From Escherichia coli (lineage in GTDB: Bacteria > Pseudomonadota > Gammaproteobacteria > Enterobacterales > Enterobacteriaceae): a stretch of DNA of 64,000 bases. How positions within the stretch are numbered: the first letter of the stretch is position 1; every line of letters starts with the position of its first letter. The notes beneath the pieces were generated by a model, which saw only the letters and a list, made by a program, of their open reading frames with translations, made no database searches and had not been told where the DNA came from. Shown piece by piece: positions 1 to 64,000 of this stretch. The stretch lies in the NCBI RefSeq assembly GCF_044324875.1, contig NZ_CP172185.1; one strand, written 5' to 3'. The translations under genes were made by a program, and so were the position numbers.

Positions 1-2
1 AA

Positions 3-740
3 ATGAAAATGACATTTATGAAAGGACTACCCCTTTTGTTGTTGGTTGCCAGTCTGTGCAGCCACGCTGCACTACAACCCGATCGCACTCGTATTGTGTT
101 TAACGCTAATGATAAAGCTACCAGTCTGCGCGTGGATAATCGTAGCGATAAACTCCCCTACCTCGCTTATTCCTGGCTCGAAAATGAAAAAGGGGAGAAA
201 AGCGACGATCTTCTGGTCGCCCTGCCACCGATACAACGTCTGGAACCGAAAGCAACAACGCAGGTACGGATAGTAAAGCAAGCCTCGACCACAAAATTAC
301 CGGGCGATCGCGAAACGCTATTTTTCTACAATATGCGTGAAATTCCTCCCTCCCCAGAAAAAAACAGCGGCCATGCCGTTCTGCAGGTCGCCATCCAGAG
401 TCGTATCAAGGTGTTCTGGAGACCGTCTGCGTTACGCAAGAAAGCAGGAGAAAAAGTCGAGCTACAGTTACAAGTCAGCCAGCAGGGCAATCAACTTAAC
501 TTAAAAAACCCGACCGGCTATTACCTGACAATCGCCTACCTGGGACGAAATGAGCAAGGTATTCTCCCGGGCTTCAAAACCGTGATGGTTGCGCCTTTTA
601 GTACGGTCAACACAAACACCGGAAGTTATAGCGGCAGGCAGTTTTATCTCGGTTATATGGATGATTACGGCGCGTTACGCATGACGACGCTCAACTGCAG
701 CGGACAATGCCGTTTACAAGCAGTGGAGGCGAAGAAATGA
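3..740 (+). CDS. ybgP: Periplasmic fimbrial chaperone (PapD-like); the usher gene upstream is cut off by the window edge
   Basis: 245-aa ORF with N-terminal signal peptide and chaperone-like sequence; start may be the ATG at 3 or 9; stop overlaps the next gene start. Confidence 0.75.
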
Positions 741-1798
741 GTACTGGCAAAGGATTGTTGCTCGTCATCTGTCTGGTATTTCTGCCATTGAAGTCTGCGC
801 TAGCGCTGAACTGCTATTTTGGTACTTCCGGCGGAACGGTAGAAAAATCGGAAGCAATTCAACCCTTTGCTGTGCCAGGTAATGCCAAACCCGGCGATAA
901 GATCTGGGAATCTGACGATATTAAAATTCCCGTCTATTGTGACAACAATACCAACGGCAACTTTGAAAGCGAACATGTCTACGCATGGGTAAACCCCTAC
1001 CCGGGGGTACAGGATCGTTATTATCAACTCGGCGTGACATACAATGGTGTCGATTACGATGCCAGTCTGGGGAAAAGCCGCATCGACACCAACCAGTGTA
1101 TCGACAGTAAGAACATTAACATTTATACCCCTGAGCAGATTATCGCGATGGGCTGGCAGAACAAAATATGCTCGGGTGACCCCGCTAATATTCACATGTC
1201 GCGAACCTTTCTCGCTCGTATGCGGTTATACGTTAAGATTCGCAAAATGCCGCCGCATGATTATCAAAGTACGCTTAGCGACTATATCGTCGTGCAATTT
1301 GACGGTGCCGGTAGCGTTAACGAAGACCCTACCGCCCAAAACCTGAAATATCATATTACTGGTCTGGAAAACATTCGCGTGCTGGATTGCAGCGTCAATT
1401 TTTCCATTTCACCGGAAACACAGGTGATTGATTTTGGTAAATTTAATTTGCTGGATATTCGTCGCCACACAATGTCGAAAACATTCAGTATTAAGACGAC
1501 AAAATCACAAAATGACCAATGCACCGACGGATTTAAAGTCAGTTCCTCCTTTTATACCGAAGAAACGTTGGTTGAAGAAGATAAAGCACTGCTGATTGGT
1601 AATGGTCTGAAGCTACGTTTGCTGGATGAAAACGCCTCGCCTTATACCTTCAATAAATATGCTGAATACGCCGATTTCACCAGCGATATGCTGATCTACG
1701 AAAAAACCTATACGGCTGAACTTTCGTCCATTCCAGGTACCCCCATCGAGGCTGGCCCCTTCGATACAGTGGTGCTTTTTAAGATTAACTATAACTGA
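737..1798 (+). CDS. ybgO: Fimbrial adhesin-like protein
   Basis: ORF 707..1798; likely start is the ATG at 737 (MSTGKGLLL..., signal peptide), overlapping the ybgP stop as ATGA; sits downstream of the chaperone. Confidence 0.7.
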
Positions 1799-1949
1799 TT
1801 TGCCATGATGCCCTTTGCAGCCGGAAAGGGCATCTCTTTCAGAAAATTGCTGATTTTCCCCTTTTCCTTGATTGCTGTTATTTTTTCCTGGCCCGGCTTT
1901 CTTTATGCTGTATCGATACACCAAAGAAAAAATAATGAGGGAACGAAGG

Positions 1950-2996
1950 ATGCCAGTTTTGCAGTGGGGAATGTTATGTGTGCTCTCACTTCTCCTTTCT
2001 ATTGGTTTCCTCGCGGTTCATCTCCCGGCGGCGCTATTACTTGGGCCGATGATCGCCGGGATCATCTTTAGTATGCGCGGAATTACTCTGCAACTTCCCC
2101 GCTCTGCTTTTCTCGCCGCCCAGGCCATTCTTGGCTGCATGATTGCGCAAAACCTCACTGGTTCGATTCTCACCACGCTGGCCGTCAACTGGCCGATCGT
2201 GCTTACAATTTTACTGGTGACGCTGCTTTCCAGCGCCATTGTTGGGTGGCTACTGGTGCGCTATAGCTCATTACCTGGAAATACCGGTGCCTGGGGTTCT
2301 TCTCCTGGCGGCGCGGCGGCAATGGTCGCTATGGCGCAAGATTACGGCGCAGATATTCGCCTGGTGGCGTTTATGCAATATCTGCGAGTGCTGTTCGTCG
2401 CGGGGGCCGCTGTTCTGGTCACCCGCATGATGCTGGGTGATAACGCTGAAGCGGTTAACCAGCAAATCGTCTGGTTCCCTTCAGTGAGCATTAATCTCCT
2501 GCTTACGATTTTGCTCGCAGTCGTTGCCGGTACAGTGGGATGCTTGCTACGTCTTCCTTCCGGCACGATGCTCATCCCGATGCTGGCGGGCGCAGTGCTC
2601 CAGTCTGGTCAGCTCATCACCATCGAACTACCGGAATGGCTGCTTGCGATGGCGTATATGGCAATTGGTTGGCGGATTGGTCTTGGTTTCGATAAACAAA
2701 TATTACTGCGGGCATTGCGCCCGCTGCCACAAATCCTGCTGTCGATTTTTGCTCTGCTGGCTATTTGTGCGGGTATGGCGTGGGGACTGACCCGATTTAT
2801 GCACATTGATTTTATGACTGCCTACCTCGCCACCAGCCCCGGCGGGCTTGATACCGTGGCGGTCATCGCCGCAGGGAGCAATGCCGATATGGCGCTTATT
2901 ATGGCGATGCAAACCCTGCGCCTGTTCAGTATTTTGCTGACGGGGCCAGCCATTGCGCGGTTTATTTCAACCTATGCGCCGAAACGGTCGGCCTAG
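1950..2996 (+). CDS. abrB: AbrB-family putative membrane transporter/regulator
   Basis: ORF 1872..2996; very hydrophobic multi-pass membrane protein; internal start MPVLQWGML gives about 348 aa. Confidence 0.75.
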
Positions 2997-3784
2997 TGCT
3001 GGCAGCCCGGACACCAGTAAAACGGGCGCGAGGACAGCGTGGTTTTCTCAATGATGCTGCCACAGCGTTCACACGGTTCGCCATCACGATGAAAAACCTT
3101 AAAGCGAAACAACGCCCCATGATGTTTATTCTCATCCACCTGCCCCCGCGTAGCGTAAGAAAGTCGAGGAATATCCAGTAACGCGTCTGCGAGTGCATCC
3201 AGTTGCGCCGCACTGAGATCTTTCGCTTTATGATTGCCGGTTAACCCCACCTGCCAGAGGATCTCCACCCGCAAATAATTACCAAGTCCTGCCAGAAACG
3301 CCTGATCGAGCAGTAATCCAGCAAACTGACGGTTACGAAAGCGCGGCGACAATAATCGTTCCTTTACCACCTCTGGCGTCAGATTCGGATCCAGCACATC
3401 TGGACCAACGCGTTGTAAAAACGGATGCGTGGTCAGTTGTTCCGGGGTCAACATCTCAATATCCGAGGCGCTATAAAGCAGAATGGTTTTGTCAGCCGTT
3501 TGCAGTTTTACCCGCAATACTCGCGTGGTCTGCGGCTCTTCGCCGGTTTCAACCACGCGCCAGACGCCGTAAAGCTGATTATGGCTGTAGAGCGTTAAGT
3601 CGTTGGAAAAATGAGTTAACAACGCCTTACCACGCGTTTCCACATGGGTAACGTGTTGACCGATAAGTCGTGATTGATAAGATTTTAACTGCGGGAAGGC
3701 AAACCAGACATCAGTTAGTGGTTTGCCTTTGATCGCCGCCTCCAGGTTATCCGCTGCACGGCGGATCTCCGGGCCTTCAGGCAT
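2993..3784 (-). CDS. nei: Endonuclease VIII (Fpg/Nei DNA glycosylase)
   Basis: 263-aa ORF starting MPEGPEIRR (catalytic N-terminal Pro) with a C-terminal CxxC...CxxC zinc finger. Confidence 0.9.
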
Positions 3785-3819
3785 GGTGATATCCTTTTTT
3801 CATTCTTTATTAAGCGGGG

Positions 3820-4554
3820 TTATGCTGCGACAACAATCCCCTTTTCGGCAAATGTAGAGCGTAGTCGGCGGGCGAACGCCAGTGCGTGCTCGCCATCGCC
3901 ATGCAGGCAGACCGTTTGCGCCGTGACCGTTGCCCATTCGCCGGTGATGCTTTTGACTCTGCCGTGTTGCACCATCTCCAACGTTTGCGCCAGCGCCTGT
4001 TCTTCGTTTTCAATCAACGCGCCTGGCTGGCTTCGCGGCACCAGCGAACCGTCTGCCTGATAACCGCGATCGGCAAACACTTCCTCGCGCGTTGTCAGGC
4101 CATATTGCTTGCCTGCACGAATCAGCTCGCTTCCTGCCAGCCCGACGAGAATCAATACCGGATCGCAAGCGTATACCGCTCTGGCGATGGCGTCTGCCAG
4201 TTGTGCCTCTTTCGCCGCCTGGTTGTATAACATGCCGTGCGGTTTGACATGACACATTACGCCGCCTTGCGCACGGGTAATCGCTGCCAGCGCGCCAATT
4301 TGATACAGCGTCTGGGCGTAAACGGTTTCTGGCGGCAGCTGCATGGCGCTGCGACCAAAATTTTCCCTGTCGGGAAAACTCGGGTGAGCGCCAATCGCGA
4401 CACCATTTTTTATTGCTTCACGCACGCAAGCCTGCATGGTTTGCGCATTGCCTGCATGAAATCCACAGGCAATATTGGCAGAGGAAACCAGCGTTAATAG
4501 CTCTGCGTCGCTGGCGCAGCCTTCGCCCAGATCGGCGTTCAGATCAATTTTCAT
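3820..4554 (-). CDS. pxpA: 5-oxoprolinase subunit A (LamB/YcsF family)
   Basis: 244-aa ORF, LamB/YcsF-like; first in an overlapping three-gene set with the two genes upstream. Confidence 0.85.
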
Positions 4555-5476
4555 TGTGCAGCCGCCACGCTAATTGTTCGAAATAACGTTGCTGATCTTG
4601 CCGTGCTTTCAGTGCCTCTTCCAGTGAACACTGGACAAAATGAATCGGCTGACCGAGCGGAATTTGCGCCAGATGGTACATATCAGCCTCAATGATACAG
4701 GCAATACGCGGATAACCACCCGTGGTCTGTGCGTCGTTCATTAACACAATGGGCTGCCCGTTATGCGGCACCTGCACCACACCCGGTAACAAACCGTGAG
4801 ATAACAGTTCGCGATCGGTGGTGCGTTTTAAAATTTGCCCCTGTAAGCGATAGCCCATTCGGTTACTTTGCGAGCTAAGCTGCCAGGGCGAACGCCAGAA
4901 TGCATCCTGCGAGGCGCGATCGAACTCATGATATTCCGGCCCCGGCAAGGCGCGAATGCGGTTGCCCCACAGCAACTGTTTAACGCCCTGCGCTTCCATA
5001 AAATCACGCTTCGATTTGCCCATCGGAAGTCGGTCACCATCCTTCAGTAAACGGCCTTCCAGCCCGCCAATCCCCACTTTGAGATCGGTGCTGCATGACC
5101 CCATTACCGGCGGAACATCAATACCACCCGCGACCGCCAGATAACTGCGCATCCCGTGCTGCGGGCGTTTAAGCGTTAAACGCTGGCCTGCTTTCATCGG
5201 CAATCGCCAGCCAGTCCAGACGGCATTATCATCCAGCCGCGCTTCGCAACCTGCCCCCGTCAGGGCAAACCACCCATCAGTTTCGAACTCTACCGTTAAC
5301 TGACCGAGCGTGATCTCCAGCGCGGGGGCATTGGCGTCATTACCCACCAGCAGGTTAGCAATGCGTAACGCAGGCATATCCAGTGCGCCGCAGTGGCTGA
5401 TACCCGACTGGCGAAAACCGTGACGACCGCCATCCTGCACAGTGGTATACATGCCCGCACGAATAATCTTCAGCAT
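4544..5476 (-). CDS. pxpC: 5-oxoprolinase subunit C (allophanate hydrolase subunit 2-like)
   Basis: 310-aa ORF overlapping its neighbours on both sides; conserved operon context. Confidence 0.85.
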
Positions 5477-6126
5477 ACTCCCTCCTTCTGCGGTACAAAG
5501 CGCACGCTGTCTCCCGGACGTAATAAGATGGGTTCGTCACGCGCCGGATCAAACAGGCTGAGTGAGGTATGACCAATCAACTGCCAGCCCCCCGGCGTTG
5601 CCAGCGGATAAACACCAGTCTGCGGCCCGCCGATCCCGACAGAACCTGCCGGAACGAGCAAGCGCGGTTCAGCGCGACGTGGCGTGTGTAGTTGTTCCGG
5701 CAAACTCCCGAGATACGGGAAGCCCGGTTGAAAACCTAAAAACCAGACCACGTATTCCACGGAGGAGTGCAATTCAACAACCTGTTTTTCGCTCAACCCA
5801 CAATGCGCCGCGACCACCGCCAAATCCGGTCCGCCTGCGCCACCGTAAACCACCGGAATTTCAATAAAACGAGACTCCGGCTCCAGCGCCTCACTCTCCT
5901 CCCACCAGCGTTGCAAACGCTCTATGGCATCCAGTGCCAGCGACTCAGGATTACGTAAAATCACCGTGATATTGTTCATGCCGGGAATGGCTTCAACCAC
6001 ATTCGGCATATCCACCAGACGCTGCGCCAGTCGCCAGATCCGTTTCTGGCTAGCCAGCGTCACCGGCGGTTCCAGCTCCAGCACTACCGCCGTTTCACCT
6101 ATCAGATAACAACGCGCTCGTTGCAC
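5470..6126 (-). CDS. pxpB: 5-oxoprolinase subunit B (allophanate hydrolase subunit 1-like)
   Basis: 218-aa ORF overlapping pxpC; conserved operon context. Confidence 0.85.
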
Positions 6127-6148
6127 TTTCGATCCCTCTGATTATTCG

Positions 6149-6892
6149 TTATGCAGGATTAGGAATATCAATAAAGGTCACATCAAGATCGGTATTTTCA
6201 TTCAGCCACTCGCTCAATGCGCGAATACCACCGCGTTCAGTGGCATGGTGACCCGCAGCATAAAAATGCAATCCCTGCTCGCGGGCTGAATGAATGGTCT
6301 GTTCTGAAACTTCGCCAGTAATAAAAGCATCCACGCCAAAACGCGCGGCGCTATCGATAAAACTTTGCCCGCCGCCCGTGCACCAGGCAACGCGCTGGAC
6401 CACCTCAGGTCCGGTATCGCCACACCATAACGGCTTACGTCCCAGACGCGCTTCAATCCAGGAGGCTAGTTCCAGTCCCGGCACAGGCATGGTCAGTTCG
6501 CCCCACGGCACCAACGGCTCAATTTCGCCCATGACCGTGATCCCCAGTAACGCCGCCAGCTGTGCGTTATTGCCCAGCTCAGGATGTGCGTCAAGCGGCA
6601 AATGCCAGCCATACAGGTTGATATCATTTGCCAGCAACGTTTTTAAACGGTTACGCTTCATTCCGCGAATGACCGGAGATTCGCCTTTCCAGAAGTAGCC
6701 ATGATGCACAATGACCGCATCCGCGCCCAGACGCACTGCCTCATCGAGCAAAGCCTGGCTGGCAGTGACACCGGTAACAATTTTTTGCACCGTCTCTTTG
6801 CCTTCCACCTGCAAACCATTCGGCGCGTAATCACTAATCGCCGCGCTGTTCAGTTTTTCGTTAATCAGTTGTTCCAGTTCGGTGTTTTTCAT
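6149..6892 (-). CDS. ybgI: Nif3-family metal-binding protein (GTP cyclohydrolase 1 type 2 homolog)
   Basis: 247-aa ORF; NIF3/YbgI family; first gene of the ybgI-pxpBCA cluster. Confidence 0.85.
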   Translation of the reverse strand: MKNTELEQLINEKLNSAAISDYAPNGLQVEGKETVQKIVTGVTASQALLDEAVRLGADAVIVHHGYFWKGESPVIRGMKRNRLKTLLANDINLYGWHLPLDAHPELGNNAQLAALLGITVMGEIEPLVPWGELTMPVPGLELASWIEARLGRKPLWCGDTGPEVVQRVAWCTGGGQSFIDSAARFGVDAFITGEVSEQTIHSAREQGLHFYAAGHHATERGGIRALSEWLNENTDLDVTFIDIPNPA

Positions 6893-6979
6893 CTTCGCGC
6901 CTTCCGTATTCTGATAGCTACACCGTTAACATAGCGTTACCTCGCCTGTTCGTCGATAGCCAATCTTTTGACATATTAA

Positions 6980-8644
<1,665 letters not shown>

Positions 8645-8658
8645 CAGGCCAGCACCAT

Positions 8659-8691
8659 GCCTGATAAAACGCTCGCTGCGTTTTATCAGGC
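8659..8691. terminator. Bidirectional hairpin between convergent dtpD and phr
   Basis: Palindrome gcctgataaaacgc...gcgttttatcaggc overlapping the phr stop. Confidence 0.5.
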
Positions 8692-10104
8692 TCCTTTCCT
8701 CGCTTCTTCGTACGCTGCCAGCGTTCGCAGCCTTGCCTCTTTATGATCAACTATCGGTTGCGGATAATCCAGCGTCACACCTGATTTATCTGCCCACTTC
8801 CACGGCTCATGCACCACTTTCCCTGGCACATCGCGCAGTTCCGGTAGCCACTGGCGGATAAACTCGCCTTCGCGGTCAAATTTCTCGCCCTGGGTTGTCG
8901 GGTTAAAAATACGAAAATACGGCGCTGCATCGGTTCCGGTTGAAGCGGCCCACTGCCAGCCACCGTTATTAGCTGCCAAATCACCATCAATCAGCTGCGA
9001 CATGAAATATCGCTCGCCTTCGCGCCAGTCGATCAACAAATCTTTCACCAGAAAACTGGCTGTAATCATCCGTAGCCTGTTATGCATCCAGCCAGTGCTG
9101 TTAAGCTGACGCATGGCAGCATCGACAATCGGGTATCCCGTTTTGCCTTCCTGCCAGGCCTGTAAATGTGCGGGATTGCTCTGCCACTGCACACGATCCG
9201 TCCAGGCAATAAACGGACAATGTTTACACAACGAGGGGTAATACGTCATCAGATGACGGTAGAACTCGCGCCAGATCAGCTCACTAAGCCAGACACTACC
9301 GGCCCCACCGTCCAGCGCCTGCGGCTGTTCCGCCAACAAGCGATGCAAACACTGGCGAGGCGATAACCCGCCCGTTGCCAGGCTGGCGGACAAACGACTG
9401 GTGCCTTCCACTGCCGGAAAATCTCGTTGTTGCTCATATTCTCCGGCACCGTTCTGGCAAAACTGGCGTAATTGCGCAATCGCAGCTTTTTCTTCCACCG
9501 GGAAATGCGCAGTATCGAAAGGCTGACGAGGATAATTCAGCGTAATGGATGGCGCGGGAGCTATCGATCCGCTACTACGTACTTTTGGCGCAGCGACGCA
9601 CTCCGGCATCCCTTCTCGCAGCCGTTTCAGCCAGGCGTTTTTAAATGGCGTAAAAACTTTGTACATCTCATGATTGCCAGTCATCACCGCCCCCGGCGGC
9701 AGGATCACGCTGTCATCAAATCCTTCACACACCACGTTACGCAGCGTTCTCTCAACCTGCACATCCCGCGCCCGCTCATTCACCTCATACTGATAGTTAT
9801 AAAAAAGATGAGTAACGCGGTTTTCCGCGCACACCTGATTAACTGTTTCGACACTGGCGGCAAAGTCATCCACTTCACGGAACAATAAAGGAATACCTTT
9901 TTCTGCCAGTGCTGTTTGTAGCCCGTTCAGTTGCGCATTGATAAATTCAGCCTGACGCGGCGACATATTATGCGCTGCCCACTGGCGCGGTGTGGCTATA
10001 TACAGCGCCAGCACGCGTGCAGACGAATTGCGGCAGGCGGCAGCCAGTGCGAGATTATCGTGCAGACGTAAATCCTGGCGAAACCAGACCAGATGGGTAG
10101 TCAT
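8686..10104 (-). CDS. phr: Deoxyribodipyrimidine photolyase
   Basis: ORF 8686..10143; internal start MTTHLVWFRQDLRL gives 472 aa; FAD-binding photolyase C-terminal domain. Confidence 0.9.
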   Translation of the reverse strand: MTTHLVWFRQDLRLHDNLALAAACRNSSARVLALYIATPRQWAAHNMSPRQAEFINAQLNGLQTALAEKGIPLLFREVDDFAASVETVNQVCAENRVTHLFYNYQYEVNERARDVQVERTLRNVVCEGFDDSVILPPGAVMTGNHEMYKVFTPFKNAWLKRLREGMPECVAAPKVRSSGSIAPAPSITLNYPRQPFDTAHFPVEEKAAIAQLRQFCQNGAGEYEQQRDFPAVEGTSRLSASLATGGLSPRQCLHRLLAEQPQALDGGAGSVWLSELIWREFYRHLMTYYPSLCKHCPFIAWTDRVQWQSNPAHLQAWQEGKTGYPIVDAAMRQLNSTGWMHNRLRMITASFLVKDLLIDWREGERYFMSQLIDGDLAANNGGWQWAASTGTDAAPYFRIFNPTTQGEKFDREGEFIRQWLPELRDVPGKVVHEPWKWADKSGVTLDYPQPIVDHKEARLRTLAAYEEARKGA

Positions 10105-10610
10105 AAAACTCCTGCATGGCGCAAGTGAATAATACGCGGCCAAAGTTCGAAATAACGCTGCCCTGAAAGCCAGGCGTCAGGATAAAGCGCCATATAGTGT
10201 TTGATACGCATCAGCGGCGCAAGAAGCGGTTGCTCGCCACGGCGATAACTGTCGATAAGCGCCGCCAGCTGCTGGCGTTCTGTGGAATCAATATGTGGGC
10301 GAAAATATCCCTGAACGTGCATCAAAACGTTAGTATGATCACGCCGGTTGGCAGGGTGAGAAAGCAAAACAATTACGCGTTGGCGGTACTGGTTGTAATA
10401 GTCATCCAGATTTTGCCACCGGTGAATATCTGCCACGAACGGGCCAAGTTTGCGGTACTCGGGCTGGGAATGGGCCAGAAAGACGAGTTTATAGCGGCTG
10501 TGATAATCGTTGAGTGCCCCGCGCGTTAAGCCATGTTCTTTCAGTCGATGTAACTCGTGGAGAGCGAAGATACGGATTAGGGTGCTTTCATCAAATCGTT
10601 GCTGATTCAT
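10101..10610 (-). CDS. ybgA: DUF1722 protein, upstream partner of phr
   Basis: 169-aa ORF; its stop overlaps the phr start. Confidence 0.8.
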   Translation of the reverse strand: MNQQRFDESTLIRIFALHELHRLKEHGLTRGALNDYHSRYKLVFLAHSQPEYRKLGPFVADIHRWQNLDDYYNQYRQRVIVLLSHPANRRDHTNVLMHVQGYFRPHIDSTERQQLAALIDSYRRGEQPLLAPLMRIKHYMALYPDAWLSGQRYFELWPRIIHLRHAGVL

Positions 10611-10694
10611 TACTGCTCCTGAACGGTTTACAGGAGTAAGTGTAGACGGCAGTATTGAAAAAACGAAACGAATAAATGAGATCGGTAAAGAAAT

Positions 10695-11102
10695 TCAATA
10701 ACTCATAATAAATTTCATGGTGGCGATAAATAGTTTCTTTTCTTCATCACTCATGGTAGAAGCGTTTAACATGTTGCCATAAAATTTACTGATGATATTT
10801 TTTAATTGCAGCAAATGCAAAGGAGAAAAATAGTCACTCCCGATGAGATTACTCAATACCAGCAATAATTCTCCATTATATAAATAACCTACCATAAGAT
10901 TAATCTCTATCATCTCAATTGCTTTTTGTACAGCAAGCGCTGGTAAGATATTCTGACGAAGCATTTTGGCAATATCATTTTCATCCAGTTCATCCGGTGT
11001 TTTATCCAATAAAGAGTTATACCAGTTTATTAAACCACTTTTGAAAGCGAATGAATCATATTGCAGGTGATAAATCTGTTTTAGGGTTTCTTTATTTTTC
11101 AT
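10695..11102 (-). CDS. Hypothetical protein (135 aa) in an AT-rich islet
   Basis: ORF in a very AT-rich stretch; 12 bp downstream of the 94-aa ORF on the same strand; no family recognised. Confidence 0.45.
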   Translation of the reverse strand: MKNKETLKQIYHLQYDSFAFKSGLINWYNSLLDKTPDELDENDIAKMLRQNILPALAVQKAIEMIEINLMVGYLYNGELLLVLSNLIGSDYFSPLHLLQLKNIISKFYGNMLNASTMSDEEKKLFIATMKFIMSY

Positions 11103-11114
11103 TTTATAATGTCT

Positions 11115-11399
11115 TTATTTGCTATGATTTTTCTGATTTAATTCTATATCATTTAAAGCATTTTCAAGCCAATCATCCATGTTCTTAATTTTAGCCCGCT
11201 CATACAAATCATGCACAACATCTTCATAACGCCGTCCATCATTGACCATACAATTAGCTGTATGAGGCAGAACATGTATAAAATCAGACAATATAAAACA
11301 AGCCTTTGCATTTCCAGAGTTAGCTGCAGTTCTGATATCAATCAAGCCTCTGGCAATTAATTTAAGAATAACACTAACATCTTGCATTTTAATTTCCAT
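11115..11399 (-). CDS. Hypothetical protein (94 aa) in an AT-rich islet
   Basis: ORF in the AT-rich islet, co-oriented with its neighbours; no family recognised. Confidence 0.4.
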   Translation of the reverse strand: MEIKMQDVSVILKLIARGLIDIRTAANSGNAKACFILSDFIHVLPHTANCMVNDGRRYEDVVHDLYERAKIKNMDDWLENALNDIELNQKNHSK

Positions 11400-11481
11400 A
11401 TCATCCAGTTAAATTTTAGTCGTAAATCGTCTATCTAAAAAAGATGAAATTAACATTTATAAATTTATTACAATATAAAAA

Positions 11482-11835
11482 TCAAAAATATACATCATCA
11501 GCTTCTACTGAAAACTCCATGGCTCCTAAGGCACCTAAATCAATACTAAATATGGTATCACTTTCCTTAGCACTCCCAACATAGATAAAATAGCCTAAAT
11601 CCCCATCCTGACCTATCAAAAAATAGTCAGGCTCCACTCGTTGAATATCATATGTTTCATTTCTTTCAATAAGATCAGAATAGTTATACAGATATAATAT
11701 TTCATGCTTCTTATTAGTTATTTCATAGGCCTCACTATCTTTAATTTCTTCTATTAAGAAACGTTTATACACTGGAGGAAATTTGATTGACATGTCAAAT
11801 TCAATTTTATTTATATATTCTATGATTTTATTCAT
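11482..11835 (-). CDS. SUKH/SMI1-KNR4-like protein (putative orphan immunity protein, 117 aa)
   Basis: Motifs FPPVYKRFL and DYFLIGQDGDLGYFIYVGS resemble the SMI1/KNR4 (SUKH) immunity family; AT-rich; no toxin gene upstream. Confidence 0.5.
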   Translation of the reverse strand: MNKIIEYINKIEFDMSIKFPPVYKRFLIEEIKDSEAYEITNKKHEILYLYNYSDLIERNETYDIQRVEPDYFLIGQDGDLGYFIYVGSAKESDTIFSIDLGALGAMEFSVEADDVYF

Positions 11836-12069
11836 GTTAAGAATACCTGAGCGGTTAATTATCGGTTATTGTGATGAATATATATTCGCTTTTAATTTTC
11901 AATAACTCATCACGGAAATACATATTGCTTTGTAGGCAAGCGCTAATAATACTTTATGAACCTGACTTCCGCCAGATATTCAACCTAAATATTCATGACG
12001 CAGTAATGTTTTAGAAAGCCACTAACTGCCCAGATAGTGCATCATCTACTACATTGGCGATTATACTCT

Positions 12070-12258
12070 AAATAATTCAAGTTGCAGGAAGGCGACAAGC
12101 GAGTGACAAATTCGTCAGGAACGAATTTGCCCAGTCGCAGGCTGACCTTCGGTGAGAGACATGGATGTCTCTCATTAATCCCCAGGAGCTTACATAAGTA
12201 AGTGACTGGGGTGAACGAACGCAGTCGCAGCACATGCAACTTGAAGTATGACGAGTAT
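12070..12258. repeat. ERIC (enterobacterial repetitive intergenic consensus) element
   Basis: Contains the ERIC core cccaggagcttacataagtaagtgactggggtga and the flanking gcatgcaacttgaagtatgacgagtat. Confidence 0.55.
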
Positions 12259-12302
12259 ATAAAAAACCCCTGATTCCAGTTCCTTGTGCTGCGATCCTAA
12301 CC

Positions 12303-12337
12303 AAAAAAAAACCGCCAGCGTTTCCGCTGGCGGTTTT
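12303..12337 (-). terminator. Rho-independent terminator downstream of ybfA
   Basis: Stem ccgccagcg/cgctggcgg with a 4-nt loop; 9-nt T-run on the minus strand. Confidence 0.7.
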
Positions 12338-12359
12338 CAATGTATTCAGAACTCAGCAA

Positions 12360-12566
12360 TCAGTAAAAATCACCGGTTGCCTTTTCGGCCTGATCCATCC
12401 AAACCGGTTTATCGCTGGTTTTCGACCAGACGCGATGCAGATAGCTGTAAAAGCGGGCGCGGTCTTTCCAGAAAAGCATGAAAGGCAGCGCCAGAACGCC
12501 CACTGCAACCGCATAAGTACGGCGTAAAAAGATAAGCCATGCAGGATATTCTCTGTAGAGTTCCAT
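12360..12566 (-). CDS. ybfA: Small DUF2517 membrane protein
   Basis: 68-aa [17 protein letters not shown]..., divergent from kdpF. Confidence 0.75.
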
Positions 12567-12775
12567 ACTTTTCTCCCCCTTTTGTATCTACCCGGTGAAT
12601 GGCACCGGAAAAATGAATTCGTTTATCTGATGAAAATAGTACCGCCTTTTGTGTAATTTTACTACTCATCCGACCACTTATTTTTGCTTATTGATGGTTT
12701 ATTTACATTCACCGTGTAATTAAGTTACACAAAGGTTAAATTAATACTAAACATTAGTTAAATCATGGCTTTTGC

Positions 12776-12805
12776 CATTTTTATACTTTTTTTACACCCC
12801 GCCCG
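12776..12805 (+). promoter_or_regulatory. KdpE-binding region and promoter of kdpFABC
   Basis: Sequence catttttatactttttttacaccccgcccg upstream of kdpF matches the KdpE operator region as I remember it. Confidence 0.55.
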
Positions 12806-12878
12806 CAGATTTTTGCGAAATCTTTGCAGCCAGAATTCTACCCTTCCGGTATCACTTTTAGGCCACTGGAGGTGCACT

Positions 12879-12968
12879 GTGAGTGCAGGCGTGATAGCCG
12901 GCGTGTTGCTGGTGTTTTTATTACTGGGTTATCTGGTTTATGCCCTGATCAATGCGGAGGCGTTCTGA
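12879..12968 (+). CDS. kdpF: K+-transporting ATPase small subunit F (29 aa)
   Basis: GTG start; peptide [29 protein letters not shown]; stop overlaps the kdpA start (TGATG). Confidence 0.8.
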
Positions 12969-14641
12969 TGGCTGCGCAAGGGTTCTTACTGATCGCCACG
13001 TTTTTACTGGTGTTAATGGTGCTGGCACGTCCTTTAGGCAGCGGGCTGGCGCGGCTGATTAATGACATACCTCTTCCCGGTACAGCGGGCGTTGAACGTA
13101 TACTCTTTCGTTTACCTGGCGTCTCTGACCATGAGATGAACTGGAAGCAGTATCTCTGTGCCATTCTCGGCCTGAACATGCTGGGGCTGGCGGTGCTGTT
13201 TTTTATGTTGCTCGGTCAGCACTATCTGCCGCTTAATCCACAGCAGTTGCCGGGGCTGTCGTGGGATCTGGCGCTGAATACTGCCGTCAGCTTTGTCACC
13301 AATACCAACTGGCAATCTTACAGCGGTGAAACTACGTTGAGCTATTTCAGCCAGATGGCTGGCTTAACGGTGCAAAACTTTCTTTCTGCCGCCAGCGGGA
13401 TTGCGGTGATTTTTGCCCTCATCCGTGCGTTTACCCGCCAGAGCATGAGCACACTCGGGAATGCCTGGGTCGATCTGCTACGCATCACGTTATGGGTGCT
13501 AGTCCCTGTGGCGTTGTTGATCGCACTGTTTTTTATTCAACAAGGTGCGCTGCAAAACTTTCTGCCCTATCAGGCGGTGAATACCGTTGAAGGAGCGAAA
13601 CAGCTGTTACCAATGGGTCCGGTGGCTTCTCAGGAAGCGATCAAGATGCTCGGCACTAACGGCGGTGGCTTCTTTAATGCCAACTCGTCGCATCCGTTTG
13701 AAAACCCAACCGCACTGACCAACTTCGTGCAAATGCTGGCGATCTTCTTGATCCCAACAGCGCTGTGCTTTGCCTTTGGTGAAGTGGCGGGCGATCGTCG
13801 TCAGGGGCGCATGTTGCTGTGGGCGATGTCAGTGATTTTTGTCATCTGCGCAGGCGTGGTGATGTGGGCAGAAGTTCAGGGTAATCCTCATCTGCTGGCG
13901 CTGGGCGCGGACAGCAGCATCAATATGGAAGGTAAAGAGAGCCGTTTCGGCGTGCTGGTCAGTAGCCTGTTTGCGGTCGTGACTACGGCGGCTTCCTGCG
14001 GCGCGGTGATTGCGATGCATGATTCGTTTACCGCCCCCGGTGGCATGGTGCCGATGTGGCTGATGCAAATTGGTGAAGTGGTATTCGGCGGTGTCGGTTC
14101 TGGTCTTTACGGCATGATGCTGTTTGTCCTGCTGGCGGTGTTTATTGCCGGGCTGATGATTGGTCGTACACCGGAATATCTGGGTAAAAAAATCGACGTA
14201 CGCGAGATGAAACTGACCGCACTGGCGATTCTGGTCACCCCGACGCTGGTGCTGATGGGCGCGGCGCTGGCGATGATGACCGACGCCGGACGTAGCGCCA
14301 TGCTCAACCCGGGCCCGCATGGTTTTAGCGAAGTGCTGTACGCCGTGTCATCCGCCGCTAACAACAACGGCAGCGCCTTTGCCGGATTAAGCGCCAACTC
14401 CCCATTCTGGAACTGTTTGCTGGCGTTCTGCATGTTTGTTGGTCGCTTCGGGGTGATTATTCCGGTGATGGCAATTGCTGGTTCGCTGGTGAGTAAAAAG
14501 AGCCAACCCGCCAGCTCCGGCACACTGCCTACGCACGGCCCGCTGTTTGTTGGCCTGTTAATCGGCACCGTGTTGCTGGTTGGCGCACTGACCTTTATCC
14601 CTGCCCTGGCGCTTGGTCCGGTGGCGGAATATCTCTCCTGA
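12968..14641 (+). CDS. kdpA: K+-transporting ATPase subunit A
   Basis: 557 aa from [12 protein letters not shown]...; multi-pass membrane protein. Confidence 0.95.
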
Positions 14642-14663
14642 TGATATTGAGTGAGCACTGAAT

Positions 14664-16712
14664 ATGAGTCGTAAACAACTGGCGCTATTCGAACCAACAC
14701 TTGTCGTTCAGGCGCTGAAAGAAGCGGTGAAAAAATTAAACCCGCAGGCGCAATGGCGCAATCCGGTGATGTTTATCGTCTGGATCGGCAGTCTGCTGAC
14801 CACCTTTATTAGCATCGCAATGGCAAGCGGTGCGATGCCTGGCAATGTGCTGTTTAGCGCGGCAATCAGCGGCTGGCTGTGGGTCACCGTACTGTTCGCT
14901 AATTTCGCCGAGGCGCTGGCAGAAGGCCGCAGTAAAGCGCAGGCCAACAGTCTGAAAGGGGTGAAAAAAACTGCCTTTGCCCGCAAGCTGCGTGAGCCGA
15001 AATATGGCGCTGCGGCGGACAAAGTTCCCGCCGATCAACTGCGTAAAGGCGATATCGTACTGGTAGAAGCTGGCGATATTATCCCCTGCGATGGTGAAGT
15101 CATTGAAGGGGGTGCATCGGTCGATGAAAGCGCCATCACCGGGGAATCGGCACCGGTGATCCGTGAATCCGGCGGCGATTTTGCCTCCGTCACTGGCGGC
15201 ACGCGTATTCTTTCTGACTGGCTGGTGATTGAGTGCAGCGTTAACCCCGGCGAGACATTTCTGGATCGGATGATCGCGATGGTGGAAGGTGCGCAGCGAC
15301 GTAAAACGCCGAACGAGATTGCCCTGACCATCCTGCTGATTGCCCTGACTATCGTCTTTTTACTGGCAACCGCCACGCTGTGGCCGTTTTCCGCGTGGGG
15401 CGGTAATGCAGTCAGTGTAACGGTACTGGTGGCGCTGCTGGTCTGTCTGATCCCAACCACTATTGGCGGCCTGTTGTCAGCGATCGGCGTCGCCGGGATG
15501 AGTCGGATGCTGGGCGCGAATGTGATTGCCACCAGCGGACGTGCAGTTGAAGCGGCAGGTGACGTTGACGTTCTGCTACTGGATAAAACCGGCACCATCA
15601 CACTCGGTAACCGTCAGGCGTCGGAGTTTATCCCCGCGCAGGGCGTGGATGAAAAAATGCTGGCTGACGCCGCACAACTGGCTTCGCTGGCTGATGAAAC
15701 GCCGGAAGGCCGCAGTATTGTGATCCTCGCCAAGCAGCGTTTTAACCTGCGCGAGCGCGATGTGCAGTCGCTCCATGCCACCTTTGTACCGTTTACTGCG
15801 CAAAGCCGGATGAGCGGGATCAACATCGACAACCGCATGATCCGTAAAGGTTCTGTCGATGCCATTCGCCGCCATGTTGAGGCTAATGGTGGTCACTTCC
15901 CAGCCGATGTTGATCAAAAAGTCGATCAGGTTGCGCGTCAGGGAGCCACGCCGCTTGTAGTAGTAGAAGGCTCCCATGTGCTTGGCGTTATTGCGCTGAA
16001 AGATATCGTCAAAGGCGGTATTAAAGAGCGCTTCGCGCAGTTGCGTAAAATGGGCATTAAAACGGTGATGATTACCGGTGATAACCGTCTGACTGCCGCC
16101 GCGATAGCTGCGGAAGCGGGTGTCGATGATTTTCTCGCCGAAGCGACACCGGAGGCCAAGCTGGCATTGATTCGTCAGTATCAGGCGGAAGGCCGTTTGG
16201 TGGCGATGACCGGCGATGGCACCAACGATGCTCCGGCGCTGGCGCAGGCAGATGTCGCGGTGGCGATGAACTCTGGTACTCAGGCGGCGAAAGAAGCGGG
16301 CAATATGGTGGATCTCGACTCTAACCCGACCAAGTTGATCGAGGTGGTGCATATTGGCAAACAGATGCTGATGACCCGTGGCTCGCTGACCACCTTCAGC
16401 ATTGCCAACGATGTGGCGAAATACTTCGCCATTATTCCGGCGGCGTTCGCGGCAACGTATCCGCAGTTAAATGCGCTGAACATCATGCGCCTGCATTCGC
16501 CCGACTCCGCCATTCTCAGTGCGGTCATTTTCAACGCCTTGATTATCGTCTTTTTGATTCCCCTGGCGTTAAAAGGCGTGAGTTATAAACCGTTTACCGC
16601 TTCTGCCATGTTGCGCCGTAACTTATGGATTTACGGTCTGGGTGGGCTGCTGGTGCCGTTTATTGGTATCAAAGTCATTGATTTACTGCTGACCGTTTGC
16701 GGTCTGGTGTGA
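14664..16712 (+). CDS. kdpB: K+-transporting P-type ATPase subunit B
   Basis: 682 aa; P-type ATPase motifs DKTGT and GDGTND present. Confidence 0.95.
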
Positions 16713-16720
16713 GGTTTACC

Positions 16721-17293
16721 ATGAGTGGATTACGTCCGGCATTATCAACATTTATCTTTCTGTTATTGATTACTGGCGGCGTTTACCCGCTGCTGACCAC
16801 CGCGCTGGGGCAATGGTGGTTTCCCTGGCAGGCCAACGGTTCGTTGATTCGTGAAGGTGATACGGTGCGCGGTTCAGCATTAATCGGGCAGAATTTTACC
16901 GGCAACGGCTATTTTCATGGTCGCCCGTCGGCAACGGCAGAAATACCCTATAATCCACAGGCTTCTGGCGGGAGCAATCTGGCGGTCAGTAACCCTGAGC
17001 TGGATAAACTAATAGCCGCACGCGTTGCTGCATTACGGGCCGCTAACCCGGATGTCAGCGCGAACGTTCCGGTTGAACTGGTGACGGCATCGGCAAGCGG
17101 ACTGGACAATAACATCACCCCGCAAGCGGCAGCCTGGCAGATCCCACGCGTGGCGAAAGCGCGTAATCTCAGCGTTGAACAGCTCACGCAACTGATCGCA
17201 AAATACAGCCAACAACCGCTGGTGAAATATATCGGCCAGCCGGTCGTCAACATTGTCGAACTCAATCTGGCGCTGGATAAACTTGATGAATAA
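16721..17293 (+). CDS. kdpC: K+-transporting ATPase subunit C
   Basis: ORF 16697..17293; start [11 protein letters not shown] gives 190 aa. Confidence 0.9.
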
Positions 17294-19970
17294 CGAACCC
17301 TTACGTCCCGACCCCGATCGTCTGCTGGAACAAACTGCCGCGCCGCATCGGGGGAAGCTGAAAGTTTTCTTCGGTGCCTGTGCGGGCGTCGGAAAGACCT
17401 GGGCGATGCTGGCAGAAGCCCAGCGACTGCGGGCGCAAGGGCTGGATATTGTGGTTGGCGTGGTTGAAACCCACGGGCGGAAAGATACCGCCGCAATGCT
17501 GGAAGGGCTGGCTGTTCTGCCGCCCAAACGCCAGGCGTACCGTGGGCGGCATATCAGCGAGTTTGATCTCGATGCCGCCCTCGCCCGCCGTCCGGCGCTG
17601 ATCTTAATGGACGAACTGGCGCACAGTAATGCGCCAGGTTCTCGTCATCCTAAACGCTGGCAGGACATCGAAGAGCTGCTGGAAGCTGGCATTGATGTTT
17701 TCACAACCGTCAACGTTCAGCATCTGGAAAGTCTGAATGATGTGGTCAGCGGCGTCACCGGAATTCAGGTACGGGAAACCGTGCCCGATCCTTTTTTCGA
17801 TGCCGCCGACGACGTGGTGCTGGTGGACTTGCCCCCGGACGATCTGCGTCAACGGCTGAAAGAAGGTAAAGTCTATATTGCCGGGCAGGCGGAACGCGCC
17901 ATTGAACATTTTTTTCGTAAAGGTAATCTGATCGCCCTGCGCGAACTGGCACTGCGCCGTACTGCCGATCGCGTTGATGAGCAAATGCGCGCCTGGCGGG
18001 GGCATCCTGGCGAAGAGAAAGTCTGGCACACGCGCGACGCGATCCTTTTATGCATCGGGCATAACACCGGCAGCGAAAAACTGGTCCGCGCGGCGGCGCG
18101 GCTGGCGTCACGGCTGGGTAGCGTCTGGCACGCTGTGTATGTTGAAACCCCTACCCTGCACCGCTTACCGGAGAAAAAACGTCGGGCAATTCTCAGCGCC
18201 TTACGTCTGGCACAGGAGCTGGGCGCAGAGACGGCAACACTTTCTGATCCAGCGGAAGAGAAAGCGGTAGTGCGTTATGCCCGTGAACATAATCTCGGCA
18301 AGATTATTCTCGGTCGCCCGGCCTCGCGCCGCTGGTGGCGTCGGGAAACGTTTGCTGACCGACTGGCGCGAATCGCCCCCGATCTCGATCAGGTGCTGGT
18401 CGCGCTTGATGAACCACCCGCCCGCACGATAAACAACGCGCCGGATAGCCGCTCTTTTAAAGACAAGTGGCGGGTACAGATTCAGGGATGCGTGGTTGCC
18501 GCCGCGTTATGCGCCGTTATCACCTTAATTGCCATGCAGTGGCTGATGGCGTTTGATGCCGCCAACCTGGTGATGCTGTATCTGCTTGGCGTGGTGGTGG
18601 TGGCACTATTTTATGGACGCTGGCCTTCGGTGGTTGCCACCGTTATTAATGTGGTGAGTTTCGATCTCTTTTTTATCGCCCCACGCGGCACGCTCGCCGT
18701 CTCTGATGTGCAATATCTGTTGACCTTCACGGTGATGTTAACCGTCGGGCTGGTGATCGGGAACCTTACTGCTGGCGTGCGTTATCAGGCGCGGGTAGCC
18801 CGTTACCGCGAACAACGTACACGGCACTTATATGAAATGTCGAAAGCTCTGGCGGTGGGCCGCAGTCTGCAGGACATCGCCGCCACCAGCGAACAATTTA
18901 TTGCCTCCACGTTTCATGCCCGCAGTCAGGTGCTGTTACCCGATGACAACGGTAAATTGCAGCCGTTAACACATCCGCAAGGAATGACGCCGTGGGACGA
19001 TGCCATCGCGCAGTGGAGTTTTGATAAAGGCCTGCCTGCGGGCGCGGGCACCGACACGTTACCCGGTGTACCGTACCAGATTTTGCCGCTAAAAAGCGGC
19101 GAGAAAACCTACGGGCTGGTGGTGGTGGAACCGGGGAATCTGCGCCAGTTGATGATCCCGGAACAGCAACGCCTGCTGGAGACGTTTACGCTGTTAGTCG
19201 CCAATGCCCTTGAGCGGCTGACACTGACCGCCAGCGAAGAACAGGCGCGGATGGCAAGCGAACGAGAACAGATCCGCAACGCCCTGCTGGCGGCGCTTTC
19301 GCATGATTTACGCACTCCGCTTACGGTGCTGTTCGGTCAGGCAGAAATCTTAACGCTCGATCTGGCAAGCGAAGGATCGCCTCACGCCCGCCAGGCCAGC
19401 GAGATTCGCCAGCATGTGCTGAACACGACCCGACTGGTGAATAATCTACTGGATATGGCGCGAATTCAGTCCGGCGGCTTTAATTTGAAGAAAGAGTGGT
19501 TAACGCTGGAAGAAGTGGTCGGCAGCGCGCTGCAAATGCTGGAACCGGGTTTATCGTCGCCCATCAATCTTTCTCTGCCAGAACCGCTGACCTTAATCCA
19601 CGTTGACGGGCCGCTCTTTGAACGGGTGCTGATTAATCTGCTGGAGAACGCGGTGAAATACGCGGGGGCGCAGGCCGAAATTGGTATCGATGCCCACGTT
19701 GAGGGCGAGAAGCTACAACTGGATGTCTGGGATAACGGCCCCGGTCTTCCGCCAGGCCAGGAGCAGACGATATTTGATAAGTTTGCTCGCGGGAATAAAG
19801 AGTCGGCGGTACCGGGTGTCGGGCTTGGGCTGGCAATTTGTCGGGCGATTGTGGATGTACACGGCGGCACCATTACCGCGTTCAACCGACCGGAAGGTGG
19901 TGCCTGTTTTCGTGTTACACTTCCCCAGCAAACTGCCCCTGAACTTGAAGAATTTCATGAGGATATGTGA
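17286..19970 (+). CDS. kdpD: Sensor histidine kinase KdpD
   Basis: ORF 17253..19970; start [10 protein letters not shown] gives about 894 aa; Usp-like domain, membrane segments and a HisKA/HATPase C-terminus (SHDLRTPL). Confidence 0.9.
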
Positions 19971-20644
19971 CAAACGTTCTGATTGTTGAAGATGAACAGG
20001 CTATTCGTCGCTTTCTGCGCACGGCGCTGGAGGGCGACGGTATGCGCGTCTTTGAGGCCGAAACGCTGCAACGCGGCTTGCTGGAAGCGGCAACCCGTAA
20101 GCCAGATTTGATTATTCTCGATCTCGGCCTGCCCGATGGTGATGGGATTGAGTTTATCCGCGACCTGCGCCAGTGGAGCGCGGTGCCGGTGATTGTGCTT
20201 TCCGCACGTAGCGAAGAGAGCGATAAAATCGCCGCGCTGGATGCCGGAGCGGATGATTACCTGAGTAAGCCATTTGGTATTGGCGAATTGCAGGCCCGTC
20301 TGCGCGTCGCTTTACGCCGCCACTCCGCCACCACCGCGCCCGATCCGCTGGTGAAATTTTCCGATGTTACCGTCGATTTAGCGGCTCGTGTGATCCATCG
20401 CGGTGACGAAGAGGTGCATCTCACCCCGATTGAGTTCCGCCTGCTGGCGGTGCTACTTAACAATGCCGGAAAAGTACTCACCCAGCGCCAGTTACTCAAT
20501 CAGGTGTGGGGACCAAACGCGGTCGAACACAGCCACTATTTGCGTATTTATATGGGGCATCTGCGACAAAAACTGGAACAGGATCCCGCCCGCCCACGCC
20601 ATTTCATTACTGAAACCGGTATTGGGTATCGGTTTATGCTTTAG
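19967..20644 (+). CDS. kdpE: Response regulator KdpE (OmpR family)
   Basis: 225 aa; receiver domain plus winged-helix; start overlaps the kdpD stop. Confidence 0.95.
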   Translation: MTNVLIVEDEQAIRRFLRTALEGDGMRVFEAETLQRGLLEAATRKPDLIILDLGLPDGDGIEFIRDLRQWSAVPVIVLSARSEESDKIAALDAGADDYLSKPFGIGELQARLRVALRRHSATTAPDPLVKFSDVTVDLAARVIHRGDEEVHLTPIEFRLLAVLLNNAGKVLTQRQLLNQVWGPNAVEHSHYLRIYMGHLRQKLEQDPARPRHFITETGIGYRFML

Positions 20645-20654
20645 GGTCTGAATT

Positions 20655-20736
<82 letters not shown>

Positions 20737-20755
20737 GGCACTCATCGCGATATGT

Positions 20756-21250
20756 TTAATGCGTATTTATCTGTTTCAACTCTTGCTGGCATTTTTCTGA
20801 CTGGCAGCGTCGCAACTCGATAATCCCGACATGCATCATCGAGCCAAAAAATCCGCTTTCGCTGACATAATCCTCATTAACAATCGGTCGAGTGCCAGGC
20901 TTGCCCTGGCAAACCCGCATAAAAAATGAGGTGTAGCACTGCCAGCCACGATTTAAACTGCTCTTTTCTTGTGGTGACATATCGTGAAGATAAGTAAGTT
21001 CTTTTTCGTTCCCGCCTGACAACTGCCAGCGGCGGGTATTATCAGGTAAGTTATCGCCACGGCAATTTGTCTTACACCGGGAAGGCGCAATATTTACCGC
21101 AATGCTACCCGTTAATCCTCTGGTTTTATCTTTAGGGGTCAGTAACCAGTCACCAGCTAATGATGATTGTTCAGGTTGGGCGCATGCTGTCAGCAGTAGT
21201 GTGGCGGTAATTAATGCCACTCTGACGACCAGACTCCTTTTGGTCTTCAT
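20756..21250 (-). CDS. ybfP: Predicted lipoprotein
   Basis: ORF 20756..21301; start MKTKRSLVV gives 164 aa; lipobox LTAC. Confidence 0.7.
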   Translation of the reverse strand: MKTKRSLVVRVALITATLLLTACAQPEQSSLAGDWLLTPKDKTRGLTGSIAVNIAPSRCKTNCRGDNLPDNTRRWQLSGGNEKELTYLHDMSPQEKSSLNRGWQCYTSFFMRVCQGKPGTRPIVNEDYVSESGFFGSMMHVGIIELRRCQSEKCQQELKQINTH

Positions 21251-21301
21251 TTTGAATTCCCTTGAGCTATTCAGTTTGTTGGCAAAGTGCTCGTTGTTCA
21301 T

Positions 21302-21400
21302 GCCGGATGCAGCGTGAACGCCTTATCCGGCCTACAAAATAGCGCAAATTCAATATATTGCACCATCTTCCCAGGCCTGATAAGCGTAGCGCATCAGGCA
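21302..21400. repeat. REP/BIME element
   Basis: gccggatgcagcgtgaacgccttatccggcctac ... aggcctgataagcgtagcgcatcaggca. Confidence 0.8.
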
Positions 21401-21410
21401 GTCATAAGTA

Positions 21411-21441
21411 AAAAAGGGCGATCTTCCGACCGCCCTTTTTC
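21411..21441 (-). terminator. Hairpin terminator downstream of pgm
   Basis: agggcg...cgccct stem flanked by A-run and T-run, just 3-prime of the pgm stop. Confidence 0.55.
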
Positions 21442-21454
21442 TTATTTAATGTGT

Positions 21455-23095
21455 TTACGCGTTTTTCAGAACTTCGCTAACAATCTCAACCGCTTCTTTC
21501 TCGATCTGCTTGCGATGCTCTTCACCGAGGAAGCTTTCGCAATAAATCTTGTACGCGTCTTCCGTGCCTGACGGACGCGCGGCGAACCAGCCGTTGTCAG
21601 TCATCACTTTCAGACCGCCGATAGAAGCACCGTTGCCCGGTGCCGCCGTCAGGCGCGCGGTGATCGGGTCGCCTGCCAGGGTGCTGGCGCTCACCATTTC
21701 CGGAGACAGCTTAGACAACGCCGCTTTTTGTGCGGAAGTCGCAGCTGCCTGCAAACGGTTGTAGCTCGGCGCACCAAAGCGTTTTGCCAGTTCGTTGTAG
21801 TGTTCCTGCGGGTTCTTACCGGTGACAGCGGTGATTTCCGCCGCCAGCAGACACATGATGATGCCGTCTTTGTCGGTGGACCACGGCGTGCCGTCGAAAC
21901 GCAGGAAGGAAGCCCCTGCGCTCTCTTCGCCGCCAAAGCCGAAGCTGCCGTCGAACAGACCATCAACAAACCATTTGAAACCTACCGGGACTTCTACCAG
22001 CTTACGGCCCAAGTCATTGACCACACGGTCGATCATCGCAGATGAAACCAGCGTTTTACCGACAGCAACATCTTTGCCCCACTGCGGACGATGCTGGAAC
22101 AGGTAGTTGATCGCCACCGCCAGGTAGTGGTTCGGATTCATCAAACCTGCCGGAGTGACGATACCGTGACGGTCATAATCCGGGTCGTTAGCAAACGCCA
22201 GATCGAACTTATCACGCAGTGCCAGCAGGCCCGCCATCGCACACTCGGAGGAGCAGTCCATACGGATCGCACCGTCTTTATCGAGGTGCATAAAGCGGAA
22301 GGTTTGATCGACCTGATCGTTAACGATGGTCAGGTTGAGGTTGTAATACTCGCCAATGCGCTTCCAGTATTCGATACCGGAACCGCCCAACGGATCAACG
22401 CCCAGCGTCAGGCCCGCTTTCTGAATCGCCGCCATATCAACGATATCGGCCAGCCCTTCCACGAACGGCTGCACCAGATCCTGCTCTTTCACATGACCGG
22501 ATGCCATCGCTTCGTCGAGGGAGATACGCTTCACGCCTTTCAGGCCATCGGCCATCAGTGCGTTGGCCCTGTCTTCCACCACTTTGGTGACGTTGGTATC
22601 AGCCGGGCCACCATTTGGCGGATTGTACTTGATACCACCATCTTCCGGCGGGTTATGGGACGGTGTAATCACGATACCGTCTGCCAGCGGGCCACCTTTT
22701 TTATTGTGAACCAGGATGGCATTGGAAACGGCAGGCGTCGGAGTGAAGCCATTGTTTTCCTGCACAATAACATCTACGCCGTTCGCTGCCAGCACTTCCA
22801 GTACGGAAATGAACGCAGGCTCGGACAGAGCGTGAGTATCTTTACCCACATAGCAAGGGCCAGTGATGCCGTTTTTCGCACGTTCTTCAGCAATTGCCTG
22901 AGCGATCGCCAGAATGTGCGGCTCGTTAAAGCTGTGGCGCGCTGCACTGCCACGGTGACCGGAAGTACCGAATTTCACCGCGTGCTCCGCATTCCCTGCT
23001 TCTGGTTTCAGTACATAATATTGCGCCGTCAGTTGGGCGACGTTAATCAAATCACTCTGTTGTGCAGGTTGGCCTGCACGATTGTGGATTGCCAT
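21455..23095 (-). CDS. pgm: Phosphoglucomutase
   Basis: ORF 21455..23146; start [16 protein letters not shown] gives 546 aa; phosphohexomutase motif TPSHNP. Confidence 0.9.
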
Positions 23096-23120
23096 TGCTT
23101 TGTCCTTTGTCTGCAACGTT

Positions 23121-23666
23121 TTAGATAGTTCCGCAAACCTTCTCAATCAATTCCGCCGGGAATTGCATCGACTGCATGATGTGTTCGATCATGCTGCATT
23201 TACGGCCGGTGTTGGTGTTGGTGATCACCCAATACGGCGTGCCTGGCACATGTTTCGGCTTGGTCTGATTACCATTTTTCAGCAGCGTTTGTTCATCTGC
23301 CGCAAAGTAAACGCGTGTACGACCGTGCAACGATTCCGTTGCTTCGGCAAACGCCTGGGCGTCAAGAGAATATAGTGTAGACAACAGCAGCATAAAGCGA
23401 TTGACCGCTCGCTTTTGCTCTGCGTATTCATCCGAAAGCAGAAGTTCACGCATTGCGCGAACCTTGTCTTTAATCGTTTTGACCGGCTTCGCTTCGACGA
23501 TAGCAGGTGACGCAACGCGAACCTCTTTCGTCACCGGAGCAGCAGGCTGTGATGCGGCGGAAAATTTCAACATACGCCGTAAAATGTCGGATGCGCTCTC
23601 GCCGATATGCTTAGTGTGGCTGGCAATATAGCTGTAGAGTTCATCATCAACTTCAATCGTTTTCAT
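23121..23666 (-). CDS. seqA: Negative modulator of replication initiation SeqA
   Basis: ORF 23121..23801; start [18 protein letters not shown] gives 181 aa; immediately upstream of pgm. Confidence 0.9.
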
Positions 23667-23850
23667 CTTAATCCAGTGCAGTGTCTTAGCTGAATACAAG
23701 TCGCCAGGAGTATATGAATAAATCCCGGCAGCGGATAGCGTCAAGCCTGGCTTGCAGAAAAACTCGGAATAAACCTTATTTGTTGCAGCCCTGTGGCACA
23801 ATGGTCAACATAATACCCTAACCCGACAACGCGAAAAAAAGAACTTTGCC

Positions 23851-24615
23851 ATGAAATTGAATATCCGCGCGCAAACTGCACAAAACCAGCACAATAATTC
23901 TCCCATCGTTCTTGTCCATGGTCTGTTTGGTAGCCTAGACAACCTTGGCGTACTGGCTCGCGATCTGGTAAACGATCACAATATCATCCAGGTTGATATG
24001 CGTAACCACGGTCTTTCACCGAGAGATCCGGTAATGAATTACCCGGCGATGGCCCAGGATCTTGTTGATACCCTGGATGCACTGCAGATCGACAAAGCAA
24101 CATTTATCGGTCACTCCATGGGCGGTAAAGCGGTAATGGCACTTACTGCACTGGCCCCCGATCGGATTGACAAGCTGGTGGCAATTGATATTGCTCCGGT
24201 CGATTATCACGTTCGCCGGCATGATGAGATTTTCGCGGCCATCAACGCAGTCAGTGAATCGGACGCACAAACTCGCCAGCAAGCAGCGGCAATAATGCGC
24301 CAGCATCTTAATGAAGAAGGGGTGATTCAGTTTCTGCTGAAATCTTTTGTTGACGGGGAGTGGCGCTTTAACGTGCCGGTATTGTGGGAACAGTATCCGC
24401 ATATTGTGGGTTGGGAGAAAATCCCGGCATGGGATCACCCTGCCCTTTTTATCCCAGGCGGCAATTCTCCGTATGTTAGCGAGCAGTATCGTGATGATTT
24501 ACTGGCGCAATTTCCACAGGCGCGGGCACATGTGATTGCAGGCGCGGGTCACTGGGTCCATGCTGAAAAACCGGATGCGGTATTACGCGCTATCCGTCGC
24601 TATCTCAATGATTAA
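23851..24615 (+). CDS. ybfF: Alpha/beta-hydrolase esterase
   Basis: 254 aa; GHSMGG nucleophile-elbow motif. Confidence 0.9.
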   Translation: MKLNIRAQTAQNQHNNSPIVLVHGLFGSLDNLGVLARDLVNDHNIIQVDMRNHGLSPRDPVMNYPAMAQDLVDTLDALQIDKATFIGHSMGGKAVMALTALAPDRIDKLVAIDIAPVDYHVRRHDEIFAAINAVSESDAQTRQQAAAIMRQHLNEEGVIQFLLKSFVDGEWRFNVPVLWEQYPHIVGWEKIPAWDHPALFIPGGNSPYVSEQYRDDLLAQFPQARAHVIAGAGHWVHAEKPDAVLRAIRRYLND

Positions 24616-24754
24616 CGCAACTGATTAAAAACCCAGCGTCCGCGTCGCTTTCCGCGCGCGGGCGTTGGCGTGACTCATCGCGCTGATGTATTATGGCGCG
24701 CTATCCATCCGGGCAGAGGCCTGGCTGATTGTTTCCCCCGAAGTCACCAAGATC

Positions 24755-25048
24755 ATGGCCAAAGAACAAACGGACCGTACGACATTAGATCTGTTCGCGC
24801 ACGAGCGTCGACCGGGACGACCGAAAACTAATCCGCTTTCGCGCGATGAACAGCTGCGTATTAATAAACGCAACCAGCTAAAACGCGACAAAGTACGTGG
24901 CCTTAAGCGTGTCGAACTGAAGCTGAACGCGGAAGCTGTCGAGGCGCTGAACGAGCTGGCGGAGTCGCGCAATATGAGCCGTAGCGAACTGATCGAAGAG
25001 ATGTTAATGCAGCAACTGGCGGCGCTGCGTAGTCAGGGCATCGTTTAA
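24755..25048 (+). CDS. ybfE: Small conserved protein YbfE
   Basis: ORF 24686..25048; start [11 protein letters not shown] gives 97 aa. Confidence 0.65.
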
Positions 25049-25187
25049 ATTTCCACTTTCATTTAGCACAGTGTGCAGTCCTGCTCGTTTGCTGATTCCG
25101 CAAGACTGCCTGTTCTGCTATGATTGCCTTTATCCGTGGGCAATTTTCCACCCCCATTTCAATAAGTTTCAAGAGGTTATTTCACTC

Positions 25188-25718
25188 ATGGCTATCACTG
25201 GCATCTTTTTCGGCAGCGACACCGGTAATACCGAAAATATCGCAAAAATGATTCAAAAACAGCTTGGTAAAGACGTTGCCGATGTCCATGACATTGCAAA
25301 AAGCAGCAAAGAAGATCTGGAAGCATATGACATTCTGCTGCTGGGCATCCCAACCTGGTATTACGGCGAAGCGCAGTGTGACTGGGATGACTTCTTCCCG
25401 ACTCTCGAAGAGATTGATTTCAATGGCAAACTGGTTGCGCTGTTTGGTTGTGGTGACCAGGAAGATTACGCTGAATACTTCTGTGACGCATTGGGCACCA
25501 TCCGCGACATCATTGAACCGCGCGGTGCAACCATCGTTGGTCACTGGCCAACCGCGGGCTACCACTTCGAAGCGTCAAAAGGTCTGGCTGATGATGACCA
25601 CTTTGTCGGTCTGGCTATCGACGAAGACCGTCAGCCGGAACTGACCGCTGAACGTGTAGAAAAATGGGTTAAACAGATTTCTGAAGAGTTGCATCTCGAC
25701 GAAATTCTCAATGCCTGA
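25188..25718 (+). CDS. fldA: Flavodoxin 1
   Basis: ORF 25071..25718; start [16 protein letters not shown] (FMN-binding motif) gives 176 aa. Confidence 0.9.
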
Positions 25719-25728
25719 TGTGATGCGG

Positions 25729-25760
25729 CGTAGACTCATGTCTACGCCGTATTAATAGAT
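25729..25760 (+). terminator. Hairpin downstream of fldA
   Basis: gcggcgtagactcatgtctacgccg palindrome followed by a T/A-rich stretch. Confidence 0.45.
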
Positions 25761-25923
25761 AATGCCAATCAAAATAATTGCTACAAATTTGTAACTTTTG
25801 CTGTTGTACCTGTACAATGTCCCAGTGTTCAAGTGGCCTTGCCGTTGTAAATGTAAGCAGTGCCACGTTTTTATTAACAATATTTGCCAGGGACTTGTGG
25901 TTTTCATTTAGGCGTGGCAATTC

Positions 25924-25942
25924 TATAATGATACGCATTATC
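25924..25942 (+). promoter_or_regulatory. Fur box-like sequence at the uof/fur promoter
   Basis: tataatgatacgcattatc resembles the Fur consensus GATAATGATAATCATTATC; overlaps the uof start. Confidence 0.5.
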
Positions 25943-26014
25943 TCAAGAGCAAATTCTGTCACTTCTCCTAATGAAGTGAACCGCTTAGTAACAGGACAGA
26001 TTCCGCATGACTGA
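25928..26014 (+). CDS. uof: Upstream ORF of fur (28-aa leader peptide)
   Basis: MIRIISRANSVTSPNEVNRLVTGQIPHD; stop overlaps the fur start by 8 nt. Confidence 0.6.
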   Translation: MIRIISRANSVTSPNEVNRLVTGQIPHD

Positions 26015-26453
26015 TAACAATACCGCCCTAAAGAAAGCTGGCCTGAAAGTAACACTTCCTCGCTTGAAAATCCTGGAAGTTCTTCAGGAGCCGGACAACC
26101 ATCACGTCAGTGCGGAAGATTTATACAAACGTCTGATCGATATGGGTGAAGAAATTGGTCTGGCTACGGTATATCGCGTACTGAACCAGTTTGACGACGC
26201 TGGTATCGTCACCCGCCACAATTTTGAAGGCGGTAAATCCGTATTTGAACTTACACAGCAACATCACCACGATCACCTGATCTGCCTCGACTGCGGCAAG
26301 GTAATCGAATTTAGTGATGATTCCATCGAAGCGCGTCAGCGTGAAATTGCCGCAAAACATGGCATTCGCCTGACTAACCACAGTCTCTATCTTTACGGTC
26401 ACTGTGCCGAAGGCGATTGCCGCGAAGATGAGCACGCGCACGAAGGCAAATAA
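26007..26453 (+). CDS. fur: Ferric uptake regulator
   Basis: 148 aa; Fur-family winged helix plus metal-binding HHHDH/CxxC region. Confidence 0.95.
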   Translation: MTDNNTALKKAGLKVTLPRLKILEVLQEPDNHHVSAEDLYKRLIDMGEEIGLATVYRVLNQFDDAGIVTRHNFEGGKSVFELTQQHHHDHLICLDCGKVIEFSDDSIEARQREIAAKHGIRLTNHSLYLYGHCAEGDCREDEHAHEGK

Positions 26454-26467
26454 GCCAGCCGGAACGA

Positions 26468-26497
26468 GAAAAGCCAACCTGCGGGTTGGCTTTTTTA
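26468..26497. terminator. Bidirectional rho-independent terminator between fur and chiQ
   Basis: aagccaacc-tgcg-ggttggctt stem followed by tttttt. Confidence 0.7.
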
Positions 26498-26536
26498 TAC
26501 ACGGGAAATAAGAAAAGCGAGAGTTACAGCTCTCAC

Positions 26537-26863
26537 TTATTTGTTATTACTGCGAATTTCCTGCCAGACCTTATCACAGTCGGCTTTTACCGCCTGATCA
26601 TTTCCGGTTTGCGTTGCGCGCAGACACTGCTGATAATCCAGTACGCGTACACTTTCCTGGTCGGCAAACTGCTGATGTTGTTTCTCTTTCTTCAGCACGT
26701 TTAACACGCTCTGGCAGGCTTCAATTTTTTCTGGCGAACCTTGTGCGGTGTTGATACAGGCGCTGTATGCCTCTTTCAGACGGCTGTCTTCCTGTGGCGC
26801 GGTTGATTGCGCACAAGCCACCAGCCCCGATGCCATCATGGCGATGAGAATCAGTTTTTTCAT
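26537..26863 (-). CDS. chiQ: Lipoprotein ChiQ
   Basis: 108 aa; lipobox LVAC; directly downstream of chiP. Confidence 0.8.
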   Translation of the reverse strand: MKKLILIAMMASGLVACAQSTAPQEDSRLKEAYSACINTAQGSPEKIEACQSVLNVLKKEKQHQQFADQESVRVLDYQQCLRATQTGNDQAVKADCDKVWQEIRSNNK

Positions 26864-26912
26864 AGCAAATTCCTCAAACGTGCGGCAGGCACAAAACCTG
26901 CCGCGTCGGGCA

Positions 26913-28319
26913 TCAGAAGATGGTGAATGGTGCGATTACCATAAATTTCACGTCACGCTCATCCTGGAAGATGTTGCCGTAACCACCGCCCCAGCTTGGG
27001 ATGTCGGAGTGGTTGTCGTATTCGGTGAAGTGCAGTTTGAACATCGTGCCTTTGGCGCGACCGTCCTGAATGGTGTAGACCGCATCCAGGCTGTAGGCAG
27101 ACTCTTCAATAGTCCGGTTTTTGTCGTAGTACGCATCCGGATTGCTCTGCCAGGTAGCGGGTTTAGCATCCCATGCGTAAACGTAGGAAGCGCCGATGGC
27201 GAAGCCTGGAAGATTCCAGTTTTTCAAGTCATACATCGCACCGAAGAAGACCGCTTTTTCGCCGTTGGCGTTGAAGTCGGAACGGTTATCCCACCAGATA
27301 TCCAGGCGACCGTTCGAGGAAGCGTAGGTTGGAGTCATACGTTGCAGGAAGTATCCCTGCTGACCGTCAGCCTTAACCCAGGTGCCTTCGAGGCGCAAAT
27401 CCACTACGTCAGCCGCCCGGTAACCAAAGGTCAACGCTTGCAGCCAGGCGGTGCCGTCATAAAGATCGTTGACGCTGCGATCGTCAACTTTATCGCGCGT
27501 ACCGTAGAACTGGTAGCTGGTGGTTAACGGGCTACCGGCGATATCAAATTTGTAGCTGGCTTTGGCAAAATATTGATCGATATACCCTTCCGCCTGACCA
27601 AATGCCGCTTCCAGTACGAAGTTATTTTTGAAGTCGTATTTCGCACCGATGGAGTGCAGATAATCAACTTTGGTGGTTTTATCGTTCTGATAAAACTCAT
27701 CCATTTCCAGATGCCACGGTGCTTTGTATTCGTTGGTCCACATGTAGGAGAAACTCAACGCACCAGCATCGCCGTAATCAAAATTCGCCCCGGCTTCCGC
27801 CCCCTGATAAGTACCCGGCATAAAGCTCCAGTGCGGCGCTAACAGCGTTTGACCAGTTGGCTGAATGTAACCTGCCCTCGCCCAAACCGGACCGTATTTA
27901 AATTTGGCCGCTGCTTTATACAGGCTTATACCGCTTTTGTCGCCGGACCAGTCTTCGTCATAGGCTTTATTGCTTTTTGAAAACGCGATTTCGTTCGGGT
28001 GAGAGCTGTCACCGTTTTCCGCCATTTCAATCGCCGTAAACGCAGCAATATCAAGGCCGAACATATCAGCAGCATAACCAGACTGAAAATCGAGGTTGGC
28101 GTTCCAGGTGGAGTGAGAAAGGTTGGTTTTGTATTTGTCGCCGTCGGTAACATCTTTACGGTCGCGTTCACGCTGCCAGTAATAGATACCGCCGGTTAAG
28201 GTTGAATCGTCGATAAATCCTTCGGCGCGAGCCTCCGGCATTGCCATAAAGCCCGACATTGCTGTAACACCGGCGATAGCCAGCGCCAGCGTACTACGTT
28301 TGCCACTAAACGTACGCAT
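26913..28319 (-). CDS. chiP: Chitoporin (outer-membrane porin, OprD family)
   Basis: 468 aa; signal peptide; beta-barrel with C-terminal aromatic residue (...PFTIF). Confidence 0.9.
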
Positions 28320-28674
28320 GGGTTAATCCTCTTTGACGTATAAATTGCTGCACCAAAGGTGAACAGCGAAAAAAATAAAAATTAAAAAAGTAGCGTTGAG
28401 AAAAGTCTCGCTGACTACAGGAACAGACTATTTTTCGCGACGCGAATTATCAATCTCTTTCTGTAACCAGAATGTAAGAACATGAGCAACCGCACATATT
28501 TTGATGATTTTTGTTACAGGGCTTAAGTTTGCGGTTGAAAGGCTTGCAGAAGAATAAAAGCGTGAATTTCCAGCAAGATGAAAGCGGTTACATTTTATTT
28601 AATTATGTTTTGTTATTTTAAATTTATTTTATGGATAAATTGCGAAGCGGAATTAATTCGCGAAGAAAAGCAGA

Positions 28675-28702
28675 AAAAACGCCGCTGAACGCGGCGTTTT
28701 GG
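28675..28702 (-). terminator. Hairpin terminator downstream of glnS
   Basis: aaacgccgc...gcggcgttt stem with T-run on the minus strand. Confidence 0.5.
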
Positions 28703-28720
28703 ATTGTTTGCATATTTCTT

Positions 28721-28887
28721 GCCGGATGCGGCGTGAACGCCTTATCCGGCCTACAAAAGCACGCAAACTCAATATATTGCAGAGATCATGTAGGCCTGAT
28801 AAGCGTAGCGCATCAGGCAATTTAGCGTTTGAAACTGTTTGTCTGTTCCTTGCCGGATGCAACGTAAACGCCCCATCCGGCATAGCG
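28721..28887. repeat. BIME cluster (three REP units)
   Basis: Three gccggatgc...-type REP palindromes in alternating orientation. Confidence 0.8.
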
Positions 28888-28897
28888 AAACTTAAAA

Positions 28898-30562
28898 TTA
28901 CTCGCCTACTTTCGCCCAGGTATCACGCAGCCCAACGGTGCGGTTAAATACCGGTTTTTCCGCCGTAGAATGGCGGCTATCGAGGCAGAAATAACCTTCA
29001 CGCTCAAACTGGAATGCTTTACCCGCTACCGCGTCTTTCAGAGACGGTTCAGCAAAGCCCTGTTTGATCACCAGCGATTCCGGGTTAATCACCGACAGGA
29101 AATCATCCGCAGCACCAGGGTTCGGCACGCTGAAAAGACGGTCGTACAGGCGGATTTCAACCGGCAGCGCATGTGCCGCGCTCACCCAGTGAATAACGCC
29201 TTTCACTTTACGACCATCTGCCGGATCCTTGCTTAAGGTGTCGGCGTCATAAGTACAGAAGATGGTGGTGATATTGCCTTCGGCATCTTTCTCCACGCGT
29301 TCAGCCTTAATGACGTAAGCATTACGCAGACGCACTTCTTTACCCAGCACCAGACGTTTGTACTGCTTGTTAGCTTCTTCGCGGAAATCGGCGCGGTCGA
29401 TCCAAATCTCACCGCTAAACGGCACCTGACGGCTACCCATTTCCGGTTTGTTCGGATGGTTCGGCATGGTGACCATTTCGCCTTCGCCCTGATAGTTTTC
29501 GATAACCAGTTTCACCGGATCGATAACCGCCATTGCGCGCGGCGCATTTTCGTTGAGATCTTCACGGATGCAGGATTCCAGCGACGCCATCTCAATGGTG
29601 TTGTCCTGCTTGGTCACGCCGATGCGTTTGCAGAACTCACGAATAGAAGCCGCAGTGTAACCACGACGACGCAGACCGGAAATGGTCGGCATACGCGGGT
29701 CATCCCAGCCTTCAACGTGCTTGTCGGTCACCAGCAGGTTCAGCTTACGCTTGGACATCACGGTGTATTCCAGATTCAGGCGCGAGAATTCGTACTGGCG
29801 CGGGTGAACAGGAATGGTGATGTTGTCCAGTACCCAGTCGTACAGACGACGGTTGTCCTGGAACTCAAGCGTACACAGAGAGTGCGTAATACCTTCCAGC
29901 GCATCGCTGATGCAATGGGTGAAGTCGTACATCGGGTAGATGCACCACTTGTTGCCAGTCTGGTGGTGTTCAGCAAATTTAATGCGGTACAGCACCGGAT
30001 CGCGCATTACGATAAATGGCGACGCCATGTCGATTTTCGCACGCAGGCAGGCTTTACCTTCTTCAAAACCACCGGTACGCATTTTTTCGAACAGCGCCAG
30101 GTTCTCTTCAACGCTGCGGTCGCGGTACGGGCTGTTTTTACCCGGCTGCGTCAGGGTGCCGCGGTATTCGCGGATCTGTTCCGGTGTCAGTTCATCAACG
30201 TACGCCAGGCCTTTATTGATCAGTTCGATCGCATAGGCGTGGAGCTGATCAAAATAATCGGAGGAGTAACGGACGTTACCAGACCAGTGAAAACCTAACC
30301 ACTCAACGTCGTTTTTGATCGACTCAACATACTCGATATCTTCTTTTACCGGGTTAGTGTCGTCGAAACGCAGGTTGCACTGGCCTTTATAGTCCTGGGC
30401 GATCCCGAAGTTCAGGCAGATAGATTTCGCATGGCCAATATGCAGATAGCCATTCGGCTCCGGCGGGAAACGGGTGTGTACTGTGGTGTGCTTACCACTG
30501 GCCAGATCTTCATCGATGATCTGACGAATAAAGTTAGTCGGGCGGGCTTCTGCCTCACTCAT
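28898..30562 (-). CDS. glnS: Glutaminyl-tRNA synthetase
   Basis: 554 aa; class I aaRS HIGH motif (HIGH) and KMSKS-like motif (VMSKR). Confidence 0.95.
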
Positions 30563-30689
30563 CGTGGATTCCTCAAAGCGTAAACAACGTATAACGGCGT
30601 ATGATCTTATAAGCGGGACAGGCTGACAACTGTTAGTTAGTGAAAATCGAAAATCTCACTGAGATTATGGGGATGATTGATGAAAAAAA

Positions 30690-30756
30690 AAGCGGCAGAG
30701 AAGATCTCCACCGCTTGTCATTGTTGGATGCGACGCTCAAGCGTCGCATCAGGCAT
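30690..30756 (-). terminator. REP unit plus hairpin downstream of nagE
   Basis: ggatgcgacgctcaagcgtcgcatcaggcat REP, then agcgg...ccgct hairpin with a 9-nt T-run on the minus strand. Confidence 0.5.
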
Positions 30757-30764
30757 AAAGAAGA

Positions 30765-32711
30765 TTACTTTTTGATTTCATACAGCGGCGTTTGACCCGC
30801 CACGACATGGCCCTGAGCTTTAATGATCAAGCCACTGAAATCGTCGATATTGCTGCAAACCACCGGGCTAATCATCGAGCGGGCGTTAGCGTTCAGGTAA
30901 TCCAGATCCATTTCCAGAATCGGTTGCCCTGCGCTTACCTGCGCGCCCTCTTCCACCAGACGTTTAAAGCCTTTACCTTCCAGCGCTACGGTGTCGATAC
31001 CCATATGGACGACGATCTCCGCGCCTTTTTCGGTTTCCAGGCAGAACGCGTGGTTGGTATTGAAGATTTTCACGATTGTCCCTGCGGCTGGTGATACGAC
31101 GATTTTATCTGTCGGTTTCACCGCCACACCGTCACCCACCGCTTTGCTGGCGAATGCTTCGTCAGGAACCTGATCCAGTGCCACAACATCACCGGTAATC
31201 GGCGATACCAGCTCCGCGATAGACACCGCGTTTGGTACAGCCTGCGGTTTTGCTACAGGAGCGGCAGTTGCCGGAGTTGCTTCAGCTGACGCAGCGGCTA
31301 CCGGACCACGGGCAACAACTTTCTTCATTGCATCGCCAATGGATTCCGCTTTCGCGCCAACAATCACCTGAATAGTCTGTTTGTTCAGTTTCACTACCCC
31401 AGAAGCACCCAGCCGTTTACACATCGCATCGTTGACGCGAGCCGAGTCAACCACGGTCAGGCGCAGACGAGTAATACAGGCGTCAATTGCTTTCAGGTTG
31501 TCAGTACCGCCAACCGCAGCAATATAGTTGGTCGCCAGTTGAGTCAGACCTTCTTCCGTGTTGCTGTTGGCTTCTTCAGTAACGATCTCGTCTTCTTTAT
31601 CTTCACGGCCCGGCGTTTTCAGGTTGAACATACGGATAACCAAACTGAACACCACGAAGTAGATAGCGAAGAAGACAACACCCATCACCAGCAGCATCCA
31701 GACGTTCTGGCTGGCGGCCGGCAGGTTATACATCAACGCGTAGTCGATAGCCCCCGCAGAGAAGGAGAAGCCCGCGTGGATACCCAGCAGCGTTGCCACA
31801 AACAGGCTGATACCGGTCAGCAGTGCGTGCAGGAGGTACAGCAGCGGCGCAAGGAACATGAACAGGAATTCCAGCGGCTCAGTCACACCGGTCAGGAACG
31901 CAGTAACAGCAACAGAAAGCAGCATACCGCCAACCATCGGACGACGCTCTTTCGGTGCTGCAAAGTACATCGCCAGCGCCGCACCCGGCAGACCGAACAT
32001 CATGATCGGGAAGAAGCCGGACATGAACATCCCCGCGGTGCCGTCACCGGCATAGAAGCGGTTAATGTCGCCGTGGAAAACCGTACCCGCCGCGTTGGTG
32101 AATTCACCAATCTGGAACCAGGCGATGGTGTTCAGTACCTGATGCAGACCGGTTGGGATCAGCAGACGGTTGATGAAACCAAAGATACCGGAACCCAGCG
32201 CGCCCGCAGAAACGATCCACTCGCCGCCTGCATGGATAGCGTGCTGTACCGGCGGCCAGACGTAACCAAAAATGGCCGCCAGCACCAGGCAGAAGAAGCC
32301 GGTGGCAATCGGCACAAAGCGTTTGCCGCCGAAGAAGCTCAGGAAGTCAGGCAGTTTAATATCGGACCAACGGTTATAGGCTGCGCCACCAACCAGACCG
32401 GTAATGATACCCGCCAGTACACCCATGTTAATTTCTGGGTTGATGGTCACCATCGCTTTGGTTAACACAAAGTAACCTACCGCACCCGCCAGCGCCGCCG
32501 CACCCGCGCTGTCTTTCGACCAGCTGGATGCCACACCGATGGCGAAGATTAATGCGAGGTTATCAAAAATCGCACCGCCCGCCTGGGCAATAAACGCAAC
32601 GTTAAGTAAATCTGGCTGACCGAATCGCAGCAACAGCGCCGCCACCGGCAGCACCGCGATAGGGAGCTGTAACGCCCTACCGAGTCGCTGGAAAAAACCT
32701 AAAATATTCAT
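30765..32711 (-). CDS. nagE: PTS N-acetylglucosamine transporter EIICBA
   Basis: 648 aa; EIIC membrane domain with EIIB and EIIA domains at the C-terminus. Confidence 0.95.
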   Translation of the reverse strand: MNILGFFQRLGRALQLPIAVLPVAALLLRFGQPDLLNVAFIAQAGGAIFDNLALIFAIGVASSWSKDSAGAAALAGAVGYFVLTKAMVTINPEINMGVLAGIITGLVGGAAYNRWSDIKLPDFLSFFGGKRFVPIATGFFCLVLAAIFGYVWPPVQHAIHAGGEWIVSAGALGSGIFGFINRLLIPTGLHQVLNTIAWFQIGEFTNAAGTVFHGDINRFYAGDGTAGMFMSGFFPIMMFGLPGAALAMYFAAPKERRPMVGGMLLSVAVTAFLTGVTEPLEFLFMFLAPLLYLLHALLTGISLFVATLLGIHAGFSFSAGAIDYALMYNLPAASQNVWMLLVMGVVFFAIYFVVFSLVIRMFNLKTPGREDKEDEIVTEEANSNTEEGLTQLATNYIAAVGGTDNLKAIDACITRLRLTVVDSARVNDAMCKRLGASGVVKLNKQTIQVIVGAKAESIGDAMKKVVARGPVAAASAEATPATAAPVAKPQAVPNAVSIAELVSPITGDVVALDQVPDEAFASKAVGDGVAVKPTDKIVVSPAAGTIVKIFNTNHAFCLETEKGAEIVVHMGIDTVALEGKGFKRLVEEGAQVSAGQPILEMDLDYLNANARSMISPVVCSNIDDFSGLIIKAQGHVVAGQTPLYEIKK

Positions 32712-32832
32712 CTTATTCCCCCTACGAGAACCCTATTTGGCTCGTTTAAAGCCGTATTTTTATTTTGCTGCAAATTGTACTGCCGATGTTCTGTAATCAG
32801 ATTGTTAGATCATCTGCTACAGAGTGTGTGAA

Positions 32833-32950
32833 AATTTAATTCGTATCGCAAATTAAAAGCGTGTCTTTTGTGAGTTTTGTCACCAAATATCGTTATCATC
32901 ACTCCCTTTTACTGGCTAAACCAGAAAACTTATTTTATCATTCAAAAAAT
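32833..32950. promoter_or_regulatory. Divergent nagE / nagBACD control region with two NagC-operator candidates and a CRP site
   Basis: Palindrome tttaattcgtatcgcaaattaaa (32833-32857); CRP-like TGTGA-N6-TCACC (32869-32884); cttattttatcattcaaaaaat (32929-32950) near the nagB start. Confidence 0.55.
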
Positions 32951-33043
32951 CAGGTCGGATTGACGCCTGTCTGCGCAAATCCAGGTTACGCTTAAAGATG
33001 CCTAATCCGCCAACGGCTTACATTTTACTTATTGAGGTGAATA

Positions 33044-35052
<2,009 letters not shown>

Positions 35053-35060
35053 GAGAAAGT

Positions 35061-36281
35061 ATGACACCAGGCGGACAAGCTCAGATAGGTAATGTTGATC
35101 TCGTAAAACAGCTTAACAGCGCGGCGGTTTATCGCCTGATTGACCAGTATGGGCCAATCTCGCGGATTCAGATTGCCGAGCAAAGCCAGCTTGCCCCCGC
35201 CAGCGTAACCAAAATTACGCGTCAGCTTATCGAACGCGGGCTGATCAAAGAAGTTGATCAGCAGGCCTCCACCGGGGGCCGCCGCGCTATCTCTATCGTC
35301 ACCGAAACCCGCAATTTCCACGCAATCGGTGTACGGCTTGGTCGTCACGACGCCACCATTACTCTGTTCGATCTCAGTAGCAAAGTGCTGGCAGAAGAAC
35401 ATTACCCGCTGCCGGAACGTACCCAGCAGACGCTGGAACATGCCCTGCTGAATGCCATTGCTCAGTTTATTGATAGCTACCAGCGCAAGCTGCGCGAGCT
35501 GATTGCTATTTCCGTGATCCTGCCAGGGCTTGTTGACCCGGACAGCGGCAAAATTCATTACATGCCGCATATTCAGGTAGAAAACTGGGGGCTGGTAGAA
35601 GCACTGGAAGAGCGTTTTAAAGTGACCTGTTTTGTCGGCCACGATATCCGTAGTCTGGCGCTGGCAGAGCACTACTTCGGTGCAAGTCAGGATTGCGAAG
35701 ACTCCATTTTAGTGCGTGTCCATCGCGGGACCGGGGCAGGGATTATCTCTAACGGGCGCATTTTTATTGGCCGCAACGGTAACGTCGGTGAAATTGGCCA
35801 TATTCAGGTCGAACCGCTGGGTGAACGCTGCCACTGCGGCAACTTTGGCTGCCTGGAAACTATTGCTGCCAACGCTGCTATTGAACAACGGGTGTTGAAT
35901 CTGTTAAAGCAGGGCTACCAGAGCCGCGTGCCGCTGGACGACTGCACCATAAAAACTATCTGCAAAGCTGCGAACAAAGGCGATAGCCTGGCGTCGGAAG
36001 TGATTGAGTATGTGGGTCGTCATCTGGGCAAAACCATCGCCATTGCGATCAACTTATTTAATCCGCAAAAAATTGTTATTGCCGGTGAAATCACCGAAGC
36101 CGATAAAGTGCTGCTCCCTGCTATTGAAAGCTGCATTAATACCCAGGCGCTGAAGGCGTTTCGTACTAATCTGCCGGTGGTACGTTCTGAGCTGGATCAC
36201 CGCTCGGCAATCGGCGCTTTTGCGCTGGTAAAACGCGCCATGCTCAACGGTATTTTGCTCCAGCATTTGCTGGAAAATTAA
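35061..36281 (+). CDS. nagC: NagC transcriptional regulator (ROK family)
   Basis: 406 aa; N-terminal HTH plus ROK sugar-kinase-like domain with CxCGxxGC motif. Confidence 0.9.
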   Translation: MTPGGQAQIGNVDLVKQLNSAAVYRLIDQYGPISRIQIAEQSQLAPASVTKITRQLIERGLIKEVDQQASTGGRRAISIVTETRNFHAIGVRLGRHDATITLFDLSSKVLAEEHYPLPERTQQTLEHALLNAIAQFIDSYQRKLRELIAISVILPGLVDPDSGKIHYMPHIQVENWGLVEALEERFKVTCFVGHDIRSLALAEHYFGASQDCEDSILVRVHRGTGAGIISNGRIFIGRNGNVGEIGHIQVEPLGERCHCGNFGCLETIAANAAIEQRVLNLLKQGYQSRVPLDDCTIKTICKAANKGDSLASEVIEYVGRHLGKTIAIAINLFNPQKIVIAGEITEADKVLLPAIESCINTQALKAFRTNLPVVRSELDHRSAIGAFALVKRAMLNGILLQHLLEN

Positions 36282-36328
36282 TGTGCTTTTATAGTGGCGC
36301 TTATTGTTGTCAATATTCTGGGTAGTCC

Positions 36329-37082
36329 ATGACCATTAAAAATGTAATTTGCGATATCGACGGCGTGCTGATGCACGATAACGTCGCCGTACCGGGTGCA
36401 GCGGAATTTTTGCACGGGATTATGGATAAAGGCCTGCCGCTGGTGTTGCTGACCAACTATCCTTCGCAGACCGGGCAAGATCTGGCGAACCGCTTTGCCA
36501 CTGCCGGTGTCGATGTACCTGACAGCGTGTTTTATACCTCTGCGATGGCGACCGCCGATTTCCTGCGTCGCCAGGAAGGCAAGAAAGCGTATGTGGTGGG
36601 CGAAGGCGCACTGATTCATGAACTGTACAAAGCCGGTTTCACTATTACCGATGTGAACCCTGATTTTGTGATTGTTGGCGAAACGCGTTCCTACAAACTG
36701 GGACATGATGCATAAAGCAGCCTATTTCGTCGCTAACGGTGCACGTTTTATCGCCACCAACCCGGACACCCACGGGCGCGGTTTTTATCCGGCGTGTGGT
36801 GCGCTGTGTGCGGGGATCGAAAAAATCTCCGGACGTAAACCGTTCTATGTTGGTAAGCCGAGTCCGTGGATCATCCGCGCAGCATTAAACAAAATGCAGG
36901 CGCATTCGGAAGAAACGGTGATTGTCGGCGATAACCTGCGTACCGATATTCTGGCGGGCTTCCAGGCCGGTCTGGAGACGATTCTGGTACTCTCCGGCGT
37001 TTCGTCGCTCGACGATATCGACAGTATGCCATTCCGCCCCAGCTGGATTTACCCATCGGTCGCCGAAATTGACGTTATCTGA
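36329..37082 (+). pseudogene. nagD: HAD-family UMP phosphatase NagD/UmpH, interrupted by a +1 frameshift
   Basis: Two overlapping ORFs (36329..36715 and 36672..37082) cover the N- and C-terminal halves of one HAD protein; the frame changes in an AAA run at about 36695-36697. Confidence 0.7.
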
Positions 37083-37133
37083 ATACCACCCACGTCTGCG
37101 GACGTGGTTGGCTCTGATGACAAGCGCCAAACT

Positions 37134-38442
<1,309 letters not shown>

Positions 38443-38475
38443 GCAGCTCCTGCAATATATTGAATTTTCATGCTT

Positions 38476-38512
38476 TTGTAGGCCGGATAAGGCGTTCACG
38501 CCGCATCCGGCA
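38476..38512. repeat. REP unit (right-flank half of the BIME split by the IS)
   Basis: gtaggccggataaggcgttcacgccgcatccggca preceded by the BIME linker tgcaatatattgaa. Confidence 0.75.
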
Positions 38513-38758
38513 TGAACAAATCGCACTTTGTCAGCAATTTGGCCCCCGTAAAATATAACCATTCAATAAAACCCGCTAAAAATTATCGATTCATCAATAA
38601 ATACATCCTTACACCAGACCTTTTTTCACCAATCGACAATCACCATTACGTTTTTTATTTTTTCACCGCCAAATCGCTTGCGCACAGTGCTGCTTTGCGG
38701 CATTTTTTTAAACAAGCAAACACAACAAGCAACAAATACCAGGTTAACGGAGAAGGTT

Positions 38759-40423
38759 ATGTGTTCAATTTTTGGCGTATTCGATATCAAAACAGACGCA
38801 GTTGAGCTGCGTAAGAAAGCACTCGAGCTGTCACGCCTGATGCGTCATCGTGGCCCGGACTGGTCCGGTATTTATGCCAGCGATAACGCCATTCTCGCCC
38901 ACGAACGTCTGTCCATTGTTGACGTTAACGCGGGGGCGCAACCTCTCTACAACCAACAAAAAACTCATGTGCTGGCAGTAAACGGTGAAATCTACAACCA
39001 CCAGGCATTGCGCGCTGAATATGGCGATCGTTACCAGTTCCAGACCGGGTCTGACTGTGAAGTGATCCTCGCGCTGTATCAGGAAAAAGGGCCGGAATTT
39101 CTCGACGACTTACAGGGCATGTTTGCCTTTGCCCTGTACGACAGCGAAAAAGATGCCTACCTGATTGGTCGCGACCATCTGGGGATCATCCCACTGTATA
39201 TGGGCTATGACGAACATGGTCAGCTGTATGTGGCCTCAGAAATGAAAGCCCTGGTGCCGGTATGCCGCACGATTAAAGAGTTCCCGGCGGGGAGCTATTT
39301 GTGGAGTCAGGACGGCGAAATCCGTTCTTATTATCATCGCGACTGGTTCGACTACGATGCGGTGAAAGATAACGTGACCGACAAAAACGAGCTGCGTCAG
39401 GCACTGGAAGATTCCGTTAAAAGCCATCTGATGTCTGATGTGCCTTACGGTGTGCTGCTATCTGGTGGCCTGGATTCCTCAATCATTTCCGCTATCACCA
39501 AGAAATACGCAGCCCGTCGCGTGGAAGATCAGGAACGCTCTGAAGCCTGGTGGCCGCAGCTGCACTCCTTTGCTGTAGGTCTGCCGGGTTCACCGGATCT
39601 GAAGGCAGCCCAGGAAGTGGCAAACCATCTGGGCACTGTGCATCATGAAATTCACTTCACTGTACAGGAAGGTCTGGACGCCATCCGCGACGTGATTTAC
39701 CACATCGAAACCTATGATGTGACCACTATTCGCGCTTCAACACCGATGTATTTAATGTCGCGTAAGATCAAGGCGATGGGCATTAAAATGGTGCTGTCCG
39801 GTGAAGGATCTGATGAAGTGTTTGGCGGTTATCTTTACTTCCACAAAGCGCCGAATGCCAAAGAACTGCATGAAGAGACGGTGCGTAAACTGCTGGCCCT
39901 GCATATGTATGACTGCGCCCGTGCCAACAAAGCGATGTCAGCCTGGGGCGTGGAAGCACGCGTTCCGTTCCTCGACAAAAAATTCCTCGACGTGGCGATG
40001 CGCATTAACCCACAGGATAAAATGTGCGGTAACGGCAAAATGGAAAAACACATCCTGCGTGAATGTTTTGAAGCGTATCTGCCTGCAAGCGTGGCCTGGC
40101 GGCAGAAAGAGCAGTTCTCCGATGGCGTCGGTTACAGTTGGATCGATACCCTGAAAGAAGTGGCGGCGCAGCAGGTTTCTGATCAACAGCTGGAAACTGC
40201 CCGCTTCCGCTTCCCGTACAACACACCGACCTCAAAAGAAGCGTATCTGTACCGGGAGATCTTTGAAGAACTCTTCCCGCTTCCGAGCGCCGCTGAGTGC
40301 GTGCCGGGCGGCCCGTCCGTCGCGTGTTCTTCCGCTAAAGCGATTGAGTGGGATGAGGCGTTCAAGAAAATGGACGATCCGTCTGGTCGTGCGGTTGGCG
40401 TTCACCAGTCGGCGTATAAGTAA
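38759..40423 (+). CDS. asnB: Asparagine synthetase B (glutamine-hydrolysing)
   Basis: ORF 38678..40423; start MCSIFGV (N-terminal Cys nucleophile) gives 554 aa; SGGLDSS PP-loop motif. Confidence 0.95.
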   Translation: MCSIFGVFDIKTDAVELRKKALELSRLMRHRGPDWSGIYASDNAILAHERLSIVDVNAGAQPLYNQQKTHVLAVNGEIYNHQALRAEYGDRYQFQTGSDCEVILALYQEKGPEFLDDLQGMFAFALYDSEKDAYLIGRDHLGIIPLYMGYDEHGQLYVASEMKALVPVCRTIKEFPAGSYLWSQDGEIRSYYHRDWFDYDAVKDNVTDKNELRQALEDSVKSHLMSDVPYGVLLSGGLDSSIISAITKKYAARRVEDQERSEAWWPQLHSFAVGLPGSPDLKAAQEVANHLGTVHHEIHFTVQEGLDAIRDVIYHIETYDVTTIRASTPMYLMSRKIKAMGIKMVLSGEGSDEVFGGYLYFHKAPNAKELHEETVRKLLALHMYDCARANKAMSAWGVEARVPFLDKKFLDVAMRINPQDKMCGNGKMEKHILRECFEAYLPASVAWRQKEQFSDGVGYSWIDTLKEVAAQQVSDQQLETARFRFPYNTPTSKEAYLYREIFEELFPLPSAAECVPGGPSVACSSAKAIEWDEAFKKMDDPSGRAVGVHQSAYK

Positions 40424-40437
40424 GAAATGCGGTACTG

Positions 40438-40463
40438 CCCCGGAGAAATCCGGGGCTGTTTTA
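40438..40463. terminator. Hairpin between convergent asnB and the 145-aa ORF
   Basis: ccccgg-agaaat-ccgggg followed by ctgtttta. Confidence 0.55.
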
Positions 40464-40464
40464 G

Positions 40465-40902
40465 TTATTGAGCTGCTTGTTGATTCTGATATGCAGTAAG
40501 GAAATGTTCCGGGTTTGCCACATCACTGTTTGACAACTCATCACTGTAGGCCACCGACCAGGTCGCCTGCTCATCCGGAATATGCAGGCTGCCATTCCCC
40601 TCTTTCAGGCGTAATAACTCAAAAGATTTGCCCTTAATTACGGCGGTATAGGATTTTTCACCTTCCTGTAATGCTTTCACTTTACAGCGAAAAATATGGC
40701 CATCGATGTCATTATCAACATGCGATACCTGAATGAGGGCTTCATTAGAGGCTTTCGGCCCTATCCGCATCATCCACACCACAGCGCCTTCCTGCCCACG
40801 ATAGCCAAAAACATATTTACCGATTTCCGGTTTGACCGTATCGGCAAACGCAGATTGCATAAGTAATAACGCACCCATCAGCGCCGTCATAAAACGCAGC
40901 AT
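40465..40902 (-). CDS. Hypothetical exported protein (145 aa, signal peptide)
   Basis: N-terminal MLRFMTALMGALLLMQSAFA-DT signal peptide; no family recognised. Confidence 0.55.
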   Translation of the reverse strand: MLRFMTALMGALLLMQSAFADTVKPEIGKYVFGYRGQEGAVVWMMRIGPKASNEALIQVSHVDNDIDGHIFRCKVKALQEGEKSYTAVIKGKSFELLRLKEGNGSLHIPDEQATWSVAYSDELSNSDVANPEHFLTAYQNQQAAQ

Positions 40903-41165
40903 AGTATTCCCTCAATAAATCGCCTGAAGTGGTAGCAGAGATGCAGGCGTAGCGATCCCTGCCCTGTCCTGTTGCAACGGGCCAGTATTTCATAGATTAA
41001 TTTCCCACCACTATTGTTGAATTCCGAATTTCATCCTGTATGACAAAAGAATGGCTGTAGGGTGGGAAAAAAACACAAAGTAAACAATAATTGACGAATA
41101 TAGCGCCACGCTGTTCGCAACCTAACCAAACAGTCACTTTCGAGCAATTTTCCTTGAAAAAGAGG

Positions 41166-41194
41166 TTGACGCTGCAAGGCTCTATACGCATAAT
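41166..41194 (+). promoter_or_regulatory. Promoter of the tRNA operon (sigma70 -35 TTGACG, 17-bp spacer, -10 CATAAT, GC-rich discriminator)
   Basis: ttgacgctgcaaggctctatacgcataatgcgcccc about 45 bp upstream of the first tRNA. Confidence 0.5.
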
Positions 41195-41235
41195 GCGCCC
41201 CGCAACGCCGATAAGGTATCGCGAAAAAAAAAGAT

Positions 41236-41312
41236 GGCTACGTAGCTCAGTTGGTTAGAGCACATCACTCATAATGATGGGGTCACAGGTTCGAATCCCG
41301 TCGTAGCCACCA
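41236..41312 (+). tRNA. metT: tRNA-Met (elongator, anticodon CAU)
   Basis: 77-nt cloverleaf ggctacgtagctcag...ccacca with anticodon loop ctCATaa. Confidence 0.9.
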
Positions 41313-41321
41313 TCTTTTTTT

Positions 41322-41406
41322 GCGGGAGTGGCGAAATTGGTAGACGCACCAGATTTAGGTTCTGGCACCGCAAGGTGTGCGAGTTCAAGTCTCGCCTCCC
41401 GCACCA
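41322..41406 (+). tRNA. leuW: tRNA-Leu (anticodon UAG)
   Basis: 85-nt class II tRNA gcgggagtggcgaaattggtagac... with long variable arm; anticodon TAG. Confidence 0.9.
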
Positions 41407-41429
41407 TTCACCAGAAAGCGTTGTACGGA

Positions 41430-41504
41430 TGGGGTATCGCCAAGCGGTAAGGCACCGGTTTTTGATACCGGCATTCCCTGGTTCGAATCCAGGTACCCCA
41501 GCCA
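41430..41504 (+). tRNA. glnU: tRNA-Gln (anticodon UUG)
   Basis: 75-nt tggggtatcgccaagcggtaaggcaccggtttTTGata... Confidence 0.9.
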
Positions 41505-41519
41505 TCGAAGAAACAATCT

Positions 41520-41596
41520 GGCTACGTAGCTCAGTTGGTTAGAGCACATCACTCATAATGATGGGGTCACAGGTTCGAATCCCGTCGTAGCCACCA
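41520..41596 (+). tRNA. metU: tRNA-Met (elongator, anticodon CAU), second copy
   Basis: Identical in sequence to the first tRNA-Met. Confidence 0.9.
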
Positions 41597-41644
41597 AATT
41601 CTGAATGTGTCGAATGCGTTCGGCAAATTCACAAACCAATTTGT

Positions 41645-41719
41645 TGGGGTATCGCCAAGCGGTAAGGCACCGGATTCTGATTCCGGCATTCCGAGGTTCG
41701 AATCCTCGTACCCCAGCCA
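41645..41719 (+). tRNA. glnV: tRNA-Gln (anticodon CUG)
   Basis: 75-nt tggggtatcgccaagcggtaaggcaccggattCTGatt... Confidence 0.9.
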
Positions 41720-41724
41720 CATTA

Positions 41725-41750
41725 AAAAAGCTCGCTTCGGCGAGCTTTTT
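41725..41750 (+). terminator. Rho-independent terminator of the tRNA operon
   Basis: agctcgc-ttcg-gcgagct stem followed by ttttt. Confidence 0.8.
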
Positions 41751-41774
41751 GCTTTTCTGCGTATATTCAATGTC

Positions 41775-41865
41775 GAATGCGATGTTGACTCGTCTTATCC
41801 TTCAAAGTCGGATGCGACGCTGACGCGTCTTATCCGACCTACGGTTGGCATGCATCCGGCAATGT
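41775..41865. repeat. REP units between the tRNA operon and ubiF
   Basis: gtcgaatgcgatgttgactcgtcttatcc / gtcggatgcgacgctgacgcgtcttatccgacctac REP palindromes. Confidence 0.7.
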
Positions 41866-41872
41866 TGTAAGG

Positions 41873-43048
41873 CTACAACCCTAACGCATATTTCAGCGCC
41901 TGACGTTTCAACATGCCAGCACGCTCCGCCGCCATCAAACCAAGATTACGCACAAAACGCAGTGGTGGCAGATTATTGCTGAATCCGGCATAAAACAGAT
42001 CCATACCGCTCTGCATAATGAAGTTATCCGCCATGCGCCGCATCTGGTAACGCTTGAGGATCGGATAACTGGCCCACGCTTCGCCATGGCTGCGAGCGTT
42101 GACCAGAACGTCAATCAGGGCATCGACATCACGATAACCAAGATTCACCCCCTGCCCCGCCAGCGGATGGATGGTATGCGCGGCATCGCCCACCAGTGCC
42201 AGTCCCGGCTGCACATACTGCAACGCATGGCGGCGCGTCAGCGGAAAAGCGCCAGCGGCAAGCGGTGTTACATACCCAAGACGTGACGGGAAATGCTTCG
42301 CGATTTCCGCCTGTAGCTGCGCCATATTCATATTCTGCAACTGGCGAATGCGTGCCGGAGAGTCATACCACACCAGCGATGCCCAGTTATCAAACAACGG
42401 CAGAAACGCACGAGGTCCATCCGGGGTAAATTGCTGCCAGGTGCTGTCGCCGGGATCGTTCTCACACTGTACGCTAATCAACATACACGACTGTGCATAC
42501 TGCCAGGCATGAACGCCAATTCCCGCCATCTGCCGCACCTGCGAATTTGCGCCGTCGGCACCAATCACCAGCTTCGCGCGGATCGTTTCACCGCCCTTCA
42601 GTTCCAGCTCCTGAAGATCATTATGGCGATGCAGCGCAATCAGCGAGCCTGGCACACGTAACGTTACTTTCGGATGCGCTTCCAGCGCCTGCCACAGCGC
42701 CTGTTGCAGGACAGTGTTTTCCACCATGTAGCCAAGCAGCGGTAGCTTAAGTTCAGCGGCGTCAAACACCACATGCGCCGTTTCCCACTCCCACGTTTCC
42801 AGTCTGCGGTAAGGATGGCAACGCATAGCCTGTACCGCGTCCCAGACGCCTAAACCTTTAAGCAATGATACCGAAGCCGCACTGATCGCCGAGATCCGCA
42901 CGTCCGGCTGGCTGTCAGCGACAAACGGTGCAGGTTGGGCATGTTCGATAACCATTACCGAAAATCCGTGCTGAGCCAGTCCCAGCGCCAGTGCGCCGCC
43001 GACCATTCCTCCGCCGACAATGGCAATTTCCGTTGGTTGATTTGTCAT
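41873..43048 (-). CDS. ubiF: Ubiquinone biosynthesis flavin-dependent hydroxylase
   Basis: ORF 41873..43054; FAD-binding motif IVGGGMVGGALAL at the N-terminus. Confidence 0.9.
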   Translation of the reverse strand: MTNQPTEIAIVGGGMVGGALALGLAQHGFSVMVIEHAQPAPFVADSQPDVRISAISAASVSLLKGLGVWDAVQAMRCHPYRRLETWEWETAHVVFDAAELKLPLLGYMVENTVLQQALWQALEAHPKVTLRVPGSLIALHRHNDLQELELKGGETIRAKLVIGADGANSQVRQMAGIGVHAWQYAQSCMLISVQCENDPGDSTWQQFTPDGPRAFLPLFDNWASLVWYDSPARIRQLQNMNMAQLQAEIAKHFPSRLGYVTPLAAGAFPLTRRHALQYVQPGLALVGDAAHTIHPLAGQGVNLGYRDVDALIDVLVNARSHGEAWASYPILKRYQMRRMADNFIMQSGMDLFYAGFSNNLPPLRFVRNLGLMAAERAGMLKRQALKYALGL

Positions 43049-43193
43049 GGTCAATCATCCTGTTAGCAATATGCTTTAAGTTTACAGGATTTTTACCCCC
43101 AAGGGCTGATAACGCTCATACTGGTCACAACGGCAGCAAAGCATTACACTATGCGCCCTGCATTCCTGGCTACTATTTCGCAAGAGCAAGTCG

Positions 43194-44618
43194 ATGACCA
43201 AAAAACTCCATATTAAAACCTGGGGCTGTCAGATGAACGAGTACGATTCATCGAAGATGGCCGATCTGCTGGATGCCACCCACGGCTATCAACTGACCGA
43301 CGTGGCGGAAGAAGCGGATGTGCTGCTGCTGAACACCTGCTCAATCCGCGAGAAGGCTCAGGAAAAAGTCTTCCATCAGTTGGGTCGCTGGAAACTGTTA
43401 AAAGAGAAGAATCCAGACCTGATTATCGGCGTCGGCGGCTGCGTGGCATCGCAAGAAGGCGAGCACATTCGCCAGCGCGCCCACTATGTCGATATTATTT
43501 TTGGGCCGCAAACGCTGCACCGCCTGCCGGAGATGATCAACTCCGTGCGCGGCGACCGCAGCCCGGTTGTAGATATCAGCTTCCCGGAAATCGAGAAGTT
43601 TGACCGTCTGCCGGAACCGCGTGCCGAAGGGCCGACCGCGTTTGTCTCCATCATGGAAGGCTGCAATAAATATTGCACCTACTGCGTAGTGCCTTACACC
43701 CGTGGTGAAGAGGTAAGCCGTCCGTCCGACGATATTCTGTTTGAGATTGCCCAACTTGCTGCTCAGGGCGTGCGTGAAGTTAACCTGCTCGGCCAGAACG
43801 TGAACGCCTGGCGCGGTGAGAACTACGACGGCACCACCGGATCGTTTGCCGATCTACTGCGTCTGGTTGCTGCGATCGACGGGATCGATCGTATTCGCTT
43901 TACCACCAGCCATCCGATCGAATTCACCGACGATATCATCGAAGTGTACCGCGACACGCCGGAGCTGGTGAGCTTCCTGCATCTGCCGGTACAGAGCGGT
44001 TCCGATCGCATTCTGAACCTGATGGGACGTACCCATACAGCGCTGGAGTACAAAGCGATCATCCGTAAACTGCGTGCGGCGCGTCCGGATATTCAGATCA
44101 GTTCTGACTTCATCGTTGGCTTCCCTGGTGAAACCACCGAAGACTTCGAGAAAACGATGAAGCTGATTGCCGACGTCAATTTCGACATGAGCTACAGCTT
44201 TATCTTCTCTGCACGTCCGGGTACGCCAGCCGCCGATATGGTTGATGATGTTCCGGAAGAAGAGAAGAAGCAGCGTCTGTATATTCTACAAGAACGTATT
44301 AATCAGCAAGCGATGGCATGGAGCCGCCGGATGCTCGGCACCACCCAGCGTATTCTGGTAGAAGGTACATCGCGTAAGAGCATCATGGAGCTTTCCGGTC
44401 GCACTGAAAATAACCGCGTGGTCAACTTCGAGGGCACACCGGATATGATCGGTAAATTCGTCGATGTAGAAATTACCGACGTCTACCCGAACTCTCTGCG
44501 CGGTAAAGTGGTGCGAACTGAAGATGAAATGGGTCTGCGCGTGGCAGAAACACCGGAATCGGTGATTGCCCGTACCCGCAAAGAAAACGACCTTGGCGTG
44601 GGTTATTATCAGCCGTAA
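43194..44618 (+). CDS. miaB: tRNA (i6A37) methylthiotransferase, radical SAM
   Basis: 474 aa; radical-SAM CxxxCxxC (CNKYCTYC) plus N-terminal MTTase cysteines. Confidence 0.95.
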
Positions 44619-44623
44619 TTCTC

Positions 44624-44655
44624 AGGCCCGCCGTTCCGGTGGGCCTTGTTTTTTC
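44624..44655 (+). terminator. Hairpin plus T-run after miaB (terminator/attenuator)
   Basis: ggcccgccgttccggtgggcc followed by ttgttttttc. Confidence 0.5.
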
Positions 44656-44770
44656 TCTCTTTATCCCCATCTTTATCGCAATGCTTGCGCCTTTTTCCTG
44701 TGGCGTGAATAATTTCCTTATAGGCCGGTGAATGTTCAGCTTCCGGCGGCATACAGATAAGAGGAACGGT

Positions 44771-45811
44771 TTGAACATAGACACTCGCGAAATCACCCTG
44801 GAGCCAGCAGACAACGCGCGTCTGTTGAGCCTGTGCGGCCCGTTTGATGACAACATCAAACAACTCGAACGCCGTCTCGGCATCGAGATCAATCGCCGCG
44901 ATAACCACTTTAAACTGACCGGCCGTCCGATTTGCGTCACCGCTGCGGCAGACATTCTGCGTAGCCTGTATGTCGATACCGCCCCGATGCGCGGTCAGAT
45001 TCAGGATATTGAACCGGAACAGATCCACCTTGCGATTAAAGAAGCGCGGGTACTGGAGCAAAGCGCGGAGAGCGTGCCGGAGTACGGCAAAGCGGTCAAT
45101 ATCAAGACCAAACGCGGCGTAATCAAACCGCGCACGCCAAACCAGGCGCAGTACATTGCCAATATTCTCGACCATGACATCACCTTCGGCGTTGGCCCGG
45201 CGGGTACGGGTAAAACCTACCTGGCAGTGGCTGCGGCAGTTGATGCCCTGGAGCGTCAGGAAATTCGCCGTATTCTGCTGACTCGTCCGGCGGTAGAAGC
45301 CGGTGAGAAACTGGGCTTCCTGCCTGGCGATTTAAGCCAGAAAGTAGACCCGTATTTGCGCCCGCTGTACGACGCGCTGTTTGAAATGCTGGGCTTTGAG
45401 AAAGTCGAGAAACTGATTGAGCGCAACGTTATTGAAGTCGCGCCGCTGGCCTATATGCGTGGCCGTACGCTGAACGACGCGTTTATCATTCTCGATGAGA
45501 GCCAGAACACTACCATCGAACAGATGAAGATGTTCCTGACCCGTATCGGTTTTAACTCAAAAGCGGTTATCACCGGCGACGTCACGCAGATCGACCTGCC
45601 GCGTAATACCAAGTCAGGCTTACGTCATGCCATCGAAGTGCTGGCTGACGTCGAAGAGATCAGCTTTAACTTCTTCCACAGCGAAGACGTGGTTCGTCAC
45701 CCGGTGGTGGCGCGTATCGTTAACGCTTATGAAGCCTGGGAAGAAGCAGAACAAAAACGTAAAGCGGCGCTGGCAGCAGAACGCAAGCGCGAAGAACAGG
45801 AACAAAAATGA
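44771..45811 (+). CDS. ybeZ: PhoH-like ATPase
   Basis: ORF 44732..45811; probable TTG start ([10 protein letters not shown]) gives 346 aa; Walker A GPAGTGKT. Confidence 0.85.
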
Positions 45812-46275
45812 GTCAGGTGATCCTCGATTTACAACTGGCATGTGAAGATAATTCCGGGTTACCGGAAGAGAGCCAGTTTCAGACATGGCTGAATGCGGTG
45901 ATCCCGCAGTTTCAGGAAGAATCGGAAGTGACGATTCGCGTGGTCGATACCGCCGAAAGCCACAGTCTGAATCTGACCTATCGTGGTAAGGATAAGCCGA
46001 CCAACGTGCTCTCCTTCCCGTTTGAAGTACCGCCTGGCATGGAAATGTCGCTACTGGGCGATCTGGTTATCTGCCGTCAGGTGGTTGAGAAGGAAGCACA
46101 GGAGCAAGGCAAACCACTGGAGGCGCACTGGGCGCATATGGTGGTGCACGGCAGTCTGCATTTGTTAGGTTACGATCACATCGAAGATGACGAAGCAGAA
46201 GAAATGGAAGCCCTCGAAACAGAGATTATGCTTGCTCTGGGCTATGAGGATCCGTACATTGCCGAGAAAGAATAA
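45808..46275 (+). CDS. ybeY: Endoribonuclease YbeY (16S rRNA maturation)
   Basis: 155 aa; metalloprotease-like motif [11 protein letters not shown]; start overlaps the ybeZ stop. Confidence 0.95.
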
Positions 46276-46364
46276 TTTGCCAGGCATTTGACTGGCAGAC
46301 GTCCCCGCCGTTGGTGATTAACGACGGCGTTTTGATTAACTAACATGAGAACCCATACGACGCC

Positions 46365-47243
46365 ATGAGCGACGACAATTCACACAGTAGTGACACGATA
46401 AGCAACAAGAAGGGATTTTTCTCCCTGTTACTCAGCCAACTTTTCCACGGTGAACCGAAAAACCGTGACGAACTGCTGGCGCTGATCCGTGATTCCGGGC
46501 AGAACGACCTTATCGACGAAGATACGCGCGATATGCTCGAAGGGGTGATGGACATCGCAGACCAACGCGTCCGCGACATCATGATCCCCCGCTCCCAGAT
46601 GATTACCCTGAAACGCAACCAGACGCTGGACGAATGCCTTGATGTCATCATCGAGTCCGCCCACTCACGTTTCCCGGTGATTAGCGAAGACAAAGATCAC
46701 ATTGAAGGGATTCTGATGGCGAAAGACTTGCTGCCGTTTATGCGCAGCGATGCTGAAGCCTTCAGCATGGACAAAGTGTTACGTCAGGCGGTTGTCGTTC
46801 CTGAAAGTAAGCGCGTAGACCGGATGCTGAAAGAGTTTCGCTCTCAGCGTTACCACATGGCGATCGTCATTGACGAATTCGGTGGGGTTTCCGGTCTGGT
46901 GACCATTGAAGACATCCTGGAACTGATTGTTGGTGAGATTGAAGACGAGTATGACGAAGAAGATGATATCGACTTCCGTCAACTTAGCCGCCACACCTGG
47001 ACCGTGCGCGCACTGGCTTCCATCGAAGATTTCAACGAAGCGTTCGGCACCCACTTTAGCGATGAAGAGGTTGACACTATCGGTGGTCTGGTGATGCAGG
47101 CATTTGGGCATCTTCCGGCGCGTGGCGAAACCATCGACATCGACGGTTACCAGTTCAAAGTGGCGATGGCCGACAGTCGGCGTATTATTCAGGTTCATGT
47201 CAAAATCCCGGATGACTCACCCCAGCCGAAGCTGGATGAATAA
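46365..47243 (+). CDS. corC: Magnesium/cobalt efflux protein CorC (CBS domains plus CorC_HlyC)
   Basis: 292 aa. Confidence 0.9.
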
Positions 47244-47267
47244 AACCGAAACTGGATAGATAACTAC

Positions 47268-48806
47268 ATGGCTTTTGCCTCATTAATTGAACGCCAGCGC
47301 ATTCGCCTGCTGCTGGCGTTATTATTCGGTGCCTGCGGAACGCTGGCCTTCTCTCCTTGCGACGTCTGGCCTGCGGCGATTATTTCGCTGATGGGGCTTC
47401 AGGCGCTGACCTTTAACCGCCGTCCACTCCAGTCTGCCGCTATTGGCTTTTGCTGGGGATTTGGTCTCTTTGGCAGCGGTATTAACTGGGTCTATGTCAG
47501 CATCGCGACTTTTGGCGGAATGCCTGGCCCGGTTAACATCTTCCTGGTGGTGCTGCTGGCGGCGTATTTGTCGCTGTATACCGGACTGTTTGCTGGCGTG
47601 CTGTCGCGTCTGTGGCCGAAAACCACCTGGCTGCGCGTGGCGATTGCCGCCCCTGCTCTCTGGCAAGTGACCGAGTTTCTGCGCGGTTGGGTGCTGACCG
47701 GCTTCCCGTGGTTACAGTTCGGCTATAGCCAGATTGATGGCCCGTTAAAAGGGCTGGCACCGTTAATGGGCGTGGAAGCCATTAACTTCCTGCTGATGAT
47801 GGTTAGTGGCCTGCTGGCACTGGCGTTGGTCAAACGCAACTGGCGTCCGCTGGTGGTGGCCGTCGTGCTGTTCGCTCTTCCCTTCCCGCTGCGTTACATC
47901 CAGTGGTTCACCCCGCAACCGGAGAAAACCATTCAGGTTTCGATGGTTCAGGGCGATATTCCGCAATCACTGAAATGGGACGAAGGCCAGCTTCTTAATA
48001 CGCTGAAGATTTACTACAACGCAACGGCACCGCTGATGGGCAAATCATCGTTGATTATCTGGCCGGAGTCGGCGATAACCGATCTGGAAATTAATCAGCA
48101 ACCGTTCCTCAAAGCACTGGACGGTGAGTTGCGCGATAAAGGTAGCTCGCTGGTCACCGGGATTGTCGACGCGCGTCTCAATAAGCAGAACCGCTACGAT
48201 ACCTACAACACCATCATCACGCTGGGGAAAGGTGCGCCGTACAGCTACGAATCAGCCGATCGCTATAACAAAAACCATCTGGTGCCGTTTGGCGAGTTTG
48301 TCCCGCTGGAGTCGATTCTGCGTCCGTTAGCGCCGTTCTTTGATCTGCCGATGTCGTCGTTCAGCCGTGGGCCATATATCCAGCCACCGCTGTCGGTAAA
48401 CGGTATTGAGCTTACTGCGGCTATTTGCTACGAGATCATTCTCGGCGAGCAAGTGCGTGATAACTTCCGCCCGGATACCGACTACCTGCTGACCATCTCC
48501 AACGATGCGTGGTTTGGTAAATCTATTGGTCCATGGCAACACTTCCAGATGGCGCGAATGCGTGCGCTGGAGCTGGCGCGCCCGCTGTTGCGTAGCACCA
48601 ATAACGGTATTACGGCGGTGATTGGCCCGCAGGGGGAGATTCAGTCGATGATCCCGCAATTCACCCGCGAAGTGTTAACCACTAACGTGACACCGACCAC
48701 CGGACTCACACCATACGCACGTACCGGCAACTGGCCGCTGTGGGTACTGACGGCACTGTTTGGTTTTGCCGCTGTGTTGATGAGTCTGCGAGCACGTAAA
48801 CGTTAA
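47268..48806 (+). CDS. lnt: Apolipoprotein N-acyltransferase
   Basis: 512 aa; N-terminal membrane domain plus nitrilase-like CN-hydrolase domain. Confidence 0.95.
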
Positions 48807-48883
48807 TGTGCCTGATGTATCCGGCATAAACAAAACATACTTTCTCTTTGAGCTGTGGGGCGTGATTATCATGCCCCTTTTTC

Positions 48884-50761
48884 TTACGGTTCAGGGATAC
48901 AAGCCACATCGCCATATTGGGGATGCCGAATAATTGCCTGCGGATCAAGCGAGCGCGTCCTGTCCATTTGGATTAACCCGTTCTTCGCCATAACAAATAT
49001 CTTTCTACCATCCGCTGAAAAACGAAGATGATTAACGTAGCTGGCAGGATAAACGCCAATAATCTGCCCGGCATTAATATTGAGCAGAATGACATAACCT
49101 TGCAGGCCATATGACACCAACGCTAAATACTGACCGTCCGGGCTAATACCCTCAACGGAATAAACGCTCCTGCTACACCATTGCGTCATAATGCTGGCTT
49201 GCTGATCCCCAACTCTTATACGTGAAATCCCCTGGCTGTCGGCAAAAATTACATCCCCGTTTTCAGGTCGAAAACGCATCGCCGATATCGTTCCACGCGC
49301 ATCACTAGCCGGATAGCTTTCTTTTTGATGCGTGATGGTATTGATGCGTACAATGTCACCTCTGACCATACCGGGTATCAACAATGTTTTTTCATCCGGG
49401 GAAAGTGCCATAACCCAGGCGCCTGGTTTACCGCTCGTCCCCGTCCCGTCGTATTTCTCCAGCGGGATATCCGCCACATGCTGATAAGCCACCAGATCAA
49501 TGGCTGACACACTATTACTGGTGCGATTCATCACCCAGGCTTTTGTGCCATCGCGCGAGAGGATAAGGCTGTCAGGATGTGCGCCGGTGGTAATCGACTG
49601 AATAATCTCCCCCGTCGCCACGTTAATGACCGATAACGCATTCGCTTCAAATGAAGTTGCATAAAGCAACGTTTCATCCGGGCTTAACGCCAGCGATCTG
49701 ACGGCCTGATCTTTACAGCCACCACAATGTTTGAGTGACTTTTCTTTCGCTATGGGCGCTGTAAAGGTATGCAGGATTTTCTTTTGTCCGAGGTCGAAAA
49801 CAACAATGCTGTTGGTGTTTTCAATTGCGGCATACAACGTATTACCATCCCGACTGATCGCCATATCATGGATATCGGCAATCTCAGCGAGCAAATCACC
49901 ACTGGCCTGCTCACGACTTACCGGAGCGGATAATGTTTCCCTGAGGGCGTTGCGCTCCTCCACTAACTGCTGCTTTTTTTGTCGTCGCTCTTGTTCAATC
50001 TCCTGCGGATAAAACTCTTCACGCAGGCTGTGCCTGACCAGTAAAACTGATTCATCAATCTGCTGCTGCACAAGCCAGATAGCCCCGGTAAGAAGAAGAC
50101 TGCCCGCAACAATAATCCCGCCTTCCGTAACAAGCCGGTTTTGCCCAGATAAACGCGCACTCAGCCACCCCAACGCACCACCCGCAATCAGGCCGCCAAT
50201 ATGACAAGCATTATCTATTCCTGTTTGCCGGGCACCATACAACAGTGTCAGCGCCACCATACCCAACAGAGAAAATACTCGCCGCTGGTTTTTATGGTAT
50301 GTGCCCGCACCTGAAGCAAGCTGTGTTGCTATCGCAGCGCCAGCAATTCCCATAATTGCCCCGGATGCCCCAACGCTGATGACTATCTGCTCACTTTCGC
50401 GTAACGCATAACAGGCGCTGATTAGCCCACCAAAGACGCCAGAGAATAGCCAGACAATCAGGAGTCGCCATTTCCCCAGTATCCGTTCCGCCACTGCCCC
50501 CACCACCAGGAGTGCAAACATATTCATCAGCAAATGGGGAAAACTACTGTGCAGAAAGACACTGCTCAATAAGCGCCAGGGTTCACCCGACAACGTGAGA
50601 GAAGCAACGTTAGCACCAAGATGGATGAGTGCGGATTGATCGACGTCTTCATAACTCATCCATTGTGCGAGATAACAAAATATCCCAACACAGAGCGCAA
50701 AAAGGATAAGAGTTATTGCGGGTAATTGAACATTTAACGGCTTAACCGAAGATGCAGACAT
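48884..50761 (-). CDS. Rhomboid-family intramembrane serine protease fused to a C-terminal YVTN/WD40-like beta-propeller (625 aa)
   Basis: N-terminal polytopic region with rhomboid motifs GASGAIMG (Ser) and HIGGLIAG (His); linker rich in E/R/Q; C-terminal repeats SRDGNTLY, SPDETLLYA, SRDGTKAWV, SPDEKTLLI, SPDGQYLAL, SADGRKIFV. Confidence 0.75.
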   Translation of the reverse strand: MSASSVKPLNVQLPAITLILFALCVGIFCYLAQWMSYEDVDQSALIHLGANVASLTLSGEPWRLLSSVFLHSSFPHLLMNMFALLVVGAVAERILGKWRLLIVWLFSGVFGGLISACYALRESEQIVISVGASGAIMGIAGAAIATQLASGAGTYHKNQRRVFSLLGMVALTLLYGARQTGIDNACHIGGLIAGGALGWLSARLSGQNRLVTEGGIIVAGSLLLTGAIWLVQQQIDESVLLVRHSLREEFYPQEIEQERRQKKQQLVEERNALRETLSAPVSREQASGDLLAEIADIHDMAISRDGNTLYAAIENTNSIVVFDLGQKKILHTFTAPIAKEKSLKHCGGCKDQAVRSLALSPDETLLYATSFEANALSVINVATGEIIQSITTGAHPDSLILSRDGTKAWVMNRTSNSVSAIDLVAYQHVADIPLEKYDGTGTSGKPGAWVMALSPDEKTLLIPGMVRGDIVRINTITHQKESYPASDARGTISAMRFRPENGDVIFADSQGISRIRVGDQQASIMTQWCSRSVYSVEGISPDGQYLALVSYGLQGYVILLNINAGQIIGVYPASYVNHLRFSADGRKIFVMAKNGLIQMDRTRSLDPQAIIRHPQYGDVACIPEP

Positions 50762-51215
50762 GAGGTAATTCTTCCTTGAAAAGACAGGTAAAAAGCATTT
50801 TTCTCGTGTGCAGTTACCATCCCGGCAAACGTCCCATACCGAAAAGTTAACCCTGTCCGAAATATGACTTTTTCAGCCTGAAATTACAATCGTAATTAAT
50901 TCACCCCTAACTATTTTTTGGCATGTAAGTTGCTTTAATTACTGTGTAAGCAATGAAATCAGCCGCAACGAAACCGGGTTGCACCACCACAAATCAACGG
51001 TAGCGCCAAAAAGGTGCGGTTTAAGAATTTTGCTTCGGAATGGTGCGGCGCATCTCGCAAAAACAAACAATAAAACAGCAATATCTTTACATTTAGCCAA
51101 ACTAAATGTTACCTAACAAGCACAACACTGCACAATAAAGTTGCAGATGATAACAACACAAACACTCACAACGGGTATCCATGCGTTCTTAACGCAGAAG
51201 ATAAAGGAGTTGGAT

Positions 51216-52124
51216 ATGCAATTACGTAAACCTGCCACAGCAATCCTGGCCCTGGCGCTTTCCGCAGGACTGGCACAGGCAGATGACGCCGCCCCGGCAG
51301 CGGGCAGTACGCTGGACAAAATCGCCAAAAACGGTGTGATTGTCGTCGGTCACCGTGAATCTTCAGTACCTTTCTCTTATTACGACAATCAGCAAAAAGT
51401 GGTGGGTTACTCGCAGGATTACTCCAACGCCATTGTTGAAGCAGTGAAAAAGAAACTCAACAAACCGGACTTGCAGGTGAAACTGATTCCGATCACCTCA
51501 CAAAACCGTATTCCTCTGCTGCAAAACGGCACTTTCGATTTTGAATGTGGTTCTACCACCAATAACGTCGAACGCCAGAAACAGGCGGCTTTCTCTGACA
51601 CTATTTTCGTGGTCGGTACGCGCCTGCTGACCAAAAAGGGCGGCGATATCAAAGATTTTGCCGACCTGAAAGGCAAAGCCGTAGTCGTCACTTCCGGCAC
51701 TACCTCTGAAGTTTTGCTCAACAAATTGAATGAAGAGCAAAAAATGAATATGCGCATCATCAGCGCCAAAGATCACGGTGACTCTTTCCGCACCCTGGAA
51801 AGCGGTCGTGCTGTTGCCTTTATGATGGATGACGCTCTGCTGGCAGGTGAACGTGCGAAAGCGAAGAAACCGGACAACTGGGAAATCGTCGGCAAGCCGC
51901 AGTCTCAGGAAGCCTACGGTTGTATGTTGCGTAAAGATGATCCGCAGTTCAAAAAGCTGATGGATGACACCATCGCGCAGGTGCAGACCTCCGGTGAAGC
52001 GGAAAAATGGTTTGATAAGTGGTTCAAAAATCCCATTCCGCCGAAAAACCTGAACATGAATTTCGAGCTGTCAGACGAAATGAAAGCACTGTTCAAAGAA
52101 CCGAATGATAAGGCACTGAACTAA
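51216..52124 (+). CDS. gltI: Glutamate/aspartate ABC transporter periplasmic binding protein
   Basis: ORF 51141..52124; start MQLRKPATAILALALSAGLAQA (signal peptide) gives 302 aa. Confidence 0.9.
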   Translation: MQLRKPATAILALALSAGLAQADDAAPAAGSTLDKIAKNGVIVVGHRESSVPFSYYDNQQKVVGYSQDYSNAIVEAVKKKLNKPDLQVKLIPITSQNRIPLLQNGTFDFECGSTTNNVERQKQAAFSDTIFVVGTRLLTKKGGDIKDFADLKGKAVVVTSGTTSEVLLNKLNEEQKMNMRIISAKDHGDSFRTLESGRAVAFMMDDALLAGERAKAKKPDNWEIVGKPQSQEAYGCMLRKDDPQFKKLMDDTIAQVQTSGEAEKWFDKWFKNPIPPKNLNMNFELSDEMKALFKEPNDKALN

Positions 52125-52281
52125 TTACAAGAACCAGGGGCGGAAATTCCAGCCCTCTCGATTGTTACGTAGCACGGACAGACTATACGCCTGATGGTCG
52201 TTCCCCATCGGGCCTGAAAACCGCAATACGCTGGGTAACAATCTTCGAGGGTAGCAGTTAACGCTGCTACCCTCTTTTTTC
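52125..52281 (+). ncRNA. sroC: Candidate sRNA SroC, processed from the gltI-gltJ intergenic region
   Basis: Intergenic stretch ending in hairpin gagggtagcagttaacgctgctaccctc plus ttttttc (52248-52281); position matches where SroC is described. Confidence 0.45.
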
Positions 52282-52293
52282 TGGAGTAGATTT

Positions 52294-53034
52294 ATGTCTA
52301 TAGACTGGAACTGGGGTATTTTTTTACAACAAGCCCCGTTCGGCAACACCACCTATCTTGGTTGGATCTGGAGTGGTTTTCAGGTGACGATCGCTTTGTC
52401 GATCTGCGCCTGGATTATCGCTTTCCTCGTCGGTTCATTTTTCGGCATTTTACGTACCGTTCCAAACCGTTTTCTCTCCGGTCTGGGTACGTTGTATGTC
52501 GAACTGTTCCGCAACGTGCCGTTGATTGTGCAATTCTTTACCTGGTATCTGGTGATCCCGGAGCTGCTGCCGGAGAAAATCGGCATGTGGTTTAAGGCCG
52601 AGCTGGATCCCAATATTCAGTTTTTCCTTTCATCCATGCTCTGCCTGGGGCTGTTTACCGCCGCCCGTGTTTGCGAACAGGTACGCGCCGCGATCCAGTC
52701 GCTGCCGCGAGGGCAAAAAAATGCCGCGCTGGCGATGGGCCTGACGCTACCGCAGGCTTATCGATACGTACTGTTGCCTAACGCTTATCGCGTTATCGTC
52801 CCGCCGATGACCTCCGAGATGATGAACCTGGTGAAAAACTCTGCCATCGCCTCGACTATTGGTCTGGTGGATATGGCGGCGCAGGCGGGTAAATTGCTTG
52901 ATTACTCAGCCCACGCCTGGGAGTCGTTTACCGCCATCACGCTGGCGTATGTATTGATTAACGCTTTTATCATGCTGGTGATGACGCTGGTTGAACGTAA
53001 AGTTCGCCTGCCTGGCAACATGGGGGGCAAATAA
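52294..53034 (+). CDS. gltJ: Glutamate/aspartate ABC transporter permease
   Basis: 246 aa; membrane protein. Confidence 0.9.
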
Positions 53035-53708
53035 TGTACGAGTTTGACTGGAGTTCCATTGTCCCTTCCCTGCCATATCTGCTCGACGGGCTGGTGATCA
53101 CGCTGAAAATCACCGTCACAGCAGTCGTGATTGGTATTTTGTGGGGCACCATGCTGGCGGTGATGCGCTTGTCCAGCTTTGCGCCCGTAGCGTGGTTTGC
53201 CAAAGCCTACGTTAACGTATTCCGCTCGATTCCTTTAGTTATGGTTTTGCTGTGGTTTTACCTGATCGTGCCGGGTTTTCTGCAAAACGTACTGGGATTA
53301 TCACCAAAAAATGACATCCGTTTAATTTCGGCGATGGTGGCGTTTTCGATGTTTGAAGCAGCCTACTATTCAGAGATTATCCGTGCCGGTATTCAAAGTA
53401 TTTCCCGTGGTCAGTCGAGCGCCGCGCTGGCGTTGGGGATGACTCACTGGCAGTCGATGAAACTGATTATTCTGCCGCAGGCTTTCCGCGCAATGGTGCC
53501 GCTGCTGCTCACTCAGGGCATCGTACTGTTCCAGGATACCTCGCTGGTGTATGTGTTATCTCTGGCCGATTTCTTCCGTACCGCTTCAACCATTGGTGAA
53601 CGTGATGGTACGCAGGTCGAGATGATCCTGTTTGCCGGATTTGTTTATTTCGTTATTAGCCTTAGCGCGTCGTTGTTGGTCAGCTACTTGAAAAGAAGGA
53701 CAGCATAA
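53034..53708 (+). CDS. gltK: Glutamate/aspartate ABC transporter permease
   Basis: 224 aa; membrane protein. Confidence 0.9.
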
Positions 53709-54433
53709 TGATTACCCTGAAAAATGTTTCAAAATGGTATGGTCACTTTCAGGTGCTGACCGACTGCTCAACCGAAGTGAAAAAAGGCGAAGTGGTGGTG
53801 GTTTGCGGCCCGTCTGGTTCCGGCAAATCAACGCTGATTAAAACCGTCAACGGCCTCGAACCGGTGCAGCAAGGTGAAATTACCGTCGATGGCATCGTGG
53901 TTAACGATAAGAAAACCGATCTGGCAAAGCTGCGTTCCCGCGTCGGGATGGTGTTCCAGCATTTCGAGTTGTTCCCCCATTTGTCGATTATTGAAAACCT
54001 GACCCTGGCGCAGGTGAAAGTGCTTAAACGCGATAAAGCACCCGCTCGTGAAAAAGCATTGAAATTGCTGGAGCGCGTCGGGCTTTCCGCTCATGCCAAT
54101 AAGTTTCCGGCGCAGCTTTCCGGCGGTCAGCAGCAGCGTGTGGCGATCGCTCGCGCATTGTGCATGGATCCTATTGCCATGCTGTTCGACGAACCGACAT
54201 CGGCGCTGGATCCGGAGATGATCAACGAAGTGCTGGACGTAATGGTCGAACTGGCGAACGAAGGAATGACCATGATGGTGGTGACCCACGAAATGGGCTT
54301 TGCCCGTAAAGTGGCGAATCGGGTGATCTTTATGGACGAGGGTAAAATTGTCGAAGACTCGCCGAAAGACGCTTTCTTCGATGATCCGAAATCGGACCGC
54401 GCAAAAGACTTCCTCGCGAAAATCCTGCATTAA
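53708..54433 (+). CDS. gltL: Glutamate/aspartate ABC transporter ATP-binding protein
   Basis: 241 aa; Walker [10 protein letters not shown] and ABC signature LSGGQQQR. Confidence 0.95.
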
Positions 54434-54550
54434 TCACTCTGGCGCGCATACCCAAGTGCGCGCCATCTCACGCTTTATCGTTTCGCCCCTCGTATCTGTT
54501 ACATCCTGGCGTTACCCTTGTCGCAAAGAAGCACACAACAAGGAGCAACA

Positions 54551-55486
54551 ATGGCACTGCCAATTCTGTTAGATTGCGACCCAGGTCATGATGACGCTAT
54601 CGCAATAGTTCTCGCCCTCGCCTCACCAGAGCTTGATGTCAAAGCAATTACGTCTTCCGCCGGAAACCAGACACCAGAAAAAACCTTACGCAATGTTCTG
54701 CGTATGCTGACCTTGCTTAATCGCACCGATATTCCGGTGGCAGGCGGCGCGGTAAAACCGTTAATGCGTGAGTTGATTATCGCGGACAATGTGCACGGCG
54801 AAAGCGGTCTCGACGGCCCGGCATTACCGGAACCGACGTTCGCACCGCAAAACTGTACGGCGGTGGAGCTGATGGCGAAAACGCTGCGTGAAAGTGCGAA
54901 ACCTGTCACGATTGTTTCTACCGGGCCGCAAACTAACGTTGCCTTGCTGCTCAATAGCCATCCGGAACTGCATAGCAAAATTGCTCGTATCGTGATTATG
55001 GGCGGCGCAATGGGGCTTGGTAACTGGACGCCTGCGGCTGAATTTAATATTTACGTTGACCCGGAAGCGGCAGAAATTGTTTTCCAGTCAGGGATCCCGG
55101 TGGTGATGGCCGGTCTGGATGTTACTCATAAAGCGCAAATCCACGTTGAAGACACCGAGCGTTTCCGCGCGATTGGCAACCCTGTTTCAACCATTGTTGC
55201 CGAACTGCTGGATTTCTTCCTCGAATATCATAAAGACGAAAAATGGGGCTTTGTCGGCGCACCGCTGCATGACCCATGCACCATCGCCTGGCTGTTAAAA
55301 CCGGAGTTGTTTACCACTGTTGAGCGCTGGGTTGGCGTGGAAACACAAGGGAAATATACCCAGGGTATGACGGTTGTTGATTATTATTATCTGACCGGCA
55401 ATAAACCGAATGCCACTGTAATGGTCGATGTTGATCGTCAGGGCGTTGTTGATTTACTGGCTGATTGTCTGAAATTTTACGCTTAA
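54551..55486 (+). CDS. rihA: Pyrimidine-specific ribonucleoside hydrolase
   Basis: ORF 54518..55486; start [16 protein letters not shown] (IU-nucleoside hydrolase DxDxxxDD motif) gives 311 aa. Confidence 0.9.
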
Positions 55487-55569
55487 CACACGTCATTGAT
55501 TAAGATCACCACGCGTTACCCGGGTGGTCTTAATCTGTTTATCTCTTTTTCTTTCAAGATATAAATGCA

Positions 55570-57240
55570 ATGGATAATGCAGAACTCGCCATTGGTATCG
55601 ATCTCGGTACTACCAATAGTTTAATTGCCGTCTGGAAAGACGGTGCCGCGCAATTAATTCCAAATAAGTTCGGTGAATATTTAACACCATCCATAATTAG
55701 CATGGATGAAAATAATCATATTTTAGTCGGAAAACCCGCTGTATCACGGCGCACTTCGCATCCGGATAAAACGGCAGCGTTATTTAAACGTGCAATGGGC
55801 AGTAATACCAACTGGCGGTTAGGCAGCGACACATTTAACGCGCCAGAACTGTCCTCTTTGGTATTACGCTCATTAAAAGAAGATGCCGAAGAATTTCTGC
55901 AACGTCCGATTAAAGATGTGGTGATCTCCGTTCCGGCTTATTTCAGCGATGAACAACGCAAGCATACCCGTTTAGCAGCGGAGTTAGCCGGGTTAAATGC
56001 GGTACGCTTAATTAATGAACCCACAGCAGCTGCGATGGCATATGGCCTGCATACGCAACAAAATACCCGCTCGCTGGTTTTTGATCTCGGTGGCGGCACG
56101 TTTGACGTCACGGTGCTCGAATACGCCACGCCGGTGATTGAAGTTCACGCCTCCGCTGGCGACAACTTTCTTGGCGGCGAAGATTTTACTCATATGCTGG
56201 TGGATGAAGTTTTAAAACGCGCCGCAGTGGCTAAAAACATGCTCAACGAAAGTGAGCTGGCAGCCCTGTACACCAGCGTGGAAGCGGCAAAATGCGGCAA
56301 TCAATTACCGCTGCAAATTAGCTGGCAGTATCAGGAAGAAACGCGTGAGTGCGAATTTTACGAGAACGAACTGGAAGATTTGTGGTTGCCGCTGCTCAAT
56401 CGCTTGCGAGTGCCGATTGAACAGGCGTTGCGCGATGCACGTCTGAAGCCCAGTCAAATCGACAGTCTGGTGCTGGTTGGCGGCGCATCACAAATGCCGC
56501 TGGTGCAGCGAATCGCCGTACGTCTGTTTGGCAAATTACCATATCAAAGTTACGACCCGAGCACCATTGTCGCGCTGGGCGCAGCAATCCAGGCCGCCTG
56601 CCGCTTACGCAGTGAAGATATTGAAGAGGTGATCCTCACTGATATTTGCCCTTACTCGTTGGGTGTTGAAGTTAACCGCCAGGGCGTTTCCGGCATTTTC
56701 TCGCCGATAATTGAACGAAACACCACTGTACCGGTGTCGCGTGTAGAAACTTACTCGACCATGCACCCGGAACAGGATTCAATTACGGTTAACGTCTATC
56801 AAGGAGAAAATCACAAAGTTAAAAATAACATTCTGGTGGAATCCTTTGATGTGCCGTTGAAGAAAACCGGGGCTTATCAGTCGATTGATATTCGCTTTAG
56901 TTATGATATCAACGGGTTGCTTGAAGTTGACGTGCTTCTGGAAGACGGCAGCGTTAAGTCCAGAGTCATTAATCACAGTCCTGTAACATTGAGCGCACAG
57001 CAGATTGAAGAGAGTCGGACGCGGTTATCCGCATTGAAAATTTATCCGCGCGATATGCTCATCAACCGTACCTTTAAAGCCAAACTGGAAGAGTTGTGGG
57101 CGCGGGCGCTGGGTGACGAGCGAGAAGAGATCGGCCGGGTGATCACCGATTTTGATGCGGCGTTGCAGTCAAACGATATGGCCCGCGTCGATGAAGTTCG
57201 GCGACGGGCGAGCGATTATTTGGCTATTGAGATCCCTTAA
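55570..57240 (+). CDS. hscC: Hsp70-family chaperone HscC
   Basis: 556 aa; Hsp70 signatures IDLGTTNS and DLGGGTFD. Confidence 0.9.
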   Translation: MDNAELAIGIDLGTTNSLIAVWKDGAAQLIPNKFGEYLTPSIISMDENNHILVGKPAVSRRTSHPDKTAALFKRAMGSNTNWRLGSDTFNAPELSSLVLRSLKEDAEEFLQRPIKDVVISVPAYFSDEQRKHTRLAAELAGLNAVRLINEPTAAAMAYGLHTQQNTRSLVFDLGGGTFDVTVLEYATPVIEVHASAGDNFLGGEDFTHMLVDEVLKRAAVAKNMLNESELAALYTSVEAAKCGNQLPLQISWQYQEETRECEFYENELEDLWLPLLNRLRVPIEQALRDARLKPSQIDSLVLVGGASQMPLVQRIAVRLFGKLPYQSYDPSTIVALGAAIQAACRLRSEDIEEVILTDICPYSLGVEVNRQGVSGIFSPIIERNTTVPVSRVETYSTMHPEQDSITVNVYQGENHKVKNNILVESFDVPLKKTGAYQSIDIRFSYDINGLLEVDVLLEDGSVKSRVINHSPVTLSAQQIEESRTRLSALKIYPRDMLINRTFKAKLEELWARALGDEREEIGRVITDFDAALQSNDMARVDEVRRRASDYLAIEIP

Positions 57241-57244
57241 ACAC

Positions 57245-57285
57245 GGCTGCCGGATGCGGCATAAACGCTGCATCCGGCATCGGCG
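57245..57285. repeat. REP-like palindrome between convergent hscC and djlC
   Basis: ctgccggatgcggcataaacgctgcatccggcatcgg. Confidence 0.6.
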
Positions 57286-57299
57286 CAAAAAACACTTCC

Positions 57300-58751
57300 T
57301 CAGCTAAACAACATCGCGATTTTTCCGAGAGCATAACCTATCACCAGCACCGTTAAGCTGATTTTGATAATGCTGGTAATGCTCTGTGGTTTTTCATCCT
57401 CATCATTTTTTTCTTCGTGGTTTTCAGGTGTTGGCTCATCGACATCTTCATCCTCCGGCTCGAGTTTCACTTTCGTCAACAGCATCCGGGTGATAATGGC
57501 CTCTAATGGATGAGCATCTCCACCTTCCAGCCTTGTATTAAGACGGGCCAGCATCTCTTGTTTCGGGAACGCTTCCAGCACAACCTGTTCCGCTACCCGA
57601 TACAAATCCAGTAACGGTGAATCTTGTTCTGTCTCGCTACCGACTCTCGATTTCCACCACGCCCATGCTTTGCGCTTGAAGAATAACGACTCAATAAACG
57701 ATTGACCTAACGGCGATAATTTTCCGCTATGTAAAATTTCCGCCCATAACAGCCGCGTCCGGGCGCTCTCACCAGGAACATATTTCAACGGTTGACCTTG
57801 CGCATCAACCATGCTCTGCGCTTCGATAACCATCACTAACAGCGCGAAATAATCCGGGCAATGACGCTTGCTCCACTGCAACAACAAATTATCGGCTTGT
57901 GTAGATGGGTAACTCTCCCGGTATGCGCAGAGATCGGCAAGCAGGCTTTCCCCCTCGCCACAGTACAACCGTTGCGCACACTGGTAATAACGGGCATCTT
58001 CGCTTTCTGGTTCTTCTGCTTGCCACTGTTGGGCAACAGGAATGAGTTCCGCCATACCTCTTTTCACCGAGCTGTACCAGCGCAACAGTTTGCGATGTAA
58101 CTTGACATCATCAGGAATGAACCACGGACCTTCCATTGCCATAAACGCAGTGACATAGTCGGGATGGTAACGGCAACAGCGTTCCAGCGCGAAGTAATAC
58201 TCAACAGTCTGGTTCTGCAACGCGACGGGATATTCCAGAAGGCTAAGGAAATCGAAACAATCACCAGCCTGAATGGCCTCAAGAAAAGCCTCCCTTTCTT
58301 CCTCATCCATTCCTTCGCTGTCATTAAACGAATGCCAGTTCAAACGCTCTGCCAGCAAAGAAGCACAATTTAATGAAAGATATCGCGCTTCTATAGCGAT
58401 TGCACACAGCGGCCAGCGTAATTGATCGACATCCTCCATGTTCCAGGTATTTAATTGCTGAATAAATTTCTGCCAGGCGGAGGGCTGAAAACGATCACTT
58501 TCTGAATCCAGTAATGTCCTGAATGCACGTAGTATTTCATGTTCAGCGGCGGCATCTTTTTCTTCATCATCTGCTTCCTCGACAGGATTTACCGCCAGTC
58601 GCAGCGCCTCTTCATAGGCCTGGCGTAATGCTTTAAACCCCTGCGGATCGGTTTCGGGATGACACAACGGTAAGCGAGCAAGATAAGCCTGGCGGATAAT
58701 GTCTATTTGCGTCGTGCTTTCAATTTCGAGGATTTGCCAACATGTTTTCAT
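57300..58751 (-). CDS. djlC: J-domain co-chaperone of HscC (membrane-anchored at the C-terminus)
   Basis: 483 aa; N-terminal J-like domain with an HPE tripeptide; C-terminal hydrophobic segment; start overlaps the ybeU stop. Confidence 0.8.
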
Positions 58752-59455
58752 AGGTCGCTCACATCCTTAAGCGTTACCGGGCATTCAGGCTGGGCAGTCA
58801 ATGGCTGCCAGGGAAGCGTGGCATAGAAACGATCGCTTCCCGCTGCCAGCTCTTCGAACATCCGACTCCCGGCGCTATCGTATTTGTACAGGGTTAGCGC
58901 CTCGCGTAACGAAGCGTTGTCTTCGCATTGAGAAGATTGCCAGTAGAGACGCCCTAGTGAATAGGCAGAAAAATAGTGCATCCAGCTGTGATAGTAATGG
59001 TGTGCTCGGACATAGATGCGCGATTGCAGCCATAAACTCTCTTCTTCCGTCAGCCACTTGTTGAGCACACCGACCCGTGACAGAAACCCCATTCGAACAT
59101 AATCCCAGGCTTTGATTCCCCCTTCTCCACAGCACATAGCGGTTTGGGCAACGAATTGGGTATAAATCAACCCTCTCTCCGAGCCACCAGCAATTAATGC
59201 TTTCCACTCTTCAGGGGAAGAGCGATGCCATGTCAGATATAAGCCAGCTAAATCATTGGCATGACCATCATCGGTCATCTGATAAATAGTCTGAATTAAA
59301 TCATCACGATTATTTATTCCCCAGGATGATGAGAGATCGAATTCTTTTATCCCGGTATACATTTTTGGCGAGTCATGCGCGGGCTTGCAACCCTGATTAA
59401 GTATTTCCATGGGCGTAGAAAGCGCAAAAAGAAGATATTGTTCTTCCTTATTCAT
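58748..59455 (-). CDS. ybeU: DUF1266-family protein
   Basis: 235 aa; translationally coupled to djlC; paralogous to the ybeR product. Confidence 0.8.
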
Positions 59456-59556
59456 TTGTTAATAATCCCTTAAGTGCATTAACTGACTACTTTTTTATTA
59501 TTGATGAGTATAAACTTGACGCTTTCAAAATAAAAAGAAAATCGAAGTATTCACAC

Positions 59557-60111
59557 ATGAATAAAAAATTAATGTATATATTCGCAATATTTATAGTTGC
59601 AGCAATAACCTGTATTAGTCAACCCAAGAAAACGACGTTGCGTGATAAAGCCATGGTGAATTATGCCTTTGATTATTTAAGCTCACCGGGCAGTCTTCCA
59701 TTCACCACGGCAGCCACGGAGCTTTCCGCGATTCATGGTCACTCAACGTCGCAATATCGCCTTGGAGAATTTTATCTTCATGGTAGCGACGGTAAACCAC
59801 TGGATTATACACAGGCGAGATACTGGTATGAGCAATCAGCGGAACAGGAAAATCCACGCGCGCAAAGTAAACTGGGGTGGATCTACCTCAAAGGTCTGGG
59901 GGTCAAACCCGATACCCGTAAAGCAATTCTCTGGTATAAGGAAGCAGCTGAACAAGGGTATGCTCATGCTCAATATACTTTAGGTTTGATCTACAGAAAC
60001 GGCTCAGGTATTAATGTTAACCATTATGAATCTCAAAAATGGTTAAAACTGGCCGCCAAACAACATTACAAAAATGCGGAAAGATTACTTGCCGGGCTTC
60101 CCGCACATTAA
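59557..60111 (+). CDS. ybeT: Sel1-repeat (TPR-like) protein with signal peptide
   Basis: 184 aa; Sel1 repeats (AQ..LG..Y..G.GV..D...A..WY..AA.QG). Confidence 0.8.
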
Positions 60112-60120
60112 CGTCGACTG

Positions 60121-61548
60121 TCACCCGAACAGATGGAGTATTTTCCCTATCAAACCAGCAAAGATAAAAATATAGAAAATAATTTTGATGACGCCCAGAC
60201 AGCCCGGCCCACCATCGTCAACGGGCATTGGCTGCGGTTGCGGCTCCGGTTCAACAGTTTGCTTCTCGGTAAAATTCGCCGCCTGAATTAATAATCGACG
60301 AATAATTAATGCTTCCAGTGGACAACGATCTTCTGCATCAAGGCGGCTCACAATCGGCATTAATGATTCTTCTGTCGGTTGGCTGGCCTGCACTAATTGT
60401 TTGGCAACTAGATATAATGGCCATAAGGGATGTTCTGTATCACGCGTGAGTGAGATCCGCGGCTTACGTCCTTTGTGCAAAACCATCTCGACCAGAGAAC
60501 GCCCCAGCGCAGAGAGTTTTTCATCACTGAGTATTTCGTATAAATGAAAACGCGTACGAGCGCTGTCACCAGGGACATAAAGTAGCGGTTTTCCCTGATC
60601 GTTAACCAGATCACGCGCTTCAATCATCATCACCACTAATGGGTAATAATCGACCCGATGCTGACGGCACCATTGCAACATTAAAGCATCCGCCTGGGTG
60701 GAGGGATACTCGCGCCAGTAGTCACAAAGTTCTGCCAGCAGGCTTTCGCCTTCTCCACAATAGACGCGTTGCGCGTATTCATAATAACGCGCATCTTCAT
60801 TATCAGGTTCAGCTTCCCGCCACGACCGGGCGTAATCCAGAAGTTCGGGGATTCCCAGGCGGCTTGCGCTATACCAGCGGAGTAAATTTCTGTGCAGTTT
60901 TGCATCATCGGGGATAATCACTGCGCGATGTTGCGCTAAATACAATGTCAGCCATTCTGGATGCGATGACCAAATCCGAGCGAACATTTGGTAAAAATCG
61001 ATGGTGTCATTTTGCACGGCAACGGGCAGATGCAGAATGGTCTGGAAGTTAAAAACATTCCCCTTCGCAATGGCATATAAAAAGGATTCCAGTTCTTCTT
61101 CGTCTATTTCCCCGGTGTTTTCCTCCTGCAACCACCGCAGTCTTTCTGCTAATAACACCACGCACTCGAAGGATAAATGGGCAGTGTTCATGGCGATTGT
61201 GCACAGCGACCAGCGTAATTCATCAATCTCTTCCATCGAGCAATAATTTAATTGCTGAATGAATCGCTGCCAGGCGGAAGGCAGAAAACGTTCGCTATCA
61301 GAGGCGAGTAACGCACGAAAGGCGAGCAGAATTTCATGTTCTGCAACTTCATGTTCTTCTGGTTGCCAAACAGATTTAGCAGGGGACTGCGCAATCCGTA
61401 GCGCATCCTCATACGCCTGACGAAGTTGTTTAAAACCCTGCGGATCTGTTTCTGGATGAAAGGACGGTAACAAGGCCAGATAAGCGCGACGGATAATATC
61501 GACGTCAGTCGTTTGAGGTATATCGAGGATCTGCCAGCAAGTTTTCAT
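60121..61548 (-). CDS. djlB: J-domain protein, paralog of DjlC
   Basis: 475 aa; same architecture as djlC (N-terminal J-like domain with HPE, C-terminal hydrophobic tail). Confidence 0.8.
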
Positions 61549-62252
61549 AGGTCGCTCATATCCTTAAGCGTTTCCGGGCATGTGGGGTAGTCAACCAGTG
61601 GTTGCCAGGGTAAGGTCGCGTAATATGCATCGTCACTGGCAAATAATTGATAAAACATATCATTGCCGGAATCGTCGTATTCTTTACGCGCTAAGAATTC
61701 ACGTAATAACTGAAGATTATCATCTTCGGGAGACTGCCAATATTGCCGACCAAAGGTATAACCGGCAAAGTATTGCTGCCAGTTACTATAATAACGTAGC
61801 GCCCGTAGATGAATGCGCGACTGGATCCATAGACTTTCTTCTTCGCTTAACCAGTTATTAAGTACGCCCATTCGGCTTAAAAAACCCATCCGGACATAAT
61901 CCCAGGCTTTAATTCCTCCCTCACCACAGCATTCGGCGGTGCTGGCGACAAATTGCGCATAAGCCTGACCTTGCTCATTTAATTCAGCAAGATAGTCACG
62001 CCATTCACATGGCGAATAACGAAACCAGCAGTGATAAAACCCTGCCAACCGCGCGGCATGACCGTTATCAATCATTCGGTGAATTGTGCGCAGCAGGTCA
62101 TCACGGTCATCAATTCCCCAGGAGGAAGAAAGGTCAAAAAAGCGTGTACCTAAATACATTTTGGGAGATGAATGCGAAGGTAAACAGCATTCATTGCGTA
62201 TTTCCATCGGAGTGGAAAGTGCAAACAATATTTTTTGCGACTCCATGTCCAT
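61545..62252 (-). CDS. ybeR: DUF1266-family protein, paralog of YbeU
   Basis: ORF 61545..62279; probable start at the internal [13 protein letters not shown]; translationally coupled to djlB. Confidence 0.75.
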
Positions 62253-62409
62253 ATAATTTATCCTTAAATATTCATTCAATGAATATTAACCACGTTGCGA
62301 GGCTCATTTATTTATACTTTTCTGACGCAACATAATACGCATAAAATAAGGCTTACGCAAAAATGGAACACATAAAAATATAATATGTTTTATATGCAAC
62401 CATAAGGAA

Positions 62410-63393
62410 ATGATAATGATTTTTACGTCAAGTTGCTGCGATAATTTATCAATAGATGAGATTATCGAACGTGCTGAAAAAGGCGATTGCGAGGCTCAAT
62501 ATATTATTGGGTTTTATTATAATCGCGATAGCGCAATTGACTCTCCGGACGACGAAAAAGCCTTCTACTGGCTGAAGCTGGCCGCTGAGCAAGGCCATTG
62601 TGAAGCACAATATTCCTTAGGGCGGAAATACTCCGAGGATAAAAGCCGTCATAAAGATAATGAGCAAGCCATCTTTTGGCTGAAAAAAGCTGCCCTACAA
62701 GGCCATACTTTCGCTTCCAACGCCCTTGGCTGGATACTGGATCGTGGAGAAGACCCCAACTATAAAGAAGCGGTTGCCTGGTATCAGATAGCCGCGGAGA
62801 GCGGAATGTCTTATGCGCAAAATAATCTTGGATGGATGTACAGAAATGGCAACGGAGTCGCTCAAGACTATGCGCTGGCATTTTTCTGGTACAAACAAGC
62901 TGCATTACAAGGCCATAGTTACGCACAAGACAATCTGGCCGATCTTTATGAAGACGGAAAAGGCGTTGCTCAAAACAAGACACTCGCCGCATTCTGGTAT
63001 TTGAAAAGCGCACAGCAGGGTAATCGGCATGCCCAGTTTCAAATTGCATGGGATTATAACGCTGGCGAAGGGGTGGACCAGGACTATAAGCAAGCCATGT
63101 ACTGGTATCTGAAGGCTGCCGCTCAGGAAAGCGTCGGCGCTTACGTCAACATCGGTTATATGTATAAACATGGACAAGGCGTTGAGAAAGATTATCAGGC
63201 CGCCTTTGAATGGTTTATGAAAGCCGCTGAATGCAATGACGCCACTGCCTGGTATAACCTGGCCATTATGTATCACTACGGAGAAGGAAGACCTGTCGAT
63301 CTCCGACAGGCTCTCGACCTGTATCGTAAAGTTCAGGCATCCGGTACCAGGGATGTCAGTCAAGAAATCCGTGAGATTGAAGATTTACTGTAA
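62410..63393 (+). CDS. ybeQ: Sel1-repeat protein
   Basis: 327 aa; multiple Sel1 repeats. Confidence 0.8.
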   Translation: MIMIFTSSCCDNLSIDEIIERAEKGDCEAQYIIGFYYNRDSAIDSPDDEKAFYWLKLAAEQGHCEAQYSLGRKYSEDKSRHKDNEQAIFWLKKAALQGHTFASNALGWILDRGEDPNYKEAVAWYQIAAESGMSYAQNNLGWMYRNGNGVAQDYALAFFWYKQAALQGHSYAQDNLADLYEDGKGVAQNKTLAAFWYLKSAQQGNRHAQFQIAWDYNAGEGVDQDYKQAMYWYLKAAAQESVGAYVNIGYMYKHGQGVEKDYQAAFEWFMKAAECNDATAWYNLAIMYHYGEGRPVDLRQALDLYRKVQASGTRDVSQEIREIEDLL

Positions 63394-63463
63394 GAGATAA
63401 AAACAAGGGCCGGGGAATTTTATTCGGCCCATATTCTCTTTATTGCTGTGCGAAATCAGACCA

Positions 63464-63946
63464 TTAAGGCTCGAACGGGCGTCTCTGGAACTGGTCATGA
63501 CCACATTTCGGGCATAGCGTCAGCACTTCCGGTGTATAGATCGGGAGATGGAAATGACATTTCTCGCAGACCAGATTACCCAGCCCTACCACTTCTCCGC
63601 TGTGATAAACCCCGTGATGATTGAGGTCCTGGAAAACTTCGCGCCATTCAAGCTGCGTTTTATCGGTGATGTCTGCCAGCTCCTGCCACAAGCTTTCTTT
63701 AATCACCCGCATAAAGACGCTGTCAGACTCTTCTTTCAGGCTCTCTTCATAGCTCATGGCGAACTCTTCCAGGTCACGTCTGACAGCTCGCGTCAGCTCA
63801 TCGACCTCGGTTCGCGTTAACTCCCCTGTTTTTATTACGCGCTCGCGCGCCTGCTCCACCAGTGCGTCGATATCACGTTCGCCATTACGCAGGCGTTCGC
63901 TCAGTGACGCGACCAGTTCACGGTAATATTGAGCAACCTTGTTCAT
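63464..63946 (-). CDS. ybeL: DUF1451 zinc-ribbon protein
   Basis: 160 aa; C-terminal CxxC...CPKC zinc-ribbon-like motif. Confidence 0.8.
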   Translation of the reverse strand: MNKVAQYYRELVASLSERLRNGERDIDALVEQARERVIKTGELTRTEVDELTRAVRRDLEEFAMSYEESLKEESDSVFMRVIKESLWQELADITDKTQLEWREVFQDLNHHGVYHSGEVVGLGNLVCEKCHFHLPIYTPEVLTLCPKCGHDQFQRRPFEP

Positions 63947-64000
63947 CGTTTCATCTCCCGGGTCGTTAACTGACTATAATAATAGACGTTCTTTGTTCCT

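Follow-up and report, generated by a model that had tools for sequence, protein, structure and literature searches.

NagD/UmpH of Escherichia coli K-12, a UMP phosphatase of HAD subfamily IIA (PDB 2C4N), is well characterised. Its catalytic residues are Asp9, Asp11, Thr42, Lys176, Asp201 and Asp206, its C2 cap comprises residues 71-175, and a substrate-specificity loop lies at residues 144-149 (PMC5132288). The enzyme breaks down excess UMP in pyrimidine overflow, and deletion of umpH in K-12 results in poorer growth after an orotate upshift and in a higher final culture density, with end-product levels that are undisturbed unless surE/umpG is also lost (PMC4470420).

In the window, by which we mean the 64-kb stretch of E. 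coli DNA that was analysed as a whole, nagD encodes the same 250 residues as the K-12 gene once a single A is removed, and it is found in the same genomic context, nagE / nagBACD / asnB. In contrast to K-12 NagD, the frame is broken at codon 123, which leaves fragments of 128 aa and roughly 124 aa and no intact enzyme. The lesion is of an ordinary and already-known kind, namely a pseudogene of a well-characterised enzyme that is caused by the commonest type of small mutation. As in other lineage-specific pseudogenes of E. coli that go back to a small indel or a nonsense mutation, a conserved core gene is affected, by a one-base indel, in a clonal manner and with no further decay. Nothing essential sets it apart from these single-gene pseudogenes; the window allele is absent from complete RefSeq genomes, as detailed below.

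Results

A single inserted A splits nagD into two frames

The nagD locus is composed of the following features:

36329..37082, + strand: nagD/umpH pseudogene, 754 nt compared to the normal 753, which closes the nagBACD operon
36695..36697, + strand: AAA run with the one-base insertion (AA in the wild type), codon 123
36329..36715, + strand: ORF of the N-terminal fragment, 128 aa, in which HAD motifs I and II (Asp9, Asp11 and Thr42) are retained along with the N-terminal half of the cap domain
36713..36715, + strand: premature TAA stop in the shifted frame, as read from the sequence
36708..37082, + strand: C-terminal fragment, encoded in the +1 frame and called by gene finders with Met127 as its start, 124 aa

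At positions 36690-36700 the window reads cctacaaactg, and a nucleotide alignment with intact nagD shows that only a single base has been added, turning AA into AAA at 36695-36697, so that the wild-type tcc tac aac tgg has become tcc tac aaa ctg g. Asn123 is changed to Lys, which is followed by LGHDA and a stop. The 0-frame ORF that begins with the ATG at 36329 has 128 codons and the C-terminal end ...GETRSYKLGHDA*, and the frame from 36699 reads WDMMHKAAYFVANG... and proceeds to the normal NagD C-terminus (...AEIDVI*) with its stop at 37082. The +1-frame ORF is open over 36672..37082 and includes ...NWDMMHKAAYFVANG; the 0 and +1 frames hence overlap across 36672-36715. The ATG ATG of Met126/Met127 in the +1 frame is located at 36705-36710, directly before the TAA at 36713-36715.

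When NagD of strain 18KM2445, the closest complete genome and our gene reference, was used as a tblastn query, the alignment fell into two parts (q1-124 and q123-250) that showed no further gap or stop. Deletion of one A yields a 250-aa protein that is identical to PDB 2C4N at 250/250 residues (E = 1.9e-170), and the RefSeq name of the orthologue is 'ribonucleotide monophosphatase NagD'. The N-terminal product matches Pfam PF13344 (Hydrolase_6; match obtained on an identical product), and the C-terminal fragment, which carries the substrate-specificity loop 144-149, Lys176, Asp201 and Asp206, matches PF00702 and PF13242. On one side nagD is adjacent to nagC (35061..36281), and on the other side an IS element and then asnB follow; nagE, nagB, nagA and nagC are all intact in the window.

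These results agree well with a preceding sequence-only reading of the same DNA, in which a HAD-family NagD (UmpH) frame was described that breaks in a short A run, with an N-terminal ORF ending in RSYKLGHDA* and the remaining protein in another frame. Its coordinates and peptide strings all match the sequence and the translations, the remainder of the protein is indeed encoded in the +1 frame up to 37082, and the 100% identity of the repaired protein to 2C4N supports the family assignment. The alignment to intact nagD that had been proposed there likewise confirms a single-base insertion in a short A run.

The frameshift is very probably a genuine and recent mutation

We are highly confident that the nagD frameshift represents a genuine, recent and lineage-specific loss-of-function mutation. 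NCBI, ENA and Logan together contribute 29 contigs (33 index blocks) on which exactly this 128-aa truncated NagD is on record. Four carrier contigs from widely separated accession series and different assembly pipelines were retrieved, and the assemblies were compared with the window. Contig UDIE01000049 of GCA_900482385.1 is identical to it at 10,951/10,951 positions, AAA allele included, and stops 119 nt inside the same variant of the insertion sequence IS621, as expected for a short-read assembly. The Logan assemblies of SRR32234848 and SRR31121872 are identical over 8,204/8,204 and 5,078/5,078 nt, respectively, and the one of SRR21141798 shows one SNP, at 29161, in 8,361 nt; AAA is present in all three. 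These datasets may partly repeat the sequencing of one strain and not stem from separate isolates, the one SNP being the sole difference seen. Within the window itself, 45 of the 46 reference genes annotated in 18KM2445 are full length without gap or stop and only nagD is split, the additional A being the only uncompensated 1-bp intragenic indel in the nucleotide alignment with that strain. The 64 kb contain only one IS and one pseudogene.

One could argue that a homopolymer sequencing or assembly error has occurred, and that the true genome reads AA and has an intact nagD. The change is a 1-bp length difference within an A run, the window (probably a long-read or hybrid assembly) crosses IS621 and REP repeats at which a short-read assembly broke, and a different singleton nagD +A in strain SC392 (ONT+Illumina) illustrates that isolated indels of uncertain status occur. 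However, four or more datasets that were assembled separately share the identical allele, which is recorded on a total of 29 contigs, and nagD is the only frameshifted gene among the 46 compared in the window. Homopolymer miscalls are, moreover, not common in runs as short as three A. Since independent datasets contain this allele together with identical flanking sequence, we regard such an error as very unlikely. Of the two options put forward in the sequence-only reading, the homopolymer error is consequently not sustained, as AAA recurs in independently generated assemblies, and the genuine pseudogene is corroborated by GCA_900482385.1, SRR21141798, SRR32234848 and SRR31121872 together with the intact neighbouring genes.

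Both halves of NagD have kept the wild-type amino-acid sequence in full (100% identity), and all carriers found are identical or differ very little, which suggests that the mutation arose recently in a single clone.

The allele marks a rarely sequenced clone

The wild-type nagD site is present in 5,423 of the 5,426 complete RefSeq E. coli genomes and the AAA allele in none of them, as judged by megablast with a 41-nt query centred on AAA that is unable to seed a match on a wild-type genome. Likewise, an exact 39-nt pattern across AAA had no match in species-representative genomes and none in JGI metagenome contigs. The nearest complete E. coli genomes, which are phylogroup-D-like strains such as 042, show ~99.1% identity across the nag region and 99.4% beyond it (18KM2445, 042), and the source name on the record of the truncated NagD is simply 'Escherichia coli'. 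Shigella had been weighed as the source on account of the IS and of an identity to E. coli of no more than about 99%, and was dismissed in view of this source name, of the phylogroup-D-like nearest genomes and of the low number of IS copies and pseudogenes, one of each in the 64 kb. The lineage of the window is poorly represented among complete genomes, and the AAA allele marks a rarely sequenced clone. We found neither a literature report of this allele nor a paper that cites the carrier accessions, with the exception of SC392, which has a different lesion.

The neighbouring IS621 copy

The element between nagD and asnB consists of the following features:

about 37161-38440: IS621 copy of the IS110 family, 78 nt past the nagD stop
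37353..38333, + strand: RNA-guided IS621 transposase, 326 aa (NF033542, 255.8 bits)

The insertion point is located after ...TTATCAGGCCT of the REP/BIME between nagD and asnB. Strain HS carries IS621 at the same site and in the same orientation, with nagD intact. Between the window and HS, the nagD-asnB intergenic region, IS621 included, shows 36 differences over 1,676 nt; the two transposases differ by 4 aa. In the 5' non-coding (bridge-RNA) region, the window reads CTTAGGTTTTCAACC and HS reads CTTGGGTTCT-AACC, a difference that includes a 1-nt insertion.

We attach practically no credence to the idea that the frameshift is a by-product of this insertion or was co-selected with it. It is true that the frameshift occurs together with one and the same IS621 variant in both the window and GCA_900482385.1, but the element lies outside the gene, within a REP element and 464 nt away from the additional A (36697 to 37161), and the AAA allele is absent from all of the complete genomes, HS and many more, in which IS621 occupies this site in this orientation. 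IS110-family recombination is not known to give rise to single-base insertions at a distance. The idea from the sequence-only reading that the lesion is noteworthy for its position just upstream of the IS finds no support, given that HS combines IS621 at this place with an intact nagD.

Recoding or a split enzyme is improbable

A further question is whether nagD could still be functional in the carriers, either by +1 ribosomal frameshifting, by transcriptional slippage, or as a split enzyme after reinitiation at the ATG codons at 36705/36708. A +1 shift anywhere within the overlap of 36672-36715 would produce a near-native NagD, the ATG ATG lies 3-8 nt ahead of the premature stop in a geometry that permits termination-reinitiation, and both halves have retained their wild-type residues. 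The latter is, however, equally well explained by a young mutation, and the local sequence, UAC AAA CUG, offers no stop or rare codon after AAA, CUG being a common codon. It matches no known +1 shift-prone motif, and nothing in it resembles the prfB site CUU UGA C; transcriptional slippage would, in turn, require a much longer run than three A. The one SD-like sequence, GGGA at 36700-36703, is weak, and the break bisects the cap domain (residues 71-175). Finally, the two-frame arrangement is present in 0/5,426 complete genomes, and this lack of conservation argues against a selected recoding site. Taken together, we see only a slim chance that nagD is still functional.

The similarity to genes with a prfB-type programmed +1 frameshift is that two overlapping frames are needed for the full protein. 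In contrast to those genes, nagD of the window lacks a conserved shift site, a stop or rare codon that would stimulate the shift and an SD stimulator upstream of it, and the arrangement is not conserved across genomes. A programmed frameshift or recoding site was hence rejected as a classification of the locus, on the grounds of the missing shift motif and of the 0/5,426 genomes with the arrangement. A slipped-strand, phase-variable locus was rejected as well: the tract has 2-3 A, all carriers have AAA, all other genomes have AA, and no other lengths occur.

Predicted consequence for the enzyme

The pseudogene most probably arose by insertion of one A into the AA dinucleotide at codon 123 of nagD/umpH, for which replication slippage or misincorporation would be the simplest route. 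A ribosome would then read Lys-Leu-Gly-His-Asp-Ala and halt at 36713-36715. The predicted 128-aa product would keep the nucleophile Asp9 as well as Asp11 and Thr42, and would be devoid of the second half of the C2 cap, the loop 144-149, Lys176, Asp201 and Asp206. Any C-terminal fragment, if produced, would retain motifs III and IV and the specificity loop and lack the nucleophile.

No single polypeptide contains all four HAD motifs, as the mid-cap break at codon 123 separates Asp9/Asp11/Thr42 from Lys176/Asp201/Asp206. From the roles of these residues, a loss of function is therefore predicted, with an inactive UMP phosphatase in the carriers, and the locus is best described as a pseudogene of the NagD/UmpH family and not as a functional member of it. 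GlcNAc catabolism is expected to be unaffected and no polar effect is anticipated, since no gene of nagBACD lies downstream of nagD, and since nagE, nagB, nagA and nagC are intact. The expected phenotype of carriers is a weaker degradation of UMP in overflow, for which SurE/UmpG would compensate in part, and the loss of nagD is plausibly near-neutral or conditionally advantageous.

Other nagD lesions and a database artefact

Two more nagD lesions were found in other genetic backgrounds. A W124* null allele (TGG to TGA) is present on 63 contigs, for example at 3992-3994 of a contig (L011) of the Logan dataset ERR12450131, and in no complete RefSeq E. coli genome. The environmental isolate SC392 (GCA_902810015.1, contig L007) carries its singleton +A (gcgttcActac) at about 3982, five bases upstream of the position of the additional A of the window; because the assembly is a polished ONT assembly, the status of this lesion is uncertain. 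Together with the +A on 29 contigs, this makes three independent lesions within 12 bp on three genetic backgrounds. Their clustering is due to ascertainment, as only lesions near codons 120-126 give rise to the 124-aa fragment that served as query. One could speculate that loss of nagD/umpH is recurrently selected in some E. coli clones, which we consider unlikely; that the two halves are co-expressed by way of the overlapping stop and start codons and form a split HAD phosphatase is less likely still. If true, recurrent loss would fit the higher culture density that is reached without UMP overflow degradation (PMC4470420).

ENA metagenome scaffolds with the 124-aa C-terminal fragment were discarded, as they contain an N run with duplicated flanks inside a wild-type nagD. 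The N run is found at the same place of nagD in eight unrelated metagenome scaffolds (L002-L006 and L008-L010, about 3870-3990). This is a scaffolding artefact, from which gene callers emit a false 124-aa fragment, and it inflates the apparent number of nagD truncations in protein databases.

Other differences between the window and strain 18KM2445

Downstream of asnB (41236-41719), the window has an array of five tRNA genes in the order Met-Leu-Gln-Met-Gln, and the counterpart in strain 18KM2445 has seven, Met-Leu-Gln-Gln-Met-Gln-Gln. One copy of each Gln tRNA pair has presumably been lost by recombination between the repeated genes. An Rfam scan of the region of 35-42 kb returned tRNAs only.

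A segment of 1.6 kb between ybgA and ybfA (10663-12305) is missing from strain 18KM2445. It contains three small ORFs:

10695..11102, - strand: ORF of 135 aa
11115..11399, - strand: ORF of 94 aa
11482..11835, - strand: ORF of 117 aa

None of these ORFs (10695-11835) has an NCBIfam match. They may represent orphan immunity-type genes; the segment is situated where K-12 carries the rhsC region. Also missing from 18KM2445 are seven ORFs that lie as a block between rihA and ybeL (55570-63393) and that, by their sizes and the gene order of K-12, we take to be hscC-djlC-ybeU-ybeT-djlB-ybeR-ybeQ. This block is a presence/absence polymorphism. Finally, an ORF of 625 aa at 48884-50761 on the - strand, annotated in the reference as a rhomboid-family intramembrane serine protease, shows 94.7% nucleotide identity to 18KM2445 with several small compensated indels, compared to 97-99% for its neighbours.

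Discussion

For genome annotation, our results imply that the locus should be labelled as a nagD/umpH pseudogene and should not be 'corrected' as if it were an error. The AAA allele combined with the adjacent IS621 variant constitutes a handy clonal marker for a rarely sequenced, phylogroup-D-like E. coli lineage. As predicted natural umpH-null strains, the carriers could further be used to test the cost and benefit of pyrimidine overflow outside K-12.

Follow-up and report, generated by a model that had tools for sequence, protein, structure and literature searches.

A predicted exported beta-barrel protein encoded between asnB and the metT tRNA operon, lost from most Escherichia coli

The proteins of the MliC/PliC type are defined by a barrel together with two lysozyme-engaging motifs, SxSGAxY in loop 4 and YxxxTKG in strand 6 (PMC5507604), while ACP and PhiA illustrate that barrels lacking these motifs can still inhibit hydrolases (PMC5507604, PMC8334348). 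The gene described here lies in a 64,000-nucleotide stretch of Escherichia coli DNA (contig NZ_CP172185.1; hereafter the window) and represents an exported family that all curated libraries have missed, though about one thousand complete E. coli genomes encode it, those of pandemic ST131 among them. Orphan exported proteins are common in pan-genomes, and the sequence itself is already known, being present as a ‘hypothetical protein’ in hundreds of RefSeq genomes. What the present analysis adds is an apparently selected, exported barrel protein, a family without a curated profile, a deletion stump in K-12, and loss by two independent lesions.

An earlier note, made by reading the window, had proposed an uncharacterized exported protein of 145 residues between asnB and a tRNA operon. 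The open reading frame (ORF) is on the minus strand and its position, length, N-terminus and mature sequence are all as quoted there. The gene asnB, on the plus strand, converges with it and ends at 40423, leaving 41 nt between the two stop codons, and on the far side 333 bp of non-coding DNA extend toward the tRNA operon (Met-Leu-Gln-Met-Gln), which starts at 41236 and has a promoter, TTGACG-17-CATAAT, at 41166..41194 according to a sigma-70 scan. The note's view that K-12 has no protein-coding gene here also agrees with the MG1655 annotation, which is empty between asnB and metT. RefSeq names the product ‘hypothetical protein’ (WP_000943487.1 in CE10; WP_000943484.1 in ST131). The gene and the two parts of its product are as follows.

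40465..40902, minus strand: protein-coding gene, 145 codons plus stop with an ATG start (basis: ORF list, dN/dS and homologs)
40843..40902, minus strand: signal peptide, residues 1-20, the N-terminus MLRFMTALMGALLLMQSAFA of the product, read from the sequence
40468..40842, minus strand: mature protein, residues 21-145 (basis: AlphaFold2 model, alignments and motif counts)

Several neighboring features of the window merit separate description. Its tRNA operon (41236..41719) holds five genes, for Met, Leu, Gln(UUG), Met and Gln(CUG), and the same operon holds seven in K-12, CE10, ST131, CFT073, CB6837 and Pseudocitrobacter; the window is without one copy of each tandem tRNA-Gln pair, presumably following recombination between the duplicates. 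A 1280-bp IS110-family element (37161..38440; transposase ORF 37353..38333, 326 aa) lies within a REP-like palindrome in the nagD-asnB interval, approximately 320 bp upstream of asnB. Both of its junctions end in CT, and the insertion is absent from the same site in CB6837. Near-identical copies are called ‘IS110-like element IS621 family transposase’ in RefSeq, and related copies occur in 2244 of the 5426 complete E. coli genomes, with a median of five per genome. The nagD (umpH) gene at 36329..37082 is split into ORFs of 128 and 136 aa by an extra A at about 36695 (CCTACAAACTGG versus CCTAC-AACTGG in CB6837), and is either a frameshift pseudogene or the product of a homopolymer sequencing error.

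The length of the ORF is by itself no evidence for a gene, since antisense ORFs in the vicinity reach 211 aa. That it is more than a chance reading frame is indicated by pairwise Nei-Gojobori dN/dS values of 0.04-0.12 between orthologs (dS 0.17-0.8), by the presence of orthologs in other genera and by a confident predicted fold. The pairs were drawn from the window allele, the ST131 allele, the divergent E. coli OkiPb01715, another E. coli contig and three Pseudocitrobacter orthologs, and the ortholog at the syntenic site in Pseudocitrobacter encodes a protein that is 70% identical at saturated dS. Relative to E. albertii, the ORF protein is 90% identical and AsnB 99.6% identical; the ORF protein thus evolves faster than its neighbor, yet is clearly under purifying selection. 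These comparisons show what is, to all appearances, a functional, monocistronic gene.

The note had suspected that the gene is strain-variable, and this is the case. Of 5426 complete E. coli genomes, 5424 are matched by a query of 1 kb that spans the interval, but only 985 contain it in full, the others covering exactly 57% of it; a 431-bp query consisting of the segment that is absent elsewhere identifies the same 985 of 5426 genomes as carriers of the gene, with one match in each that is always chromosomal. Carriers include ST131 and CE10, and the deletion is found in K-12, O157 and CFT073. Two allele groups account for most carriers: 414 genomes, among them CE10, a meningitis strain of type O7:K1, show approximately 99-100% identity to the window, and 567, among them O25b:H4-ST131 and JJ1887, approximately 97.2%. 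Four other genomes stand at approximately 88% identity. The lesions map to the following positions.

40549..40979, no strand: deleted segment of 431 bp, defined by alignments and missing from about 82% of complete E. coli
40465..40548, minus strand: surviving 3' remnant, 27 codons (119-145) plus stop, 84 nt, defined by alignments and unannotated
40654..40658, no strand: T5 run, read as A5 on the coding strand in codons G81-E-K-S84; site of frameshifts

The 431-bp deletion takes out codons 1-118 together with 77 bp upstream of the gene, and also spares the hairpin between asnB and the ORF. Its ends are marked by a direct repeat, GGCCA, at 40549..40553 and 40980..40984. In the deletion strains, tblastn finds a remnant corresponding to residues 117-145. 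The deletion junction is the same in CFT073 (phylogroup B2) and in K-12 although its flanks differ, being of the window type in K-12 and of the ST131 type in CFT073; either the deletion must have arisen more than once at the GGCCA repeats, or the deletion allele was transferred between backgrounds by recombination. A second lesion is seen in CB6837, MS14387, 300033 and PK8275, where the window allele lacks one base in the T5 run and is flagged ‘frameshifted’ by RefSeq; this 430-nt form was present in 10 of an evenly spaced sample of 60 carriers, or about one sixth. The gene is therefore decaying in E. coli by at least two routes, namely microhomology deletion and frameshift in the A5 run.

The order ubiF, tRNA operon, gene, asnB, nagD, nagC is shared by E. 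albertii, a Salmonella-labelled assembly and Pseudocitrobacter, and the synteny comparison accordingly places the gene at the same asnB-tRNA location in E. albertii and Pseudocitrobacter as in the window. Close homologs, of which there are 47 in all, also come from E. marmotae and E. ruysiae. Because K-12 keeps the 84-nt 3' end of the gene, and because of the cross-genus synteny, the alignments show that a gene at the asnB/metT locus was evidently present in the common ancestor of Escherichia, and that its absence is derived. The strain variability foreseen in the note is thereby refined, in that the 84-nt remnant in K-12 marks it as the outcome of losing an ancestral gene and not of acquiring one. 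The opposite view, that the ORF is spurious, or else a recently acquired islet or the cargo of a mobile element, could appeal to its absence from K-12 and most E. coli, to a GC content (46.6%) somewhat below the 53-57% of its neighbors, and to the out-of-series locus tag CE10_RS29920 in CE10, which suggests that early annotations overlooked the gene. It is nonetheless highly improbable, in view of dN/dS values of about 0.1, the confident predicted fold, a family of 225 clusters, the synteny in E. albertii, the Salmonella-labelled assembly and Pseudocitrobacter, and the retention of the last 84 nt in K-12. Moreover, the gene was not found in phages, the ‘plasmid’ matches are mislabelled chromosomes, and flanking repeats or an integrase are lacking. 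An acquired islet, specifically, is ruled out by the K-12 remnant together with the cross-genus synteny.

The DNA on either side of the ancestral gene contains the following elements.

40909..40913, minus strand: Shine-Dalgarno site GAGGG, 6 nt ahead of the start codon
40914..41036, minus strand: upstream non-coding region, presumptive promoter and leader, defined by upstream alignment
40437..40456, no strand: GC-rich hairpin of 20 nt (-17.9 kcal/mol, z = -4.1)

In the upstream alignment, the context of the Shine-Dalgarno sequence, TTATTGAGGGAATAnTATG, is conserved from Escherichia to Pseudocitrobacter, as are, across genera, three further blocks: AGGATGAAATTCGGAATTCAACAATAGTG (about 41036..41008), GAAATTAATCTATGAAATACT (about 41004..40984) and CAGGGCAGG-N10-CCTGCA (about 40966..40942). 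Within Escherichia, the DNA at 40914..41036 is more conserved than synonymous sites. The blocks kept in Pseudocitrobacter include a tandem GAAATTC-G-GAATTC motif and the inverted repeat GCAGG-N10-CCTGC, and the distal blocks remain in K-12, where what they now adjoin is the stump of the gene. The conserved blocks match no operator or promoter consensus that is known, and a sigma-70 scan found no consensus promoter for the gene on the minus strand, calling only that of the tRNA operon. An upstream RNA element was considered and rejected, as the fold of the leader is no better than those of shuffled sequences (z = 0.27); Rfam matches across the interval were confined to tRNA and a sub-threshold RcsR1 match over the asnB terminator.

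The hairpin at 40437..40456 occupies most of the 41-nt gap between asnB and the ORF and is a canonical intrinsic terminator for asnB. The earlier note had the two genes share it. The hairpin does lie between the two stop codons, but the canonical T-tract beside it is found only on the asnB (plus) side, the stem being followed on the ORF strand by AGUACCGCAUUUCUU; since a proper T-tract serves asnB only, a shared terminator is plausible but weaker for the 145-aa gene, for which the hairpin is possibly a weak bidirectional terminator.

The signal peptide consists of a positively charged MLR n-region, the segment FMTALMGALLLM and QSAFA, followed by D21, with a hydrophobic core of 12 residues. By inspection it has the features of a substrate of the Sec system and SPase I, with A-F-A ahead of the predicted cleavage site and no lipobox, so that the description of a classic signal peptide is borne out: a Sec-type n-region, a 12-residue core, A-F-A and the lack of a lipobox. 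A hydrophobic, signal-like N-terminus without a lipobox is also present in 89 of 101 single-domain family members, and none of the 101 has a lipobox. In the AlphaFold2 model (pLDDT 87.9, pTM 0.77, from a 16-sequence alignment), residues 2-20 form a low-confidence signal helix outside the fold, residues 32-119 (88 residues) form an eight-stranded antiparallel beta-barrel with strands of 5-9 residues, and residues 131-144 form a C-terminal helix associated with the conserved sequence N130-P-E-H-F-L-T-A-Y138. The mature N-terminus carries a conserved motif of the RPE-x-GKY type, and the β3-β4 loop is acidic and of the DxDxDG type (D63-N-D-I-D-G68), with D63, D67 and G68 widely conserved across the family and the middle aspartate, D65, not. 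There is a single cysteine (C73) in the mature protein, and no disulfide. The product is thus predicted to be a small, Sec-exported and hence periplasmic protein, comprising a compact beta-barrel and a conserved C-terminal helix. Taken jointly, the identity of the gene, its export signal, its fold and its evolutionary history are held with high confidence.

A profile search of 1.84 billion representatives found a small, bacterial family of only 225 clusters (50% identity) at E <= 0.001, with members that are almost all 135-160 aa in length and the consensus RPEVGxY..Y.G.EG..VW..R.GP....EALVQ..GIDH.WDG.I........Y.....G.....L......GEL.LP.........Y...LS...NPEHFLT.YL.Q. The relatives are named ‘hypothetical’ or ‘uncharacterized’, save for the stray automatic labels DUF4367, Ivy and lipoprotein, none of which the present tests support. 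In some relatives the barrel domain is part of a larger architecture: it follows an N-terminal class III cyclase and a transmembrane (TM) segment in one protein (P0086), and a TIR domain and TM segment in another (P0128), the TIR part of which matches PADLOC TIR models; in P0106, which looks eukaryotic, it is combined with a receiver domain; it also follows a Tudor/SH3-like domain (P0137), and is duplicated in tandem in P0051. About 12 relatives of approximately 270 aa carry an extra, cysteine-containing C-terminal domain of no known type. Because it is fused to signalling domains in these relatives, the architectures show that the barrel can, in all probability, be used as an extracytoplasmic module. 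The eukaryotic-looking entries, which are P0106, an 842-aa match in the AlphaFold database (AFDB) from the yeast Blastobotrys and an entry from the nematode Diploscapter, could reflect horizontal transfer or contamination.

A Foldseek search of AFDB50 retrieved only members of the same family, all uncharacterized, from Atlantibacter, Yersinia, Pantoea, Brenneria, Xanthomonas, Pseudomonas, Dyella, Rhizobium and Bacteroidota. At 13 genomic loci identified by a degenerate-peptide scan, as well as on several metagenomic contigs, the family gene has no conserved neighbor. Superficieibacter has a paralogue-like copy, 52-54% identical, between fhuE and ptsG (L014, L015; 8001..8423), so the family occupies different intergenic sites in different Enterobacteriaceae; a protein of the Superficieibacter type is also present in Atlantibacter (AFDB). 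An enterobacterial MAG has a member between amiC and mltA, beside a tRNA-Met gene (L006, 5001..5447), which is the second case, after E. coli, of a family gene adjoining a tRNA-Met locus. In Pectobacterium, Pseudomonas, Mixta and Intestinirhabdus the neighbors are unrelated (GGDEF, RimK, MCPs and NorB-like genes). The gene stands by itself, with an upstream region and, plausibly, a terminator of its own.

On a single Bacteroidota-like metagenomic contig, the homolog stands in a row of small ORFs that include an Imm11 immunity gene. The E. coli protein could be an orphan immunity protein against a toxin acting in the periplasm (a T6SS or CDI peptidoglycan hydrolase, a phospholipase or a pore-former), kept where the attacker is met and lost elsewhere. 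Such a role is improbable: a toxin neighbor is absent in E. coli and at the 13 genomic loci, the gene occupies a conserved housekeeping position as opposed to an effector-immunity island, neither PADLOC nor Pfam yields an immunity-family match, strong purifying selection at the genus level is atypical of fast-evolving immunity genes, and the Imm11 setting is seen on one contig only.

The absence of the protein from curated collections agrees with its description as uncharacterized in the earlier note. Pfam gave no match at E <= 10 for the window protein, and none on the domain in 17 diverse relatives; NCBIfam and PADLOC gave no match and PHROGs nothing significant; sequence and profile searches of the PDB returned only noise at E > 0.1; literature searches by accession and by peptide strings found no paper, and every source says hypothetical. 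Foldseek against the PDB found nothing at E <= 0.001, its best matches being the C-terminal barrel of fHbp (E ~0.01, TM ~0.4) and PliC (E ~0.09). Structural comparison gave the following scores.

D-aminopeptidase barrel domain, 1ei5: 9.2
Brucella PliC, 4mir: 8.9
Salmonella PliC, 3oe3: 8.5
PhiA (Brucella), 7dpy: 7.8
Neisseria ACP, 6gq4: 6.8
E. coli MliC, 2f09: 5.9
T6SS immunity protein BtaiB, 9jdd: 5.8
Avidins, several structures: 6-7
Outer-membrane barrels, several structures: 6-8

The fold predicted for the protein is therefore of a known class, without any solved relative.

As to mechanism, our tentative first choice is a periplasmic binder or inhibitor that would act in the manner of PliC, MliC, ACP and PhiA, whose targets are lysozymes and peptidoglycan hydrolases. 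It is favored because the barrel is small, because of the identity of the best structural neighbors, because the gene is stand-alone and dispensable, and because an exposed loop and helix are conserved. The mature protein would be a soluble, non-enzymatic periplasmic binding module, which would bind its partner stoichiometrically via the acidic, DxDxDG-like β3-β4 loop and the conserved face of the C-terminal helix. A protein partner would be favored, in the form of an envelope-attacking enzyme that would be blocked upon entering the periplasm; protein binding, or a filled core, is plausible because the barrel is small. We infer that a role as a binding module would also fit the fusions in which the domain follows a TM segment (cyclase, TIR and receiver proteins), the tandem duplication and the Imm11 neighbor on the Bacteroidota-like contig.

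Nearly as likely as inhibition, although still doubtful, is a role as a small-ligand, metal or sensory barrel of the calycin, avidin or lipocalin kind, in which the protein would be a carrier, scavenger or sensor, for example of Ca2+ at the DxDxDG loop or of a hydrophobic or cofactor ligand within the barrel. Such a function would suit the calycin-like architecture, the loop of DxDxDG type and the fact that some relatives are fused to signalling domains, but the short strands (5-9 residues; 88 residues in total) leave little room for a cavity of the lipocalin type, the central aspartate of DxDxDG is not conserved among family members, no Pfam match to lipocalins or avidins was obtained, and no transporter or metabolic gene adjoins the locus. 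A structural or chaperone-like periplasmic factor, serving as an accessory in assembly or stress with no specific inhibitory or ligand-binding role, is quite unlikely. Ivy carries annotations both as a periplasmic chaperone and as an inhibitor, and the cross-genus upstream blocks suggest regulated expression; against this, nothing speaks specifically for such a role, no known chaperone family is matched, and most E. coli do without the gene.

Returning to inhibition of an envelope-attacking enzyme, a more far-reaching form of the proposal is that the protein would found a new family of proteinaceous inhibitors working in the periplasm against lysozyme, peptidoglycan hydrolases or other envelope attackers, with a new recognition surface formed by the acidic DxDxDG-like loop and the C-terminal helix, and that its retention in ExPEC (ST131 and CE10, a strain from neonatal meningitis), versus its loss in K-12, O157 and many commensals, would contribute to differences in resistance to hosts or competitors. 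In this extended form we consider it unlikely. If the protein is a periplasmic inhibitor or a sensor, it would be a lineage-specific envelope defense or sensing factor for E. coli, and would constitute a new sequence family beside the barrels of the PliC/ACP type. Because only 27 codons of it remain in K-12, work in the standard laboratory background has never covered the gene. Whatever its function, the locus is a clean case of gene loss by microhomology deletion, with one junction on two flanking haplotypes, and the presence, absence or frameshift of the gene provides a simple marker for E. coli lineages.

The distance of the protein from the described inhibitor families is illustrated by their defining sequence features. 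Neither SxSGAxY nor YxxxTKG was found by a regular-expression search in any of 243 family sequences; the nearest approach to YxxxTKG in the window protein is Y85-TAVIKG91, which forms a hairpin turn and in which the K and T positions are not conserved. The MliC Pfam profile matches neither the window protein (E <= 10) nor 17 diverse family members, and alignment by hhalign of a 52-sequence family profile with E. coli MliC was limited to the signal peptide, at a probability of 10%. Ivy (PF08816) was likewise rejected, with no Pfam match, an hhalign probability of 0.5% against E. coli Ivy, no CKPHDC loop and a single cysteine; no support was found for the ‘Ivy’ label on one AFDB relative. The DUF4367 label that UniRef attaches to the Pseudocitrobacter ortholog was discarded, there being no Pfam match at E <= 10 and none in 17 members, and the precomputed Pfam column is empty for all family matches. 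Judged by sequence, the protein is not a member of the MliC/PliC or Ivy families.

The more distant barrels differ in other respects. The calycin barrels (bacterial lipocalins, avidins/streptavidins and FABPs) have longer strands and a larger barrel, and no Pfam match connects them with the window protein. The fHbp C-terminal barrel and the D-aminopeptidase/PBP-like barrels (1ei5, 2qmi, 4whi) are domains of larger proteins, for which the scores lie below confident thresholds and sequence similarity is lacking. Neisseria ACP and Brucella PhiA have no sequence relationship to the protein; ACP is surface-exposed and has a β1-β8 disulfide, and PhiA is tied genetically and functionally to the autolysin SagA, whereas the window gene is without a partner nearby. 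What sets the window protein apart from PliC and MliC is an additional conserved helix at the C-terminus, a conserved acidic β3-β4 loop and the lack of a disulfide. Nevertheless, like the MliC/PliC proteins, which inhibit c-type lysozyme from the periplasm or the membrane (PF09864; 3oe3, 4mir and MliC/YdhA 2f09), it is exported, to judge from its signal peptide, and is predicted to form an eight-stranded antiparallel beta-barrel, and its gene, like ivy, mliC and pliC, stands alone without conserved neighbors.

Follow-up and report, generated by a model that had tools for sequence, protein, structure and literature searches.

Why does a metT tRNA operon of Escherichia coli hold five genes where that of K-12 holds seven, and were the missing genes lost from the chromosome or from the assembly? 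The question arises in a 64-kb stretch of E. coli DNA, the whole of which is referred to here as the window. A first, sequence-only reading of it had proposed that recombination between repeated tRNA genes deleted two of the four Gln genes present in K-12. We compared the window with K-12, with its nearest relatives, with 5,426 complete E. coli genomes and with species representatives of other Enterobacterales.

Results and Discussion

Organization of the Five-Gene Operon

ARAGORN detected five tRNA genes in the window, all on the plus strand, and with 57-71 bits each of them clearly exceeded the gathering score of the Rfam tRNA model, which is 29 (Table 1). The coordinates and anticodons initially proposed, a Met-Leu-Gln(UUG)-Met-Gln(CUG) array at 41236-41719, proved exact. 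This gene order on one strand, Met(CAU)-Leu(UAG)-Gln(UUG)n-Met(CAU)-Gln(CUG)n, fits the metT operon with n = 1 for both Gln types, which gives five genes in place of the seven of that operon. The array sits between asnB and ubiF, in the same order as in K-12 and in strain CH4796. Its putative promoter has the K-12 sequence in the alignment and presumably drives the operon. Directly after the -10 hexamer, the sequence reads as a G+C-rich stretch of the discriminator type, GCGCCCCGC, and such discriminators are typical of stable-RNA promoters. The predicted promoter and terminator bracket the five genes and match, at the level of sequence, the layout of the metT operon, with one promoter upstream and a terminator after the last Gln gene. 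The array at 41236-41719 is the Enterobacterales metT tRNA operon, probably in a contracted form.

Table 1. Coordinates of the tRNA operon and of neighboring features in the window
Feature	Position	Strand	Basis and remarks
IS621 copy (IS110 family, "bridge RNA" recombinase element)	37161-38438; ORF 37353-38333	+	between umpH/nagD and asnB
asnB	ORF end 40423		upstream neighbor of the operon
145-aa ORF	40465-40902	-	between asnB and the tRNA promoter; signal-peptide-like N-terminus
Putative sigma-70-type promoter, TTGACG / 17-nt spacer / CATAAT	41166-41194	+	consensus scan, 10/12 hexamer matches
tRNA-Met(CAU), elongator, metT equivalent	41236-41312	+	ARAGORN; Rfam tRNA model, 71.1 bits; same as K-12 metT
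tRNA-Leu(UAG), leuW equivalent	41322-41406	+	ARAGORN; Rfam, 57.5 bits; SNP at 41367
Single tRNA-Gln(UUG)	41430-41504	+	ARAGORN; 109-nt gap versus K-12 in the alignment
tRNA-Met(CAU), metU equivalent	41520-41596	+	ARAGORN; direct repeat, sequence equal to the first Met gene
Single tRNA-Gln(CUG)	41645-41719	+	ARAGORN; 112-nt gap versus K-12 and CH4796 in the alignment
Rho-independent terminator	41725-41750	+	terminator scan; 11-pair stem (5 G-C), 4-nt loop, T-rich tail; same as K-12
ubiF	ORF 41873-43054	-	downstream neighbor of the operon
Segment between lnt and gltI	48800-51112		no alignment to K-12
sroC small RNA	52120-52282	+	174.8 bits; gltI-gltJ region as in K-12

Several features of the surrounding DNA were recorded alongside the operon. 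The 326-aa transposase of the IS621 copy matches PDB 8WT6, the IS621 transposase, with 726 bits and carries Pfam domains PF01548 and PF02371. The insertion is absent from the same umpH/nagD-asnB site in K-12 and CH4796, and IS621-like DNA occurs in 2,244 of the 5,426 E. coli genomes, at a median of 5 places. The 145-aa ORF has no Pfam match, and the annotations of some E. coli strains list it as a "hypothetical protein" (WP_000943484.1, WP_000943487.1). K-12 lacks this ORF, and in CH4796 its reading frame is shifted at a T-run (window position 40654). In K-12 the site between lnt and gltI is occupied by IS5, and a rhomboid-family intramembrane serine protease is annotated in this segment in CH4796, where it is frameshifted, and in other strains. 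Window positions 1-19700 gave no megablast match of 300 nt or more to the 672-722 kb region of K-12.

Two Unit-Sized Gaps Relative to K-12

Alignment of the window with K-12, CH4796 (six genes) and AVS0543 (five genes) revealed that the structural differences between window and K-12 are confined to two clean gaps, the promoter, terminator, spacers and remaining genes being colinear. K-12 does carry seven genes at the same asnB-ubiF site, in agreement with the sequence-only reading, and the companion statement that each Gln isoacceptor occurs once in the window, one Gln(UUG) and one Gln(CUG), held in both the ARAGORN calls and the reference-genome alignment. The first gap, of 109 nt, comprises one Gln(UUG) gene and the 34-nt glnU-glnW spacer; the second, of 112 nt, comprises one Gln(CUG) gene and the 37-nt glnV-glnX spacer. 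In K-12 exactly the same distances separate the start of glnU from that of glnW (109 nt) and the start of glnV from that of glnX (112 nt). Both ends of each missing segment lie inside identical 75-nt tRNA genes, and the alignment displays no junction scar; since the paired Gln genes are identical over 75 nt, a crossover leaves no scar and its point is not locatable.

The spacers flanking the retained genes indicate what each would represent. Because the single Gln(UUG) gene is preceded by the leuW-glnU spacer and followed by the glnW-metU spacer, it would stand for a glnU/glnW fusion; by the same reading, the single Gln(CUG) gene, with the metU-glnV spacer 5' and the glnX-terminator sequence 3', would stand for a glnV/glnX fusion.

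Nearest Relatives and History of the Two Losses

The window is ~97% identical to most E. coli over the array region. Its positions 38439-41723 align to CH4796, from a Swedish biobank, at 99.88% identity; over these 3,285 nt there are 2 mismatches and 2 single-base gaps. Of the four, three reflect true sequence differences (the length of the T-run at 40654, an A/G difference at 41067 and an A/G difference in leuW at 41367), and the fourth, at 41720, is merely the alignment end, where the arrays diverge. CH4796, EcPNK004, 118UI and GF131 each have a six-gene array in which Gln(UUG) occurs once and Gln(CUG) twice. The first three, the nearest relatives and separate RefSeq assemblies, share with the window the flanks, including the upstream 145-aa ORF, and the single Gln(UUG), but retain both Gln(CUG) genes and carry G at the leuW position where the window has A. 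No genome of the 5,426 combines the haplotype of the window with five genes.

Because the six-gene arrays of the nearest relatives likewise hold just one Gln(UUG), the loss of a Gln(UUG) gene looks inherited and common to them, and the loss of a Gln(CUG) gene would be private to the window sequence. In the simplest history, whose order is our inference, seven genes would have become six when the 109-nt Gln(UUG) unit was lost in an ancestor common to the relatives, the older step, and six would have become five when the 112-nt Gln(CUG) unit was lost separately in the window's own line. Identity to CH4796 changes in steps along the chromosome, being ~98.4-98.6% at 22027-37160, upstream of IS621, and 99.60% at 41643-64000, downstream of the 99.88% segment, which suggests a recombination mosaic around the locus.

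Array Layouts in E. coli and Other Enterobacterales

Junction-specific queries against the 5,426 complete E. coli genomes found the glnU-glnW junction in 5,338 and the glnV-glnX junction in 5,198, with up to three and four copies per genome, respectively. From these counts the canonical seven-gene array is present in 93-96% of genomes, and ~4-7% deviate from it, in both directions. Layouts were told apart with a 370-nt query with short flanks; a 1.6-kb query was unfit for layout counts, as overlapping pieces are joined or dropped in repeat arrays and its first 280 nt are strain-specific. The exact five-gene layout of the window occurs in 19 genomes by the 370-nt query, 12 of which also matched the 1.6-kb query as a five-gene array in a single aligned piece, and the five-gene array of AVS0543 is borne out by its annotation. 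Six genes with a single Gln(UUG) occur in 20 genomes (370-nt query), and ~156 further genomes cover 89-90% of that query, which corresponds to arrays reduced in other ways. In the reference strain E24377A, whose genome was presumably finished by Sanger sequencing, the array has six genes, only one of them for Gln(CUG).

Public five-gene arrays such as those of FDAARGOS_1077 (NZ_CP068155.1), AVS0543 (NZ_CP124410.1) and 2824 (NZ_CM128562.1) have the same gene order and the same unit losses as the window but belong to other haplotypes, 98.5-99.5% identical over the array, and none of the public five-gene arrays carries the leuW allele of the window. Since the same layout is found in 19 complete E. 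coli genomes, the array of the window is an unremarkable copy-number variant (or a product of assembly collapse) of a kind already known from public genomes. Our literature search found no paper on natural copy-number variation of the metT operon; a study of tRNA copy number in E. coli does not mention Gln (PMC4539685), and another report does not mention the genes of the metT operon (PMC9981150).

A scan of GTDB species representatives for the 3' part of leuW, a 15-40 nt spacer and the 5' half of a Gln tRNA gave at least 120 Enterobacterales loci. ARAGORN was run on all those listed, and the 95 arrays lying away from a locus edge were scored. Among these listed matches, 55 of the 95 arrays have the canonical seven genes, 16 have six genes with one Gln(UUG), 8 have six genes with one Gln(CUG), 3 have eight genes with three Gln(CUG), and about 10 have other arrangements; two have five genes as in the window, and one more does so with its first gene called as Cys(aca). 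These proportions describe a sample in which many representatives are short-read drafts or MAGs, possibly collapsed themselves. Escherichia whittamii Sa2BVA5, itself a species representative, has the five-gene layout with the gene order and unit losses of the window. In view of these layouts and of the seven-gene metT operon of Salmonella (PMC5400242), seven genes are the commonest state of the array and probably the ancestral one. The metT array expands and contracts readily.

A Variant Base in leuW

At position 41367 the window has A where K-12, CH4796 and AVS0543 have G in the alignment. In a cloverleaf read by hand, this base falls within the stem of the tRNA-Leu(UAG) variable arm (C-A-C-C, GCAA loop, G-G-T-G), and the change is predicted to turn a G.U pair into A-U and thus to preserve the structure. 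The exact leuW allele occurs in two of the 5,426 E. coli genomes, PSS-08-2 and War, and among the matches listed from 120 Enterobacterales species representatives the A allele was not found, all having G. PSS-08-2 and War were considered as relatives of the window and rejected: both have seven genes and K-12-type flanks lacking the 145-aa ORF, from which it follows that the allele arose independently.

Contraction or Assembly Collapse

Each missing segment is one repeat period long, ends within identical repeats and leaves no scar, and related genomes include both the six-gene intermediate and the expanded, reciprocal state. The expanded arrays, which reach three glnU-glnW or four glnV-glnX junctions in single E. 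coli genomes and eight genes in other species, are the reciprocal products of recombination or slippage; because collapse cannot produce them, the variation of the array counts for real recombination. Mechanistically, unequal homologous recombination or replication slippage between the identical 75-nt tandem Gln genes would remove whole units, and tandem direct repeats of ~100 bp undergo deletion in E. coli at appreciable rates by RecA-independent slippage. The proposal of the sequence-only reading, that repeat recombination deleted one glnU/W-type and one glnV/X-type copy, is thus supported by the scarless one-period gaps, the six-gene relatives and the expanded arrays. We consider it rather probable, though by no means assured, that both losses are real and arose in this manner between the tandem tRNA genes.

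Collapse of the repeats during assembly, a caveat already raised in the sequence-only reading, is a serious rival. The main competing explanation is that the real array has the six genes of the relatives and that the assembler collapsed the glnV-spacer-glnX repeat into one copy, which would yield exactly the sequence of the window. Collapse does occur at this locus. A 51-mer specific for Gln(UUG) has no match anywhere in 16 of the 5,426 complete E. coli genomes, and leuW is absent from 13; the K-12 laboratory strain MC1061 (NZ_CP195014.1) and AVS0947 (NZ_CP124460.1) show only Met-Gln(CUG) at the locus, and ST648 (NZ_CP008697.1) shows Met-Leu-Gln(CUG). The metT operon belongs to the tRNA transcription units that are essential (PMC11480407), and a cell without tRNA-Gln(UUG) would be unable to read CAA, so that arrays lacking this tRNA are presumably artifacts; those of MC1061, AVS0947 and ST648 almost certainly reflect collapse of the tandem array during assembly, and their presence among genomes labeled "complete" implies that collapse at the locus reaches such assemblies. 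Reduced arrays moreover cluster by study (the GF, AVS and IPCEC strains): a single study, that of the GF chicken-meat strains, supplied seven of the 19 genomes with five genes, and these seven fall into three classes of identity to the window (99.5%, 99.2% and 98.7%), which hints at a pipeline effect. A single Gln(CUG) is also found in no other genome of the window haplotype, CH4796, EcPNK004 and 118UI all having two.

Against collapse of the Gln(CUG) pair, 228 of the 5,426 genomes, E24377A among them, lack the glnV-glnX junction, so that genuine loss of the unit is common. The window, furthermore, has very few indels relative to K-12 or CH4796 over tens of kilobases and runs straight through its copy of IS621, a multicopy element in the genomes that carry it. 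These two features weakly suggest a long-read or finished assembly; the 64-kb window contains no rRNA operon. Taken together, the evidence leaves a collapsed Gln(CUG) pair as a possibility of real weight, if on the doubtful side.

That the real array has all seven genes and both tandem pairs collapsed is improbable. Array collapse in public assemblies speaks for it, but the single Gln(UUG) is common to CH4796, EcPNK004, 118UI and GF131, so that the same artifact would have to recur in all of them, and in the 3.3-kb segment that ends at the array just two bases separate CH4796 from the window. It is very improbable that the contraction is both real and adaptive, with the two Gln dosages halved relative to Met and Leu and the G.U to A-U change in leuW forming part of the same tuning. 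Scarcely credible is an ancestral five-gene array that tandem duplication enlarged by two genes in K-12: such units are indeed duplicated in some genomes, but seven genes are the rule in E. coli, in Salmonella and in 55 of the 95 scorable Enterobacterales arrays among the matches listed, and the glnU-glnW and glnV-glnX spacers each have a sequence of their own that is conserved throughout E. coli, and are not recent spacer copies.

The metT array is accordingly both truly variable and prone to collapse, even in "complete" public genomes, and for this reason tRNA gene counts at the locus should not be read as biology without read-level support.

Transcript Processing and Gene Dosage

In K-12 the metT operon is transcribed as one polycistronic RNA whose terminator is removed mainly by RNase E, for which RNase G can substitute, after which RNase P separates the tRNAs (PMC2241853). 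By analogy, the operon in the window would yield a single precursor from which RNase E/G and RNase P release the mature tRNAs, and nothing in the window points to a pathway other than that of K-12. With one unit of each Gln type lost, the gene ratio Met:Leu:Gln(UUG):Gln(CUG) in the transcript would shift from 2:1:2:2 to 2:1:1:1. All four Gln tRNA genes of K-12 lie in the metT operon, and if the same holds here, both Gln isoacceptors would be at half gene dosage.

Should the contraction be real, each tRNA-Gln isoacceptor would be left with one gene, and the supply of tRNA-Gln may be lower; what the sequence-only reading remarked on supE and on tRNA-Gln supply is plausible in this light. The well-known suppressor supE44 is an allele of glnV, and tRNA-Gln(UUG) reads CAG as well; in a contracted array a supE-type amber-suppressor mutation, which gives the Gln(CUG) tRNA a CUA anticodon, would leave the cell with no tRNA of the Gln(CUG) type. 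A check of the Salmonella metT study for the reading of CAG by tRNA-Gln(UUG) found neither codon string in the paper (PMC5400242). Contraction of the metT array appears to be of little importance beyond bookkeeping.

Comparison with Known Systems

The operon in the window resembles the K-12 metT operon in site, promoter, leader, spacers and terminator, and in tRNAs that are identical except for one leuW base; it differs in having one Gln(UUG) and one Gln(CUG) gene where K-12 has two of each. The closest experimental precedent is the spontaneous recombination between metT and metU in a cloned Salmonella metT operon, which converted plasmid pUST313 into pUST314 (PMC5400242). There a deletion via identical tRNA genes inside the same operon was directly observed, but on a plasmid under selection and between the Met genes, and it removed leuW-glnU-glnW, not single Gln units. 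A broader parallel is offered by Pseudomonas fluorescens SBW25, in which, as described in two reports, tRNA gene copy number shifts by recombination-based duplication and deletion, altering tRNA supply (PMC7661048, PMC10954465). The window would share with SBW25 a recombination-driven change in tRNA gene copy number, but the SBW25 events are large-scale duplications in laboratory populations, whereas the window concerns the loss of ~110-nt units in a natural isolate.

Follow-up and report, generated by a model that had tools for sequence, protein, structure and literature searches.

A Rhom7-type rhomboid protease with a predicted periplasmic beta-propeller at the gltI-lnt locus of Escherichia coli 042

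Identification of the gene as an ortholog of Rhom7

The gene located between gltI and lnt in the window, the 64,000-nucleotide stretch of DNA that was analysed, is the positional ortholog of Shigella sonnei Rhom7 (SSON_0610, UniProt Q3Z4D6), and its product is very probably an inner-membrane protease with a 6+1 arrangement of transmembrane (TM) helices that would, by orthology, cleave orphan subunits and that bears a periplasmic propeller module. As the gene matches the characterised Rhom7 it counts as already known, the protein family, the activity and the ortholog group all having been described. What is new relative to the Rhom7 literature is the recognition of the C-terminal domain as a predicted seven-bladed propeller which, to judge from substitution rates, is under purifying selection; to this may be added the ancestral locus and fast evolution of the gene, its absence from approximately 40% of genomes, a poly-A frameshift allele in the linker, and the position of IS5.

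The window matches E. coli 042 at 100% identity, and the coding sequence (48884..50761, minus strand) is complete, running from an ATG start through 625 aa to a stop codon. It corresponds to EC042_RS03565 / WP_001276739.1, named in RefSeq as "rhomboid family intramembrane serine protease", and the 625-aa reading frame given in a preliminary description of this DNA was confirmed as both intact and annotated. The gene is convergent with lnt and divergent from gltI. Direct reading of the sequence located a Shine-Dalgarno-like AAGGAAG (50771..50777, minus strand) 9 nt 5' of the ATG, and the lnt terminator, a G+C-rich hairpin plus T-run (48857..48877, plus strand), is separated by 6 nt from the rhomboid stop codon. 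On the strand of the gene, no sigma-70-like promoter emerged from a consensus scan of the upstream spacer, a result that is uninformative rather than negative. An Rfam scan of 44-55 kb gave sroC as its sole match, unrelated to the rhomboid gene, and a PADLOC scan for a defence role returned 0 families at E<=0.01.

Assignment to the Rhom7 group was supported by full-length identity, residue numbering and locus alike. The S. sonnei proteins (624-625 aa) are 93-94% identical to that of the window at 100% coverage, the catalytic residues carry the same numbers (Ser133 and His187), and the S. sonnei contig presents the same gene order as the window, gltL-K-J-I, rhomboid, lnt, corC, ybeY, ybeZ. The two also share the gltI-X-lnt locus, seven predicted TM domains (TMDs) and a large C-terminal domain, the last two features of the group being found here by prediction (an AlphaFold2 (AF2) helix at 209-233, and charge bias) and the C-terminal domain being placed outside the cytoplasm. 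They differ in host, S. sonnei there and E. coli 042 here, and in approximately 6% of residues.

Rhom7 was established as an active protease by Liu et al. (EMBO J 2020; PMC7232013), the S133A and H187A variants of which no longer cleaved the TatA-TMD substrate. When expressed from a plasmid or overexpressed, the enzyme cut the TatA TMD, orphan HybA, the HybO TMD, and FdnH without FdnI; at native levels there was no detectable cleavage of HybA or FdnH, and a glpG rhom7 double mutant exhibited no robust phenotype (PMC7232013). The activity data all derive from the S. sonnei ortholog, and by orthology with that 93-94% identical protein the 042 enzyme would be expected to effect Ser/His-dependent cleavage of TM substrates. 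The C-terminal domain is not named as a beta-propeller in the Rhom7 paper, the word 'propeller' occurring 0 times in its text (PMC7232013), and a literature search combining rhomboids with beta-propellers or YVTN yielded nothing relevant.

The rhomboid catalytic core

The six-TM catalytic core occupies aa 1-205 (50147..50761, minus strand), as delimited by Pfam, phmmer and AF2 helices. Pfam Rhomboid PF01694 spans residues 59-201 (E=4.2e-29, 102 bits), phmmer aligned residues 13-205 with the H. influenzae GlpG structure 2nr9 (E=1.7e-10), and six predicted helices (15-32, 74-95, 97-122, 131-149, 152-179 and 182-203) precede TM7, in keeping with the six-TM core fold. Across 19 homologs, extending down to 25% identity, W62, R63, H76, N80, G131, A132, S133, G134, H187, G189, G190 and G194 proved invariant. 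These residues comprise the WR motif of the L1 loop (W62, R63; 50573..50578), the HxxxN motif of TM2 (H76...N80; 50522..50536), the catalytic serine within G131-A-S-G134 of TM4 (Ser133 codon, 50363..50365), and the catalytic histidine within HIGGLIAG of TM6 together with G190/G194 (His187 codon, 50201..50203), all on the minus strand; replacement of either catalytic residue inactivates S. sonnei Rhom7 (PMC7232013). The profile match, the GxSG serine in TM4, the TM6 histidine with GxxxG, and the HxxxN and WR motifs place the protein in the rhomboid family (MEROPS S54 / PF01694), and the GASGAIMG and HIGGLIAG motifs previously singled out as catalytic in type were borne out as harbouring residues 133 and 187 respectively.

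Seventh helix, linker and propeller

Beyond the core, a seventh TM helix (aa 209-233; 50063..50137, minus strand) was indicated by an AF2 helix, by the positive-inside count, and by the seven TMDs assigned by Phobius in PMC7232013. It is followed by a helical E/R/Q-rich linker (aa 234-288; 49898..50062, minus strand) with helices at 237-250 and 253-276, residues 236-288 of which include E 10, R 7 and Q 6. Within this linker an A7 tract (T7 on the plus strand; 49974..49980, minus strand) at approximately codons 261-263 constitutes a -1 frameshift site, at which the gene is split in KO11FL and in a widespread allele; the frameshifted alleles retain an intact rhomboid ORF of 239-265 aa.

The linker leads into a seven-bladed YVTN-type beta-propeller (aa 289-600; 48962..49897, minus strand), predicted to be periplasmic, and thence to a C-terminal tail (aa 601-625; 48887..48961, minus strand) containing Cys621. 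Seven S/F-[PRA]-[DE]-[GEN] repeats, at residues 303, 360, 402, 454, 498, 540 and 582, match the seven blades of the AlphaFold model, which consists of seven helices and seven four-stranded blades and has a pTM of 0.59, the inter-domain arrangement being uncertain. The YVTN repeat model TIGR02276 scored 54.4 bits (cutoff 27.85), and this repeat score combined with a closed multi-blade fold (top Foldseek match 1l0q, E=1e-17) identifies the propeller as of the YVTN type; fold searches otherwise retrieved generic seven-bladed propellers only and gave no functional clue. The architecture originally proposed, a rhomboid-like N-terminus joined by a charged linker to a C-terminal beta-propeller, was thereby upheld by Pfam, TIGR02276, homolog alignment, the AlphaFold model and fold searches.

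The predicted cytoplasmic loops contain 9 K/R and 0 D/E, the predicted periplasmic loops 2 K/R and 7 D/E, and it is because of this charge distribution together with the TM count that the propeller is predicted to be periplasmic. Four cysteines occur in the C-terminal region. Nearly all homologs have C529, and C621 is kept among the enterobacterial ones, a pattern that fits an oxidising compartment.

Comparison with related systems

Among characterised rhomboids, AarA of Providencia stuartii shares 30% identity with Rhom7, which can cut the TMD of the AarA substrate TatA (PMC7232013). Both are rhomboids without the N-terminal cytoplasmic domain of GlpG, but a physiological substrate is established for AarA and, at native expression, none for Rhom7. 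Among the matches listed, a rhomboid locus of Providencia vermicola aligned with residues 8-197 at 35% identity; the match ends at residue 197, and nothing equivalent to the long linker and propeller was seen.

The nearest non-propeller relatives retrieved by protein search were GluP-named TPR fusions, with 38-44% identity across the core. The Bacillus subtilis YqgP/GluP type resembles the present protein in combining a 6+1 TM core with an extracytoplasmic repeat domain, and in a role in membrane-protein quality control, but its repeat domain is of the TPR type rather than a propeller; YqgP carries an additional cytosolic domain at its N-terminus. Membership of this type was rejected, there being no TPR Pfam match and only ~14 residues ahead of TM1, with the 6+1 layout as the common feature. 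E. coli GlpG shares the fold and the catalytic motifs but has six TMs, an N-terminal cytoplasmic domain and no periplasmic domain, and GlpG identity was likewise discarded on scores of 40.9 bits (TIGR04239) and 37.5 bits (NF008155) against cutoffs of 250 and 335, as was rhombosortase (TIGR03902; 46.4 bits, cutoff 84).

For the C-terminal domain, the fold and repeat signature are those of YVTN propellers such as an archaeal S-layer protein (1l0q), E. coli periplasmic YncE (3vgz) and hydrazine synthase beta (5c2v_B), but identities are only 14-21% and the propeller is here tethered to a membrane protease; YncE itself (NF052280) was excluded at 32 bits against an equivalog cutoff of 400. The DsbI proteins of Campylobacter and Helicobacter join a DsbB-like polytopic inner-membrane enzyme to a C-terminal periplasmic beta-propeller. 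The resemblance is one of architecture, the catalytic domain of DsbI being unrelated, and the corresponding model NF050065 gave a faint, non-significant match (E=0.09) that serves as a lead only.

Proposed mechanism and role of the propeller

In the mechanism envisaged, a short N-terminus would lie in the cytoplasm and six TM helices would build the rhomboid core, in which the Ser133 (TM4)/His187 (TM6) dyad would be backed by H76/N80 of TM2 and the W62-R63 L1 loop. TM7 would then carry the chain to the periplasm, where a helical linker of ~50 aa would be succeeded by the seven-bladed YVTN-type propeller. By orthology, the enzyme would cut inside the TM segments of single-pass proteins whose N-terminus is periplasmic and which contain a residue that destabilises the helix. 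Its targets would include Fe-S subunits left partner-less, HybA and FdnH for example, and cleavage would license their onward degradation. The propeller would stand outside this catalytic machinery as a periplasmic module, most likely one for docking or regulation that may restrict or target the protease in vivo.

A stricter alternative, in line with the coupling of capture to proteolysis suggested in the preliminary description, would make the propeller an obligatory device for substrate capture, handing periplasmic or membrane substrates to the active site so that proteolysis depends upon it. The PVSxExAxG strand that opens the propeller, and the propeller itself, are kept in every full-length homolog, even those only 25% identical, the dN/dS of the propeller is ~0.16, seven-bladed propellers are typical protein-binding platforms, and the known Rhom7 substrates carry large periplasmic Fe-S domains (PMC7232013), all of which accords with capture. 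However, the artificial TatA-TMD substrate is still cleaved by Rhom7 when its C-terminal domain is deleted, alone or together with TM7 (PMC7232013), the linker-frameshifted alleles that preserve the rhomboid ORF are widespread, and there is no known binding partner. Nor did the contexts of distant full-length homologs (Budvicia, Uliginosibacterium, Trinickia, a MAG and Burkholderia), which are unrelated, disclose any shared neighbour gene. Obligatory capture is consequently regarded as doubtful. Since the propeller is dispensable for cleavage of the artificial substrate, the argument for a targeting role in the docking or regulatory module comes from conservation alone.

A more specific form of the docking or regulatory reading can be advanced only tentatively. 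According to this, the propeller would be selected and functional, gating or targeting Rhom7 either by sensing a ligand in the periplasm or by binding the ferredoxin-like Fe-S domains that orphan subunits exported through Tat expose there, and the A7/A8 tract of the linker might serve as a switch flipped repeatedly by mutation, which disconnects the propeller and leaves, in a large E. coli lineage, a core-only protease of altered specificity.

Few physiological substrates are known for bacterial rhomboids, and Rhom7 is among the handful tied to membrane-protein quality control. Handles on the part played by extramembrane domains in rhomboid specificity are offered by intact orthologs in many E. 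coli, including the pathogen 042, by a C-terminal domain that is a predicted periplasmic seven-bladed propeller apparently under purifying selection, and by the common natural alleles that lack the gene or are truncated ahead of the propeller. Such handles leave its classification unchanged.

Selection and natural loss

At least 80% of a 2.6-kb query around the gene was present in 3231 of the 5426 complete E. coli genomes, the remaining ~40% being without the gene; this, together with the widespread frameshifted allele, suggests that any benefit conferred by the gene is conditional or small. The further proposition that it is a decaying and functionally irrelevant remnant, heading to loss in E. 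coli, could also draw upon the KO11FL frameshift, upon the propeller-only ORFs of 326 aa present on more than 700 contigs, upon an additional nonsense codon at locus L093, upon a dN/dS 4-8x that of gltI and lnt, and upon the low native expression and lack of phenotype reported for S. sonnei (PMC7232013). By way of contrast, dN/dS for the whole gene (0.16-0.20, against 0.02-0.06 for gltI and lnt) was far under neutrality in 6/6 pairwise comparisons and in each domain, the ORF of 625 aa was intact in every intact allele compared (042, AZ159, 05_3471 and 400660), in S. sonnei and in E. fergusonii, and the S. sonnei protein is enzymatically active (PMC7232013). Klebsiella orthologs (638-645 aa) are similarly intact at the same locus, with all catalytic residues invariant. 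Irrelevance is on this evidence improbable. Disruption of the ORF in close relatives, which the preliminary description had named as counting against its proposal, was encountered in KO11FL and the widespread allele, but most alleles are intact with a dN/dS of about 0.2.

Distribution and origin of the locus

Beyond E. coli, the gene was detected in S. sonnei, S. flexneri, S. boydii, E. fergusonii and several Klebsiella species. All the loci inspected, namely those of S. sonnei, K. aerogenes and a contig nearest the Klebsiella oxytoca group by protein, had it flanked by gltI and lnt. The order gltLKJI-rhomboid-lnt-corC-ybeY-ybeZ was again found in K. aerogenes and in the contig nearest the K. 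oxytoca group, where the rhomboid protein shares 52-55% identity with that of E. coli and the neighbouring proteins 83-96%. Given this shared gene order, and a dS resembling that of its neighbours, the gene is an ancestral occupant of the gltI-lnt locus; it is also fast-evolving, dispensable, and often lost or truncated. A recent horizontal insertion, as a genomic islet between lnt and gltI, is highly improbable, for while the gene is polymorphic in its presence through a clean 2.2-kb versus 155-bp replacement, is patchy outside the Enterobacteriaceae among the matches listed (Budvicia, Pseudoduganella, Trinickia and Uliginosibacterium, 26-32% identity) and has an upstream spacer of low G+C (about 41%), its position and orientation are the same in K. 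aerogenes and in the contig nearest the K. oxytoca group, synonymous divergence among its E. coli alleles (dS 0.11-0.19) is on a par with that of the flanking genes (0.07-0.15 for most pairs), its own G+C (~0.47-0.53) is near that of its neighbours, and no integrase, tRNA or IS adjoins it in the 042 annotation.

The GTDB genome scan yielded at least 600 stretches, and Salmonella and Citrobacter, with others, were not among the matches listed, which is not to be read as true absence. The suggestion that the architecture is unusual for enterobacteria therefore holds in part: among the matches listed the fusion is rare and patchy beyond E. coli, Shigella, E. fergusonii and Klebsiella, but the gene is present in the majority of complete E. 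coli genomes.

The segment variably present among E. coli strains extends over 48801..50971, and gene-less strains contain ~155 bp of unrelated REP-like sequence instead; comparison of this filler with the 042 spacer, for remnants or flanking repeats that might explain a deletion, gave only weak and unconvincing similarity. In K-12, to which the preliminary description ascribed an IS5 at this position instead of the gene, the gene is indeed absent and an IS5 does lie between lnt and gltI. Its location, however, corresponds to ~51109-51116 of the window, so that it adjoins the missing segment rather than replacing it, and many strains are without both the gene and IS5.

Identity and Locus of the Rhomboid Gene

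The gene at window 48884-50761 (- strand), placed between lnt and gltI in a preliminary description made from sequence alone, is indeed an unbroken reading frame, 625 codons long from its ATG, and sequence reading located a Shine-Dalgarno-like AAGGAAG 9 nt 5' of that codon on the same strand. It is convergent with lnt (47268-48806, + strand) and divergent from gltI (+ strand, RefSeq start equivalent to 51216). The 2.6 kb segment containing it (48600-51200) matched E. coli 042 (NC_017626.1) at 100% identity; in that genome the CDS is EC042_RS03565 / WP_001276739.1 under the RefSeq name "rhomboid family intramembrane serine protease". No consensus sigma-70 site was found on the rhomboid strand when the upstream spacer was scanned.

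S. sonnei has two rhomboids described by Liu et al. (EMBO J 2020; PMC7232013), GlpG and Rhom7 (SSON_0610). The paper gives Rhom7 catalytic residues Ser133 and His187, seven predicted TMDs and a domain at the C-terminus; the protein is listed in a 2025 review as UniProt Q3Z4D6. An artificial substrate with the P. stuartii TatA TMD was cut by Rhom7, an activity abolished by S133A and by H187A, and the plasmid-expressed enzyme also cut the TMDs of HybO and of HybA, HybA at full length and, when its partner FdnI was absent, FdnH (PMC7232013). Cleavage required a conserved TM proline, licensed further degradation and was undetectable at native Rhom7 levels, and a robust phenotype was absent in a double glpG rhom7 mutant (PMC7232013).

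The window protein aligned over its full length with S. sonnei proteins at 93-94% identity, the dyad numbering Ser133/His187 is common to it and to published Rhom7, and the S. sonnei gene order gltLKJI / rhomboid / lnt-corC-ybeY-ybeZ matches that of the window. Taken together, these data indicate that the window protein is the E. coli ortholog of Rhom7, and that the gene is to be regarded as one already known: it is annotated in RefSeq, and synteny as well as sequence makes it the ortholog of an enzyme studied by experiment.

Catalytic Core

A Pfam Rhomboid domain spanned residues 59-201 (E = 4.2e-29), with GASGAIMG placing the serine at 133 and HIGGLIAG the histidine at 187, while matches to the GlpG, rhombosortase and YncE NCBIfam models were all sub-threshold. 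Alignment of 19 full-length homologs, with identity down to 25%, established as invariant W62-R63 of the L1 loop, H76 and N80 of TM2, G131-A-S133-G134 of TM4, and H187 and G189/G190/G194 of TM6. The H. influenzae GlpG structure 2nr9 aligned to the N-terminal 234 residues (E = 1.7e-10). The 042 protein carries the full rhomboid catalytic motif set, and the Pfam match and invariant motifs uphold the rhomboid domain and dyad motifs initially proposed.

Two rare S. sonnei variants carried small in-frame deletions: P0014 is one residue short at 179/180, within the TM5-TM6 loop, and in P0016 TM6 ends without the five residues LGWLS, a loss that could harm enzyme function.

Topology and the C-Terminal Propeller

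An AlphaFold2 model generated from the 19-homolog alignment (mean pLDDT 79.7, pTM 0.59) contained seven long helices (15-32, 74-95, 97-122, 131-149, 152-179, 182-203 and 209-233), two linker helices (237-250 and 253-276), and 27 beta-strands within 289-600 arranged as seven four-stranded blades. The blades are marked by seven S/F-[PRA]-[DE]-[GEN] repeats (residues 303, 360, 402, 454, 498, 540 and 582), and the NCBIfam YVTN beta-propeller repeat scored 54.4 bits against a cutoff of 27.85, bearing out the YVTN-like propeller of the preliminary description. Predicted cytoplasmic loops held nine Lys/Arg and no Asp/Glu, and predicted periplasmic loops two and seven respectively; with seven TM helices, this bias would place linker and propeller in the periplasm. 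Model and sequence together argue for a Rhom7-type 6+1 TM topology, with a C-terminal region made up of a helical linker and then a seven-bladed propeller, both periplasmic. Of the four cysteines in that region (346, 349, 529 and 621), C529 is almost invariant and C621 is kept among enterobacterial homologs, a pattern that would fit an oxidising compartment.

The closest propeller-less rhomboid cores were those of GluP-like proteins, which share the 6+1 layout with Rhom7 but carry a C-terminal TPR domain, rather than a propeller, as the extracytoplasmic repeat domain. No discussion of a rhomboid-YVTN fusion was found in the open-access literature, and the word "propeller" is absent from PMC7232013. 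The seven-bladed label for the C-terminal domain of Rhom7 is a small addition to the published description, the propeller being already present in database annotation (Pfam, and source names, for example "YVTN family beta-propeller protein").

By extension from results shown for the S. sonnei ortholog, the enzyme would perform a Ser133/His187-dependent intramembrane cut of single-pass TM segments with helix-destabilising residues, with orphan HybA and FdnH as substrates under overexpression, and cleavage would license further degradation of the substrate. The propeller would act as a periplasmic docking or regulatory module and would not be needed for catalysis. That it is an obligatory substrate-capture device is conceivable but doubtful, in view of the published result of deleting the C-terminal domain (PMC7232013).

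Presence, Absence and Frameshifted Alleles

At least 80% of the 2.6 kb query was present in 3231 of 5426 complete E. coli genomes, the others matching its flanks only. In C288 and other gene-less strains, approximately 155 bp of unrelated REP-like sequence replaces window 48801-50971 (2.17 kb), and alignment of gene-less with gene-bearing loci gave no sign of how this segment was lost. K-12 has the same gene-less configuration plus an IS5, as stated in the preliminary description, but the insertion lies at the equivalent of window ~51109-51116, some 100 bp upstream of gltI, and therefore adjoins the missing segment instead of replacing the gene.

The rhomboid gene of KO11FL, a derivative of E. 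coli W, is flagged as frameshifted in RefSeq, the lesion being one A lost from a homopolymer in the linker. Comparison of loci L088, L089, L092 and L093 indicated that this tract is A7 in strain 042 (window 49974-49980, - strand; codons ~261-263) and A8 in strain 05_3471, whose related allele is intact, while KO11FL and two independent assemblies (L092 and L093) have A7 in an 05_3471-type A8 background, leading to a stop at codon 266. This -1 frameshift splits the gene into a 239-265 aa ORF, which retains the rhomboid core and TM7 with a portion of the linker, and a second, propeller-only ORF of 326 aa. Two such 326-aa ORFs (P0149 and P0150) occurred in >700 contigs, P0150 in 412 index blocks, and the frameshifted allele is widespread. 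An extra nonsense codon at 240 in L093 suggests decay after the frameshift. Disruption in close relatives, a prospect raised against the original reading, is consequently real for part of the species (KO11FL and the widespread allele), but the domain assignment stands.

Residual interest attaches to what the periplasmic propeller does, to the presence/absence polymorphism and to the frameshift allele of the poly-A tract; together these offer natural material for testing the propeller's role.

Evolution and Selection

The 90%-identity protein cluster also had members from E. fergusonii, S. flexneri and S. boydii, and orthologs at 50-57% identity were present in Klebsiella aerogenes, K. huaxiensis, K. 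oxytoca and K. michiganensis. The gltI-lnt slot also holds the gene in K. aerogenes and in one contig whose protein is nearest the oxytoca group. Between E. coli and Klebsiella (L085 and L086) the rhomboid protein was 52-55% identical and eight syntenic neighbours 83-96%, TM7 being its least conserved part (34-38%). Beyond Enterobacteriaceae, full-length homologs among the matches listed were scattered, at 26-32% identity (Budvicia aquatica, Pseudoduganella, Uliginosibacterium, Trinickia and Paraburkholderia/Burkholderia), in gene neighbourhoods unrelated to one another.

Within E. coli, dN/dS was 0.16-0.20 for the whole rhomboid gene, 0.16-0.36 for the core (aa 1-205), 0.15-0.19 for the propeller (aa 289-625) and 0.02-0.06 for gltI and lnt, so that core and propeller alike are under purifying selection, with weaker constraint than on the neighbours. 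The linker-propeller region is kept intact by selection. With dN/dS well under 1 and the gene conserved into Klebsiella, a decaying remnant is an improbable description; the gene may rather be conditionally useful, which would account for its frequent loss, low native expression and missing consensus sigma-70 site. The conserved slot in Klebsiella, and a dS alike across the rhomboid gene, gltI and lnt, mark the gene as a long-standing occupant of this locus that has been passed on vertically, and such synteny and matching dS render recent horizontal acquisition highly implausible.

Neighbouring Features

The convergent lnt and rhomboid genes have a common spacer of 77 nt, within which a G+C-rich hairpin plus T-run (window 48857-48877, + strand), 6 nt from the rhomboid stop codon, resembles an lnt terminator; on the rhomboid strand the hairpin is not followed by a T-run. 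For gltI, the mechanical ORF list gave a TTG start at 51141 (327 aa, a 5' extension of 51141-51215) and RefSeq an ATG equivalent to 51216 (302 aa), other genomes agreeing with the shorter form. The gltI-gltJ spacer contains the sroC sRNA (window 52120-52282, + strand; a full-length match to Rfam RF00369 at 174.8 bits), where it is expected in E. coli.

Follow-up and report, generated by a model that had tools for sequence, protein, structure and literature searches.

The spacer separating gltI from gltJ in this Escherichia coli genome contains the small RNA SroC, which occupies 163 nt of the plus strand at positions 52120-52282 of the window (the whole stretch of 64,000 nt that was analysed). 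The element is almost certainly the sroC of E. coli, together with the release by RNase E, the sponging of GcvB and the feed-forward loop that have been proposed for it. When the entire 64-kb window was scanned against Rfam 15 at gathering thresholds, the sroC family (RF00369) matched exactly these coordinates with 174.8 bits (E-value 7.4e-37), covering positions 1-163 of the 163 in the model without truncation, and it was the sole non-tRNA Rfam match in the window. The gathering score of this family is 45 bits, so that a lack of similarity to SroC was clearly absent. The same stretch showed 100% base identity with sroC of K-12 MG1655 (b4763), which is annotated as "small regulatory RNA SroC" at NC_000913 686681-686843, between the two genes and overlapping gltI by 5 nt. 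A comparison of 221 nt with K-12 revealed a single difference, a synonymous GAT/GAC change in gltI, 5' of SroC. Hence, the initial annotation, which had proposed the spacer as a SroC candidate from its position and structure alone, was correct. Sequence identity, the family match, a covarying fold, the pairing sites, the terminator, the leader site and synteny were obtained here; the RNase E processing, the binding of and dependence on Hfq, the decay of GcvB and the growth phenotype on peptides were taken from the literature. Nothing among the evidence gathered contradicted the SroC explanation.

The context of the element was that of the gltIJKL operon, as had been claimed, and the same four gene names were found in the RefSeq annotation. 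The parent gene of SroC, gltI (51216-52124, plus strand), encodes the periplasmic glutamate/aspartate binding protein and matched NCBIfam NF008063 with 668.5 bits (cut-off 375). It is followed on the same strand by the permease and ATPase genes gltJKL (52294-54433), consisting of gltJ (52294-53034; open reading frame and RefSeq annotation), gltK (53034-53708; NF011687, 479 bits, and RefSeq annotation) and gltL, the ABC ATPase (53708-54433; open reading frame and RefSeq annotation). The spacer placed at 52125-52293 measured 169 nt between the gltI stop codon (52122-52124) and the gltJ ATG at 52294. SroC lies in it in the sense orientation, beginning 5 nt inside the gltI coding sequence, where the second base of the final Asn codon is its first nucleotide, and ending 11 nt short of the gltJ ATG, a position equal to that in K-12. 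The spacer and its flanks were 100% identical to complete E. coli genomes, strain 042 among them, and a 211-nt query around the spacer was matched in 5421 of the 5426 complete E. coli genomes, always with at least 95% identity. Records annotated by PGAP show gltI and gltJ only at this locus, and the missing sroC is an annotation gap and no biological difference.

SroC was reportedly described by Vogel and co-workers in 2003 and has reportedly formed part of the E. coli annotation since that year. That it lies in the gltI-gltJ spacer was known before, and the reference genome carries its annotation, so that the finding is an ordinary one; what is gained are the exact coordinates in this strain of SroC, its two GcvB sites, the terminator and the gltI leader site. 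The mechanism was dissected by Miyakoshi, Chao and Vogel (EMBO J, 2015; PMC4474525). In sequence, position, strand, fold, terminator and GcvB sites, the RNA of this strain equals that of K-12 (RF00369, b4763).

The 163-nt RNA was predicted to be highly structured. Its minimum free energy (MFE) was -66.3 kcal/mol, compared with -40.5 +/- 4.0 kcal/mol for dinucleotide shuffles (z = -6.5; none of 200 as good). An A/U-rich 5' segment (52120-52136, plus strand) was unpaired in both the MFE and the centroid folds; it bears the 5' end attributed to RNase E in published work (PMC4474525). In the MFE fold it was followed by the stem-loop SL1 (GGGGCGG...CCAGCCCU; 52137-52156, plus strand) and by SL2 (52160-52243, plus strand), a long interrupted stem-loop that presents both GcvB sites.

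The conservation of this fold was analyzed by searching a single genome of each GTDB species for a pattern that extends from the first GcvB site (BS1) to the second (BS2). This search detected 59 loci, distributed among Citrobacter, Enterobacter, Escherichia, Salmonella, Klebsiella, Raoultella, Kluyvera, Kosakonia, Phytobacter, Yokenella, Trabulsiella, Lelliottia, Pluralibacter and Huaxiibacter; the invariance of BS1 and BS2 in the resulting alignment is due to both having formed part of the search pattern. The 56 loci with enough flanking DNA were used in the alignment, and all 56 were flanked by the C-terminus of GltI (...FKxPNDKALN*) and/or the N-terminus of GltJ (MSIDWNWG...), the simple test for these motifs having missed one of the two flanks at some loci. 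The MFE structure of the window was projected onto the alignment, and versions with the 3' partners slid by 1-3 columns were used as controls. Standard pairs occupied 90.1% of the cells in the 56 sequences, versus 35-51% in the slid controls, and the covariation score was 0.209 versus 0.05-0.07, although the tested structure had the advantage over its slid versions of being derived from one of the aligned sequences. Changes on both sides were found in 17 of the 48 pairs. Two of these pairs belonged to helix 1 (SL1), which was 84% paired, and 13 to helices 2-5 (SL2); the apical SL2 stem was 97.8% paired with five of its nine pairs compensatory, and in the basal SL2 stem eight of 13 pairs were compensatory. 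The compensatory changes among homologues support the SroC fold.

The same alignment bears on the notion that the spacer encodes a small antisense protein. A 75-aa open reading frame does run through it on the minus strand (52125-52352), as listed mechanically by the program. Nevertheless, this frame was not conserved: most net length differences in 55 homologues were not multiples of three (for instance, -7 in 10, -10 in seven and -11 in six), the frame was interrupted by stops in most genera, with the longest stop-free antisense stretch dropping to 30-50 codons, and the substitutions tracked base-pairing and not codons. The frame was discarded as a candidate, the probability of such a protein being practically nil.

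Some loci departed from the usual arrangement. In Enterobacteriaceae bacterium RIT691 (L012:6749-6948) and Yokenella regensburgei (L047:4235-4434), SL1, SL2 and both GcvB sites were kept, and unrelated sequence was found in place of the terminator and the start of gltJ. These two loci may represent an insertion or a differently terminated SroC, and they are reminiscent of the truncated SroC homologue described in Yersinia pestis (PMC4474525). Additionally, in three loci of Citrobacter (L017, L024 and L026) and two of Phytobacter (L041 and L048), the first 30 nt or so of the aligned segments, 5' of SL1, bore no relation to the ...AAAGCNCTTAACTAA with which gltI usually ends. These five loci thus differ at the gltI 3' end and, likewise, in the region of the RNase E processing site.

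The identity of the element was also reflected in its GcvB contact sites. In Salmonella SroC, two sites of "7 or 8 nucleotides" that are "only 14 nucleotides apart" were mapped by structure probing and compensatory mutation, the tested pairs being C63 (BS1) with GcvB G160 and C87 (BS2) with GcvB G14 (mutants C63G/G160C and C87G/G14C; PMC4474525). Both sites were found in the window on the plus strand. BS1, GGACAGAC (52176-52183, SroC 57-64), was an 8-nt perfect complement of GcvB 156-163 in the R3/SL4 region, and BS2, UCGUUCC (52198-52204, SroC 79-85), was a 7-nt perfect complement of GcvB 13-19 in SL1 of that RNA. The gap between them was 14 nt, with C60 facing GcvB G160 and C84 facing GcvB G14. 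The published residues G61, G65 and G84 corresponded to G58, G62 and G81 in the K-12 numbering, a constant offset of 3 nt. The SroC of Salmonella enterica thus has the same architecture, with identical BS1 and BS2 and the same residues pairing with GcvB G160 and G14, and differs in its published numbering, which is 3 nt higher than in E. coli. Since the offset was constant and no indel was present 5' of BS1 between the alignment rows, the Salmonella 5' end was probably mapped 3 nt further upstream.

In the predicted fold, BS1 was located in an internal bulge of SL2, with a mean unpaired probability of 0.59, and BS2 in the SL2 apical loop, with an unpaired probability of 1.00, in agreement with the published probing data (PMC4474525). 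The gcvB sequence used for these comparisons was that of K-12, where gcvB lies about 2.26 Mb from sroC (K-12 reference record). It was not found in the 64-kb window, and we infer its presence in this genome. Between SroC and GcvB there were four complementary sites of at least 7 nt, versus 1.4 expected, and 5% of mononucleotide shuffles reached four; short complementarity taken alone was weakly significant. Because these shuffle statistics are weak, the pairing claim rests on the exact match to the experimentally mapped sites. The two extra complementarities linked SroC 101-108 (ACCGCAAU; 52220-52227) to the stem of the GcvB terminator (189-196) and SroC 146-152 (UGCUACC; 52265-52271) to GcvB 114-120, both of them perfectly. 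They are buried in stable stems of the two RNAs, with one of the sites in the terminator region of each, and as functional sites they were rejected as probably due to chance.

The 3' end of SroC is formed by a Rho-independent terminator (52247-52280, plus strand), identified by the fold and a scan for T-tracts, with a hairpin at 52247-52274 followed by TTTTTT at 52275-52280. The hairpin had 12 bp, seven of them G-C, and a 4-nt loop, and the stem-loop alone reached -21.3 kcal/mol. In the scan, every run of five or more T on either strand of the 64-kb window, 238 sites in total, was evaluated by folding the 34 nt upstream. The SroC terminator ranked first of the 238 by the stability of the upstream hairpin (-21.6 kcal/mol versus -19.8 kcal/mol for the next), which indicated that the hairpin is real and no chance feature. 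The U-tail of SroC is presumably its Hfq-binding module, as would be expected from small RNAs in general. The Shine-Dalgarno sequence of gltJ, GGAG (52283-52286), follows directly 3' of the T-tract. A block comprising GGGTAGC...GCTACCC and the T-run was conserved in 54 of the 56 aligned sequences.

The length of the hairpin varied between genera, the loci concerned being L008, L020, L030, L032, L040, L043, L050 and those of Escherichia. The Escherichia terminator had 12 bp (-22.5 kcal/mol) and that of Kluyvera about -20 to -23 kcal/mol, whereas a 9-bp hairpin of -13.2 kcal/mol was present in Salmonella, Citrobacter, Enterobacter, Klebsiella, Raoultella and Kosakonia. The longer hairpin of Escherichia and Kluyvera is due to extra bases in its middle, and the difference could shift the ratio between termination and read-through from one genus to another. 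In the Rfam sroC model, the terminator hairpin is not encoded as base pairs and the 3' end is modelled on the short-hairpin type; as a consequence, the E. coli terminator (52253-52282) was nearly matchless at model positions of about 137-155, even though the overall score was high.

The initial annotation had described a strong intrinsic terminator. This held for the hairpin, but termination at it is leaky according to the literature, where a "leaky Rho-independent terminator" yields a monocistronic gltI mRNA beside the gltIJKL mRNA (PMC4474525). From the published data, SroC and the monocistronic gltI mRNA share this terminator as their 3' end, and gltJKL is partly attenuated by it. A search by strict consensus match, which weak promoters can escape, found no sigma-70-like site on the plus strand of 50700-54600, and a promoter within the operon, whether of SroC or of gltJ, was consequently discarded within these limits. 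This result is consistent with gltJKL relying on read-through and with SroC lacking a promoter of its own, and leaky termination fits the absence of a promoter-like site between the terminator and gltJKL.

A high ratio of the binding protein to the permease and ATPase is typical of ABC transporters. The element could accordingly be conceived as an attenuator and mRNA-stabilising hairpin within the operon that sets a high GltI:GltJKL ratio and has no trans-acting role. The hairpin and T-tract do sit between the binding-protein and permease genes with no promoter-like site downstream, and the terminator also produces monocistronic gltI mRNA (PMC4474525). Nevertheless, a bare terminator takes up about 35 nt, yet the 125 nt upstream of it are conserved, folded and covarying, and this upstream region carries both exact GcvB contact sites. 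Furthermore, sroC deletions and point mutations stabilise GcvB without involvement of the GltI protein, the half-life of GcvB rising from 1.7 min to more than 15 min upon sroC deletion, and the rescue of GcvB decay by compensatory mutations has been published for Salmonella (PMC4474525). An element acting purely in cis is thus highly improbable. The attenuator role itself is real, and it is part of the accepted SroC model and no alternative to it.

Another explanation would be that SroC is an independent gene, transcribed from a separate promoter within the 3' portion of gltI, and no processing product. DapZ and MicL are small RNAs of 3' UTRs that are made in this way (PMC4474525). For SroC, the scan of 50700-54600 described above speaks against it, as do the published 5' monophosphate, the 5' end without a transcription start site, the dependence on RNase E and Hfq, and the loss of SroC once RNase E is inactivated (PMC4474525). 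A separate promoter was hence judged extremely improbable, and SroC was regarded as a processed fragment of the gltI mRNA. With respect to the site of processing, the preference of RNase E is for R-N↓W-U-U. The annotated 5' end of SroC, GA↓ACU at 52119/52120, was a partial fit to this preference, and in E. coli the site that would correspond to the Salmonella end, 3 nt further upstream, is AC↓UGA.

To close the circuit, the parent mRNA should itself be a target of GcvB, and a CA-rich target site of GcvB has been described in the gltI 5' UTR (PMC4474525). A CA-rich site was observed in the gltI leader of the window at 51140-51173 (plus strand), with the C+A fraction reaching 0.9 at 51150-51169. 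The duplex of this segment with GcvB 63-92, the GU-rich R1 region, was calculated at -33.9 kcal/mol, versus -20.4 +/- 2.8 kcal/mol for 500 shuffled leaders, none of which was as good. The GcvB site in the gltI leader makes the parent mRNA of SroC a GcvB target itself, which closes the published feed-forward loop.

Taken in sequence, the mechanism would operate as follows. Transcription from a single gltI promoter would stop partially at 52247-52280, giving the monocistronic gltI mRNA, and read-through would give the gltIJKL mRNA. The 5'-end-dependent decay of the gltI mRNA by RNase E would come to a halt on reaching the foot of the structured 3' part, where Hfq would guide the correct RNase E cut, leaving a stable, Hfq-bound SroC of about 160 nt (52120-52282) with a 5' monophosphate. 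This RNA would then pair with two distant parts of GcvB through BS1, in the internal bulge, and BS2, in the SL2 apical loop, and the pairing would lead to cleavage of GcvB by RNase E. With less GcvB, many mRNAs of amino-acid and peptide transporters (opp, dpp and others) would be relieved, and so would gltI, through the CA-rich site of its leader, which constitutes the feed-forward loop.

The reported effects agree with these steps. SroC derepresses the GcvB targets oppA, dppA and gltI, sroC point mutants grow more slowly on tryptone, and the E. coli homologues of SroC and GcvB are functional (PMC4474525). The SroC found here is identical to that E. coli RNA of reported function. Approximately 70% of the GcvB chimeras detected by RIL-seq in stationary-phase E. 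coli involved SroC (cited in PMC9299463). In a review, MgrR is additionally named as another small RNA sponged by SroC, and fliE and flhBAE appear among its mRNA targets (PMC9438474).

SroC nucleotides that are conserved but do not contact GcvB might control termination between gltI and gltJ, as suggested previously (PMC4474525). A candidate for such a role was found in CCCUC, in the 3' arm of SL1 (52153-52157, SroC 34-38), a perfect complement of GAGGG (52247-52251, SroC 128-132), the first five bases of the terminator stem. Both motifs were near-invariant across genera, and the invariance of these residues precluded a covariation test of the pairing. In nascent transcripts of 146-150 nt, the CCCUC-GAGGG pairing was the unconstrained MFE, and it was predicted to lengthen SL2 at the cost of the basal part of the terminator. 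The helix might serve as an antiterminator if SL1 were unwound, for instance by Hfq, by GcvB or by a ribosome terminating at the end of gltI, although such a role is very unlikely. At full length, the terminator conformer of the window was favoured over the alternative by 9.5 kcal/mol, and it was the more stable of the two in all 45 species evaluated (median difference 6.5 kcal/mol, minimum 0.6 kcal/mol); as the main reading, antitermination was discarded for this reason. If true, the helix would set the ratio of SroC plus gltI mRNA to gltIJKL mRNA, and termination at the SroC hairpin, if regulated, would govern the amount of SroC released.

Besides SroC, CpxQ is a further RNase E-processed, 3'-end-derived small RNA of enterobacteria, and the 3'ETS-leuZ fragment is a sponge of RyhB and RybB. 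SdhX, NarS and MalH resemble SroC in being released by RNase E from a parent mRNA, in using the terminator of this parent and in depending on Hfq; SroC differs from them in originating from a terminator internal to an operon and in having as its main target another small RNA and not an mRNA (PMC9438474). The chbBC spacer, like SroC, is a by-product of a transcript that titrates or destabilises an Hfq-dependent small RNA, ChiX in this case, but its mechanism is different, since pairing alters the terminator of ChiX and leaves this RNA accessible to PNPase (PMC4474525). Unlike these two sponges, SroC uses two separated short contacts and the decay of its partner by RNase E.

The surroundings of the gltI-sroC unit in this strain diverged from those of K-12 in two respects, the lack of IS5D upstream of gltI and the presence of a rhomboid-family gene between lnt and gltI. 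The CTAA at 51113-51116 was uninterrupted in the window, whereas K-12 carries IS5D there, with CTAA duplicated on both sides. The site precedes the gltI ATG by 100 nt and lies immediately 5' of the CA-rich GcvB stretch. In K-12, the insertion may cut the gltI-sroC unit off from part of its native upstream region, and SroC expression could therefore differ from that of strains without it. The other difference corresponds to an open reading frame of 625 aa (48884-50761, minus strand) with a long C-terminal part, for which the RefSeq annotation is "rhomboid family intramembrane serine protease". It separates lnt from gltI, is absent from K-12 and is a variable gene adjoining the gltI promoter region; positions 48700-51215 were covered over at least 80% in only 3231 of the 5426 complete E. 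coli genomes. Elsewhere in the window, a tRNA cluster at 41236-41719 (plus strand) contained five genes, Met(cat), Leu(tag), Gln(ttg), Met(cat) and Gln(ctg). The same locus in K-12 has seven, metT-leuW-glnU-glnW-metU-glnV-glnX, and each tandem pair of identical Gln tRNA genes of K-12 was present as a single copy in this strain.

Follow-up and report, generated by a model that had tools for sequence, protein, structure and literature searches.

Which of the genes surrounding hscC form a chaperone system with it? HscC is the third Hsp70 of Escherichia coli, and we know of no client or physiological role assigned to it more than 20 years after its biochemical description. Reviews up to 2026 go no further than Cd2+ and UV sensitivity and a presumed membrane role, so the wording "poorly understood" in an earlier note on this DNA, made from the sequence alone, still applies. 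HscC and DjlC are a published Hsp70/J-protein pair, also called Hsc62-Hsc56 (Kluck et al. 2002, as reported in PMC8215388). According to the same source, the ATPase activity of HscC is increased by DjlC, whereas DnaJ, CbpA, and HscB have no such effect (Kluck 2002), and Cd2+ sensitivity follows the loss of hscC or the joint loss of djlB and djlC. The hscC-djlC-djlB locus of E. coli, the HscC-DjlC pairing, the HPE motif, and membrane anchoring are already known. The DUF1266 genes (ybeU and ybeR) and the Sel1-repeat genes of the locus are not mentioned in the searchable published descriptions of HscC and its Djl partners; Barriot 2020, known to us through reviews, may already note the DUF1266 neighborhood.

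The hscC island contains a tandem duplication of a DUF1266-djl pair

The window analyzed here is a stretch of 64,000 nucleotides of the E. coli contig NZ_CP172185.1 (assembly GCF_044324875.1). Its positions 55570-63393 correspond to an island already annotated in E. coli, hscC / djlC-ybeU / ybeT / djlB-ybeR / ybeQ. RefSeq uses identical gene names in an E. coli genome that matches at 100% identity, and the island DNA is 96.5% identical to that of K-12 derivatives, with the same chromosomal site and genes. All open reading frames were found where the earlier note had placed them, and its gene names agree with RefSeq.

The gene for the specialized Hsp70, hscC (55570-57240, plus strand), encodes 556 amino acids. 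HscC scored 375-385 bits against the NCBIfam models for DnaK and HscA, below their cut-offs of 620-822, and represents an Hsp70 fold distinct from both; its orthologues from other genera reached 585-750 bits against the HscC of the window. As the earlier note had stated, hscC is convergent to the cassettes, and a gap of 59 nt separates it from djlC. Within this gap, between the two stop codons, we read a REP-like inverted repeat, GCCGGATGC...GCATCCGGC (57249-57278), which probably serves as a bidirectional terminator or RNA-stabilizing hairpin. The term REP-like is a reading by consensus and not a tool call, and a simple terminator scan did not call this hairpin. Nothing regulatory was prominent in a promoter and terminator scan (6 promoter-like sites versus 12.7 expected by chance) or in an Rfam search.

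The two cassettes are encoded on the minus strand. In the first, ybeU (58748-59455; DUF1266 protein of 235 amino acids) precedes djlC (57300-58751; also ybeV or hscD), whose product of 483 amino acids begins with an N-terminal J-like HPE domain, continues with a TPR-like helical core and an acidic linker, and ends in a tail-anchor helix at residues 457-483. In the second, ybeR (61545-62252; DUF1266 paralogue, 235 amino acids) precedes djlB (60121-61548; also ybeS), a djlC paralogue whose product of 475 amino acids has a J-like HPE domain and a tail anchor at residues 446-475. The longest open reading frame of ybeR begins at TTG 62279, and alignments of its homologues begin at ATG 62252, the start used here. 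Both DUF1266/djl junctions read ...CTATGAAAAC..., which is the 4-nt ATGA overlap that had been noticed before. Each cassette is accompanied by a divergent Sel1 gene on the plus strand, again as described earlier: ybeT (59557-60111; 184 amino acids) and ybeQ (62410-63393; 327 amino acids). The divergent intergenic regions are AT-rich, both between ybeU and ybeT (59456-59556; GC 0.37 over positions 59250-59749) and between ybeR and ybeQ (62253-62409; GC 0.38-0.39 in the segments of 62000-62749).

YbeU and YbeR share 61% identity (E 9e-110), and DjlC and DjlB share 52% (E 6e-158). The two pairs are adjacent and have the same orientation and gene order; they are therefore not arranged "back to back", as had been written, but head-to-tail, as a tandem direct duplication. 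The claim of paralogous cassettes holds for the DUF1266 and djl genes and is not borne out for the Sel1 genes. YbeT and YbeQ are similar at the repeat level only (about 37%), differ in length (184 versus 327 amino acids), and an N-terminal hydrophobic signal or anchor is present in YbeT alone. Their membership in the duplicated unit is therefore not demonstrable. Both cassettes are found in Salmonella, where either copy pairs with its own E. coli orthologue; in Klebsiella there is only one copy. The DUF1266-djl pair was probably duplicated in the common ancestor of Escherichia and Salmonella, giving ybeU-djlC and ybeR-djlB, and the two pairs would provide alternative targeting platforms for one HscC.

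DUF1266, Djl, and HscC form a conserved three-gene unit

In a genome scan with a narrow alignment, we found 77 loci, distributed over about 11 genera of gammaproteobacteria (Escherichia, Salmonella, Klebsiella, Rahnella, Erwinia, Pectobacterium, Limnobaculum, Gilliamella, Pseudomonas, Marinobacter, and Bowmanella). The only gene clusters common to these loci were DUF1266, Djl, and HscC, and the flanks are unrelated between genera. An HscC-like gene adjoins every complete DUF1266-djl pair examined; this co-occurrence is read from DUF1266-djl loci, and some HscC-type Hsp70s or Djl proteins may lack DUF1266. The ATGA overlap was found at 72 of 79 DUF1266/djl junctions, and TAATG at another five. 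Even distant DUF1266 relatives (about 22-32% identity) retain the trio: two of those examined have the same gene order, and two a permuted one, with Hsp70 > Djl > DUF1266 along the same strand.

The earlier note had proposed co-occurrence outside this locus as a check of its "dedicated chaperone system". HscC, Djl, and DUF1266 passed it almost without exception in these loci. The Sel1 genes, which occur in Escherichia and Salmonella only, did not, and the conserved core is therefore DUF1266, Djl, and HscC. The idea of a dedicated chaperone system survives with this core and without Sel1 as a member. Judged from gene neighborhoods, DUF1266 travels with a J-protein and an Hsp70 as a three-gene unit in every lineage examined, and this is the new part of the comparative result.

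Djl proteins are membrane-attached J-like proteins

The J domain of DjlC matched its profile weakly (DnaJ, E = 0.036), and J domains, with helices II and III joined by a loop, were recognized in the Djl proteins by sequence or fold. The invariant HPD tripeptide of the loop is absent: in its place, DjlC and DjlB as well as almost every aligned orthologue carry HPE, the single tolerated substitution of HPD and characteristic of DjlB/C (PMC13254874, PMC10410713). The earlier designation as J-domain proteins is thus correct with regard to the domain, but the match is weak and the motif is HPE instead of HPD. Stimulation of HscC by DjlB is assumed.

Hydropathy analysis showed one peak in each protein, at the extreme C-terminus (DjlC 457-483, DjlB 446-475), and no N-terminal signal. 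This agrees with the C-terminal anchoring claimed before, and insertion of DjlC into the inner membrane has been published (Peschke 2018, as cited in PMC8215388). The Djl proteins of Pseudomonas and Erwinia are about 890 amino acids long and end in a DUF805 domain with several hydrophobic segments. Membrane attachment of Djl is therefore conserved by differing means, one C-terminal helix in E. coli versus DUF805 in Pseudomonas and Erwinia. We also considered a fused Sel1 or TPR domain in the extra ∼450 amino acids of the long Djl proteins, but Pfam gives DUF805 alone there. TPR fusions in Djl were found only in the lineages with permuted gene order.

DUF1266 as a putative Djl-bound subunit

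YbeU matched the Pfam model DUF1266 (PF06889) over positions 2-175 of 175 (E 5.2e-45), and the domain is predicted to be well folded (pLDDT 93). Sequence searches of the PDB with YbeU and DjlC gave no match, and no relative of the DUF1266 fold was found among solved structures. The domain carries invariant Arg residues. Its C-terminal tail is conserved as K/R-P-x-S-L-x-E-F/Y-D-W-S-COOH in most genera, with a different 11-residue version in enterics.

We modeled a YbeU-linker-DjlC(1-445) fusion with AlphaFold from a paired alignment of 20 sequences. The model of 710 residues, 74 of them disordered, was scored by pTM (0.76) and pLDDT (82.4), where a covalent linker can favor docking; by rough estimate, the undocked Djl core alone would have a pTM of about 0.45-0.5. 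This prediction suggests that YbeU and DjlC form a complex, and we infer that DUF1266 acts as an adaptor or regulatory subunit. The Djl core itself is predicted to be TPR-like and resembles peptide-binding TPR receptors, a similarity that is weak.

We consider it slightly better than an even chance that these proteins constitute a membrane-tethered three-component HscC machine, with HscC as the Hsp70, Djl as the J-like co-chaperone, and DUF1266 as a Djl-bound subunit. DUF1266 and Djl would be co-produced from the ATGA-coupled operon and form a complex at the inner membrane, on its cytoplasmic side, where the TPR-like core of Djl would be the docking site of DUF1266. Membrane attachment of Djl would rely on one tail-anchor helix in enterics, and in most other lineages on a DUF805 domain that crosses the membrane several times. 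Through its HPE J-domain, Djl would recruit HscC and trigger the HscC ATPase. The targets of HscC would therefore be whatever this platform of DUF1266 and Djl picks out or senses at the membrane.

A stronger form of this proposal is possible, but we regard it as tentative and clearly short of an even chance. Here, DUF1266 would be the obligate third subunit of all HscC machines: a ligand or peptide sensor with a fold unlike solved structures and an invariant Arg/Trp-rich surface shared with secreted DUF1266 proteins, which sits on the TPR-like platform of the membrane-bound Djl and controls the timing or the targets of HscC action. If true, the HscC system would no longer be an orphan Hsp70 but a membrane sensor and remodeller with three defined parts. 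The duplicate cassettes of E. coli would then represent two input specificities, and the Sel1 proteins extra enteric adaptors.

The conservation of the trio and the ATGA coupling would fit equally well if DUF1266 were a dedicated client of HscC-Djl, which is held, unfolded, or released as a switch, or an inhibitor that occupies the TPR-like groove of the co-chaperone until a signal displaces it. The resemblance of the Djl core to peptide-binding receptors is consistent with this alternative, as are the invariant Arg residues of DUF1266, given that HscC prefers positively charged peptides (PMC8215388). The conserved C-terminal tail also points in this direction, but its conservation is confounded, since the same codons also contain the djl start codon and its Shine-Dalgarno sequence. 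Moreover, a domain folded as well as YbeU is predicted to be is no obvious Hsp70 substrate. We consider a client or inhibitor role of DUF1266 rather unlikely.

The Sel1 genes are at most lineage-specific accessories

Pfam Sel1 (PF08238, E <= 1e-3) identified three repeats in YbeT, following the hydrophobic signal or anchor at residues 2-23, and eight in YbeQ, which lacks a signal sequence. In the comparison of 77 loci, YbeQ-like genes were limited to Escherichia and Salmonella, and YbeT to Escherichia. Small divergent open reading frames upstream of DUF1266 in Pseudomonas and Gilliamella were considered as YbeT analogues and rejected as spurious antisense reading frames or an unrelated lipoprotein. 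This lipoprotein looks BON/OsmY-like by eye.

In the four-family system that the earlier note had envisaged, YbeT and YbeQ would be integral, for instance as TPR-like adaptors binding the HscC tail or clients. Their divergent position next to each cassette argues for such a role, and ybeT is induced together with ybeU-djlC: in K-12, both belong to the H-NS regulon and rise under SlyA overexpression (PMC5797941). During exponential growth, the locus is silent. The TPR repeats of Djl in some distant lineages indicate that a TPR-type module recurs in the system. Furthermore, cassette 2 is missing or incomplete in ∼670 hscC-bearing E. coli genomes, and in the one example examined a single deletion removes djlB-ybeR together with the 5′ part of ybeQ. 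Against this stands that no YbeQ or YbeT homologue was found within 10 kb of the trio in genera beyond Escherichia and Salmonella, and that the trio of Klebsiella, located at the same site, has no Sel1 genes beside it. With its N-terminal signal or anchor, YbeT probably faces the periplasm, as judged from its sequence, whereas the Djl and DUF1266 domains are cytosolic. Finally, an EEVD-like conserved tail was sought in HscC, but HscC ends differently from genus to genus (…DYLAIEIP, …LDELRL, …LQDLNR), and no motif is common to these C-termini. Integral Sel1 members are thus improbable, and the Sel1 genes are at most lineage-specific accessories. In our three-component proposal, ybeQ (cytosolic) and ybeT (extracytoplasmic) would have joined later, outside the core.

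The island is accessory in E. coli

hscC is present in 4376 of 5426 complete E. coli genomes (81%) and absent from about 19%; in one example genome, the whole block is cleanly missing between rihA and ybeL. This absence, together with the many truncated ybeU alleles in E. coli, points to weak selection on the island in this species. We also observed a deep allelic split of hscC, with 1432 of 4409 genomes at 90-95% identity, which the flanking genes do not share.

Such a pattern, in an AT-rich and H-NS-silenced island whose insertion context differs between genera, would fit a stress-response or anti-phage defense module, an accessory sensor and effector built on an Hsp70 base. But the chromosomal position is stable across Enterobacteriaceae, and no nuclease, toxin, or other effector domain was found in the island. 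HscC, DjlC, DjlB, YbeU, and YbeR had no match in PADLOC-DB 2.0, and the Sel1 proteins matched PADLOC PtuA at noise level only (E 3e-4 to 2e-3, no stretch passing alone). PHROG gave no match for Djl or DUF1266, IMG/VR contigs no relatives, and INPHARED phages only two tiny unannotated fragments. A literature search gave no link of HscC to phage defense. In a plasmid search, only the copies on 130-165 kb plasmids of Erwinia persicina were counted as plasmid-borne; E. coli "plasmid" matches were discounted, since they include records of 0.7-4.9 Mb that look like chromosomes filed as plasmids. With so few true plasmid copies, the module is not generally mobile. We regard such a stress-response or defense module as very unlikely.

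That the DUF1266 and Sel1 genes are mere neighbors, functionally unrelated to HscC-Djl, has hardly any probability left: DUF1266 also occurs in secreted or multidomain proteins without a nearby Hsp70, so the domain is not intrinsically part of a chaperone, but the trio kept across genera with unrelated flanks, with its ATGA overlap and even after permutation of gene order, effectively refutes this reading for DUF1266; the Sel1 genes may be such neighbors.

Comparison with known chaperone systems

With the Sel1 genes removed from the core, the coupling of DUF1266 to the HscC co-chaperone is an overlooked and concrete experimental handle; in other respects, the island is dispensable in E. coli and an ordinary, annotated stretch of its chromosome. 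TPR co-chaperones such as Hop/Sti1 and CHIP and the RRNPP receptors AimR, NprR, and Rap show weak structural similarity to the Djl core, and HscC lacks EEVD. In DnaK-DjlA, a J-protein on the inner membrane likewise brings an Hsp70 to the membrane. However, the anchor of DjlA is N-terminal, its J domain C-terminal, and its partner DnaK, whereas Djl carries its J domain at the N-terminus and its anchor at the C-terminus, is coupled to DUF1266, and works only with HscC according to PMC8215388. HscA-HscB-IscU, which serves the assembly of Fe-S clusters, is alike in that a specialized Hsp70 needing no nucleotide-exchange factor has an exclusive J-protein and a dedicated third protein from the same gene cluster. 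It differs in that this third protein, IscU, is a known client, HscB is soluble and has the HPD motif, and DUF1266 and a membrane anchor are absent. By analogy, it is a useful guide to how a three-part HscC system could work. Compared with the published descriptions, which have two parts, HscC as the Hsp70 and DjlC/DjlB as its J-protein (PMC8215388), the arrangement found here is a three-gene unit.

Organization of the hscC island

The region at 55.5-63.5 kb is E. coli chromosome (100% identity to strain A10, ~96.5% to K-12 derivatives), with the RefSeq gene names hscC, djlC, ybeU, ybeT, djlB, ybeR, ybeQ, and ybeL. An earlier note described two J-domain/DUF1266/Sel1 modules beside hscC, and our ORF list agrees in gene content and coordinates: hscC (55570-57240, +), djlC (57300-58751, -), ybeU (58748-59455, -), ybeT (59557-60111, +), djlB (60121-61548, -), ybeR (61545-62252, -), and ybeQ (62410-63393, +). 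For ybeR, the longest ORF (61545-62279, 244 aa) begins with a TTG at 62279, and all homologues align from the ATG at 62252 (235 aa, MDMESQK...); judged by these alignments, the gene is likely the shorter form. The DUF1266 and Djl (J-like) genes are coupled by an ATGA overlap at both junctions, and djlC is convergent to hscC across a 59-nt gap with a REP-like hairpin inside (57249-57278). In 27 other loci (L012-L080, mostly Pseudomonas), djl and hscC are also convergent, with the two coding regions overlapping by the stop codons, so that terminators have no room there.

Three points had to be corrected. The cassettes ybeU-djlC and ybeR-djlB, described as back to back, are actually arranged head-to-tail. 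Moreover, duplication applies to the DUF1266 and Djl genes, which are paralogous (DjlC and DjlB: 52% identity across ~437 residues; YbeU and YbeR: 61%, full length), but the Sel1 genes resemble each other only as repeats (~37%) and are of unequal length, YbeQ containing eight repeats and YbeT three. YbeU is a full-length DUF1266 protein (5e-45); its label "putative tRNA ligase" in some databases appears to be a legacy misannotation. Third, the J domain gives a weak profile match (E 0.036), and HPE replaces HPD in it. The C-terminal anchor was borne out, since the sole hydrophobic segment of each Djl lies at the extreme C-terminus. YbeT carries a single, N-terminal hydrophobic segment, and none was found in YbeQ, YbeU, YbeR, or HscC; YbeT and YbeQ are probably located in different cell compartments. 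Because ORFs, overlaps, paralogy, domains, anchors, and convergence match, the initial observation is confirmed with these corrections.

DUF1266, Djl, and HscC form a conserved three-gene unit

A protein search among 1.84 billion representative proteins (E <= 1e-3) yielded only 358 DUF1266 relatives. We scanned an alignment of YbeU-like sequences (A2) against one genome per GTDB species, which gave 77 loci from Escherichia, Klebsiella, Rahnella, Erwinia, Pectobacterium, Limnobaculum, Gilliamella, Pseudomonas, Marinobacter, and Bowmanella. A Salmonella locus was added, and the proteins of the window served to annotate all ORFs. Wherever a locus offered enough sequence, the order was DUF1266, Djl homologue, HscC homologue; in most of these loci HscC is convergent, and in Marinobacter it lies on the same strand. 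When the flanking ORFs were clustered all against all, exactly three clusters proved common across genera, namely Djl, DUF1266, and HscC. With the exception of a generic transcriptional-regulator family (LysR-like by eye), all other sizeable clusters were confined to one genus or to close relatives. DUF1266/Djl junctions have an ATGA overlap in 72 of 79 cases and TAATG in five more. Distant DUF1266 proteins (~22-32% identity) were examined via their encoding contigs: two keep the same gene order and two show Hsp70 > Djl > DUF1266 on one strand. That the trio is kept despite a changed gene order is strong evidence of a functional unit. The conserved core of the HscC island is this three-gene unit; the co-occurrence expected outside the locus was found for HscC, Djl, and DUF1266 but failed for Sel1, as no YbeQ/YbeT homologues were present at loci outside Escherichia and Salmonella.

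Outside Enterobacteriaceae, Djl proteins have ~890-920 aa. They combine the HPE J-like domain with ~350-450 residues that show homology to E. coli DjlB/C, with additional helical sequence, and, at the C-terminus, with a DUF805 domain that contains several hydrophobic segments. C-terminal membrane attachment is thus conserved, although by different means, the enteric Djl being shortened and tail-anchored. Djl contains TPR repeats in the lineages with permuted gene order.

Some loci have additional features. In both Marinobacter loci (L077:4644-9893 and L070), where the three module genes lie on one strand, the module directly adjoins a gene whose product, of 1749-1769 aa, has a Walker-A-like motif (by eye). 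Near-copies of E. coli ybeU (95-98% identity) at a contig end of Paenibacillus sp. USDA918EY (L009) and in Trichuris trichiura (AFDB A0A077ZGN2, a nematode protein annotated "DnaJ like subfamily C member 13") almost certainly stem from E. coli DNA that contaminated the assemblies.

Variation in enterics and within E. coli

Salmonella lacks ybeT and has an uninterrupted four-gene run DUF1266-DjlB-DUF1266-DjlC; at this chromosomal site, Klebsiella spallanzanii carries one cassette and no Sel1 gene. The DUF1266-Djl duplication is older than the Escherichia/Salmonella split and would equip one Hsp70 with two platforms. The Sel1 genes were added in enterics and have a putative tie to the HscC system. 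The products of ybeQ and ybeT match phrog_8741, of unknown function (8e-88 and 2e-32), so some phages encode similar Sel1-repeat proteins. Between ybeL and ybeQ, Escherichia sp. MOD1-EC7003 (L005:3648-5986) has a third, divergent Djl-like gene with HPE, broken into two ORFs (93 and 344 aa), and after it a 321-aa ORF that encodes a signal peptide; neither has a DUF1266 partner. Salmonella enterica has a 412-aa gene between rihA and hscC (L003:13951-15189) that is absent from E. coli and gave no Pfam match.

Among 5426 E. coli genomes, presence at >= 80% coverage was 5421 for the flanking gltL-rihA, 4376 for hscC, 4268 for djlC-ybeU, and 3705 for djlB-ybeR. The hscC-to-ybeQ block is gone in one example genome, where 44 nt separate rihA from ybeL. 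In CMZE065 (L001:7622-8087), a deletion from inside djlB to inside ybeQ removed ybeR and left two pseudogene stubs, and a second genome shows similar partial coverage (65%). Truncated YbeU (131-193 aa, 97-99% identical) makes up many protein clusters, of which some contain hundreds of members; this shows that frameshift or truncated alleles are frequent. The module occupies this site in Salmonella and Klebsiella as well, so that the island must be ancestral to the group, with repeated losses in E. coli; absences, deletions, and truncated ybeU alleles indicate that it is dispensable and partly decaying there. In addition, hscC is deeply split: 1432 of 4409 genomes have an allele with only 90-95% identity to that of the window, a band that contains one of 5421 genomes for gltL-rihA. 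The cassettes are much less split (djlC-ybeU, 92 genomes; djlB-ybeR, eight, plus 87 at 80-90%). Recombination with another Escherichia lineage or diversifying selection could account for the hscC split.

This split, the accessory status, and H-NS silencing would fit a defence or mobile-element module, but such a role is unlikely: PADLOC returned nothing above noise, Djl and DUF1266 have no PHROG match, IMG/VR contains no relatives and INPHARED only two tiny unannotated "phage" fragments, the island lacks an effector-type domain, and truly plasmid-borne copies were counted only on Erwinia persicina megaplasmids. On one E. persicina plasmid (p_Cp2, 138-kb; L090), the long djl is annotated as four CDSs (J domain protein, two hypothetical proteins, DUF805 protein) and no gene is listed at the hscC position; this djl may be disrupted in the strain, or the PLSDB gene table may have split it.

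A possible DUF1266-Djl complex

Because DUF1266 and Djl genes are neighbours in every genome, a correctly paired alignment could be built (A3; DUF1266-(G4S)6-Djl, N-terminal ~450 aa, 20 loci). The fused E. coli YbeU-DjlC(1-445), predicted on A3, reached a mean pLDDT of 82.4 and a pTM of 0.76 over 710 residues, the 74 residues below pLDDT 50 being linker, acidic loop, and ends. By a rough estimate, a pTM of ~0.45-0.5 would be expected for a Djl core folded confidently but unplaced with respect to YbeU. The value of 0.76 requires that YbeU and the Djl core be placed as one body; it is suggestive but not decisive, given that the prediction yields only pTM and pLDDT and that a linker can favour docking. 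The C-terminal tail of DUF1266 is conserved (…K/R-P-x-S-L-x-E-F/Y-D-W-S-COOH; in enterics …[11 protein letters not shown]) and would be a natural ligand for the Djl groove; part of this conservation may act on nucleotides, since the last codons hold the djl Shine-Dalgarno sequence and start codon. The physical DUF1266-Djl complex and the role of DUF1266 are inferences. Most likely, a membrane-tethered DUF1266-Djl platform would recruit HscC and fire it through the HPE J-domain of Djl.

Relation to the known HscC-Djl system

While conservation, coupling, and domain architectures come from this analysis, the HscC partnership and membrane anchoring are taken from the literature. The HscC ATPase is stimulated by DjlC, but neither by DnaJ nor by CbpA or HscB, and the same stimulation is assumed for DjlB; HscC does not require a nucleotide-exchange factor (PMC8215388). 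Both J-proteins are tail-anchored, with membrane insertion demonstrated for DjlC, and Cd2+ sensitivity results when hscC is lost or when djlB and djlC are lost jointly (PMC8215388). All three proteins are under the detection limit in exponential phase (PMC8215388). HPE is reported to be the sole tolerated HPD variant and typical of DjlB/C (PMC13254874, PMC10410713). SlyA overexpression increased ybeT 4.1-fold and ybeU-hscD (= djlC) 2.8-fold in a microarray, and the H-NS regulon includes both (PMC5797941), in agreement with the AT-rich divergent intergenic regions of the island (GC 0.37-0.39) and the lack of strong matches in our sigma-70 promoter scan.

These HscC-Djl papers (PMC8215388, PMC13254874, PMC10410713) do not mention YbeU, YbeR, DUF1266, or the Sel1 genes. 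A constant third partner DUF1266 is likewise absent from the literature searched, whose sole DUF1266 mention is unrelated (Kluck 2002 and Barriot 2020 lie outside this search). The locus itself is the known HscC-DjlC/DjlB chaperone island, and we count it as such because all genes are annotated and the Hsp70/J pair is characterised; DUF1266 as the constant third partner of HscC-Djl is directly testable in this system.
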